A stretch of DNA of 63,285 nt, counting the filler, from Bipalium vagum (taxonomy: Eukaryota): NCBI GenBank assembly GCA_037834085.1. It is 3 parts of 3 records of this genome, joined end to end, with 100 filler letters (N's around TTAATTAATTAA, not from the genome) between each part and the next. Parts side by side here need not be neighbours in the genome. Positions count along the whole stretch, not along the records: positions 29,888 to 45,694 come from JBBMKC010144926.1; 2 more parts are not named here. One strand, 5' to 3'. Below are positions 1 through 63,285 of this stretch, piece by piece. Numbering within the stretch: position 1 is the stretch's first letter; each line of letters begins with the position of its first letter. A program made the position numbers and the translations under genes. The notes beneath the pieces were generated by a model, which was not told the DNA's origin, made no database searches, and saw only the letters and a list, made by a program, of their open reading frames with translations.

Positions 1-2649
1 GATTTCTTTCTTTATTACCATTTGTTATTTTTATGAAATACCAAAAACAAATTTCTTCTGAACAATTTCTTAGACAAAATAGTTTAAGACATAAATAGTA
101 AAATGCAGAAAAATACTATATTACCATTTATATTATTCTATCAATTTATTGCAATTAATACTTTTCCTGAATATTCCGAAGGGTCGACATAGCGTTTGAT
201 AGGAAATCAACTTATCGACATATATAGCTGCTGGTTGCCAGTATCATTTTCCATAATTGAAAAAGGGCACAATTGGGATACCAGGTAGAGCCAGTCAAGA
301 AAACGTGACAGTATTCCTTTGCAGTTCCAATCATTATAAAGTCATTAATGAATTGGCAACTGTTCCCAATCGTCATACCATGGGATACGATTTCCAATAT
401 AGATATCCGTATCAGCTGTTAATTTCGTTCACGGTCAAACCGGCAATGGAAGCCGTCTTTCGGGGAAATGTTGCCTTGCAGCTTCAATTTTATTAAATTG
501 CCATGGCCAATTTTATCATTTCTCAATAGAGTCGAACATCTAGGGGAAATATTATTAGATTACACAACAAGGATGTGTTGCTCCTAAACAACTTACTACT
601 GACAATCAATCAATTGTATTCAGAACTGGACGTTTTTATGAAACAAATTACATTAGGCATAGTATATAATTCAATTATCTGTCTTGAATTTCAGAAGATT
701 TCCCGTTTTCATGTTGAATAATTTATGGGATTTAATGGGTTTGATTATGGCATGCTAATAATTCATTCGTTATCGATTTTTTCTTATTATAACATAAAGA
801 AATATTATTATTAAAACTGGGGAGACTGTAAATAAATAAAAAATAAAACTGAAGATAAATTTGAAAAAGAATTCTTCTTTCTGCTGTAATTATTAATATA
901 AAAATAATAATTAAAATAATTAAAATTAAATATTTTCATAAAATCCTAGAGCAACACGACAAAAGTTTTAATAAAATAAAATTATAAATTCCTTTATTAT
1001 TATGGAAATTATTATAGCCTAATTAATATAATTCAGTTAAAATTTTATTATATTATAATATTATTAATATAATTTCAAAAATTAAAATTATTGTTTTTAT
1101 AATTGAAATAATATATATAGTATATAAAAATATACTATCATAAATTTTTAGTGTTTATTCATTGTTTTTATAATTGATAAAATTTCATTACGTAATGATT
1201 CCAATGTTTTTGTTTTTTCTCTTAACATTTTGTTACTCTTATTAATAATGTATATTATATTATATTAATTATTTATTATTAATTATTAATTAATTATTAT
1301 TATTATTAATTATTAATTATAATTATTTATTATTATTTAATTATTTATTATTTATTATTTATTTATTTTTATTAATTATTTTATGTATATTATATTATAT
1401 TAATATATTAATGTATATTATATTTATTTATATATTATATTTATATTTCCAATGATGTGCAAAAATCTGAACAGGGTTAAAAACCCCTTATTTAAATAAT
1501 ATATCAAAATTATTACTATAACTCTATCAATGCATTTTAAACAAGTAAAAGTGCTTTTTATTATTATTTTTATTATTATTATTATTAAGACTTATTATTA
1601 TTATTATTATTATTAAGACTTATTATCATCATCATCATCATAATCATTTAATTTTTTAACACTATGGGAGTGGACGTGTGATGGATGTGATTGTATTGAG
1701 TAAAAGTAAAAATTCGCCCGGGAAAGTTTCTAATTGAATAAGGAATCTTCATAGCTATTTGTGGATATATCTATCGATTAATGGGAATAAATGCACGGAT
1801 ATACGAGAATTATAACTTAATTATAAAGCAAATGAAAAAGTAGTAGTGATGAGTTGCTACTCTTTTTAAGAAATTAATTACATTTTTTCATTCGTGAAAT
1901 TCCCAGAGAATCCGAATCTTAAAGTATAATATTAAAGCCGTTTTGTCGAGAATTATCATGAGGATAAGTGTTAATCATTTTTTCTTTATTATATAAAATT
2001 TCCACTATATGATATTGGACACTGAATATTATTTGTTCAGGCCCCAGATGGAGGCGCAGCTGTACGAAAATCTCTTGAGATAAATAGTAACTCCGTAGAG
2101 CAGCTACGTTAGATTAATAGATACAAAAATTCGAGTCTATAATTAACAAGACATGTCGAGGGAATATTTTTCTGATTAATTACGGATGTGAGAATTCGAT
2201 TTGTTTAGGAGAATTTGATTTTTTCAAAAAAGAATGATTTTTTATCCAGTCTCTCAAGAATCTTCAAAATATTATCGTTTCCTCGGTATTCTAGGATTGA
2301 TAGAATAATAATGTTTGTCAATTAAATTCTGGACTTGTTGTTTCGTTCACCATGACAGAAAAATGCAAGATATAATTCGTATTTTTAAATTGAACTGCTT
2401 ACTTTCATAATTATATGAACGCTATGAAATTGACGCTACAGGTTGACATTGAAACAATTCTTATCATAAAAATTAGATTTTAAACAACTCTTTGAAATAA
2501 TAAAACATAAATCCCCCATTTCATGTGGGACAACCTGATATTTCAATGTCATTTTTTATTAAAACAAAATAAAATTGCTCAGCAAATTACCGATATTTTC
2601 ATGAGAAAATACTTAAACGAACGATAATAATGACCTTTCATAACCTTAA

Positions 2650-3290
2650 TACAAGGGTAATGCAAAAGTTTTTGCTCAAAAAACAATCTTATAAAGAAAC
2701 TTTACATTCCAAATAAGGTTATACCGTTATTTTCAAAATTTCATAGGTACATTTTATGTTTAAAATTTATAATTTTATTTAAGTAGCAATTTATCATTTG
2801 TTTAAACATTGAAATGTTGACACTGTGGGTTTTTGAATTTCAATAATTAGTTTTTTCAAATCTTGTGATTAAGATGAATTTTAAAAATTTGAGATGAGAG
2901 TGTTGTTGTTCTACTATTGGAAAAGAGGCTTGAGCACGAGGGATGCTTGCAAGGAGATATGCGAGTTTGAAGGTGAAGAAATTATTGCTCAGAGGACTGC
3001 TGCTAAGTGGTTCAAGGACTTGAATAATGAAGATTTGAACCTTGAAGACAAGTCACATTTAGGTTGACCTTCACTGCCATTGGATGATGAATTGCTTATA
3101 GCCTTACCAGGAAGTTCTTTTTGTGTGTCTGATGGAATTTTGAATTCTTCATTTTGAACTGATTCCAAATGGTAAATCCATAAATGCAAAACTTTATTTC
3201 CAGCAGCCTGGTCGTGTTTATGATGCACTTAAACTGAAGTATCCTAATAAATAAATATTTAATTTTGAGTACAAAGTATTGCATCATCCT
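2650..3290 (+). mobile_element. Mariner transposon remnant (internally deleted)
   Basis: MRVLLFYYWKRGLSTRDACKEICEFEGEEIIAQRTAAKWFK..LEDKSHLG*P (HTH) and HFELIPNGKSINAKLYFQQ; TIR-like TACAAGGGTAATGCAAAAG at ~2650. Confidence 0.85.
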
Positions 3291-4879
3291 AGTAACTTTT
3301 CTAATAATTTCTGAATGTTATACTAAAAAATAAATCCCGTTTTAGAATTAAGCACAGCACTGCAAAAATTTAATGGAAGGTTTTTGTATTTTTAAATGTA
3401 TTAATTATAATTAATAATAAAATTCATTAAAATAATTTCTTTGCATTATAATTACATTGTAAGCATGTCTCTTGGAACACAATATGGCATACATACAAAT
3501 GTCTGTCAATTCTATGATGCCTGATTACAAAAAGTGGAAATTCTTAGAAAAATTTTAAACTGTTGTACCTGAATAAGCAAACATTCACAGACATTCACAG
3601 AGGGTTGTGTGTTTAAAAAACATTCCTTAATATATTATACATACGTTTACATACAAACCAGCGGATGTCTTCCCAAAATTTGATTTTCATTAGTCTCCAT
3701 CGATAAGGAAATATTAATAAGACAGATATAACTATCTGTAAACATGAAACATCTTCAAAGGCCTCAGGATATGCATTTGTTTTAATCCAGTTGTAATCTA
3801 TGGGATTATTTCTTACATTACCACCATCCTCAACTTCGACAGCATCGGTTATTGTCGGAATTGATCAATTAAGACATTCGATGCCATATGAAGCCTTACC
3901 AGCATTGGACAAATATGTACGACTATAATATACAAATATCTGTCTATTAAATGAATAAAGGAATGCAAAATAAGGGATTATATGTTATGTTACAATCCCC
4001 CAGATTAAATTGACTGAAATATTCCAATTAATTGTTAAAATCAATAAATTGATTATATTATTTTTCGATAAAAAATTAATTAATTTCAATACTGCCTTTA
4101 TGAAACAGAGAAAAATATATACAGATAATAAAATAAAAACAGATTTTAAAGGTATGTAAAAAATATTAAAATTAGCTTAAATTAATATTTAAAATAAAAT
4201 TATATTTTAATTAATTAAAATATGTGAAAATAAATAATTTCATCTTAATAAAAATTAATTAATTTATCTTAATTATTACAATAACTCTATCATTGTTGAG
4301 TAAGTGGAAGAGATTAGTTAGAAATTTTAATTAAAACAAAAAGATTATTGATTTATGATAATTTTCATTGGAGTTATTTTTAATTATCTTTTAATAAGTA
4401 ATCAATATTCTAATTATTTAAAACAAAATGTTTATGAAATACCTTATTAATAATTAAAATAGTAGATGTAATGTAATCATAATTATACATTTTTAATTCG
4501 ATTTGTCTAAAAGTGATGAAAATAATAAAATATTTTTTAATTATTTAATAATTGTCAATTATAATTTCCTCATAATATATTACTCACAAGTAGTATCATT
4601 CTTTTTGTTTAAATTAAGTTCTAAATTAAATTTCTTTACATCAGATAAAGAGCGTAATTTTTCCAATGTTTGGTGGAGTTTTAATCTATAAAAACTGTCC
4701 AGCTAGATCAAATTGATACTATCTTCAAATGAAAAGAAAATTTTTGTTTTAATTTGAAAATTCTAGTGGTCCCCATTACGAGTCATACATAAAACCCAGT
4801 TTTCCATTAGAGGTTTGTTTTTCTTTAAGGATTACGTTGGCGAAAAGTTTCAAGCCTTTTTACTTGTGCATATTTAATC

Positions 4880-5275
4880 TGAGTATTATTTATTTCCTCA
4901 CTTTGTTAACAAGAGGCTAAAAGATACATAATTATTGACATTGAAGTCCCTTTGTATCAGAGGTCTCTGTCTGATGTAATGATGAGGCAAACAAACAAAA
5001 ATATCAGATTCCACTTGATGAAGTCAAAACCTATGAGCATTTTTATTCGATATAGTGAATCGTGGATCCCAACTAAATACCAAACATTCGGATCATTATT
5101 GATTTTAAAAATCTTAAATCAGTAAAAATATTTTAAAAATTTACTATCAAGACGACCATTAACATCCATAATATTTGGAAAAATCTCTTAGCCAGAGCCG
5201 AGTCAAACAGCAAAACGTCATCATCTCAATGAGAACCGCATCTTTGATATTAAATAAATCACTGTTTTTGTATTT
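4880..5275 (+). mobile_element. 3' end of an RLE-endonuclease (NeSL/R2-group) non-LTR retrotransposon, degenerate
   Basis: Clear nucleotide homology to 31860-32260 (IIDIEVP motif, TCGTGGATCCCA, shared 3' UTR ending AATAAA.CACTGTTTTT). Confidence 0.75.
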
Positions 5276-5814
5276 TTGTAATTGTTTGAATGAACGTTTA
5301 CTGTTGACTTTCAAAATATTATTTGTCAATATTATTATAGTTAAAGTTCTCCAACGAAAAATATCCGTTGTTCTGAAGGATAAGATTAATAAATTTTGGT
5401 AGGATTTTAGCTATATAAAACAACTTTGAGTTATTCAAATATTTTCAATAATTGTGGTCGTGTAAAGATTGGTAAATCTAATCGTGGCGTATGGTCGTGA
5501 ATTTTCAACCCAAACTCCATTTTAGCTGTTATTGAAAGGATTGAGGACGGTCATCATTAACAGCTCAAATACTGATTGAAGGTTTTGAATAAGTTTTATT
5601 CTGATTTTTGAAAAAATTACACCAAATTAAAATTTTCACCTTTTCCCTCTTTGAACTTCCTCATCAACCTAATCTCATAAATGAGACTAGAATTTATTGT
5701 TTGATTGAATATTTCACAGATATGGGTTTTTTCAATTTAAAACGGTAAAAACAGATAATTATATTGTTTGAATAAATGTTCTTTAATTTTTAAAAAATTA
5801 TTTTTCATTAATAG

Positions 5815-6130
5815 GGATCCATCACTTTAATTATTGAGGCTCATGATACCGTGGAAAGCAGACCATTCCATCGTTTAGTCATAGACCGAGTAGTTTACAG
5901 AAATATTCTGAAACCATCTTTGGAAAGGAAATCTTCAGAAAAGTGGCATGATGTTGTCCTACTTAATGGTCTTTCTGTCTATCAATTTAGCATTAGCTTA
6001 ACCTGCCATGGTGATTATTATGGAGAATCGTGTGATAGGTATTGCAAAAATAATTCTGGTCATTACCAATGCGACCGCAATGGAGACAAGGTCTGCAATC
6101 ATGGCTGGATGGGCACTGATTGCAATACAA
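5815..6130 (+). CDS. jagged: Jagged exon: C2/MNNL C-terminus and DSL domain
   Basis: AG at 5813-14; [11 protein letters not shown]...[44 protein letters not shown]; GT at 6131. Confidence 0.92.
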
Positions 6131-6133
6131 GTG

Positions 6134-6201
<68 letters not shown>

Positions 6202-9200
6202 GGGCTCCCAGAAAACTGACCTTATAATTTTAAAAATTGACTTTATCTTCCTTAATAAATAGAAAACTGACTCAAAGAAAAAACATAATATTTTGTCATT
6301 TTTGTGCAATAATTTATTACTAATCAGTTTTAATAATGTGATATATGATGGAAAAATTATTATTTAATTCGTTAAAATATTGCTTGATTTTATGAGAACC
6401 AAACTAGAACTTATGTAAAAATATGTAATATGTCACCTAGAGCGAAGCAGAATCGATTTAGCGAGAGAACAATAAAAGGTACTGAATGATTAGTGATGAG
6501 AAGTAAGTTCTGGTACCACTAATTAATTAATTATTGCGGTTTTAAAATCGGTTAAAATTTTTGTAGAATTAATAATGAAATATTATTTGTACCAAAATAA
6601 ATAATACATTTTTTCAAAACAAGAACGCCTGATGAAAATGTTTATCAAGCATAAAATTAAATATTAAATTATTATCAAAATATTATAAAGTTTTCAGTCA
6701 TAATGATTGTTGACCAATCTATTGTGATGTTTGGGGATTTTTTATCGATCCCCAAAAGATCTCTGGTTGTGGCTCTTCTGGAGTATTCAGAAGACTTGAC
6801 TACAGCTCCTTTAGGTTTCAGTCTTTAGATTGAATGTTTTAAGTTGTTCTTTAAGGGTCACACTAGATTTTACTGTTGATAACAACAGTATAATAAATTT
6901 AATAAAACTTAAGATTGAGATTGTGGAAATGGACATCTTCTTTAAATTCTTGTTTATATAAAACCCAGTTGTATTTATATTTAAAAAATAACTAGATAAA
7001 AATTAATAATTTAAAATTTTTTAAAGAAAGAACCTTCCACTTCACAGTTTTACATGAGCATAACACGTACATCTTAACTCAGACAATATCCATTCTGTCA
7101 ATGGAACCTGGTTTTAAACATATTTAAGGACTAATTTTAAATTTGGATATTTGTTTAATCAGTAACCTTTTTTTTCACAATTAGATCCCACTAAACCTTC
7201 GACTCAATATGTATGGAAACACATTAGGTTTTGAAGAGTTTCAAGACCCAATTTTGATATCTTCTGTACAGTTAATAATACGGCCTTCCAAATTATTTTC
7301 ATTCACTCTTTTGATTAAAGCTAAAGCTTTGAGGAATATCAATATCGAATATAGTGAACTTTTCACAGTACTTTTTTGCCGTTGTTTTTTTTACAGTCGA
7401 TGGAAGTTCATAATGGATAGTGTTGTTAAAAAGTCCTCTCAAATAAGCATCTTTATTATGATTATTTATGATCTATTGTTTAATTTGTCAGGTTCTTTCA
7501 TGGTCCACGTTATTGTGAAACTCACTTTTTATCACGTTTTACTAAGGGTTGATAAAAAGATAATTTATGATGAAAATTTAATAAAAGAAAAAAATCAAAA
7601 ATTTTCTAGGTTATTTAAACAAAATGGTTTTTTAAAAATAAAAATATTTATCTTTATTTAATATAAATAAAATTATTATATTTATATTTGGGATTCCTTT
7701 AATTTTTAAGAAAATATTATTCTGTTCTTAATAGCAATTTGCAAAGCTGGGTGCCACCGAGTTCACGGGTTTTGTCCACAACCGGGAGAGTGCATGTTGG
7801 TTGTTGACACTTTTAATAAATAATATATTATTTAATATCATAGCTGCCGAGAGGGATGGAAAGGACCATACTGTGATGAATGTATTAAATATCCTGGATG
7901 TAAGCATGGAACTTGTGTCGACTCGCCTTGGACTTGTTATTGTGAAAATAATTGGGGTGGACAATTTTGTGATCAAAGTAAAGAAACTAATTATCTTTAA
8001 AATGTTTATTTCAAGTTTTGCAGGTCTAAACTATTGTGCTGAAAATAACCCTTGTAAAAATGGAGGAATTTGTGAAAATCAGGCTTCACAAATCAAACCA
8101 TATATATGTATTTGTCCATCTGGGCTTAGTGGAGAAAACTGTGAAAAGGGTAAAATATTAAACCTAATTTCTTTTAATTAACATTACCTTTTATTTTACT
8201 AAACCATTTTTATCATTGTGGAAACTGAACACTTAAAACAACAAGGTTGCTTTAGACCTCGGGTTTGATTATCTAACTATCCTGTGTCAACTAAAGCTCA
8301 TAGGGAAGAAAACAATTGAGAAATGAGCACCACATCAACTGAACCATAACCAAAAATTTCACCATCATGAGATCTGCTCCTCACCTCTTACACCTCACCT
8401 CTCTTGTGTAAAATGAATGAAAGTAATCTATTTGATAAGTGGGTTCTTTATGACAACAAAAAGCGTTACTCTCAATGGTTGGACAAGGATGAGTCCCTAA
8501 AACGTTTCACAAAAATAAATTTTCACCAGAATAAAATTATGTTAATTACTTGATGAAATTCCAATGGCATTATTCAATTTAACTTTCTAAAAACAAGTCA
8601 AACCATCACACCAGTGAAATATTACCAAGATCTGGAAGATATACATCATAAACTGAAGTTTTTATCCTGAATTAGTCAAAAGAAATGCCGCAATCCTTTT
8701 GCATGACAACACTCGGTCACATGTTGCACAAATGTGACAACAAAAGCCCAGAGAGTTTGGTTTTGAAATTCTTACTCCCCCCTTATTTTCTCCATATCTC
8801 TTTCGAACAGATTATCACCAATTCCTGCAGAAGAAACAGTTCAAATGCGGAGACGCTATTGAAAATGCTGTTAGAGCATTGATGGACTGCAGGAACCCAG
8901 GTCTTTATGCTATTGGACTAAATAAACTTGTTTCTTATTTGCAACAATGCAATAAATCTAATGGACCGTATTTTGATGAATGAAGTTTATTTTTGACAGA
9001 GTTTTTAAGTTATCATATAAAAATTGCCTAAATAATGCACTAATCTGACAACTTAAATCCTTTTATACCACAAGACACTATCTTTAATTAAGGCTGGTAA
9101 TAATAAATGTCTTCTATATAATAACATTTTTAATAACATAAAAGCTATACTCCCCAAAAACTGTTCAGAAAACAAAAATTTTAGGGTTTAGCAATTCCTA

Positions 9201-9934
9201 TTCTATTTTTATTGAATGAATTTGTTTGGCGAAACTCTATCGAGAAAAACAAAATCAAAGACGTTTCATAATGACTGGTGACATTTATCACGTATAATAA
9301 TTGCTATAATAAAAATTTGGATTTAAATTTAAAATGATGAACTTACGAACGGCAACTGCAACATTACCTAATATATTTCCTTTTTATGGAATTCATAATT
9401 TATATTATTTATTATCAATAGATCCCTGTATACCAAATCCTTGTGTTAAAGGAACTTGTCTGAAATATAAGGATGGACACTACTGTCAGTGTTTTGCTGG
9501 ATACACCGGAAAACTCTGTGATCATGGTATGATTTATTTAAATTTTATTAATTAAATTTTTTAATAATATATGAATATGAAAAAATTCAGTAAAATGAGT
9601 GGTCACTGAATCGATTTCTGTGATTTCCAATTTGAAATATTTTAATTTCTAAAAGTTATGTAAATTTTATTTTACGGAGTCTATTTGAAACATATGGAAT
9701 GGACGATCTTAGCATTCCTAAGTCCCAAGACCGATAATTCCATTCAAAGTATTGAATTTCAATAAGTTATAAGAAACACTTTTATTTGACTTGAGAGTAA
9801 CGGGCTCAGTACTGGAGAATCTGATAAAACCAGCGTTACTGATAAAATGTCAGTAATTATTGATAGTTTTCCTGAAACAGTTAACTAGACTAAGATTTCT
9901 TAACACTTCATTGTTAACAATGACATTAAGCTAA

Positions 9935-10003
<69 letters not shown>

Positions 10004-13000
10004 CCTTATTATTATTACAATCGTTATGTTTTATATGGTTACGGAAAATATTGAGAACCTTTAAGTTTTTGGTACCAAGCAGAAAGCAGAATATAATTAA
10101 ATATATTTATTTGTAATGATAAAAATAAACATTCTATTATAAGTTGTGCTTTATTTCTTTTTAATTTATATTTATGTGAATATTTAAAATATCAATAATT
10201 ATAAATGATGCACAATATTTTTGAACACTGGATCGAGTAACATTCCAATAATGAGACATACTATCTAAAAGCTCATTCTAAAATATTAAATAATAATAAT
10301 TATTATAATTAATGAAATAAAAATAAAGAATAGAAAAATTCTCAATTTCTCACAGCTTACCTTTCAGTTCCTTGTTATGTATATTGTAAACAAATTCCGT
10401 TCATGTTTATTTATAATATATATTATATAACAATTTTAAGCAAAGTTTTATTATTAGAATAAGAAACCGAAGTTTATTATAAAACCTTTGGTCACACAGC
10501 ATGCTTTGTATTCAACTATGATCATGAAAATTATTGAGATAAATAACCTGAATATCAAATTCAATGAATACAATAAACAAAAGTCAATGTTTATTTTGTG
10601 TTGAATATTTGTAATGATATTAAAAAATACTAAAAGATATAAGATTCATTATAATAATAATAAAAATAATAATAATAAAGAAAAATAATAATAATAAATA
10701 ATAATAATAATAATAATAAATAATAATAAATAATAATAAAGTAATGATATTAACAAATACTAAAAGATATAACATTCATTATAATAATAATAATAATAAT
10801 AATAAAAATAATAATAATAAAAATAATAATAATATTATTATTAACAACTTTTTATCTCAATTTTATTACCACTTCTATTGAGCAGATTCGTCCATCAATT
10901 TCTTATCCAAATTGAGACATTGTACCAATTAGGATGAAGATTTATTACGTTCACTTTCAGAAGGCAAAAACCAGAATTGATTGCTAATGCCTTTCAAGCT
11001 GAAACAGAGTAATATGACGCTCTTCTAATAGCCAGTATGAGGGGATTTCTGTTCTCGTAACTCAGTCAGTTGGCTGTCACAATTCATTACGAACATTGAT
11101 GGAATTTTTGATTAAATTTTGGCTTACTTAGTCCCATCACCCTCGCAGGAAAACGGTTCAGTTATTTATCTGTGAATTCTCACTTGATAAAACAATAAAC
11201 CGCAATTAATATTGAACATTTTTCTAAAAACCAAAGCTACTTTAATAACTTGAGATAATCCTCTTTGGATTTTTATACATACTTTGACATGTGATGTAAA
11301 TGGATATGATCAAAAGATACGTTCCACTCACGATTTATGATCCTTCCGATACAAAATCAATTTTATTACTGTTTTTTGAGATTATAATGAGGATTTCACA
11401 GAAATTAAATAATTTTTATAACTGAAAAATTTCCCTAATAAAAATTCAGTTTCATTCCTCAAGCATTTCCTATCAATATTTATTATTGAATAACTTTAGT
11501 ATTTTATCAGCTTAAATAATGAAAATTTTATAATAAATTAGTCTAAAAATATTTTTATAAATTTATCAACATGCACAGAGTTTGTATAAGGTAGGCATCC
11601 GATTTTGGAGATATATCATACTTAAATATTCCATTTATGTTTACTAAGAAATAAAATTTAATGTAAATTTTTAATTGTTTTAATAAATAGATGTTATCGA
11701 ATTTAACGGCAGTAAATTCAAATTTTAATAATGTTCTACATTGAAGAAAGAATACAAATTGTTTTACTGATAGCTGAAATTGAATTAATCGCATTAGTAA
11801 GACGGCATTTATAATGCTTGAATTGGAACAAGATACGTACAGTGAGGACAATGAAAAAGATATTTGCAAAACTCAAAGACTGTGAGAGTGCGAACTTTTG
11901 AAGTCTGGAAGAATTGGAACAAGATACGTACAGTGAGGACAATGAAAAAGATATTTGCAAAACTCAAAGACTGTGAGAGTGCGAACCTTTGAAGTCTGGA
12001 AGACTATCAATTCAACATGAAAAAATATGAATAAAAAGTCAGATTTATGAAGAAACGCGCGAGACATCGCTAATACCTGCTGCTACGAAAATTGAGTGAG
12101 GTTTGAAAGCTTTATACAATGTAGTACGAATAGATCTTCAACTTTATCCGCACAAGATCTTAATTATTCTTACAGACTGAAAAAATTGTAATGTGCTAAA
12201 TACCAATTAATGAATCTTAAAATAATCCAACTTTGCTACAACTTTTTTTTAAATTACAAAAACCAAAGGATATCCTGAAAGGTATTATTCAAATGAAAGC
12301 AGTTAGAATATGACAAAAAATGTGTTAAAATGTTATGAATGGCTTTTACAATAGCTTATATAAATGTATTAAAGCTAAAGGTCATTAAATTTCAATAAAT
12401 AAGTACTAGTGTCAACATTTCTGCAGTCTTATGTTGAATATACCAATAGGGTATTACATTTTAAAATCGGTTGCTTACTTTATACATAAGCTGTATAAAA
12501 TATAAATCAATAGTGACATTATTTTATCAATGTTTAAATATTAATCATTGCGAAATTTTCATTATATATTGAAAAGTCCAGAAACAAGGTCCAAAATTAG
12601 GAAATAAAATAGTTTAAATTTCCTATTTATGACCTTATTGTATTTATTAGATATCAACATGTGTGACTTTAAATCTTGTCTGAACGGAGGAAAGTGCGTG
12701 AAGGGAAAAAATGGTATCAATGTATGTGAATGTACTCCAGGCTTTAGAGGATCCGAATGCCATTTGTCTGACCCATGTAAAAATTCACAATGCAAACACG
12801 CTTCAGATTGTCAAGTACAATCCACGAGCCTTGGAGAATATAAATGCAATTGCCATGATGGATACACGGGCAAATACTGTGAAGAAAAAATTGATAAGTG
12901 TAAAAATAACCCTTGTAAAAACAATGGAGTCTGCCATGTTAGTTGAATATGATTTCTTGTAATTCTGTAACATTAGAACTAAACTAGAAAATTAGTTTTC

Positions 13001-16000
13001 ATATTTCAAAATCAAAGTGATACAAAGTTCTTTTACAGAAATAATTTTTTCAAAGATTTTCATTGAAATTTTCATTGTATGGTTAACAATATAATTTTTT
13101 TTATAATTTTTGACACATCGTTTTTTATCAACAATGGTATTGAGTTCAATTATTAAAGTGACAAAAACTGGTCAAAATAAATGGTTTATGTTCTTTGATA
13201 TTTTTGCAAATCAAGAAATGTTAAGACCTTCCTTTGTAACAAGTTTTCAAAAATTACTTCGAAATTTGATTGCTATAGTGATACAACATAGACTCTTTTC
13301 ATTTCTTTCTTTATAACATTATTTCCGTTTAAATCTTGCCTGTACACATTTTACTCAAATTCTATGAACTAATCCAACTTTTTCAATACCTTTTAAAACC
13401 ATCGTGATTTACAAGACCATTTAAAATAGCGATTTAAAATGTAAATATCAAAAACATTGACTGATGAAGAACTGAAAAATAAAAGTTCGAAACATGTTTC
13501 ATGAAAATATATATTTGTGAAAATTTTTTATTCATTTAATAAAACGCGTATATTCGGAAAATAAATTTTATTTTCTATAGAAATAGGATTTCTGACATTT
13601 TATATAAATGTTAAATTGTTTTAATAAGTTAATATCACATTTAGATTCATTAAAATTGAAAAGATTTGGTTCCTTTTTCGGTCATAAAAATGTTAATGAC
13701 TCAAACTACTTAGACATGCTGAAATCCTCATTCTACAACTTTTTCGAGAAAAGATCTAAATTATTTTTCAACAGGATTGAGCTCATGCTCATTAATAGTT
13801 TCAAACTGGAAATTTTCTCAACATTGGAAGGTTGATTGGAAGAGCAATCCATCCCATTCTGCTGCGAGATCACAGAATTTTTACCAAATAATTGTCTTTC
13901 TTTGGGTATATCTATAAATAATAGTTTATACAATAAAACCAAAGAAGCTAAAAGATCTGACAGATGCAATTGAAGAGACAGTTAAAATATTACCACAAAT
14001 ATGTGAAAATCTTATTTTCCTTCTATCATCGATTAAAATATAGTTTTATTGTTAATGGATGTTCTGTTGAAAACTATTAATTTTTGATAAATTTATTTCA
14101 TTGTGTCATAAATTTAAGTTGATATCTTAAGTATTTAAGAAACAAACAAGTATTTAACAATATAACATTTTAAAGTATGATACTTACTTTAACAGACCTT
14201 GAATCTTTTCTAAATTAACCTTTATCTTATACAACAAGAAATATAAAAATTATTCATACTTAAAGGATATTGATAAGATTGTGTTAGAAAAAAGTAGAAT
14301 TTTGACATTTCTCATTATTTTCATCAGAAATATTTTATTATGGAAGATGATATTTTGTTATTTATTGATGAGATGATTATTGTTCAGGAACATAACAACA
14401 AGTATACCTGTGAGTGTAAGCCGGGCTTTAAAGGTCGTAATTGTGAACTGAATATTGCCTGTCAAAGCCATCCTTGCAAAAATGGTGGAGTTTGCCAAGA
14501 AACAAATCTCGGGTACAGTTGCAAATGCAAAAAGGAATATTCTGGTAAAAATTGTGAGGTGGGAAACTTATTGGTTTTTAAATGGCACTCTAAATGTCAA
14601 ATGGAAATTAGATCTATAAAACCGGTTGCAGCCCGAATCCATGCTTAAATGAAGCTTATTGTTATATAATAGAACAGGACTTTTACTGCAATTGCCAATC
14701 TAATTTTTGGGGAAAACAGTGCGAACATGCTCGTCCGTATTGTGGAAAAGAATCTTGCGAAAATGCCTATGATGCCTGTTCAATGCCACAAATGATAAAT
14801 TCTAGTGGAATTAAGCAAAATGTTTGTGGCAAATTCGGAACATGCTTAAGCCATGGAAACCGAACCTTCAGTTGTAGATGTGCGACAGGATTTGAGGGAG
14901 AATTTTGTGAAGTGAATATTAACGATTGCAAAATTAATTCCTGTGAAAATGGAGGAATTTGCATTGATGGTATCAACGGCTTCGAATGTATTTGTTATAA
15001 TGGGTTTCATGGTAAACGATGCGAACAAAGTAAACACATATTATACATACATATAATATTATTATAAGTCGTAAATGATAAATATTAAGGAATTATGACC
15101 ATATTTTAACAAATTATTATTTTTTTTTATTATTTATACTGCTAAAATTTTAATTTATATGTTACCTTTAAAAATGTATACTTTTCTTTCATTAAATATA
15201 ATTTCTAGTTTGTGTTTCATGCATTAAAAAACCAATGGAGTAACCTTTACTATACCTTCTGAGTAAGAAGTTAATGTGAATTTAAAAAAGCCTATTTAAA
15301 ATGTCTATGTACATTTGATATATAATATCACAAATCAATCAATACTACGTAATATTGATTTCTTATTTTGTTCATATTTTTCCTTTCAATGACACAAAAA
15401 GAAGGTATATAAACTCCTGATAGACTAGAAAGTGCATTGTGTTATCGGCTAATAAACAATGGAATAGCAGATGGACCATTACAAAAATTATGTGCTCGTC
15501 TTCATCATCAGAGAGTTAATACTAACCAGGCCACGTTTTAATAGGCAAAGCATTGTTTAAAAAAATCCGGAAAATCAACAAAAATTGATTACTGCCATTA
15601 GGGAAAGGCAAACAATATCCAGTAGATAACTTGAATTCTCGAATAAAAAACCAAGTATCTTGGGTCATATGATGAAACAAAAACCTGAAGGTGGATAGGA
15701 CAAAGTCCATTATTGAAGAAAACAATTGAAATAATTGAAATGGTGTACAGAGCATCTTACACTGCGTTTTTGGATGAAAAATGGTGAATCACATTTAGAA
15801 AAAAAAGAATTATAGAAGATCGAAAACACCTCCAGTTTATGTCAGTAATGTTCATCCCTTTTGTTAGTTGATATGTTTCTCAAAGAAATGTGGGTCTTCG
15901 GCCAATCGCCGAGTAAAAGCAATACAAAGGCAGTTCGTGCTACCATCGTTTCGTGATATGTTTTGACATGATTTGAGTTGCGATTAATAGTACAAATGGA

Positions 16001-19000
16001 CATTGAATTGATTCACATTACTGAAAATACAAAAAGTAATGGGTTGTCATCCAATTTTTCGACTGATGCTATTTCTTATTTTCATTGGAAGATTATTATA
16101 AAGAGTTATTATTTATATATCAGAATATGGTATTTTGACTTCCTCTTCTAATATTCTCTTATTTTTGAAATGAAACACCTAACTTTAACATTCTTAAGGA
16201 TGAGATGAGATCTTCATTAAAATTTTAGTTAATGTTTGTTATTTGTTTATTATCAACATTTTTTTTATTAATCTTGAAAAATCGAAAACATTTTTATACT
16301 TTAAAAAATTTCAGAAATGGATTTTTGTAGTCGAAATCCATGTTTGAATGAAGGAACATGTAAAGAGGAATTGACTAATTCATTTAATGATTTCAAGTGT
16401 CACTGTAAAAGTGGATGGGGAGGAAAGCTATGTCACTTACCTTTTAATAAGATTTGTGATCCTAATTCCTGTTTAAATGGTGGAACTTGTACAACAACTT
16501 ACAGTTATAATAGATTCGAATGTCATTGCAAAGAAGGATTTGTGGGAACTGTTTGTCAATATCGTGATCTATCAAACCAACCTTGTAATGACAATAATCA
16601 TTGTAAAAATGGAGGAACTTGCATCAATGTTGGCTATAACAATTTTACATGTCACTGTCCTCCAGGATTTGAAGGCAGGCGATGTGAAATAAATATCAAT
16701 GAATGTCATCCTAATCCATGGTAATTGTTTTTTTATTTAATTTTTTTATCGTCTTTTTATAATATAAATAATATTTTAATTTCAGCTTTAATGGTGGACA
16801 ATGTAGAGACTTAGTTAATTCATACAAATGTGTTTGTGAAGTAGGATTTTACGGAACTAACTGTCAACTGAGTATAAATTTAAAAATATTATAAAAAAAA
16901 ATAATGCAATCTTTTCTTAAGACTTTGACGAGTGTGCATCCCATCCATGTTCTTATGGATCAGTATGTGTAGATAGAATAGATGATTTTGAATGTCGATG
17001 TCCACAAGGCAGATCTGGACCTCGTTGTGATACGGTTATAAACAATTCACCTCCTCAACCTCCATCCTGCGTTTATCACGATCGAATATTTGATAGTGGA
17101 GAAAGGTGGACATACAATTGTAAAGAATGTCATTGTACACGAGGAAAAGTCGACTGTGTCGATGTTAGTAAAAATCTTCTTAAATTAATTTAAATATTAA
17201 TCTATTTTATTTTTCAAAGAATATTATGAATATTTTTATTTGGATTTTACTAATGTGGACAAAAAGCAAGGTGAATTATTAGTTTAAACCCAATGTATAT
17301 TTATTTTTAAAATCAATTTGGACTCCTTCGAAGATATCCTCTTCCGATATAATACATTTATTCTAAGGTTTTTTCAAACTTTCGAAACATTTCCATTTAT
17401 CCATAATAAATTTCGCAAACATGAGTTTTTAATAATTGCAAATTTTAAACCTAACAAAGAAAATCAAATCGAGATTTTTGTAAACAAGCTAATGGATTAA
17501 AAAAAGATAAAGCAAGCTTTAACAGAATATATATGAAAGAAGAACAATATGAAATAAACATTGTAAGGATATTTATAATAATAAGTTGTTACGTTTATTG
17601 GTAATTTAAAATTAATGCATTATTTAAGGATCTTAAATTAAAATTTTGAAAAGTTTAGGCTTAAAATATGATGAAAAATTCTTTTTAAATAAAATAAATA
17701 ATTAAATTAACATTAATTAATAAAATAATTAATCATTAAAAAAATCAGTAATAACATTTTCAGAAAGAAATCAATTTGTTTTAATATCAGAAAAATATAA
17801 ATGTTATCATCAAGAGGTTTTTGTTAATAAAATTTTTCCTGATATAGTTATAAATAATATAAAATAATAAATATTATTATAAATATAATTATAAAATAAT
17901 AATAAAATATTTTTTTTATTTATATTTTATTATTATTTTATATTTTCTGTATAATTGAATATTTTTGTTCAATTGGTCCAGTTATGCCTATCGATAGAAC
18001 TTTAAGAAATATTACATTAAACTCTAACAATTTGTTTGAATCAACAATAAATATTCACCTTTTGTTAGTTTTCACTTTTTGATCAAGAGTTAGCTCAAGA
18101 TATTAGTCTTAATATTTCTTAAACTATTTCAATCTCATAACTGATTTCATCGTATGACATTCCTTTGATTACCTAAATGAAAATTTAAAATAGTATTATT
18201 AATAACATTGTTATAATAATAATAATAATATAATAATATTATTATTATTAATAATAATACTATAATATTTTTTTAAAATATGATATTAATTTCTGTAAAA
18301 AAAACTTTTGTTGATAATTTTTTTAAAATATCCATGTTATAATTCTGTATTGTTTTGATTTTTATTATTAATAATTAGAAATCTCTTTAATAACGTTAAA
18401 TTAAATACTATTAATATAGATAAATTGCGGAGTTTGGAACTGTAATAAAGCAATTGGACCTAACGATCCTTATGCTTGCAAAATCGATGAGCTTTGTCAT
18501 GTATATCCTTTCAAGGAAAATCGCTGTTTTGTTCCTCCTTGCGTTGCCAAGGCTCAATGTATTAAACATGGATCCCAAGCTCCTCAAATCACTGTAAGAT
18601 GGCCTGGTGAAACCCCCCTATCCTGTCAACCAAATAGTATTCAAAAAAATAATTATTGTTCGCAAATTCTTCTTACATTTGTAAAGCCAAATTTACCAAT
18701 CGGAATTACCATTGATGACATTTGTGAGGCATTGAAAACATTAAAATCGGTTAGAAAATTCGAAGACAAGTCAATAGGTAAATCCCTCGGTATGACATGT
18801 GATGCTAGTGACCGTAACCCATCTATAATTATTGTAAGTGGTTCAAAATATTAATTTTTGATTTTCAAGTAGGTGCTACGCCTATAATTGCTGAGTCTTT
18901 CAGTAAAAATATTTTTTTTTGAAATTTTAAAAGATTGAAATAAAAAAGAAGAAATCATTCGTAAAGTCAAATCCAAAATGGTTTATTTAATACCACTGAA

Positions 19001-22000
19001 TAATTTCGGAGTTAATTTTATGTTGAAATTTAAATTGTTCCTATGTTATTATAATATGTCATTTTAAGGTCACCTTATCTCTTTTTAATTCCAAAAAATC
19101 ATTTGTATTTTTTCGCCTTCATAAAAAGTATAATAAGACATAATTTTCACTTGTCGGTTTTTACCCATAAACACAAATTATCTATTTTTTTTGTTTGATT
19201 ACCTTTGTTAAGGTTTACAAAATTTATGGAATGGTTAATCACTTTATGGTACATATTTAGAAGAGATTCGATCATATTAAAACATCGTCACCATCTGTAT
19301 AGAACCCATAGTATAGATGATCGAACCTGGTTTAATATGATTAAAAATATTTTAAACTAATCTGAGTTAACAAACGAACTTCAACAGATTTTGTACAAAT
19401 CAAATAGAAAACACCATCAACTTGATGATTGCAATTACAATTCCCGCCAAAAGTCTTTGGCCACTCTTAAAATTCTAGAAAAAAGCATTTATTTGATTCT
19501 AGTCATTAATATTTATTAATTCCTTACCTGGCATATTTAGATTTCTCTACAAAATATTATTAAATCATTAATCAAAATTTATCAATAAAAAAAATAACTA
19601 AAGAATAAATAACTAAAAGATAAACTAGGCTTTTTTACATGGTGGCCAAAGACTTTTGGGTGGGACTGTATATTTCCTTTTGCCAAATTTCAATAATTTA
19701 TTTTCTAACGATTTTCGTGTCTTCCTCCATCATTGAATCTATAACAATTTTGCAAACAAAATTTAAGAAAAATGTGACAGCTTTCAGAGGGTTGTGGTGT
19801 CATTGTAAGTATTAATTTTTTGAGGCTTCAAAAATCTAAAGGTAACATAGAAACTTGTGGGCTTCCATATTTCTATGTTTTCGATGGATGTTTGCAAAAA
19901 AGGAATTTCCTTCTTACATTTTTAAATATAAGATTTGTAAGATTTTCATTTCGAATTTAATTTTAAAATTTCTCTGCATGTATAAATTATAGCCAGTGAA
20001 ATTCAAAACAATTAATTTAAATTTTAAAATAAAGTATTGAAAACATATTTCTTTTTTTATTTATTTAAATTTATAATATCATAATCATTGATCTAATTTA
20101 TTAAAACAAGAGAGGTATAAACCAAGTGACGTTTTTTTATTTAAATGATTTTTAATATTTATTTATTTTTAAAATTAAAGATTATTTCGAGTTTGAAATA
20201 TGCGATGGATTTTTTGTTCCAATCTTTTTATTGATTTCATCGATTTTATTTTTGTGATTTTTCTGTTAGAAATGCATTTTTACATAAAAGTTTTCAAAAA
20301 AAATTTTACTAATCCATCAATAATATACTCATTTTAAACCTTTATCATGTATATTATCATCTTTTTGACTTTCCTGAAATGCATTTTTCATTTTCCTGCA
20401 ATAAAATTTTAAAAATATTATTTAAATCTCTGTTTTATTTGCGAGCGATGGTAGAACTCTATTAATAAAAATGTTATGCTTTCAAGCGTTTTCAATTGTT
20501 TTGTATAAGAAAATTTTTTTGGTTTTATATTGAATATTATTGAGTAATATTATTATTAATTGTTTCCATTGTTTTCCATCGGGTGTACATATTCATGTTT
20601 AATATAAAAAGTATATTGATTTGCATGTGATTGAAAATCTATTCATACTCTCCTTTGAACTCATGATTTCTCAGGTTGCAATTTATTCTCCAACGGAAGA
20701 AAAAACTCGTAATACAAATACGCAGCCATTGAGACCGTTTACCCATTATCTTAGTGATGCCATTTCAAATAATTTAGTGGAGGTGGTAAAGAACAGCTCA
20801 ATATTTTCTGGATTAACAGACATCAGAGTTGAAATATTGTTAAATTCAGAATCAATGGGTAAACATTTTATATTTGAATATGTTCTATGTATACATATAA
20901 AGACTATTTTATTCCTCGAATATAAAGTAAACTTGTCTATTTGAAAAAATGTCCAAAAAAGATAAAAATTGAACAAAACAGATGGCGATATAAGTAATAT
21001 TTAAATTCTAGTAAAAATTTAATGACTTATTTAATAAATACCAAGATAAACTTATCTGATTCAAAAAAATAGGAAAGTTAATTATATTCAAAATCTTTTT
21101 TATTATCAAAATATTCACTACCTATCGAATTATTATTCAATATCAATATCTTTTAGATCAATGTGAGATGGTCCTCCGCAGCGGGATACATCATTCATAT
21201 CATTTTCGGCATACTCGTATTGATCGTCTCCATATACTTTACATATTTTCCTATGTGCATCCGAGGCTGACTTTAAATTAACATAATATTTATAAATAAT
21301 ATAATTCTTACCTTTTTCATAATAAAACAACAGAATATGACGAAAATGTTACATTTTTTGCATAATGATATTTTAACAAATAAGGTTAAATAAATGTAGT
21401 TAGAAAAAGGACAAAAATCATTTATTAAGGATGCTTTTAACTTCTCTGCTTCAAAGATTTTTTCTAGATATCTTTTTAATTAGTGGAGATCTTTTGTAAG
21501 TGATTTGTTAGGACTTTCCCGTCATTCAATATAATTGTTTTTTTCCATTAACAAGAGTTTCTATTTTTTTAATAGATGCTTCAATGTTCAATTTGGTCTT
21601 CATCGTCAGTTTCTATTGATATTTTTTCATTTACTACTTACTTTATCGGAAATTTCAGTTTCTGTTACATTTTCTTCTGGAATTTCAATAATTTCCTTCT
21701 TAACATGAAAGATTCTTTTCAATGTTTAAGTCATCCACATTCTAGCAAAATGCTTCTTTATCAATTAATCAGTCTAAAACACCTGTCTTTTTAAAGATTT
21801 TTGAAATTGTTGATAACTTTGATAAATTAACAATGTACAATCTTCAATTGGTGGCTTAAATACCTTTGATTCATCAGCAACTTCAATTATCTGATCCTCG
21901 TATCTAGTGATTGTAAGTAAGGTTTTGCAGCTTTTCCGATCACAGTTAACTTAAATTTATCAGATCCAGTGAAATTAGAACATAAAATTATTGTGAATCT

Positions 22001-23011
22001 CTCTCTTGGTACTTTTGAAACACCCAAAGAATGTTAAAAGAGTTTAATTAGGTGCGAGTTTTTAAAAATTCAAGTTTCGTCTATTATAAATTTATAAATA
22101 TTTTCGTAAGTATTTGAAACCATTCTTGTTCACCTCTATTCTATTTAATTATCAGAGATTTTTTTAAAAATGTTTCAAATTTTGATTGGATAGAAAAAAA
22201 TCGAATAATCGAGGTTTCACTATATATTAGGTATAGGAATTAATTTCCACTGCTTTTTATGAAAATAAAGTCGTTTATTTAAAAGTAACAAAACATTTAT
22301 TTCAATCAAAATATTTTCCGTTGACAGCTACAACTTTTGACTATTGAAGCTTCTTTCGGCAAAGAATGGATTTCTTGTTAAAAGAAATACTTTGAAAGAA
22401 TTCATTTTTTGACATCTTCATAGGAATTGAAGGCTTGTCCAGCAAGAGAATGCTGCATAGATCGAAACAAGTGGAAATCAGATGGCTTTATGTCTGATAA
22501 GTACGGCAGGTGAAGTAGAACCTCCCATCCAAGTCTATTCTATGTTTCTTTAAATGATATTACAAGATGTGGTTTGGTGTTATTGTGTTGCAAAATTATC
22601 TGATTAGATCTTAGACCATAATGTGGCCTCTTGGTACTTATATATAATTATTTTTATCATAATGTTTGGGGTTTCCATAATTTTATTTATTGTATTTTAG
22701 ACAAAAACTATTTAATGAAATATATGCTTGTGCCAATAATCGTTTTCGGTCTGATTATTGTAATGATTGTATACTGGTATCATCGAAGGAAAACGAAAGA
22801 AATTCGTGAAAAATTTTCAAATAGTTCCAAAATAAATAATAACAAAATTCAAGGACAATCTCTTAATCCTTTAAGGTCTCAATATCCGAACCTTAGGCCT
22901 GGAATTCCTAATAAGCATTTAACTGAACAGCAAAGTTTTTATGGGGCAAAATTACCCAACCAGAATTCCAGATTTGCTTGGTCTAGATTACAACATCCTT
23001 TCCAAACATAA
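5815..23011 (+). CDS. jagged: Jagged/Serrate-family Notch ligand, 5'-partial, 14 exons: 5815-6130, 7735-7795, 7844-7977, 8024-8149, 9422-9526, 12651-12937, 14388-14558, 14612-15029, 16315-16720, 16786-16871, 16922-17163, 18420-18833, 20675-20858, 22701-23011
   Basis: All introns are GT-AG with compatible phases; the joined length is 3261 nt (1086 aa + stop). Domain order is C2 end ([11 protein letters not shown]), DSL, two DOS EGFs, 16 EGFs including the Jagged-specific interrupted EGF10, VWC and Cys-rich juxtamembrane region, TM, and an RRK stop-transfer motif. Confidence 0.95.
7735..8149 (+). CDS. jagged: Jagged exons 7735-7795, 7844-7977, 8024-8149 (DOS EGF1-2, EGF3)
   Basis: [64 protein letters not shown] is the classic DOS motif; 48- and 46-nt introns. 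Confidence 0.93.
8220..9050 (+). mobile_element. Mariner remnant in Jagged intron
   Basis: [36 protein letters not shown] motif, degenerate right TIR at ~9020-9050. Confidence 0.85.
9422..9526 (+). CDS. jagged: Jagged exon, EGF4
   Basis: [35 protein letters not shown]; phase-1/phase-1 splice sites. Confidence 0.9.
9935..10003. repeat. (TAA)n microsatellite
   Basis: Uninterrupted AAT run. Confidence 0.95.
10611..10840. repeat. Two-copy ~130-bp unit with a (TAA)-rich tail
   Basis: GTAATGATATTAAxAAATACTAAAAGATATAAxATTCATTATAATAATAAT at 10611 and 10741. Confidence 0.85.
11821..12002 (+). repeat. 91-bp tandem duplication (one mismatch) inside a Tc1-like remnant
   Basis: 11821-11911 vs 11912-12002. 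Confidence 0.95.
12651..12937 (+). CDS. jagged: Jagged exon, EGF5-6 and start of EGF7
   Basis: EGF cysteine spacing; AG at 12649-50, GTTAGT at 12938. Confidence 0.92.
13100..14205 (+). mobile_element. Tc1/mariner-superfamily (DD37D/DD41D-like) remnant
   Basis: [16 protein letters not shown] and degenerate IGRA..ARS..LW.YL motifs; TIR-like end at ~14181-14203. Confidence 0.65.
13455..13503 (+). ncRNA. Type I hammerhead ribozyme motif (Penelope/retrozyme-like)
   Basis: CUGAUGA (13461-67) + A + helix II GAACU/AGUUC + GAAA + palindromic helix III (ACAUGU) + GUU site + short helix I (CAUUGA/UCAUG). Confidence 0.55.
14388..15029 (+). CDS. jagged: Jagged exons 14388-14558 and 14612-15029 (EGF7-11, including interrupted EGF10)
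   Basis: [36 protein letters not shown] parallels the Jagged EGF10 insertion (HCRTTPCEVIDSC...SNVCGPHGKC). Confidence 0.93.
16315..17163 (+). CDS. jagged: Jagged exons 16315-16720, 16786-16871, 16922-17163 (EGF12-16, start of VWC)
   Basis: EGF repeats followed by [31 protein letters not shown] (VWC). Confidence 0.92.
18420..18833 (+). CDS. jagged: Jagged exon, cysteine-rich/juxtamembrane region (absent from ORF track)
   Basis: INCGVWNC...[13 protein letters not shown]...[29 protein letters not shown] resembles JAG1 QCFVHPCTGVGEC...[28 protein letters not shown]. Confidence 0.9.
19438..19668. mobile_element. Tc1-type MITE, ~230 bp
   Basis: TIRs CAATTCCCGCCAAAAGTCTTTGGCCAC / GTGGCCAAAGACTTTTGGGTGGGACTG, with TA on both sides. 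Confidence 0.85.
20675..20858 (+). CDS. jagged: Jagged exon, membrane-proximal region
   Basis: VAIYS...[14 protein letters not shown] resembles JAG1 VAIS...NSSLIAAVAEVRVQ; CAG acceptor, GTAAAC donor. Confidence 0.88.
21120..21365 (-). mobile_element. Mariner transposase N-terminal remnant
   Basis: [30 protein letters not shown]. Confidence 0.8.
21420..22222 (-). mobile_element. pogo/Tigger-family remnant
   Basis: [35 protein letters not shown] (DDE_1); TIR-like TCGAATAATCGAGGTTTCACTA at ~22201-22222. Confidence 0.8.
22225..22640 (-). mobile_element. Mariner 3' remnant with TIR
   Basis: [46 protein letters not shown]; TIR TATTAGGTATAGGAATTAATTTCC. Confidence 0.88.
22701..23011 (+). CDS. jagged: Jagged last exon: TM helix and ~76-aa cytoplasmic tail
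   Basis: Hydrophobic [19 protein letters not shown] followed by HRRK; TAA at 23009-11; AATAAA signals downstream. Confidence 0.88.
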
Positions 23012-23699
23012 TAAAGAAATAAATATAATATTTAACACATTGTGATTTGTGAATATATTTGTTAATTTCTTTCATTCTGTCATATTAAATTGTTTTAATA
23101 GTTTTATGTTAATTGTTCACATTACTTTGAAATCTCTAAACTTTTTTTCCTGTTATGAATATTGTACATTTAATAAATAAAATTCTTAAACTGTTCTTTT
23201 TTTGTAATAATCAATAATAATTTTGGCATTGTCATTCAATAATAAAATCAATTAACAATTATTCTGTCAATATCAAAAAATTTAATTATCAATAATTAAT
23301 TAATAAAAAATTAATTTATAAACATTAGGAATCATTCAGATTAATAAAACGGACAAAATAAAAAAACCCTGAAAGAAAAAATATTTTGAAATGAAAATTG
23401 GCAAATTTTACTTATGGAATTTATGTTTACAATCCATCCTTATCTTGTTCCGAAAAATGATTTTTTCACGGAAAATTGATTAAATCAAAAAAAAATAAAA
23501 CAAAAAAAAGATTATAAAACACTTTATACATAACATGGATGAGTGATAATCGGTGATTTTTTCTTGTATCCTAATATAGATGGGAAAGGTTTAACCAATG
23601 ATAAACTTCAAAAAAAATGATAAATGATAATAAAATGATAAACTTCAATGATTTTCTCCGGAACTTTTTCAATAATAACCATTTTCAAAGAAAGAATTA

Positions 23700-24630
23700 T
23701 AATATAAAAACATTAGCTCTTGAAGTTTTGTCTTCTTCAGCTTTTTCATGAAATACTTCATCTTCTGTGTCTTTTGAAACTTCATCTTCGATTAGTAATT
23801 TAATTGTTACCTCAATATTTATATCCTGTAATGTTTCTTTAAATTGTTCTACATGTACAACAGCTTACTGTGGTACATGAAGAAATTCGTTTCCATACTT
23901 CAGAAACGTATTGTATGACATCTAACAGATCAATCTTTTCGGTAAATAAATCCAGGCAATCATTTTGCTTAATAATGTTTGATTCAAGATAAAAATTTTA
24001 TTAAACATTTTTTGAATGCTTTTATGACACCCATATCCAGAAGTTAAGTGAGTGCAGTATTCTTAGATAAAGATATCATTTCTACATTTCTTAATTCCAT
24101 TTTCATTGGAGATTGTATTATCACTCGTAAACAAAATTTCTCTTTTCGATTTTTTCATAATGTTATTAATAATGAAGAACCAGAACTAACAATATTATTT
24201 ATTATTCACCATTTTTTAATTCATTAATATTGAACTCTAAAATTTTTTGGATCAACTTTTTAAAATTACTTTTGACTTTTGTAAACCCCAATTATTAAAT
24301 GATCTCCTTTTTCACGAAATATGCTAACCAACAACAAAAGCGATATTCTTTCTTTAGTCTGCTTGATTCCATTACAGGCTTCAGTTCGATAAAACTTTAA
24401 ATTATTATCTAACATCATTAATAAGCAAACGTTAAAGAGGAAAAAGACAATTATGCATTACTTTTCGAAGGAATGAAAAAATTGTATTATAAATAAATTT
24501 GTGAATTTTTAAAGAATTTTGTTACCTGTATTAGTGTGTCATATTTATTGTGTAATCATCTCTTCTCTAATTTTTGCCAAATTCTAATTTGTTCAAGGTT
24601 CCCGATTGTGGTAAATATTAGAGTACACTG
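23700..24630 (-). mobile_element. pogo/Tigger-family remnant
   Basis: CNGIKQTKERISLLLLVS..EKGDHLIIG and LDMGVIKAFK; TA-CAGTGTACTC end at 24630. Confidence 0.75.
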
Positions 24631-25239
24631 TATTTAAAGACATTTTTCACTTTAAATAAGTTTTTAAATAATGGGGTACACTAGGTTAATATTTGAAAAA
24701 AATTTCATTAGTTAAATTGACAACATTTAAAACTGCTCACTTAAGGTGATTGGTATCTTTTGGCATTTGAAGTTTATATTTTTTCTATTAGACCAATAAT
24801 AAGTGCAGAAAATTTTTAAGTAATTCACAAAAGAATTTAATTTTACCTGAGATAATGAGGTACCCTTTGTCTGAGGATATTCGCCAAAATGAAATTCGAT
24901 TGTATTTTGTTTAAAGGAGATCAAATAATTACTTTTAAGATAATGTTGAGATTTGAATAAAATCTACCATTTAAAATTACCTTTCATTTCAATTGAATAA
25001 AACATTACCATACATTTCATTATAACCTAGGAAATTCAATCTTTTTATAATACAAGTGCTTCTGGATCTATTTAGTCATTGTTGCATTTGGTGAAGTCTT
25101 TTCTCATTTGATAAAATTGAAATCAGATAAGTCAGTACTATTTTATTTATTTAATATAGTCAGTATTATTCTTTTTAAAAGTTAAAAGAAATTTATTTGA
25201 AAATTAAAAAATAAATTACAATTTCGCTCAAGGAATTTA

Positions 25240-25445
25240 TTATAATTACCATTCACTATTTTCACCATTTACTGATTTGTTCAAATATTTCAACATATTG
25301 CAATAATATTCATTACAAACAGCGGATGTAATTTTATTAAATGAAATGTAAATTCGATCTTTCAATTGAATCTCTTTCTTACCTCCATATATTACAAGAC
25401 TTCCTCTTTGCGAAACAATTTTCAATTGGATTTAAGAAAGGATAC
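25240..25445 (-). mobile_element. Tc1-like (DDE_3) transposase C-terminal remnant
   Basis: PFLNPIENCFAK...ITSAVCNEYYCNMLKYL. Confidence 0.65.
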
Positions 25446-25896
25446 CAAAAACACCAAAAAACAGAAATAACAATTCTTTTTGAAAATTTGAATTTTCTGA
25501 CACTAAGATTTTAAAAGGAATTGATTTTAACCTTTACAAAAAACCAATTACTAACAAATGCAATAGTAACTTAATTGATTGCAACAGTAACTATCAAATT
25601 AGAAACAACTTAATCAAAACCAGTCCTGGCGAAAAAAATTCTACATTGAATTAGCAGAACGATGAACACTAAAATTCAACATGTTACGTTAATTATCTTT
25701 TTTCGGAACACGAAAATTTATTTTTATATGACTTTTATCAATATATTTTTTAAAATGACAATTTTACTTCTTTTTAATTTAAAAATAATTTTTATGATTG
25801 GTAATATTTTTATTACACAATATAACCTTCATGTTGTTTTAATCAATTTATTAATATCATTTGATATTAGAGTTTATTTGAAATACTATTTTTGAT

Positions 25897-26277
25897 ATGA
25901 AATCATTTCAGTTATTGATACCAATTTACCTTTTAGCTTTGAGTGATTTTGGTTTCAGCCAAAATATCAATGTCACTTATTCAAAAATAAATGCATCATT
26001 TAATGGTATTATTAAAATAAAAGTAATATATTATTTATGTTTCAATTTTATTGATTATTTAGGATATCAACAGCAGTGCTCATTCTAATAACATAACCCT
26101 CTATCAAAATGATTATATGGTAATTGATAATGGGAATTTAACGGTAATCATCTCAATGGAACATTCAATTTCATTAACTATGAAACTCAATTTATATGAG
26201 TCAACCTTTCATTTTCACAAAATTTCCCTAAATTTTACAGATTCAAATTTGAATTACACATTTAAAAGTAGTTCCAA
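25897..26277 (+). CDS. Signal-peptide, N-glycosylation-rich protein, possibly LAMP-like (exons 25897-26022, 26063-26277; possible third exon from ~28659)
   Basis: MKSFQLLIPIYLLALSDFGFS signal peptide; a 40-nt GT-AG intron joins in frame to ORF 26117; sequons NVT, NAS, NSS, NIT, NLT, NFT, NYT. Confidence 0.5.
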
Positions 26278-27198
26278 GTTTTGTTTTAATATTCTTTAAA
26301 TATTTAATGATTATTTTATAGTGTAAAATATTTTACATTTTTTAACCATTGTTATTTTTAAAAATTATTTTAATTGAAATAAAAGAAATCTGTTCACCAT
26401 GATGAGAATAATATTTCTTAACAAAAAAGAACTCCACGAAAAATAAATGTTTACTTTGAATCTGAGAGAAATCATATTTTTTACATTTATATTTTTGAGC
26501 TATTCCAAAGTTTCTCAATAGTTCTGAATATGAATATTGCACTTTTAGGGTTTGAAGCTTTCAAAGACTACTTGAAGCTTTCAATCATATCATTTGATGG
26601 TCTATTAACATTACTAATATAATTTGAAACTGAGGACATTTTAAAATTTTCCCTGGATTGATTATTTAATAATAAGCACATCTCCTGGGTGTTGAACAAA
26701 GGGTAGAGTCTTAAATAAGGTTGTAAAGTGTCTTATAAAACTTAATATGTGACAGTGCGGAAAATATAAGAGAAATAATCTTAAAGAATACGATATTTTA
26801 CATTTATATTACTTTATCGATTGGTTCATGATTTATCACAGAACTAAAATAAATTTATAAGCGTTTTTATGATGTCAAGGGGTCAAGTGTCTCAGTTCAT
26901 CATTAATTCAAATTTAAATATTTAATCATACAAATGCACTGAAGTACACGGATTCAGACTTTCTTCTTAATTGAGGCATTTATACCTGTGAATGATGTCT
27001 CATTGAAACATTGGACAAATAAATAATATTTTCATGTCAAAGTATTCTGAAAATCCAAAGATGGTATTTTTTTAAAAGAATTTGCATTTTGGTCAAGTAC
27101 CTAAATTGGTTCTACAGATATGAAAAATCAAGTTGTTTTTATTACATATTGGTAAAAAATTATTTTCCAAATTAAATTAATTTTTTATTTTAATATAT

Positions 27199-28576
27199 CA
27201 GTGATTCTCAATCCGTGTAGCGACTTTTTTATGTGCCACCAAATTCTTTTTGATAAGAAATGTTATTTGTTTGAATATTAAAATTTTTAAAAAAACTGTT
27301 GTACATGTTTCAAAATTATTTTTAATAAAGCTTCATGAAGATGATAAGGAGTCATTATTATGAACGACTATGTTATCGATCAGCATAATGAGACTATGTC
27401 CAGTACAAAAAAGCATTTATAAAAAAAATATGTATTGTTCATCGGAAATATAATCATGATTTCTTAAAATTTGGATTCATATCTACAATGGAAAATAATA
27501 TAGTTCTTCCCGAGTACGTGTTATGTGGTTGTAAATTATCAAAAAGTAATATCGTTCCGAGCCAGCTCAAACGTCGTTTGCTGACTGACCAGACTTTGTT
27601 TGCTTCAAAAGACAACTACTCTCAACAACCGATATCGGGAAATTTCAAACGAGTAAATGTTTTAGAAAAACAGTGTACGTGAAAAGCTGAGATAGCTTCT
27701 TATGAAACAGTCGAATTAATTGCAGTTGAACCTTATAACTTGGCTGAAGAATTAATACTTTCAGATTGTCCGAAATTATAAAAATAAGGATTGGTGAATC
27801 TGAAGAAATTGATATTCGTAAATTATCACTTTCAAATGACTCAATTTATCGAAGAATCAAAGACATGCAGCGAAATATTGAAATTCTGACTTTGCTCTAC
27901 ACATAGAAGAAACAACAGACATTGGTGGAAATGTACAATTAATTAGATTCGTTCACTAAAACGATAAAAAATATTTTTGTTGTCGTCAGTTATCTGACTT
28001 TACAAGCACAAAAACAATGAACTCATACAAGAAATCAAAGTTTTGTGGAATCTATGCATTGGCGTTTACCCAACCGGTCCTCCACCTATCAGTAGACATT
28101 TAAAAGAATTTGTAACACGTGATTGAAATGAATGCAGATGTATTAGTCATCCTTTGTTTTTCGTATCTAGAAGTACTCATTTTAAATTATCTGTCAGAAT
28201 TGAAAATACTGCTGGAACAATATATTCAAATAGCTGATTCTGAAATATCAAGGCGTCTATGTAATCAAACTTTAAACGACGATAACCGAGATAAAATTTC
28301 AAACCATTCAGCTTGCAGTAACAAGTGCGACTAATCAATAATAGCCAAAATTATTTTTCAGTTTTTGCACCTTATTTTGTGAATTCTGATTTTAGAAAAA
28401 AGAGGTAAATATAGAACACGACATGAAGATGACTTTATCATTTTATGTCCAAATATGAAGGGTAATCAAGATCAAACTTCGCAATAACTTGTGATTAATC
28501 ATTTGATAAAACATTATTTAGAATGAAGTGCAGACAGGTAAAAGTTACCGCAACATAGAAAAGTTTAGAATCACAG
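27199..28576 (+). mobile_element. hAT Buster-family (ZBED5/SCAND3-like) transposon, degenerate, both TIRs present
   Basis: TIRs CAGTGATTCTCAA / TTTAGAATCACAG; flanks taaTAtat / aaaTAaat fit the nnnTAnnn TSD; RKYNHDFLKFGF..PEYVLCGCKLS..PSQLKRRL, LSNDSIYRRIKDM, FALHIEETTD. Confidence 0.88.
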
Positions 28577-29711
28577 AAATAAATTAAAAATAGACAATTG
28601 GAAATAACGCACAATAAATATCGAATTATTTAAAATAATTTTTTTTAATTTATGCAAGACTGGTTTGTGAATGTGGAGGGAGATTGTTGTTATACGATAT
28701 TGATTTCTTTAAAACTTTTTCACCAATCTCTCATTTTGAAATTTATTTGCTAATTTCACAAGCTGTGAATTTTTGTCTATTATTATTATTATGTTTAGTA
28801 AAATTTCCTACAATCAGCAATTTAATTTTGAAAAAATTAATTAATTTTTGAATATAATTAATTTACTCTTTTTAATTGATTTTGACTCAATGAATGTGCT
28901 ATTCCATTAATATAAGTATAAAATAAAAATATTATATTTTTATCTTAAGGTAACTGAAAATTTTTGTTGACACAAGTCGAGTTTGACATTGTTTATTTAA
29001 TTTTCTGTTCCATTCTGATTTCGTGAAATACTTTCGCAGTACATACTCGGTAACTTTCTTGTCTTTTTTCATTCCGACTCTTCGTTTATTTTCTGTACTG
29101 ATTTTTATGCACTCTGTCAAATGACTGAATGTCAACACTCTGGAAAACACCAGTCTGATTTAAATGAACTAAACTCTGGCTCACATCATTGGTATATTTT
29201 TAACACTAATAATTATTTTAAATTAATTAATTAAAGTTTCAAAAATGACATTTGTTTAAATGTAATATTTTAATTTTCCAATTTTAATTCAAAGAACAAA
29301 CATTACATTTCATTGGATTTATAATTTTCGGAACATTTTCAGATAATATAGATAAAATATTATATTCATTACATTGAAGAACTGATCTTAAAATTACCAA
29401 ATATCAGATTAGCTGATATTCTTTTGTTGATGGGACCCATAACAAATTATAGAAGCAATAAAATATGAAAATTGCAGAGGATGAAGCCTCAATAGAATTA
29501 TATTTTCACTTGGAGATAATTACTTTTTAATACAGCACGGCTTAGATTAGTATAAATTAGTTGTAAATCTTCTGGATTTACAAAGTTTTTTATTTTCATC
29601 TTTTTACTGTTTTTGTTATTAATATTTTCTGATAGGGAGCTTGAACTATTTCAATTTTTTGTCCTTAAATTATTTTCTACTTAAACTTACCGCAATGCTA
29701 TACTTTGTTGT

Positions 29712-29787
29712 ATAGGGTGTCTCAAAAATCACGCAAGATTTGAATTAAATAAAAAACCTTTTTATTTCTTAAAATTAATTAATTTTT
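29712..29787 (+). mobile_element. Tc1/mariner (rosa/DD41D-like) TIR, truncated by the gap
   Basis: TATAGGGTGTCTCAAAAATCACGCAAGATTTGAATT. Confidence 0.55.
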
Positions 29788-29887
29788 NNNNNNNNNNNNN
29801 NNNNNNNNNNNNNNNNNNNNNNNNNNNNNNNTTAATTAATTAANNNNNNNNNNNNNNNNNNNNNNNNNNNNNNNNNNNNNNNNNNNN
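29788..29887. other. Assembly gap: 44 N + TTAATTAATTAA six-frame-stop linker + 44 N
   Basis: Seen directly; same structure at 45695-45794. Confidence 0.97.
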
Positions 29888-30030
29888 TCAAAACGACATA
29901 ATTTTTGCTTTTCGGTTAAATTGTGCGGAATCCATTTGTCCAATTTCTTTGACTTTCCTATTTGTCGAAGATGGTTCGAAACATTCATAGCTGAAACGCC
30001 TACCTTACGGCTAATAACTTATCTGCTATG
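29888..30030 (-). mobile_element. Mariner remnant
   Basis: VSNHLRQIGKSKKLDKWIPHNLTEKQK (WVPHEL motif). Confidence 0.8.
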
Positions 30031-31639
30031 TCCGTTCTTACATGAGGAAATCGGGGAAAAAATGTTTGAGAATTGGGCTAACTTGTGCAGCACAGGAATA
30101 CTGACAAAAACAATTGTCTTAAATGGTCGCCTAAACAAAAAACTGATGAACGGGCACCTGTGAAGTACAGATGAATGTGTGGGAATCATTAATTAAAAAG
30201 AAAAGGAGATAATTCAAGTGGTGGAGAAAATTATAATTTATCATTGGATATTTTATTTCATGATTTTGTTCATTTTATAATCTTACAAAAAAATTGTATT
30301 ATGTGATAAACGTCTTTTATTTGTGATTGTATTCATATTTTTTTTTAAATAATAAATTAAATTAAATAATGATAAACAATAATAAAAGGAACTAATACAT
30401 TATTATTAAATTAATAAATAAACCTATACCTGGAAGGCTTATCCACGATGGAAGCAGAGGCGGATCTAAAAAAGAAAATAAATAAATAAAAATAATAATA
30501 AATAAATCTATGTAGGAGGAAGCAAGATCAGACTGGTACCTAAAGAGAAAAGAGAAATAAATAACATATATAATAAATAAATAACCTACTCAAGTGGGGG
30601 AATTATAAAATAATCAATAAGCAAAATATCCCATTAAGCCCATAGTGTGTGACTATAAAAACTCAATTGGTAAAGTAGTCACACATAAGGACTAGGTGAT
30701 CATTGATTTTATAATTAAATCCCATGAGGACTTTACATAAAATAATAATAATAAAAAATTAAAACTCAAAAATAAAATAACAATAATAAAACATTAACTT
30801 ACACAAAATAAATTAAATTAGAAAACAAGAATAAAATAATAATAATGATAATAGTGATAATAGTGGTAGTGATAGTTATGGAGATTAATAATAATAAATT
30901 AAGTTAAACAAATATTTAATAAGTAGCAAGAAATTACGTCAGTGAATAGGATTACGACAAATATGGATAATGACGTCAAAAGGAAAAAAGAAATAACGTT
31001 ATTTTAAAAAAACGTTATGATAGAGAAATAGTATTTTTATTTATTATTATTATTTGAAATAGTATTATTTTTGAAATAGACACATATGATAGAGAAATAG
31101 TATAAATACCTGAAGAAAAATCATAAAAATTGGCCTTCAAAAATTTCTAATTATTAGTTTATAATTAAGAATTAAAGCGAAATTTTGAAAATTAAAGTTT
31201 ATCATAACTAACCTAAAAAACAAAGCGTAAGTGAATTATCACATTCACTTTAATTAACTAATTAATTAATTAAACAAAACGTGAACATAACTTCTCGTTT
31301 CTGTTCTTATAAAAATAAAATCTTCTCTCTTCTTTTTGTTTGTTTCTGACAATTACTAGTTATCAGATTCGATTTTTTACTTCAGAGCGTTTGTACATTT
31401 CCTCATACAGATTGATATCTTCTTTAATTATTTATTGTCATTTTGATCTTAGTGTCAAAACCTTTTAAAAATTTGTAAAAAATTGTATTTAGAATAAAAA
31501 TTTTAAAAATCATTTTGCTTGTCTTATTTGTGATCAGTACACTACCTTAAGGAGTCAGATTAAGATTATACACACACCCACAAAACTTAACAAATGTTAC
31601 TTTATTCAGAAGTATCGGACTGATGATTTACAAACCAAA

Positions 31640-32260
31640 AAAAATTGAAAAAGACCGGCAACTGTAGAAATTTCTATGGGAGAGAAGAAGCTGCCTCACA
31701 CGCCTTATGCAGCTGCATCTACATAATGCCTGTGGTGCGAAAAAGGCACAATGATCTACGCGATATCTTAGTTGATTTGTTGTCCACACTTAAAAAGGAA
31801 TGGGAAATGCACATTGAAAAGACAGGAATTTTTCAGGAAAAAACTTAATTCCTGATATACAATTAATGAATAAGAGGCTTAAAAGATATCTAATTATAGA
31901 CGTCAAAGTCCCTTTGAATCAGAGATTTCAATCAAGCGCAGTGACAAAGCAAACAAGTAAAAATATTAAACTTTGTTGGAGGAAGCTCAATCCGAGGTCT
32001 GAAGAACATGGTACTACGATATCAGAAAATTTATAATCTGAGCCGGGGGTTCGTGGATCCCATCAAACTACCAAACACTCGGAGCATTTGGATTTAAAAT
32101 AGCAGAAATTAATTCAATTATGGAAAAATGTGCAGCCAGGGCGATCATTAATACCTATAATATCTGGAAAAAATTCATAGCCAGAGCAGAGACAAACATT
32201 TAAAAACTTTCCCGTGTCAATTACAACCATATCTTTGATTTAAAATAAACCACTGTTTTT
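31640..32260 (+). mobile_element. 3' end of an RLE-type non-LTR retrotransposon (NeSL/R2 group)
   Basis: Degenerate CCHC knuckle CRNFYGREEAASHALCSC, RHN motif, PDI..IIDVKVP endonuclease core, GGSWIPSN, AATAAA at the 3' end. Confidence 0.85.
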
Positions 32261-35200
32261 TTGTTTTCTTGGGATATTAGTTATACTAATTATTCTTTAT
32301 AAAAATTATTATAAAAATATTTAATCAGTTTAGAATTATTTAAACAAGTGTATTTCTAATTGTGAATATTAATAATAATTCATAACAAGTAAAAAAATAT
32401 AAAACTGTGCTCACAATCTTTTGCATCCATAAATAATCAATATAATAAATTAATTTTTTTAAAAATAAAGGTTTAAAAACTTTAAATATCTTTTACACCC
32501 TATTTATCACAGAGCATTTGATTGAAAATCTGTTTTCCTGGGACATAAGCCTCGATGTTTATCAACTTTAACGATAAGTTATTCTTTAAAGAATAAAATG
32601 ATTTTGATATATTTAGATAAAAACTTTGATTAAATAAAAATTCAGTTCGATAAATTGCAATTAGAGTGAAATTGAAAATTGAAAAAAGAATGCCATTTTA
32701 ATGACCGGAGGGCATGATAAGCCAATTATATTAAATTATGAGTATTGATGATAATTATTTCGTATTATTTTATAAATATTAATAAAATAATAATAATAAT
32801 AATAATATTTTAAAATGTATGTACATGCTTTTATATCGTCTGATATCTCTTCAGGTTAAAGTTTAAATCTGTAAGGGAATGTTACTGAGTTTTGTTAGCG
32901 GTGAAATAAATACTTCAAAAAGAAAAAAGAATTTTTGTTTCATTGATTTTATACTCTTAAAAAAAATGTTCACTCTTTTTAAAACTTTTTGCCCGAAATT
33001 TCAATAAGTAAAATATTTAACAGAGAAAAATATTAAGTGAAAAGCTCTGTTTTGATTTCCCTGACTTGATCGAGTCTTATATGCAGACACGATCAATGAG
33101 AAACAACCAATGTTCGTGAAAAAAACAAAAAATTGAATCTATCTTTTATGAATATTCCGAAGAACTCCACAATTAAAACTTATTATAATGTTATAAAATG
33201 TTACAATGTTCTGAAGTGGGTTCAAATTATCAATATTTTATGATTCATGTACTTTTTCCTTTACTTTTTAAAATATTTATAGTGTTATTTTTCGGTTATA
33301 ATTGTTATTGGTTATGCTTTGTTATTATATCTTATTTTTCCATGTTCAAATAAGAAATTGTGAAAAGAAACGAGAAAATATTTTCAATAAAATAAAACTT
33401 TTTTCTTGTTATATCCACAATCATTCGCGAAACTTAAAAATTGATTTAATATAACATTTTTACAACCATTTGTTCAGAGCACTTTGCACAGACCTCAGTC
33501 GCGGCCTGGAGTGAATAACACCAAAATGAAATGAACCATTTCACTGCCATATCATGCAGACAATGCAATGTGTTTTTGCAGAAAAGTTACTATCGAGGCA
33601 TATTGTTTGACTAAAAAGCCGCCTTTCTCATACTCAGAATTTATATTTTATTTATATTTTCTATGGTTATTATTTCAGTTATTATTTTATGTAGAAAAAA
33701 TTAAAAAGCATTTCAAAATAAATAGAACGAGACGTAAGCTTTCAGTCAAATGTCAGTCACTAACCATAAAAAATGTGAAGAGTATTTTTGTATCAAGATT
33801 CTTTTCAGTAGATCGGAATTAATTTAATCAGCCTTTGGGTTTTTTAATTCTTTTGCTTTCCTTCATACTAATTTTTACAAAAATAACAAAAGAACCTGTC
33901 AAAACTTAAAAAGTTGAATTATATCTGTGGATTTATAAATGTGCACTTGACTTATGTTGATTATGTTCTGGCTGTAGAATCATTCAGACGAAAAACGTAG
34001 TCTATTTTTTAAACCAAGTCATATTAAACTTTAACATAAGCCGATACGGTTTGGTAAATTTTTTTTCATTATTTAAGAATTGATGCCTAACCCTTTTATA
34101 ATTACCAAGATTGATCAGAATTGGTCTTTACATCATTTACAAAGATTATCTGACTGGAGATGATAATCCTATATATTGGCATTGATTTTCACTTCCAATT
34201 ATGTTGTATTGACAGAGTACGAAGGGTTAAGAGTTTTAGTGTCTTGATCCAGTGTCTTGAAAAATAAATGTGTTTTGAGTAGTCTTGTTTGACTATCTCG
34301 ATAAAGTTTTCTTATAAGGGATAAGATTTAATCATAAGTTAAGCGGTCAGAACTGAGCTAGGTTAAAAATTTAATATTTTACAATAAGAAATAAAAAAAA
34401 TTGATTTTTGATAAAAAAAATTATAAACAAAAATGCGGAAAAATATCAACATAGAATTCACAAATGTATTTACTTATACTTTCTCATACTGATTTAGAAT
34501 ATATATATATATCGGGATCGAGACCAGAAACTTAAATCTTACTGGGTAAACCTTAGACAAAATTTTAGTTTCTTTGACACTGTGCTGTCACTATTATGTT
34601 AAAACCTGAACAATGTGGAATATAGTTGATTAATTTCCCAGAATATGATAGACATATTTAAAGACGATTATTTATTGAATCGTATGACTGGGTGGGTTGG
34701 ACCTCATGAAAGAATTTACATAAACAGTGAAAAACCAAGTGACTGAAGGATTTTTAGCAAGACGAACTTAACCGGAGTTCAGAACAATTTATATTTTTTA
34801 TTTATTGTGTAACTTTGTTTCATCTTCCATAAAAGTATTTTAATGATAAAAAATATCGATAAGTTTTTCATTGATTCAGTTAAATTGATTAATTTTATTA
34901 CACTACCCATTGATCGATTTTGATTTTTATGAAAGGAAATCGTGGAATTGAAAACATCTTAGGGCGATTGTAATATTAGTTGAAATAAATTTATATTCTC
35001 AAATGGAACATACAAATGGAGCGCTCTTCGATGGGTATTAAATATTACGATTATAAAATATATTTATACTAACTAAAAATTCTGTTTTTTAACGTGAAGC
35101 TTTATTTAAATTTTTAAAAAGCTCAGAAAAATAAAAAATAATGCTTAAGAATTTTAATATTTTTATCTTTTTACTTATCATAATTTAATAATCAAACATA

Positions 35201-35500
35201 AAGCAGTAAAACAAATAATCAATTCGACGATTATTTTTCGAAAACATCAACTGACGCACACTTCGACACAAGCACCACAGACACTCCGAGAAGCACATGT
35301 TGCCTAAAAATCTAATGTTGTCTAACTCCACCAGGCAGTAATGAAACAAGTTTGTGTAATGTGTGTGGTTCGTTGATTGCCGTCATCGGCCAACATGCAG
35401 GCGCATATATGTTGAACTTGTGTACAGAAAAAATAAAACCTAATTGAAATTTTTGACTTATTTAGCTAACAAATATTTGATTTTTCATTATTTTTGGAAA

Positions 35501-35959
35501 ATGAACACTGGAAACTTGAGCTTTGGCCTTATTATTACTACTGTAGTTCTTTTGATTATTGCAGTAGCAACTCCATATTGGGGATGTGGAAATATTCTAT
35601 CTGACTGTAATCAAAACAGTACATTCATTGCAATCAAGATATTTTTCATGCTGGGCTTTGTTTGTGCCATTATTGTTTTAATTTTGGAGATTATGGGATT
35701 CGCCTCTCTCACATATCGAAGCAATGGAACATTAAATCTGGTCCGATTAATAATATTAGGGATCGGGGTTGGAAGTTTAATTATTTGTATATTTATATAT
35801 ACAAGCGCTTACTTTAATTTGTGGGCGTATCTATTGACCATTATTGCACTGACTTTGGGTATTCAATTGTTAACCATTGGACTCATGACCAGCAGTTGCA
35901 CTATTACAACCAGATCATCAGGCCATGTGGTTGTTAGAGAAACGATTGTGACCCACTGA
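35501..35959 (+). CDS. Small four-TM claudin/PMP22-superfamily-like protein (152 aa), single coding exon
   Basis: Four hydrophobic helices; AVATPYWGCGNILSDC after TM1; WAY motif before TM4; AG acceptor at ~35465 upstream of the ATG; AATAAA at ~36166. Confidence 0.8.
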   Translation: MNTGNLSFGLIITTVVLLIIAVATPYWGCGNILSDCNQNSTFIAIKIFFMLGFVCAIIVLILEIMGFASLTYRSNGTLNLVRLIILGIGVGSLIICIFIYTSAYFNLWAYLLTIIALTLGIQLLTIGLMTSSCTITTRSSGHVVVRETIVTH

Positions 35960-37109
35960 AGGATTGGTAGATGTTTTATATTTATTTCAAAATCAATAGC
36001 ATGGAAATTATTGATTCTTTTATTTTAATGATTGATGCTTTCGAAATCTCAACGGAATTATATCTTAATAATTTTATAGTTTACACTTAATTATTATATT
36101 AATTTTTGTTAATTCTTTATATATATATTTCCCTATATGGACCTGTTATTTACTAGCAATATTTTAATAAATTTTTGTTTATCGAATTAGTTTTAATTTG
36201 TTTTTTTATATTTTATATTATTTTTAATATTTATAGAGTAAAAAAATAACATTTCCTAATCGAATACGCTAAAAACTCGTTACACAAAAATTAATAACAA
36301 ATCACCATAGACATAATTACAGCGGTCTTTTAAAAAATGGGATCAATCAAATTATTATTACCAATATTGACTCGTTAACGGACGAATGTGATCTGATCGT
36401 GCGCTGCTTCTGAAAATCACATTCCTACTCAATAGCAATTATATCAGAGTTCTAGAACTGTGATTATATGACTTTTGGAACTAGTTTGGCTGAATAATTT
36501 ATCAATTTCAAAACAAATTTTGAATTGGAATTTTTCATGTGCATTGTTATGTTTCCCGAGATATAAAACTAAGCCGATTCCTTCAATGTCGTATAATAAT
36601 ATTTAACAGTCAATCAGTAGGAATCCATTAAATCAATTTTTAGTGCAGTAAATAATTTATTTGTTTATAACATTAGAAAATGGCATAGAATGTAATTTTC
36701 CTGTGATACTTTGGTAGTAATCATAGCTGGTTTTTTAATTAATGTATACAGATGGATCGAAGAACATGAGAATTTTCTTGGGAAACAAATTAGAGAAGTC
36801 ACATTCTTCTCGGTGTGTTTATACATTCGGATTGCAAATAATTATTATAATAAACTAATGATGCAGGTTACATAATAATTTATCATGAAAACTGAATATT
36901 AAATGAAACTTCTCTTTCAGACATTACAGAACTAATAAAAAAATAACGACAATATAATTTCTGTTGATATTGATAAAATATAAATAACCTTAAGAACGAT
37001 TAAGTTGAAAATTAAATATCAATTAACAAATAATAACGCACTCTTCTGTTACTATTATATCCTATTAAAGTAACTTTCGCTCGTCTATCAGTAAATCCTC
37101 ACTAAACGA

Positions 37110-38150
37110 TGTTGTGCCCGTAATTCTATTGCTCCCATGCAAAATTAAACTCAAAATGAATCAAAACTCCCACAACAATACTTTATCCGCACCCTGAAAA
37201 CTGAATCAAAACACTCACAATAAAACTTTATTATAAATTTAACAACAGCCTGATGCAACAACAAAATTCAAACCAATACTCGTAAATCACCCAAAAAATG
37301 TTCAATACCCAAAACAAAATGGCTTCAACATCAAATAATCAAAATCGAGTCAATGGTTAAAGTAATAATGAACACAAAGCAAACGATTAATAATAATAAT
37401 AATAATCTAATTAAATAGTTTTAAAGAAAAGGGTGAGAAAAATAATCACACAGAGAAAGAGTTCCAGAGTTAACAAAATAAAACGGTCTCACTAGGAGCG
37501 ACAAGGGGTCCCCGGGTCGTCTTCCAGGTCCTTTGCAGGTCACCTATGGATTCTTAAACTCGATGGGTCCCCTTGGCAAATCCTCTTGCGAAACCATATC
37601 CACTAAAGTTGAAAACTGGAATTCTTGAACTGTCCTCGGGTCCTCTGGAAAATCGCGTCAAATCGTCCTCCTGAAATTGATTTCTCTGAGATTCGTTTTT
37701 CTGAAAATTCGTTTTTGGACTCTGAAAAATCATTTATGAGCAAATTTCTGGGGATAGTCGTATCTTTATATAGTCATAGAGATTTGGATACGATCACCAA
37801 TCCCTACGCTTCGAGACGGCTATTTCCATGAATAGCCCATTATTGCTAACTTTGTCTCGACTCCGAGACAAAGTTAGATAAAAGGATAAATTACTCCAAC
37901 AACGGAGTTTAGTTTCCTATTCTCCTCAAACACAAAAAATAATAATTAATAATCTCACCTCATATCATTGACACCGAGACTTTTATTTCATTATTATTAT
38001 TGCTATTATTTTTATTATTATTATAATTATTATCCCTAAGTCGCTATTATTTATTTATTCCTACATTATTAATTAATATTTTATTATTATTATTATCAAC
38101 GGGTTTTGTGCCTTTGGCCAACCCAATCCTTCTTATTAACTTGGTTGTGC
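37110..38150 (-). repeat. LTR-like repeat with CCAAT/TATA promoter module, related to 57900-58270
   Basis: Two conserved blocks shared with 57920-58170. Confidence 0.5.
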
Positions 38151-38619
38151 TCGATATCTCGCTATCATTTCAAAAAAAAATCAAATTTTTTAAATCGTAC
38201 TAAAATTATATATCTAAACGTTTCAAAATTTTCATTGAGTTTCTCCAAATTAATTTTACCCTTTTCTCAACATAACTAAACTATTTTTGTTTTATCAAAA
38301 GAAATCTGAATATTTAATAAATACCTTTAAAAATACACTTTCAAATTGCGGCCAATTATTAAAGTCTTACAATTTCATTAGAGGAATCTTTTGATGGATC
38401 TCAGATAATGAATGAGCTCGATAGTAAAATCAAAGAATATCAGTGAATACATATTTTCTGAATATATGAACAATCAGTAGCTTCTAAGTTCGTTATGATT
38501 AGAATATAGAGAAAGGTCAGAGACTAAGCGGAGGTGGACATGAGAAATATAATCAATGATTGTTTAAGATATAGTCTAGCTTGAATAGAAATATTCGTGT
38601 TCAGCTTTGCTTCACGAGA

Positions 38620-39110
38620 CTTCGTTGAGTTCGGCATTCCCTGATGAACCCCTACTAAGTTCTGCCAGGAACAAATATTGATTAATGTTAAGAAAACTAT
38701 GATGAAATAATCAAAAATTATAATGCAAATGAAGCGCATGGAAGTGAAACTTCTGAAACAGGAGAAATAAGTATTCATCCAATTCCTAAACAAGATTCAA
38801 TTCCAATTAATAGAATTGATCAAGTTGTTATGAAACATGATGTAAAATATATTTTTAAAGATTTAAAAGACAGATATATTGTTCAGCCAGATATCAGATG
38901 TTCAAGTGATACATAAAATAAACCAAATCGAAAATTCTACACCACGGGAAAAACTTGAAATAACAATTGTAAAAATTTTAATGAAGAATAAGGTGGACTT
39001 GGTTTATGTTTACCAAGAATTTCATAATCTATTGCAATAAAAAATAGATTCAAATGTATTTCCTCTAGATAAAATTAGCAAATGAACTTCATAAAGAATC
39101 AAAATTAAAT
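38620..39110 (+). mobile_element. Polinton/adintovirus-type fossil: parvovirus-type PLA2 (PLA2X) pseudogene followed by integrase N-terminus
   Basis: KFC(fs)PGTNID..ENYDE..PINRIDQVVMKHDVKY..DLKDR..D..STPREKLE..IVKILMKNKV.LG, then KLANELHKE at 39072-39098. Confidence 0.75.
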
Positions 39111-39759
39111 GTCTACATGATTCTCATTTTGGTCCAATCATTATTCCTGATTGAATTATGGATTTTATTGATTCTTCGTATATCTTAGAAAGAAAATTGG
39201 TATATATATATATATTATTAGCTTACAATTTTTTATCTCACTTCACACCTTTTCTACTAAGATTCATGGTTTCAATAAAATATTAATGTTTACATGTATT
39301 TTTAAACATTTTAAAAACTTAATAACGTTTTGTTCTATAAAAGTTATTGAGTTAAAATTTTATTGGTTTATAGATTTAAAGATTCTCTAAATGAATAAAA
39401 ATAAATTTCATAAATATTTTATTTTCTGTACATGAAAAACATTCGAATTTTACATGTAGCTTAATTAAAAAGAAACTAAAAAAATTATGGAAGAAATATA
39501 ACTAATTACAAAGATATAACGGGAAAATCATATTAAATTCAAAACATTTCAATTCAAATATTTGGTATATTTTTTTAAATATTTATTTATTAATCTAATA
39601 ATATTTCGAATTTGAAATATTATTATTATTATAATATTATTATTAAATATTATAATATAATAAATATTATAATATAATTATAATATTATTATTAAATATT
39701 ATTATTATTATTATTTATTTGAAATATCAAAATAGATACTTTTCCGATGAAATCTTATT

Positions 39760-40391
39760 AAAGTAATTTGCTTGTGACTCAAAGCGGAATGAGCCGTTTC
39801 ATTTTCATTGGAGACATTTTTTGATTAATTTTAGGAGCATAAGAAAAGGAGAAAACGTTAGTAGATACAAAAGTAAACTTTATTTGATTTGCCTTATTGC
39901 TGTAAATGTACCGTCTAATAGAATTGGAGTCAGTTTAAATTCGAGATATTTAATATTGAACAGTAAAAACAATGTTTTTTTCTTTGATACAAAAAGCGTT
40001 TCCTTCATTTGTATGAACTAACATTTTCCTTTTTTCATTTGACAGTTTCCAAACCTGATGAAAATTTTTGAAAACAATTTCCAGTAGTTCTTTCAGCAAC
40101 TACATTGTCTCTGAATGCTGAAAAAATCTTTTGACTCGCTTCAGTTGCATCTGAGCCATGTTTGTACTCATATAATAAACAATTTTGAATTGTCTTTGTC
40201 AGCAGATATTTCTGATAATTATAAACATTTAAAAAATAAGATTACATTTCAAAACAAACTTTTAAAATAAATAATTCATTTGATTTGATAAAACAAATAG
40301 AAAATGGATTAACAGTGTAATCCTTAAAATTTTTAATTTAAAGGAAATATGACTTTGAAAAAGGGAAAGAACTTTTTTGGTTATTTAGTAT
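39760..40391 (-). mobile_element. Mariner remnant
   Basis: IQNCLLYEYKHGSDATEASQK..DNVVAERTTGNCFQKF; TIR-like end at ~40370-40391. Confidence 0.75.
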
Positions 40392-40737
40392 TATAATCAA
40401 TTTTAATTTATAAAATAACATTGCAACTTATATTACCCATTTATTATAATTCCGATTATTTTTATTCCTAATAAATATTGAAGTATTTATCTACTGAATA
40501 AAATTTTATAATTTAATTATAATTTTATGATATTCCTTAATTGAAATTCAAATATTTTGTTTTAGCATTCAAATATATTAATTAAATACTCGTGTCCAAA
40601 CAATATATTTAACCTTAACAATTTTCAAAATTATACTTTTAAACTATATTTAATGTAATTTTTAAATATATATTATTAAAGTATTATTTAATATTATTAA
40701 ATTAATTTTTGTATATTTAATTTTAGAATCAAACTAA

Positions 40738-42567
40738 ATGAAAACTATGAAGAAAATTATGCTATTATATTTATTCAAAATGATAGAATTTATTTCAGCT
40801 AAAGATATTAAAGATTATAATGAAAATGAAAATGTCATTCTCTATGTTAATAAAGTAGGACCATATTACAATCCTCACGAAACCTATCACTACTATACAC
40901 TTCCAGTTTGTCGTCCACCAGAAGTAATATTTAAAAGTCTATCGTTGGGTGAAGTATTAGATGGAGACAGAATGGCCAAATCTATATATCAAATACGCTT
41001 CAGGGAAAATATTGAAAAGTTTAAACTTTGTCAGTTGAGCCTGAAACCGAAAGACATAACAAGATTAATCAGTGCTATTGAAGACTTATATTACTTTGAA
41101 TTTGTGATAGATAATATTCCAATTCGCGGATTTATTGGAAATTTAGAAGAGAGTAAGCTGTTACCACACACGCACAAGGCTCTGTTATACACGCATCATG
41201 ACATACAGATAGAATACAATAGAAACAATATTATTTACGCCAATGTGTTTACTACTCAACCTGATCCCATTAATTTGATCCCTCTTCAGCAGCAACAGAA
41301 ATCGATAAATGTTACTTTTACATATTCCGTTAGGTGGATACCGTCGACAACATTGGGAAAAGATCGAGCAATTAAACAAACCAAAACTGACTTCTTTCAC
41401 ATCACATTGGAGATTCACTGGATCAGCATAACTAATTCTTTAATTCTGGTGTTTTTACTGTTGACTTTCATCATGTTCATCATCAGTCGCGTGCTTCGTC
41501 GAGACTTTGCGCGGTACAATCGACAGAACGGCTCTGAATACGTAGCCGACGCTGGCGAGGACCAGGACGAACGGGGCTGGAAGATCGTGCACAACGATAT
41601 TTTTCGACCACCTCCAAACAGGCTGCTGTTTTGCAGCGTCATTGGAGTTGGGTGTCAGCTCTTAGTGATTGCCGTAGGAATCATCCTCATGACTTTGTTC
41701 AACGTTTTCAATGTCCACAATCACGGCGTGATAAATATCGCAGCTCTACTGCTTTATTCACTCACGTCTTGGGTATCGGGTTTCATCAGTTGTCGTTTGT
41801 ATGTCATGTTTGAAAACACAACCAGTCCCGCTCAACTGCATTCGTTATCGATCGGCTGGGTCCGAGTGGTCAATTCGACATCGGCTCTTTTTGGACTGCC
41901 TTTGTTGACTGTCTGGTCGACATGCAATACAATATCCGTCTTTTATGAAACGACTCACGCCATGCCGTTCTCCACTATTGTCATTTTGTTATTGATTTGG
42001 CTTCTTGTCGGATATCCGCTTACAATCGCTGGAGGGATGCTCGGTAAACGTACAGCGGCTCGAGTCGACACCAACGGCTGTCGTGCCCGCAAAATCGCCC
42101 GGGAAATTCCCATAGTTTCCTGGTACAAGTCAAAATACGTTTATTTGACGCTGGGTGGGTTTTTGCCGTTCAGTTCGATTTGCATTGAGCTCTACTACAT
42201 TTTTTCAACTATCTGGGGAAGGGATCATTACAATCTTTATGGAATTCTGTTCATAATTCTCATTATTCTTCTCCTGGTCACCGTTTGTGTTGCCATTAAC
42301 CTGACTTATTTCCAGCTGGTCAACGAGGACTACCGATGGTGGTGGAACTCCGTACAACTGGCACTAAGCACGGCTTGTTTTGTCTTTTTGTATTGCATAT
42401 TTCACTATTTCTATCGATCGAAAATGAGCGGGTTTGTTCAGACGATCGAATATTTCAGCTATAGCATTCTTATCTGTTACGCTTTCTTTCTCGGTTTCGG
42501 AGCCGTCTCGTTTATAGCATCGTTCTATTTTATTAAATTCATGTATCAGAATATTAAACTTGATTAA
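40738..42567 (+). CDS. TM9SF1: Transmembrane 9 superfamily member 1 (nonaspanin/EMP70), intronless CDS
   Basis: KVGPYYNPHETYHYYTLPVC, SLSLGEVLDGDRM, LEIHWISITNS, GWKIVHNDIFRPP, EDYRWWW, C-terminal NIKLD (KxD); signal peptide and nine TM segments. Confidence 0.95.
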   Translation: MKTMKKIMLLYLFKMIEFISAKDIKDYNENENVILYVNKVGPYYNPHETYHYYTLPVCRPPEVIFKSLSLGEVLDGDRMAKSIYQIRFRENIEKFKLCQLSLKPKDITRLISAIEDLYYFEFVIDNIPIRGFIGNLEESKLLPHTHKALLYTHHDIQIEYNRNNIIYANVFTTQPDPINLIPLQQQQKSINVTFTYSVRWIPSTTLGKDRAIKQTKTDFFHITLEIHWISITNSLILVFLLLTFIMFIISRVLRRDFARYNRQNGSEYVADAGEDQDERGWKIVHNDIFRPPPNRLLFCSVIGVGCQLLVIAVGIILMTLFNVFNVHNHGVINIAALLLYSLTSWVSGFISCRLYVMFENTTSPAQLHSLSIGWVRVVNSTSALFGLPLLTVWSTCNTISVFYETTHAMPFSTIVILLLIWLLVGYPLTIAGGMLGKRTAARVDTNGCRARKIAREIPIVSWYKSKYVYLTLGGFLPFSSICIELYYIFSTIWGRDHYNLYGILFIILIILLLVTVCVAINLTYFQLVNEDYRWWWNSVQLALSTACFVFLYCIFHYFYRSKMSGFVQTIEYFSYSILICYAFFLGFGAVSFIASFYFIKFMYQNIKLD

Positions 42568-45500
42568 CGGTGGTGAAGGTATTGATTTCCGTTTTCGAAA
42601 AAATAATATAAAAACCTTTATATTTATTTTTTAAAAATTCACTAATTGATATGTATTATAATTATAGAAAATCAATAATTTATTATTAATAGGTGATAAA
42701 AATTTTGCTGTGTTGATTTTGATTCACATTGTCAAATTCTAAATGCGCTTTACAATTTTTTTGTAAATATCGTTCTCTCAGCAGGCTCCTTAATTTCATA
42801 GGATATAAATGATAGGAAATCGTGATCCTTGGCTTTTTATGAACGAATTCACATTCGAGACCATTTATCCGCTCACTCGTTCAAAATTACACTTTGTTGT
42901 TAATAAATAAAGAGGTAATTATTGTTAATTTGTTTTAATTAAAAATCAATTTTGTAATATTTACGTCTGAAAATTTTTCCTGAGATTCTTTTTGCTGTTG
43001 AGCAAAATAAAACAGCTCGTGTGTAACAACTGAGAAATTAATTTAAGTCTTAAAATAATAAACAATTGATTTAGCTTGATAGTTCTTTATGATTGATTTT
43101 CTTGTTCATTGGAGCGTAACAAGCATTGATTGGAGAGAATTTTTAAGATATTATATGGTTATACTCTTTAATGGACTCACCTGGAAATGGTTAATATTCT
43201 TTGAGTGTAATTTATTTCTGAAAATTAAAAAATCAGTTTATACTGCAATTTTTTCTAGTCCTGAACGGCTGTTTCAATGGAGTAAATTTTTAAAATTTTA
43301 CTAATTTTTTAGCAATGTCAATTTAGGTTTTATGTACTGTTCTCGAAGAAATTTAATTTTTACATAGTTTCGGTAAATAATAGTTAACTTATTAATTGAC
43401 ATTTAAAATGACAATATTGATTTTTCTTTTCTTATATCTAATCTTCAACAAATCAGTGGTTTAGATTTAATAGTTTTTGATGAACAATAATGGTAAGTAA
43501 TCTTTTAAATTGTGTTATGATAACATTACTAGCAATTCATTAAATAGTTAAGAGTAAATTGCGCTTTATTTCAGAAAATGCAACCATTAATTACCGAATG
43601 ATGTCAGTTTTAAGATTTTATATTTTAAACATCTATTTTGAGTGATTAGCTTTGTTTTGGTATTTCCGGTTTTAAATTATCATTAACAGTAATTTGATTG
43701 TGATAAGCTTATTCTCATTTGGTTCTGATGAGTTAAGAAATCGTATCTTAGTCTTATTTTTCTTCAGTCTAAATTTTAGTTCGTATAGTGAGAGAATTAG
43801 TCTTCCTGTGTCTAAATATCATATTTAATTTATCGTATAAAATTTCATTTACGTCATTTCAGAGGCTAAATGACCTAATTTAAAGAGCTTTGACTGTGAA
43901 TTCTATATAATTGCTGATAATATTTGAAATCGAAATCAATAATAATAAAAATGCAATTAAAAAAAAGTAAAATTCTAAAGTCGAATTAGCAATATTAATA
44001 ATAAAAAATTAGAAATCAAACAAAAAACAAATGAATAATTTCACCGATATTGGAATAACCAGTGTCCCAGATCATCCACTCTGGTAACCGTAACGAGTAA
44101 TTCATGGTTAATCAAGTCCAAGGACTCAAGTAGCATTGACGATCAATGAATGATATGCCTTTTAAGCTAAAATTTCTATTTTTAAAATCTTTAAATAATA
44201 TTCAATTTCAAGAATATTGTTGGATTTACCCAAAACATCTACCAAGTAAGTAATACTGAGAAGGCACACAAAATGAGTATGAAATAATAATTAAAAGTTA
44301 ATTAACCATAAAAAACAATAAAATAAATAAGAAAGTGCAAAATATTTTTATTTTAGAATTATATAAATTACGAGAACAGTCATTAAAAATTAATTTTATT
44401 TTGAAAAGGGGTAATTTTAAAATAATAATAGTAATTAAAAAAGAAAGATAAAAGGAAAAGTGAGAAGTTTTAGGATTTTAGGGCTTTTGAAGATGTTTTT
44501 AGGATGTTAAGATTATTTCATGAATAATCTTCAAATCAAGATCAACAGAGATATCTCAATAGAAGTTCAACCTGAAAATTGTGCAAAACTTTACAAACTA
44601 AGCTTTTAGAAGGTTTTTGAAGATTTTGCAGAGTGTTTGTTATTAACGATTGCAAAAGTTTAATTACAAAAATTCTTCCAAGAATTTCATCAATTGTTTG
44701 ATGAAATTATTCCTGGGATTTTGTTTAAGTTTACCACCAGAGGGCTAACTCTAACCAACTGTAAGGACAGCTGTTATTTCGGGAAGCTTAAACGAAGCTA
44801 AACCATAAGTTTGTTTTTGTTAACGTTCTTTATTATTATTTAAGTTTTACTCTTGTTTTGATTTATTGCTTTTTCCTCATTAAATTTACGTATTTTTTTA
44901 ATTAATTGATTATTTTGATTTGATTTCAATTAACATGCTGTTTTGATTGATTCGATTGAATATTACCTAAGACATTTTAGATATTGTTGTGATACCTTTG
45001 TTGAGTTTGACAATTTTTGTATAATTGTTATCATCGAGATTTTGAAATAAGTTAGTGACATTATAAAAGTTAATAAAATCGATATTTTAGAGAGTTAGTA
45101 GCTTTAATAGGTTCAGATAATGAGTGTTTTTAGAGTGTCTGAGCAGTCTATAATTGGATAAAATACTCAGGACTATAGATCTTCGTTTTTGAATATGAAA
45201 TTTTAAAAAAAACAATTATTTTTCATCTTTAAAAAACAACATTAAAGTGGTAATTAATATTCAATGTTATGCAAAATCTTTATTTTCTTTTCTTAAAAAA
45301 TGTCTGACTCATATTATTGTGAAGTTTGTAATAAATTATTTCAAAATATAATAAGAAAAAACATTTAATTACAAATATAAATTTTAAAAAAGTACTAATA
45401 AAAATATTTATGAAAAAATAAAAGAAAAATATCCCGATTTTTAAAAAAAGAAAGTGATGAAATTCAATCATCAAATTCAAATAAAAAACTTAAATAAATT

Positions 45501-45694
45501 TACTGCAGGGAAATATCCAGGAAAATTACATCTAAAATCTCTAAACCCTTTTAATAAAACAATCTAAGAATAAATAGACCAGGAACAAATACAATGCCGT
45601 GCATATGTTTTGGGCCTCCTCTAAAATTTCGGTAAAATGATGAAAATATATAATTATAAGTACTTTAATCCTGTCTATATTTAAATATATGATA

Positions 45695-45794
45695 NNNNNN
45701 NNNNNNNNNNNNNNNNNNNNNNNNNNNNNNNNNNNNNNTTAATTAATTAANNNNNNNNNNNNNNNNNNNNNNNNNNNNNNNNNNNNNNNNNNNN
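45695..45794. other. Assembly gap with six-frame-stop linker
   Basis: 44 N + TTAATTAATTAA + 44 N. Confidence 0.97.
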
Positions 45795-46269
45795 ACACTC
45801 TGCATAAAGTACAATTTCATAATTTTGACTTTGGATATTGGGTGTACCTTATATAGAGGTTCTACTGTACATGAAAACAATAAGGTAGATTTTGTATTAA
45901 ATTATTAAATCCATTAAGTAAAATAAATCAATTTTAAAATCTCAGAAAAGAACAGAATTTTTGAAAAAATTAAATGGGTCTGCCCAAAACCAAAGGTTAA
46001 GACTTATGAGCCACCAGGAGAACAGACTATAACAAATGGGTGATTAATTCATAATAATTAATTAGGGGATTTTTTAATATTATTGATATTTTAAAAATCA
46101 AATAATTTAGGAGATGAGTTGTTTAAATTAATTATTATTATTATTATTTTAAAAAATATTATTTGATAAAAGATTGAAGGGAATAAATAAAAAAGTTTAA
46201 ACTGATTTAATGGATTATAAAAAGTCATTATATTGACAACTAATTTTAAAAACCAATTATGATGATTTA

Positions 46270-46395
46270 ATTTCATAATTGGTTTTTATAATTAGTTATT
46301 TATATGAATAAGACAAAATTGCATTAAGTCCATATGATGATAAACGTTTAATTGAATATAATTGTATCAATAAATTTCCTCATAAATATAAAATT
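46270..46395 (+). mobile_element. Polinton/adintovirus protein-primed DNA polymerase B, C-terminal fragment
   Basis: KIALSPYDDKRLIEYNCINKFPHKYKI from 46315 matches the pPolB terminal motif KxALSxxDDKR. Confidence 0.75.
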
Positions 46396-47377
46396 AAATT
46401 AAATAATTGAAATAAATTGATTTATAAATTAGAAGTTATAATTGGTATGTATACTTATTAGAAAAAATAAATATTATTAATTTAAAGTTTTAAAAATTTA
46501 AAAAGACTAATAAATAAATATAAAACTATTTAATGTTTTAATTTAAATTGTTTTTGATAACTATTTTTCAATTTTTTTCTAAATTTCAAAATAAATTATT
46601 AATAAAAATTGTACAAAGTTTATCTCTAATTTGTAATAGTAATAAAAAATAGTAAATAAAATTTTAATAGTAAATAAAATTTTAAAATGTCTTCTGAACC
46701 TAATCAAAATATGTTGAGCTTAATAATTTTTAATTAAGTTATATCCGAATTTATTAATTTCTAAATTAATCTCCTTACAAGATATTAAGGATTTTTAAAA
46801 AATTTAATTTTTTACTTCCACAGTAAGAATATTTAGATTATTAACATTTTTATTTATTTAACCGTCTTACGAAAGTTTCATTTGAAATTTGTATCTATAA
46901 ACAATAAAAATTTAATTTCAATTAACCTCAAACTTTGATGAAATAAACTTTTGAATCTCTAAAATTGAAGAATTTCAATGAATAATGACAAGGCATTTTA
47001 TTAAGAAATATTTTTAAAAAACAGAAAAATTTAATAAATATTTAAAATGGTTTAATCTATTCAAATTCGCTTGAATAATTCTAATTAAATTATTTAAAAT
47101 CAAAATGCCTCAAAACTAAAATGGAAACAAGAAGTTCGGATAAATCTGAACTTGATATATTGTCATTTATTTATAATAGTCCTTAAAAGTTATTTAACTT
47201 TTCAATTATTTTGATAATTATTATTATTATTTTCTCAGACATTAAATTTTTCTTTAGACTGTAAAATGTTCACTGGACTTAGTTATCATTTTTTCTTCAA
47301 ATTCATTTTCATAAAGTTTGGTAACATGGATATGGAACATAAAGAAGTTTTCAATTTTTGATATAAATTAATACTTG

Positions 47378-47700
47378 TACCGAAATTCCTGGCCCAACGT
47401 TTAAACGAGCGCTATTTTAAAATTGGGAAAGGTAACATAAAACAATGAATACATTGAAAAGAATATTTATTAAACTTCACATTACATGAGTCAAAAAAGA
47501 ATATCAGGACCGTAGTCACCAACGCGTTGGATTAATGATGTAAATGACATGAACAGGTTTTGCATCTAACGTTTGTTGATATTCGCTCCCATTCTTTAAT
47601 AAATTTATTCAAATCTCGTAGATTCTTCTTAGATTTATTGTATTCGGCCTTGCACAATGCCCAGAACTTCTCAGTTGGACGTCCTTGTGGAAAATTAAAT
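47378..47700 (-). mobile_element. Tc1/maT-like 3' remnant
   Basis: NFPQGRPTEKFWALCKAEY. Confidence 0.65.
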
Positions 47701-49719
47701 ATAATATTTTTTCATATTTAAATCACTTTCATGATAAAAATACTTTTTAAAAGTCACTGATTTTCATCTACTAATTGTTCGATTTGACAGTATGGTTTTC
47801 ATTATTTCAAAATAAATTGATTTTTCGTGCTTTAAAATTAATAATTTCCCCCTATGCTTCATTGAAGTGAATTATTTTTTAAGCATATTATTTCACATAT
47901 TTTAACTACCAATAATTTTTTATATTTAAATTCTCGTTTCATTTCAACAATATATTTTTTTGTTTAAATTTTTTAAATAGGTTTTTTAAATACTCCTTTT
48001 CTTAATCTGATTTTATCATTAAAATTTTTTTTAATAACTTTTGAGTTTTCTCGACATAACATTTATTTTATCTTAAATTTTTCTGTATTAGTTTACCCAA
48101 TAATTTTCGATTTAATATTTAATTCCAAAGAATGATATCTAAATTTTAAATGATTTACTAAACCAGTTTAATTTTTAAATATTTATCAAAATTTTCAGCT
48201 TACACTCGTTACTGAAAAATATCACAATATATACTAACAATTTTTTCATTATCGAAGTTCTACCAATTTCAGAAAATATTTCCATTTTCTACACTTAATT
48301 TTTATTGCATAAATAGTCACAATAAATGCTATTATTCCTTAAAATGTTACCCTTAGCATTATGCATGGTTTAGGATATTTTTATAGTAACACATCAGTAA
48401 AATTAAAACCCAAACACCTCACATATTAACTTCATTATATTTTACTGTAATAGGTAATTAATATTACAAACTATTAAAAGATAAAATAAATGAACTTAGT
48501 TATTTTCTGGAATGTTACGAAAAATAAATTACAAAAAATGTTGTAAAAATCTATTTTGTTTACTTATTTTTTGTATTTTCTACGCATTTTTATTCTTATT
48601 CAGGCACAACAAAAAATACACACATACATGAATCCACACACCTCAGACAAAAAATCAATAATGGAGAACAAGATATTATCACGTTTTTCGTCGCATACAT
48701 AGTCTGTGAGGAAGGACAGTTAAAAGAATCATAGCTTAGCATGTGATCTGTTATAGAATTTTTCTATAAAATTCTTATGTAATTATTTCTGTTACTATTA
48801 TAATTTTGGTGGTATTACACAGAAATTATAAAAATAAAATCTTTTCGAAAATCAATTTTTTATGTATAATTTAATTTCACTCTTCCTGTATTTATAAATA
48901 ATGCATAAACTTTATTTTCTGAATAAACAGATTTAAATAAATTAAAAATAAAGTAATTAAAATAGAACTGTATTTATTTAATGATGTTCATTTCTCGTGA
49001 CCACAAGTTAATAAATATTTTTCCAATTTCCTTCTCTTTTTCTACTTTGATGTTGAATTTTCTCAATATTCTGTGTTATATTTAGTTTTAATTATTAAGG
49101 TCAAATTTTTTCCATATAGATTTACCCTAAACCTGTCACACCCAGATGTTACTTGACCTTTTCAAATATAGGTTTACAGCTGTTCCGTAGCACATTTGCA
49201 CTGAGTTCACGAAAAAGAATATAGAAATAGTATCCAGTGACAGACATAGATAACATCAAATTTAAATGATATGGATAGAATCATTTCATGATCATCTTCA
49301 TAATAGAATCAACCTATCTATAATCACGATCTTCATACTTCATCTATCAAAGCAACTCAAAATATTAATTCATAGTTTTTATGGTAGTTTTTAAATCCAT
49401 TTTTTTTATTTATTTATTTTTTATTTCATTTTAAAAATACTTAATGTTGTTACAACAAAATTTGAGACACAAAAATTCTCTTTCATATTAAGTTACAATA
49501 ATTTATACTATATATTATTATAATAACTAATCTGCACAATTTGTGACCCTTGTTTATATATGTAAATGTGATTTTTATTTATAACTTGGTCCAACGAATT
49601 TTTCACCCATGAACAAACAGAAAAAGTCCAATAATAAAATTTATTATCAGTTGATACATAATATTGCGCATATATAAACACCGATACAAAATTACTACAT
49701 AAAAATGTCATCAATATTT

Positions 49720-50480
49720 TGTGTATGAGTCCTTTTAATTAACGCATTAATACGGAACGCCATGCTTTATATAAATTTTTATCTATAGGCATATTGATCA
49801 TCAAAGTATTCCACAAAATTTTAACGTTACCTAATAGTTGTTGAGAATTTTAAAAATTCCGGAAGGAATTGCATTCTGTTTCTAATTTTCCCGATCCTTT
49901 TTCGATGGGATTTATGTATAGGGAGGCCTTTCCATAACATTTATACCATTAACATCAAGCCATTTGCGGCTATGGATCGATTTACGGATGGGAGCATTAT
50001 CTTGCTGAACTCCATTATTATCATACAGAAAGTCAAGAAAGTGTTCATTCAGCATTTCTATATATCGTTAAGAATTAATATGATCTTGTAGGTGTACTAA
50101 GTCACTAAAGGATTTGAATGAAAAATATCATTAGACATGACATTTCCTGTACTTCGATTATGTATTTCAAGTAATCTTTTTATCTCTCTCCTCTTCTTCA
50201 AAGCACAGTTTTCATAGTGTGAAAATTTGAAACATGGACTCATCGCTCAATTAAACAGCAAACCAATAGTATCGACATTCTTCTTTGCTCACGACAAGAG
50301 TTTTATTTTATCAGCAATTGTAAGCTTTCGTTTCTAAGCTGGAACATAATAATGGACACCAATGTGATGAAGCCGTCTGTTGGTTATTTGGCCACTTATT
50401 CTTTGGATGTCATTCAGGTCATTTGAAATTCTGCGATCTATTCTCTAAACATCTTCGACAATAAGACGATCAAAACTTGC
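49720..50480 (-). mobile_element. Tc1/Tc3-like transposase remnant
   Basis: VQQDNAPIRKSIHSRKWLDVNGINVMERPP. Confidence 0.75.
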
Positions 50481-51519
50481 AGTTATTTTTTAACAACAAA
50501 GAAAGCTATTAAAATAAGAAATTGAGTCTTTCAAAATTATGAAAAGTTCAGGGTTTCATATTCTAAAGAATCATCATTCATTTGCAATTCATATTTGAAG
50601 AAGATATTTCCCATTCTTTCCAATATCAGTGATTCCCTGTACCCATACAATTTTATTTCTTTGGAAATTGATTAATTTAAAAATATTTTTTAAGAAATCA
50701 ATAATATTAATTTATAAATATAATTTCCCTAACCTTTAAATCAATACTAAACACTTATTTTATCAACTCTCTTAAATAAAGTTTTTAAAAATATGAACAA
50801 CAGAGACTTATCATGAACAGTGAATGCCACTTGAGAATTTTCAAAGCAAATATTCTAATTATCACAATTTAAACTTGAAGAAATGTGATACGTTCAGTTG
50901 AACTATTTTTGTCATTGTCAACAACCAAATACCTTGATAACACGAGTTGCAAACTTTGCCTGTGTAACTCCAAGAAGTTTTATTTATATAACCTATTTCA
51001 AAGTTTGATAAAATATTAGATTTGTTATCCTACATGAAGTTTAAGAAATTTTTTCTTGATTTTATAGACTATTGAAAAGTGTTGACAGACCTCAGTGCCC
51101 ACTACTTTAGTAATATAAGAAATCAAAAACAAAGATTCTTTTCATAACAAAAAATAAAGTTTATTATTAAATATAGTCTTCTGTGTAATTTTAACTTTAT
51201 CTTCATTGGTAAAATTTTATCCTTAGAGAGATAAAACCAAGAGATATTAATCGTTTAGTATAATATTCTAAGGAAAACTGATGAAATACATAGTATAGTA
51301 TTGGCTGTAGAAAAATTTTGATGTTAAAATTTAAATTTTTCAAAAAATTTCGTTTTGAGCTTTATCTGGCTTCAATAGAAATAATTTATTGATTTACATT
51401 TGATAGTCAACAAAAGTATGGTTTTCCTATTCATTATATATGTAAGTTTTTAAAGATTTATTTATAAACAATTTACATTTCAATTACAAACAATTATAAT
51501 CTTCCAAGAAGACTATAAC

Positions 51520-52080
51520 ACCTAATACGGGTAAATATTACAGATAATCAATTTAACAATAAAATTTTTATATTATTGCTTCATCGCAGTTCTCTAGTGG
51601 AAGGTTGTCGTCATCATCATCAACTTTGTTGTGTAATTGTACGTTATCAACTATTTTCTTGGAATTCGCAGCAACCATGCTTGAAATTGATCTATCTTGA
51701 TGAGTGGTCCAATTTGTGATGCTCCATTTTATATTTGAAGAGACTCAGAATGAGACAATAGAATTGATGATTTTTTTCTGAATTAGAGTTTTGATAGAAT
51801 TGTGTTGTTCCTTTTTAATCACGAACCTAAGGAGCCAATAGCAAAGGTGTCAAACTTAATGGTCCACTCTGGGTTTGGTCCAATAAATCGTGGTAGTGAG
51901 TCAGATTTCTATACGTTGTTTTAAGTGTCAAATGAACACTTCACATCGACCAGAAATCGTTTCTTGGACTTGTGAATTCTATTCGCAGATAACACACAAT
52001 GTAGATTGAATATACTGGCTCCCAACATTGACATATACTTTTGCCTTTGTGTAGAATAAATGTTGAAAAATATTTCTAAA
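51520..52080 (-). mobile_element. 3' end of a second RLE-type non-LTR family
   Basis: KKRFLVDVKCSFD..FDTFAIGSLGS*LKRNN..SSNIKWSITNWTTH. Confidence 0.75.
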
Positions 52081-53238
52081 AGATTAATTTTTACTTATTT
52101 AAATTATTTATTTTTAACTTCAAAAATAATAATAAATATTTTCTTAAAAACACATTCAGACAGAGCTAATTATTTAATTAAGAAATTTTATTACATCCCG
52201 TTCTAAATAATTTTCTGTCTTTTCTGAGTTACAATCTCTCCAATTTTAGTCTGGTCCTTTTAAATTGTACTCTCTCATCAATATTCTCTAATATATTTGA
52301 AAATGTTCTAATCGAATCTGATATTTATTTAATACTAATTTTTATTTCAGGTGTTTTTTTTTTAAATATAAAAATGTTTCGTTTAACGAAATTCTGAATT
52401 ATAATTCAAAAATTATAAACAAAAAAACAAAAGGTTTCACACGAATATTGATAACTTAAAATATCATAAAGTCGATAAAAATTATTTTAAGTTCTCACAT
52501 TGAAACGGATTTTATATGACAGACAACTTATTTATGTTAAAGAAAAGAAAATAAAAGAATAGTTGTTAAAAATTATCTAAACAAGTACTTCACGTAACAA
52601 AATTGATTTTAAATAGAGATTTCCAAAGAATTACTTCAAGAGAAATTGACACAAAAGTGTAAAATAATTAATTAAAAATAAAATATGATCTGAAATCGAT
52701 TAAACATTAAATTTGGAATTGAAGTCTGTAAAAAGAAAGAAATTTTATCCAATTACAATTCAGTTCTTTAACTAGGCGGTCTTTCATTGACGTCATCGAA
52801 ACACACAGATGAACACACACAGATGCTAACATTTAACACAATAAAATAACTAATCAATAGAACAAATTTTTTTTTCTTTTGTGGGTATGTTTGTGTGTGT
52901 TGTGTATGTAGTCTTTTCACTGTTACTTACAAAAATGCATAGTCGACAGAGAAAATAAAATTACCACGAGTGACATTTTATTTTTAAAAATCAACTGTCG
53001 ATAATGTACTTTTGTTTTTCAACAGTTTCACTCTTTAATTCATTTTTAATTGATTTCAGTTTTTTTGTTAAATGTATTCTTTTGTAAATTATGTCGATAG
53101 TGAATTGTACAAAATATTTTAATTAGATTAATAGAAAATATAGAAATACTTTATTATTGGATTCTAAGTTATGAGTGCTAAAAATAAACATTTTAGTCCC
53201 ATCATAATTAATTTATGAGATTAATTGAAAATTAGTCG

Positions 53239-53285
53239 GAGTATGTAGCTCAGCGGTCAGAGCAGTCGATGCGCATGTGAAAGGT
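53239..53285 (+). pseudogene. tRNA-like 5' half (A box and D-arm only), probable SINE head or pseudo-tRNA
   Basis: TAGCTCAGCGGTCAGAGCA forms a D-arm; no anticodon stem, B box or acceptor 3' strand. Confidence 0.5.
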
Positions 53286-53718
53286 AAAAATGTAAAACAA
53301 CTTAGCAATCACAATCATTGATCAAAATTTCAAAAATTCCAATAAGTTTTCCCGGGTTGTCACAAACAATAGTTATATAATGCAACTATATTATTCATAA
53401 AATATTATTTTACAATCGATTCAAGAGGCAAAGGTAAAGTTTTTTATGATATAAGAACTCAAAACGAAATTCAGATATACAAAATTGATAACAAATAAAT
53501 ATCTACTGTAATCAAATAGAATCGCTGGACTAAGAGATATAGAAAATCAAAGTTTAGCACTAAATGTTATACCTAGTCAAAGAAGGATAAAACAATAGAA
53601 ACTCTTGATATTTAAGTTTAACTCAAACCTTGATGACCTTCTGGAAATGATACTTAACATTTTCCTCTTCAAAGACCAATCATGGTCTGGGCCTACTTTT
53701 GCCTTCACAGCATAATAA

Positions 53719-54470
53719 TATTGGGTTGAGGAATAAGTTCGTGCAGTTTTTAAAAATTGTATTTAAAGTACTAAAAATTTATTCACAACTTATATTTTAT
53801 AACACATTTATTATAGAACATTTAGCCTATGATATAATGTCCATGATATAATCACTTGCTCTCAGCGGTCCACATCAGATGCACAAACAGTAGCCCGAAA
53901 ATCTTTTTTCTTTTGACTGAGATCTGGCGGAATCCATGTGCCGAGCTTTTGAACTTTTCCTAATGTGTGCAAATAATTAAGGACTGCCTTATGATGATAG
54001 TTCATTTTCTCTGCTATTTCTCGTGTTGTTTAGAAATTTTCCTCCTTGAGAAAGACCAATAAACTTTGATCATCGAAATCAATTGGGCCCCCAGCCCGAC
54101 AGGCGTCATCCAAAGAAAAAATGTTTGATTTGAAACGGGAAAACCACTTTCTAGATGTTCTATCTGCTATAAATTTCTTAGAATCTTTGTTTATGTTTCT
54201 GGATGCATGAGAGGCAGTTGAACCACGACTAAATTCAAAAAAGGTGTCGGACACGAATTTATTCCTAAACCCAATAACATAAGGTAATTGACAATAACAA
54301 TGTCATTTTATTGATGATTATCATTCACAGTGGTATGAATTTATTATTACTACATTATCGAACCTTGTTAATTTGGCTTTTATCTCCTAAAGTTAAATTA
54401 AATTAAATAATGCAAAAATATTTCAAGATAATGCGAAAAGTGCAAAAATGTATTTGGTTGGCCTATTTTT
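53719..54470 (-). mobile_element. Mariner remnant with TIR
   Basis: ORF 54030-54254 FEFSRGSTASHASRNIN..RTSRKWFSRFKS..SLDDACRAGGP; WIP motif; TIR TATTGGGTTGAGGAATAAGTTCG. Confidence 0.88.
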
Positions 54471-56281
54471 TAATCATTAACCAAAACAATATTTAAAGTC
54501 CATTGACACTCTAAAGGAATAGAAATATTTGATCATCAATTTTCTCTTCAAGATAATAAACTACCTTTTTAATAAAATTTTTTAATTATACTCTTTACGG
54601 CTTAAAAATAAAGTAATATTATATATAATATAAAGAAATAGTCAAATGATGAAAAAATCACTGTAATAAAATTTAATCTAAAATGAATACACAGATAATT
54701 AGTTTAATAATAATAATAATGGAATTAGTGTGCCATTAAACTATTTTTTAAAAAGTATTAATCATCATTATTTGTTATATTAGGCGGGTACAAAAATAAT
54801 GTTATTTTTTTATTTATTTAACTTAATAGATTTATAAGTAGATGTTTAAATAGTGACATTTATACTTTAAAAACATTATTTTTCCACCTAATAAGATCAT
54901 TTGACACATTGTACTTTATATGGAAAAATTTTCTCAAACCAACTATGGGATTTCTTCCATAGGTTGACATAAAAAATTGGCTTTTGTTTCTCCCTTAAAT
55001 GGTGCTTTTATAATTTTTAATAAAATTTAACAAAAATTCTTATTTTGTACAAACCATTTCGAGAACATTCAAAATTTTTTCATAACTCAGTGTATTTAAG
55101 ATCTTAAATTTTACTTTACAGATAGAAAAAAGTTATTTTATTATTTTATCCATTTTTCAAAAATTTAGTGTGCAAAAAACTTTACCATTTTGAAAAACAA
55201 TACGAAATGTGTGACCAAACCAATTTCCATCAATGTTTGCATAATATATTATACATAGGGTTAAAAAAAATTATAGATTTTTTTCTGTTATGTAATTTTG
55301 TTAATTATAGCAAAACTCAAAAAAATTATGAATGTAAAAAGCGGGCACCATTTAAAAATGTTTTTAGAATATATATTTTTTTAATTAAAAAAACGTGTTT
55401 CTGCAATTTCAATTTAAAAAATTATCGAATTATCAAAAAATAAGAAATAATAAAATAGAACTAAAAAATTGTATATTTTATATTACCTAAAAAGTTAATA
55501 ATGAAAGTAAAATAAACTAAAACTGAAATATTACGATTTGTTATCGTAAACAAGAATATATTAATATCACCACAGTTAACTTAAAAGAACATTGGTGTAT
55601 TTCAGGTGACTGGAGATAATAAATTTACTGTGATAACCGTCGATAGAGCATAAGATTTCAATAGAAAACAGTGCCATTCTTCTAGTAGACAATGAAGGAT
55701 TATTTTTAAATACAATAATTTTTTTCTTGATGGGACTTTAATGTTTAACAGAAGAAAATAGTTTGATAAATAGAATCTATAATATTTTTTGTCTTTAGTC
55801 TTGTTAAAAATAAACATTGTTATTTAATATGTAAAATATTAAAACAAACAAATTTTACAATAAATCAATTTTTTGAATTCAATATTTTGGGTCAATTCTA
55901 TCGTCAAATCTATTTACAGAAAATACAAAGGGAAATTTTAAATGAAACGACCTTATTAATCAAATACATAGTCATCATTTTTCTCTAAATTAGAGGAAAT
56001 AAAGTATCTGAAAATCGAGCAAACTTTAGCAATGATAAAAGTAATAATAAAAAAAAGAATGAAAATCTATTATAAATGATAAGAATCAAGTAAAAATAAT
56101 ATATAAGGAAATATTTAAGGAAATGATAACATTATGAATTCAAGCACAATAATATGGTTTATAAAATATTTTTAGTTGACTCCAAAGCTGTACTAATTTT
56201 TCTAACAAATATATGATGTTAGTTAAATATTTATTACAAAGACCAAATCGAATATATTAATATTAATCCTTATTAATAGTA

Positions 56282-57180
56282 TATTGGGTTGTTCAGAAAG
56301 TTTTGGACGTTTTTTGAACATTAATTTTATAACATCATAAGTCAGTCGAAACAAAATGCTTATTTATTAAAATAAAAACTATTAGCGTTTACACACTTCT
56401 GCCAAAGAATTGGTAGATTTTCCGGTTCTTTTTTGTTTAAGGAACACACTTATTAAGGAACACACGCCAATTCCATTCATATGCGATAGAATTCGGTAGA
56501 CCTACAGGCGATGAACTGTCCAAATTCCCTTTTTAGCACCTCTACGTTCTGAAATCTTTTTACATTCAAATAATTTTGTAAATATTTAAATAAATGAAAA
56601 TCAGTTGGCGAGAGACGATGGATGTGGCAGAATTTCATAATTTAAGTTTTACAGTTTATCCACGGTTTCCTTTTCTATATGAGGACAGGCACTGTCATGA
56701 AATAGAATTGGAACTTTTCTATTGATAAATGCTGGCTATATAATTTTTTAAACTGTTTTTTCATAATATCAATTTCTAAGTAGCATTCATCTGTTGTTAT
56801 CATTTCTTCCGTTTTCAGGTAATCACAATGAATCATTCCTTTTGAACACAACCATGTCATAACCATTATCTTCTTTTCTTATTGATTCGATTTTTGAAAT
56901 GACTTAGACATTCACAGATGTCTATCAACTACACTGAACATTTAATATTATTATACAGAACCATTTTTCATCGCATCTTACTTTTGTCAAATTTTCTTAT
57001 TGTTGTTCGCGTATCCTTTCCACTAAATCCTTTAAATCTTTGTCATCAGTTTTATAAGCACGGCCAATTAGTTTTACATCTTCAAGCAAAAAAATTTCCA
57101 CTGATGTACAGTACCATGTCTCCAAACTTCATTTAGCTTTTAAAGCAGTTTCAGCTGCTTTTGAACCAGTCAAAATTTTC
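56282..57180 (-). mobile_element. Mariner remnant with TIR
   Basis: KIMVMTWLCSKGMIHCDYLKTEEMITTDECY, SPTDFHLF; TIR TATTGGGTTGTTCAGAAAG. Confidence 0.85.
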
Positions 57181-57899
57181 GATTGATAAAAAATTTGATT
57201 AAAAAATTATTAAAATATATGTAACACATGTCTCGATTTTTTTCCAGTTTTTCATTCGTTAATATTGATATTAATTTTGACATTTTAATTAATTTAATGA
57301 TGGTATCATTTTTAAATAAGATATTTTATTAAATGGTGGTTCTTTAAAAATTTTTTATAATAATTCAAAAATCTGATTCATCATTATTATGCAAATTTCT
57401 CATAATTACTCATAATTCCTCTGCACTAACTTAACCGTTTTACATAACTCAATTCATTGAATGACTTTGAAGTCTTAACTAGTTCAAATTAATTGAGAAT
57501 GATAATTATGAGAAGAAATCAGATAATGAGAAATTGGTATCCTTCCATATATTTAATCTTTTCACCAATATTCCTATTTTGAAAAAATATGATTTTTACA
57601 TAATGAGAAATGAAATGAAGACATCATGGATGATATAACCAATCGATTGTTATAACTAATAATTATTAGGGGTTAGTGCAAAAGATGCTTCTTTTATTTG
57701 TAATAAATAGTTGTATAACCAAACAAATGAAGATGAATTTTTTTTTATAAAAGGAAGAAAAACAGAGATCAATTTAAAAACAAGGAAAGTTTAAAAATTA
57801 ATGGATTGTCAGTGTGTTCTCTGATTAGCTAAGAATATTAGTAAAAAAATTTAAAGAATCAAAAATTTATAAAATATTTTAATTAAAAATGATACTTTC

Positions 57900-58270
57900 G
57901 TCCACTAGGCCCTGAAGTATCACCTTTAGATTCCCAAACACAACGGGAATTATTTCATAATCCTGACGCATCAACATTACTGAGTTAATTAAAAAAAAGT
58001 AACTTAAAAGTTAAAAAAATTTTCTGACTCTTTCGAATAATTTTCAATAATTATCGAACAGTTTGAATGTCCTTTCTTCCAGAATTTCCTGTTTTCTTCT
58101 CCTACCTTTCCTAAGGGACCCCGACTTATATAGAAATTGAGATTGGACAACGGCTGCCAATCCCTACTCTATAATTCCCTAAAAACGATTAAATTACTAT
58201 TTTGATACCTCTGGACAAAACTGTCCAATGACACAATCTCGATGTCAAGATTGTGTTTTCTTTATTACTT
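57900..58270 (-). repeat. Second copy of the LTR-like promoter module
   Basis: Blocks homologous to 37540-37567 and 37764-37810. Confidence 0.5.
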
Positions 58271-58839
58271 TTTAATGATAGAATTATTATTAATACTTAA
58301 GTATTAATTAAAAGACTTATAAAATAATAATAATAATAATAATAATAGTAATAAAATAATATTATTAATATAAGAATAATAATTAATTATAACATAATAA
58401 TCAAACACTTAACAATAATATGAGAAACGCCTTGAATAAATAAAGTTTGGTGAGTGTTAATGCTTATCAAGTATTAAGTTTCCAATAATGGAATTTCCTA
58501 TTTTGGAAGATTTTTCTAATATAGGAGCCAGATTTGTGTACCGGCTTTGTCATTTCACTAGCAGAGGCAATATATATAAATTTGAGGGAAAATCCACTGT
58601 AGCTGGTCTAAAAGTAAATAGAATTGTGTGTTAAGCTAATTAAAAAATTTTTGAAGGACGAAAAAATTGAGTGTTTTAATTTAATTTTGCGAAGCTAGAG
58701 AAGAAACGCGAAGATTGCTAAAATTTTTGGGTTTGCAAAGACATCCCTCTAAATTATAAAGATCTCAATAGGGTCTGATAATAATAATTCAAATAATTAT
58801 AATTAAGTAATAACATAATTTCAAATAATAAATAAAGCA

Positions 58840-58913
<74 letters not shown>
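58840..58913. repeat. (TAA)n microsatellite
   Basis: Uninterrupted AAT run. Confidence 0.95.
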
Positions 58914-58914
<1 letters not shown>

Positions 58915-59535
58915 TTTTCGACTAAAAATGAAATTAACGTTTCCTGATTAGAAAATTCTCCAACTTAACAATTAATTTATATTTTTTCTCCTCAGTTAAC
59001 TTTTTTCTCACTATTTTTAGTGACTGGAATGGGCGTTTTACATCAACCTCTTTTATTGGTGTTTGATTCTGATAAAGGTACACTAACACATTGACCATTT
59101 TTATCATATATTTTTTTATTGTTATTGAACTATCGTCACTTATTTTCTCTTCTATAAACTTCTTATTCTTTTTACCTACTGTCTGACGTATTGGACAAAA
59201 ATAGAATTATGATTGAATGTAATATTGTTAAGGGAGCTTAATATAATGGTTAAAAACTTACTTTATAATTGATTTTCGAAGTAATGCGGATATAGAATAA
59301 TAGTAAAAAGACTAAAATTTTCAAGTTAATATCCGATAATTTAAAAACAATAAATAATATGATTTGGTAATAGAAATTATTTTTAAAATTTAATTAAAAC
59401 AAGTTTCAAATATAAAAAAAATTAAAAAAGTTATTTATAAATTTTTTTTAAAAATATCTCAAAGATAAAAATATTTGGATTGTATTACCTTACCAAATAT
59501 TTATTTAAAAATGAGTGAGTTTTTTTATTTTATAG

Positions 59536-60230
59536 ATGATATTCAAAAAATTTAATCATCAGAGAAATGTACTCTCATATTTTAGAATTTTAATAATCGG
59601 CCTAAGATGTTCTGGAAAAACAGAATTATTATTTAAAATGTTATTAACTTCAAATTATATGAATATTACAAGAAGACATAATAAATGTGTTCTGTTATGT
59701 ATTTATCTCAATTTTTTTTATTTAAAATTTAAAAAGCTGATAAAAATCATTTCTTAAATTTATTTAAAGAAAAAAAAGATTTAAATTATTTTTTTAATGA
59801 TCATACGAAATATAAAAAATATAATAAAAATATAAATAATTTTTATAAATTTAGAAGAAGAAAAAGTTTTATAATACGCTTTTAGATAATTGTAAAAATA
59901 TAATTATAAACATTTTATTTTTTAAACCTTTTTTATTTTATTAAAAACCTAAAAAATGTAACTTTAAAAAATATTTAAATTTGAAAAAATATTTATTATC
60001 CAGATTTAACAAAAAAAAGGTATGATTATTTAGAAATTTTTTTAATTCAATAACTGCAACAAATTTTTAATAAAAATGGAAATTTAACTTCTTTATTATA
60101 CGAACAGCAATTGCTGTATATTTATCAGAACCTTTATTAGCTTTTATAATTAACGTAGAAGATATAAAGTAGATGAGAATATAACACTAGAAAATAATTT
60201 ATTTCCGTATTTATTTTCGAATTAAATTTT
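59536..60230 (+). mobile_element. Polinton/adintovirus A32/FtsK-like packaging ATPase pseudogene
   Basis: FRILIIGLRCSGKTELLFKMLL (Walker A) and a degenerate RTA..VYLS motif at ~60100-60130. Confidence 0.7.
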
Positions 60231-60799
60231 CAAAATAGATTTAACAGTAGAAACAACATAAAATTTAGAACCTTCAAATTAAATAACAAACTTGGTATTA
60301 TTTCAATTTCAAAATCTAATAAAAATTTCAGATAAATTTAATCCATTTTGATTTTCATATTTCACAGAGTTTTCTCAATTTTTTTTAAAAACTTGTTAAT
60401 ATTTATATAAACCTTTATTTTTTTTTATAAATTTTAGGAAACAAAATATGAAACTAAAATTTTTAAAAAATTGTATTTTAATATTTTTAATTAATTTATT
60501 TAGATAATTTTTTTAGAAAATTATTTTCAAACTGATTTTGATAAAATATAGTTTAAATTAAAAGTAAAGGTTGTGAAAATTTAAGAAATATTCTAATTAA
60601 ATTTAATTAATTAAAATTTAATAAACACGTATGCATGTTAAAAATGTTTATGTTTATAAAAAATGCATGTTTAAAAAATAATTAATTAAGATTTCTGAGT
60701 CATCTTTTTAATTTAAAGAGATAAATTAGAAATTAAAAGACAATAACATTTATTTAAACACCAAGCAATAAATATTAATTTATAAAACGTCACGAAATC

Positions 60800-61260
60800 A
60801 TAAATGGCAAAGATTTTACGTTATTCATCATGTTAGGCCAGAAGCTTTGTGTGTTTGTATTTTTTTTTGAGGATTTTTAATATTTAATCTTTAGCTAATT
60901 GTCTGGTGAATATAATATCCAGACTTTGTCAAGCTACATTAGCTTCTCCATTCATCACTCATGATGATAGAACCATCTTTGTATTTTCCTTGAATATAAA
61001 GGCAGCAATGTTACAACAGATAGGTTTTCGATTTGTTGTAAGTATATTTGGCATGGATTTTACGAAACAACAAAGTCTAAAATCTATAATTCGTAGTCAG
61101 GCGTTCTAATCACATGGTATTTAGGTTTACATCGAATTTCATATATTTGAACGACCTTGATCGGAACACCAAGTATTATTTTATGTCTTTCAAAATAATT
61201 TCGACCTCATTTCTTTAATTTTGAAAAAAATTGCAAAACGGCAGATTCTGAAACCCACTG
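60800..61260 (-). mobile_element. Tc1-like remnant, 5' end
   Basis: TIR-like CAGTGGGTTTCAGAATC ending at 61260; degenerate HTH-like frame. Confidence 0.5.
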
Positions 61261-61599
61261 TCTTTGATGGCTGATTTCACAGAACGTTCCTCATTCCACA
61301 TATACGATAAATATAAAGATTTATTGAGATATATTGTGAATTCAGAGAATATGACGTCTGTCAATTTTTTTACGAGATTATAATTGTAGAAACTATAAAA
61401 TTAGGTTTTGTTTAAATGAATAGCTGACGAAAATATTTTAAATCTAGATTTGAAAATTGATTTAATTCGATGTTATTATCACAATGGAAATTCCCATAAA
61501 GCTGCAATTATGGAAAACAAACGCCAAGAAAATAAATAAGTGACCCATGTTCATGTTCTGCATTATCAATTATTATTAATATCAAAAAAGTTTAAGGAA

Positions 61600-61870
61600 A
61601 CTGAAAGTATATGTCAATATATCTCATTGATGGTGTCCTTTTTTGAGGGAACGGAACACAGCTATTAGATGTTCAATTACTGATTATGGATTATAAAACT
61701 TCCAATCGAAGAATATTGCCGGAAACTAATATTCCACCTGCCTCGGTTCGACACATTTAAAAAGAATAGAAGTTTAAACATTTTAAGATGCAGCTGCTCC
61801 ATGAGCTGAAACCAGATGACTATGATCAACGAGCTGCAAACTGCAGGTGGACCCGAAGGTAATGTCGTTT
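61600..61870 (+). mobile_element. rosa/DD41D-like transposase fragment
   Basis: KMQLLHELKPDDYDQRAANCRW. Confidence 0.7.
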
Positions 61871-62599
61871 TTTAAAATAAAATTCAAAAAGTTCAAATTT
61901 GATACAATAATAATACAATATTGTTCTTCCTCGAGTTAATGTTATCTGTTAAATGAAATCATTTTGAGAACATAATATAGGGAAACCTATGATATTCCAT
62001 TTACTGTACATATTATTTAGCATTAATAATATGATTTTTTGTCAATTTTATTCCCTATTTAATTTTTCTTCTCTGTTTTGACACAAACGGTACTAAGTCA
62101 ATTTTATTTAATGAAAATTAATTAATTTATTAATTAAAATGCTTATTTTTTAATATGCTAAAATATTTATAAAGTAAACCGTTTATGCGATTTTGAATTT
62201 TTAAAAGTGAAATCTAATTAAATATTTCTATTATGCATTTTTTTAGAATTTATTTTAATATATTAATGTATATAATCTATATAATAAATAAATATAAATA
62301 ATAAATAAATAAAAGTAATAAAATAAAATTTCATTTTTAAATTTAAAATTTTTTTAAAAAGAAGTGCTCAACTAATTTTAATCGGATTTTTAAAAATAAA
62401 ACCCTTTTAAGAGCTTTTTATAATTTAATTATAAATATTAATTAATTAAACATTTTTAAAACTTAAAAAGTTCTTTTAAAATTTCTAAATTTAAAATCGA
62501 TTTTAGAAGAATCGTTAAATTGATTTTTTAAAAAAACCTGAAAAAATTATTATCCACTTTTTCAGTTTCACAATCACTTAAAACGTATTAAAATTAGAT

Positions 62600-62990
62600 T
62601 TTTTGAAATTCGAATTCCTCTTATGAGAATAATACCAATTTAAGTTTATTTTAGTAAATACTTTGTCAAACTCATAAAATTATCCTAGAAACTGTAATTT
62701 TATTAAACCTCTCTATTTTTTCTCTTGTGGTATGATTTGAAATGTTATTCATTTCATTTATAATTTCAATATCTTCAATATGTTTCTTTTAATTTTTTTG
62801 AAATATATATTTAATATCATGTTTTATCGTAACATGATCTATTCTATTTATTTTAATCAAATAATCTTCAGAAATTGGATTAATACTTAATTCATGTTTT
62901 TCATTATAATTATTAATAACTTCATCATAATTTTCTAATCCTTAATCAATATTTGTTTCAGGTCTATAAAATTGCGACAGAATTTGTTTT
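62600..62990 (-). mobile_element. Second PLA2X pseudogene (Polinton/adintovirus fossil)
   Basis: NFI(fs)PETNID*GLENYDEVINNYNE..LSINPI..INRIDHVTIKHDIKY..HIEDIEII..TTREKIER; homologous to 38657-39000. Confidence 0.72.
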
Positions 62991-63285
62991 ATTAAAAGAA
63001 TATAAAGATTTTTAATGCAATTTTCATAAATATTTCCTGTTGTTAATTTATTGTTTGTACTCGATTCAAACTTTATTATAATTAAAAAATTCTGAATAAT
63101 TTAGAGTTTGAATTTTAGTTATTTTTAGTATTTTTAGTATTACTATACAGGGTGCGTGCGATATTTTCGGAATAAATTTGAACGTTAAATACAATGTTAT
63201 TTTAATTCTGTCATTAAAAATTTAAATCAGTTTTATATAAAGAAAAGTATGTATTACAAAAATCCATTACAAAATAAAACATTTG

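Follow-up and report, generated by a model that had tools for sequence, protein, structure and literature searches.

Architecture of the locus

The window, i.e., the whole stretch of 63,285 nucleotides analysed here, was joined from three records of the Bipalium vagum assembly GCA_037834085.1 and carries, in the part taken from JBBMKC010144926.1, a dead fragment of a Polinton gene. In this fragment, the 3′ part of a group I intron (38290-38664), recognized by RF00028 and by a family model, is followed by the coding sequence of a phospholipase A2 (PLA2)-like domain and by the beginning of an integrase, all on the plus strand. The fragment opens with the last codons of an intron-borne nuclease ORF and the 3′ arm of the P2.1 helix (38290..38335), which align with the nuclease-bearing copies L068, L069 and L070; residues 251-338 of the protein P0164 match positions 38284-38556 (tblastn, E 8e-5). 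Everything 5′ of 38290 is absent, including exon 1, P1, P2 and the body of the nuclease. The decayed intron core P3-P9 (38329..38664), detected by the same two models, retains a paired P3 (38336-38342 with 38530-38536) and an intact P7 (38522-38526 with 38572-38576) in which the G-C guanosine-binding pair is kept. P8 and the P9 hairpin (38580-38596) are still paired, and P4 and P6 are broken. A P9 extension with two predicted hairpins (38597..38656) is typical of the subfamily of the window copy: it is common to L003, L011 and L020, present as one unit in L004 and L007, and absent from most copies. The terminal intron base, a G at 38664, is kept and directly followed by the PG codons from 38665, while the 5′ splice site is absent.

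Exon 2 encodes the PLA2-like domain from PG onward (38665..38995), with HDxxY at 38836-38850, and is interrupted by stops at 38683 and 38689 and by a frame change near 38870-38895. The decayed linker and the first part of the Polinton integrase follow (38996..39180), with LANELHK at 39075-39095 and the catalytic core absent; these linker and integrase pieces gave no Pfam match, and the DNA match of the window copy to fused copies extends to 39099. RF00028 scores the intron of the window copy at 37.2 bits (E 1.5e-7), under the 50-bit cut-off, and the family model, built from 26 other copies with the window copy left out, scores it at 125.8 bits as the sole match in the window. Reads of one sequencing run, likely the source of the assembly and so not independent of it, cover the pieces of the window copy without differences. 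Neither terminal repeats nor a 6-bp target duplication were found around the window copy, and the contigs of the family are too short to reach element ends.

An earlier note on this DNA had read the region as a parvovirus-type PLA2 gene placed directly before an integrase start. The peptides that it quoted are readable, with HD at 38836-38841, PINRIDQVVMKHDVKY, TPREKLE at 38939-38959, LANELHK as above, LSGGG at 38524-38538 and FVEFGIP at 38621-38641; KLANELHKE does lie downstream, ~80 nt after 'NKV', and 'KV.LG' is readable only with a frame change. However, half of the flagged stretch is non-protein. FVEFGIP..KFC, taken for a calcium loop, sits in the P9 extension of the intron, and the protein resumes at PGTN (38665). 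LSGGG, taken for an adenoviral-type protease site, is formed by the P7 5′ strand, J7/3 and the P3 3′ strand (38524..38538), in a frame that is closed four codons upstream in the subfamily of the window copy. The (M/I/L)xGG pattern cleaved by adenain belongs here to ribozyme helices rather than to a virion protein that is expressed. What makes the locus unusual, the group I intron, had been missed.

A fused PLA2-integrase gene in a Polinton family

A DNA search of the same genome (441 Mb, 272,664 contigs) gave 52 matches among the 40 scored of 1,492 candidates. The better-kept copies read a zinc finger, PLA2, linker and integrase in one frame, and PLA2 and integrase share a single frame in L002, L023, L025, L026, L030 and L038. 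Because these copies read the domains in one frame, LANELHK is internal to the protein rather than the start of an integrase gene, and the proposed pair of a PLA2 gene and a separate integrase gene is, in this family, one fused gene. The identity of the two domains was correctly recognized from the outset. Intron-less copies carry the FTGPG calcium loop and HDxxY, and family copies match both PF08398 and PF00665 (rve), the latter with E 1e-11 in L066, which also matches PF08398, and 4e-14 in L059; for PF08398, L002 falls just under the cut-off (E 2e-4) and P0001 is over it. Within the window, the PF08398 comparison suggested earlier gives a weak result for the PLA2 piece 38692-38913 (E 0.046), while matches to PLA2-integrase proteins are found at E 2e-19. 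The fusion is widespread, with 701 homologues at E<=0.001 in public assemblies (the best 120 of the 701 being listed, P0001-P0120), and among the 47 homologues chosen and aligned, rve was found in all and PF08398 as well in 45 at E<=0.001. PLA2 genes in Polintons have already been published, as described in the main texts of PMC3671162, PMC8502044, PMC5803895 and 10.64898/2026.06.19.733378; the fusion to the integrase as such is not named in the literature found.

Downstream of the fused gene, pX-like, protease-like and penton-like ORFs were recognized by eye, along with A32 ATPase ORFs. The capsid family PF21738 is found on the junction-holding contigs C255916, C4540 and C30627, the packaging ATPase PF04665 on L074, and pPolB matches (tblastn) adjoin 3 of 20 extended copies (L068, L069 and L075). 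Judged by sequence, the family belongs to the Polinton/Maverick elements. Since it holds capsid, ATPase, protease-like and pX-like genes, the virion stage that had been proposed is plausible. An integrase-only transposon was dropped as a candidate, capsid and ATPase genes being linked to the gene.

A group I intron in the calcium loop

In many copies, the PLA2 calcium loop is split as FTG|PG by an insert, which Rfam calls a group I intron and which is one: RF00028 matches all 28 scored places in the genome, 27 of them over the cut-off. Exact patterns searched in the same genome gave 48 intron 5′ junctions (control 1) and 77 3′ junctions (control 21), together with 287 empty junctions (control 4; the context of part of these was checked), i.e., filled and empty alleles occur in one genome. 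The pattern did not fix the last base of exon 1, which is U in all 48 5′ junctions; among the first 100 empty sites listed, 6 have U at the corresponding position. Among copies whose 3′ end was mapped, the majority have G as the last intron base, with CC after it. Group I features found in the family include the U-G pair at the 5′ splice site in P1, the terminal G, a P10 guide pairing (by eye) and the G-C guanosine-binding pair in P7, a helix whose two strands are both changed in L183 and L172.

Across 75 pairs in 26 copies, 93.6% are paired and 16 pairs have changed on both sides, a number reached by none of 500 shuffles, slid controls being 33-49% paired. Because L183, from which the structure was derived, is itself in the alignment and the copies are related, these scores are inflated, and the compensatory changes are taken as support and not as a probability. 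P1 and P2 (30 copies, 13 pairs) are 90.7% paired, with 3 double-change pairs that do not exceed the shuffles (45/500); in P1, a double change of exon and guide distinguishes this genome from L183 and L184. Helices of a P5abc-type extension, of P2.1 and of the P9 extension are present, and the P5abc-type extension may have an A-rich bulge like that of IC1 introns, a subgroup to which the intron may belong.

The intron outside this genome

The same site is occupied by an intron in two metagenome contigs, L183 (RF00028, 101 bits) and L184, and in the viral contig L172 (family model, 131.6 bits; RF00028, 52 bits), in which it is missed by the standard Rfam scan. P7, P8 and P9 are altered yet paired in these outside copies. 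The two exons of L172 and of L183 have open frames, with the intron placed between two codons. L172 combines capsid, ATPase, protease-like and pPolB genes, and its pPolB, ATPase and capsid ORFs carry Pfam matches. In such an element with open genes, the integrase lies behind the intron, and splicing would therefore be needed. L172 has no internal nuclease and carries a free GIY-YIG gene instead; in this diverged, nuclease-less arrangement (L172:2804-3145 and 3280-3581), the GIY-YIG gene is just upstream of the intron and collaborative homing is possible.

Exact intron motifs had no match in viral contigs, and the junction pattern had 11, one being the L172 contig and the other 10 intron-less. 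Loci retrieved with the nuclease query held no intron in 14 viral cases and in 21 of 23 metagenome cases, and 10 of 11 viral integrase/PLA2 loci were likewise without it. The intron site has the sequence GGNCC; this palindrome occurs 12 times in 61 kb of element DNA against 21.0 expected, two other palindromes being equally low, and 0 times against 4.3 expected in the 10.7 kb of L172; it is not avoided in L173, in host-like DNA or in pPolB/capsid loci.

A putative HNH nuclease in P2.1

Among the 29 copies with a mapped 5′ site (of 41 distinct copies), 4 carry a nuclease-sized insert (L014, L017, L070 and L183), which is located in the P2.1 loop and flanked by a long stem. The remaining intron copies measure 320-441 nt and show several different deletions, all of which keep the base of P2.1. 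The aligned nuclease ORF has an invariant WHxDH and two N; it gave no significant Pfam, PDB-sequence or Foldseek match, and the short nuclease tail alone gave no BLASTP match. Weak structural matches, all below Z 8, were obtained with CAD (Z 5.1) and PacI (Z 4.1), which are beta-beta-alpha-Me nucleases, and with the Hpy99I zinc finger (Z 5.9), and the Atlas neighbours of the ORF are viral, one of them being named HNH. The intron ORF is likely an HNH nuclease, an assignment that should be regarded as putative. In P0164 and in L183 (with one TGA), its frame continues from P2.1 across P3-P7 for ~240 nt and ends at a stop codon within P8. The frames used across P3-P5 differ between two lineages (L183:374-1396 and L022:1360-1770), which then return to a shared frame. 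ORFs related to the nuclease ORF are not confined to introns, as in L034.

Proposed intron cycle and alternatives

We regard it as probable that the window copy is a dead Polinton PLA2-integrase gene with a calcium-loop group I intron and that, in active elements, this intron self-splices and is spread by nuclease-driven homing. In such elements, the intron would excise itself from the mRNA, a step on which the phospholipase and the integrase would alike depend, being encoded in exon 2. Empty alleles would be cleaved by the product of the HNH-like ORF in the P2.1 loop and would then acquire the intron, along with the last exon bases, during repair of the break. The ORF may then have been lost several times by deletions sparing the P2.1 stem, and integrated copies would decay afterwards. 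We lean, by a smaller measure, towards a broader proposal, in which the whole intron cycle (invasion, homing by its own HNH nuclease, nuclease loss and decay) takes place among Polinton proviruses in animal cells and acts as a gate on the entry phospholipase as well as on the integrase, with the nuclease frame of one lineage extending across almost the entire ribozyme core. If so, Polintons would be a route for group I ribozymes into animal nuclear genomes.

The distribution of the intron among copies bears on an alternative that we consider unlikely, namely that a real and spliced intron entered only once and was scattered by recombination or precise loss, the nuclease ORF being a passenger. 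On the exon-2 DNA tree (46 rows, after two unclassified rows and the L095 rows were dropped), the intron state requires 11 changes, at least 4 of them being forced by starred branches; a single intron clade is rejected (p-AU 0.00016), and the intron state is no more clustered than in shuffles (78/500 as low). The resolution of this tree is weak, with long branches and 19 of 43 forks open, and a scattered intron could also result from recombination between elements in the absence of homing. A passenger ORF would also fit the lack of a significant family match and the relatives found outside introns, but the ORF occupies the same peripheral loop in this genome and in L183. The exon bases next to the site argue against this alternative. 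Among loci passing an exon-1 filter (53 intron and 48 empty alleles), position -1 is U in 51/53 intron alleles versus 2/48 empty alleles and position -4 is G in 46/53 versus 9/48; the link between exon marker and intron is strongest at these two positions and weakens with distance. Precise loss predicts GGT|CC, whereas GGA or GGG precedes the site in 46 of the 48 empty alleles, so that homing with co-conversion, and not precise loss, would explain the pattern.

Homing in animal cells would be dispensed with if the intron were active only in a non-animal (protist or fungal) virus host and were carried here as cargo, never spliced in animal cells. According to the main text of PMC12220804, protist Polinton-like viruses do carry group I introns; the outside contigs L172, L183 and L184 are without an assigned host, and all examined copies in this genome are damaged to some degree. 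We nevertheless find this reading improbable, even more so than a single entry. Each of several intron variants (P2.1 deletions, P9 extensions and P8 covariation) is shared by two or more copies in the genome, suggesting that amplification followed the origin of the variants, and integration requires the exon-2 integrase, though empty alleles could provide it in trans.

The first reading of the locus, in which a virion PLA2 gene that stands alone and has a protease site upstream precedes a distinct integrase gene, is scarcely tenable: PLA2 motifs are present in the window and such a layout exists in other Polintons (in L173, an ORF for PLA2 alone immediately precedes the integrase), but here the two domains share one frame in the six copies named above, both occur in 45/47 aligned homologues, and the motifs upstream of the PLA2 piece belong to the intron.

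Relation to known introns and elements

Group I introns were reportedly found by Yamada in 1994 in protein genes of Chlorella viruses, which are eukaryotic DNA viruses. The Chlorella virus is an algal giant virus, whereas the intron described here lies in an animal endogenous element. A close parallel is provided by Polinton-like viruses of a few protist groups (Paulinella, Desmodesmus and Rhodomonas), to which the main text of PMC12220804 restricts such group I introns. Like these, the present intron matches RF00028, has a comparable size (~300-380 nt in the protist cases) and lies within a protein-coding gene of an integrated element of the Polinton type (PMC12220804). The protist introns are described there in a short gene that precedes the capsid gene, with no annotated nuclease (PMC12220804), in contrast to the animal genome, the PLA2-integrase gene, the P2.1 nuclease ORF and the joint occurrence of empty and filled alleles found here.

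The nuclear rDNA IC1 introns, such as Tetrahymena L1925, share with this intron a P1-P10 core, a P5abc-type extension with what may be a similar A-rich bulge, and P2.1, as well as nuclease genes in peripheral loops and a cycle of loss (PMC3679873, as far as its main text goes). They reside in microbial rRNA genes and encode His-Cys box nucleases (PMC3679873), while here a proviral protein gene and a likely HNH ORF are involved. The continuation of the nuclease ORF into ribozyme helices is also seen in the 'core creep' introns of phages and bacteria, whose overlaps as listed in PMC3073962 span 0-81 nt, compared with ~240 nt in L183 and P0164. As for the gene itself, adintovirus/Maverick PLA2X and CAP likewise combine parvovirus-type PLA2 motifs with neighbouring capsid, ATPase, protease and pX-like genes (PMC8502044, PMC5803895). 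In the main texts of these two papers, PLA2 is separate or joined to pX, whereas here it is fused to the integrase and split by an intron, with a pX-like ORF downstream.

The main text of the review PMC3679873 places nuclear group I introns only in microbial rRNA genes, and that of a 2025 database of 42,459 introns (PMC11835236) lists, among animals, only placozoans, corals and sponges, mostly with mitochondrial introns. Among the paper passages, title listings and abstract openings covered, none reports a group I intron in an animal Polinton; the supplementary figure in PMC8502044 and tables S11-S12 in PMC12220804 may be relevant to the claim on the intron as well as to that on the fusion. 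The present genome holds dozens or more group I introns in a proviral protein gene of an animal nuclear genome, with empty and filled alleles side by side, and the old question of group I ribozyme splicing and homing in the Pol II mRNA of an animal nucleus becomes testable. Polinton PLA2-integrase genes would be misannotated wherever the intron is overlooked.

Neighbouring genes and repeats

At 45279-45600, a second decayed zinc-finger/PLA2 5′ fragment appears to be of the intron-less type. The interval 37440-37910 is a high-copy repeat, also found near the element copies L062, L074, L121 and L242, and may be either an element end or a separate repeat. Pieces resembling a retroelement endonuclease (by eye) form a repeat remnant at 31081-32033.

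The contig of the window copy also carries host genes. A claudin-like small membrane protein is encoded at 35501-35959, its nearest Atlas clusters being mostly from flatworms (0.94, 0.92), and a single long ORF at 40738-42567 encodes a TM9SF/EMP70 membrane protein (Pfam E 1e-143). Elsewhere in the window, a multi-exon EGF-repeat gene extends over 5815-23008 and is presumably Jagged/Serrate-like, as judged by eye.
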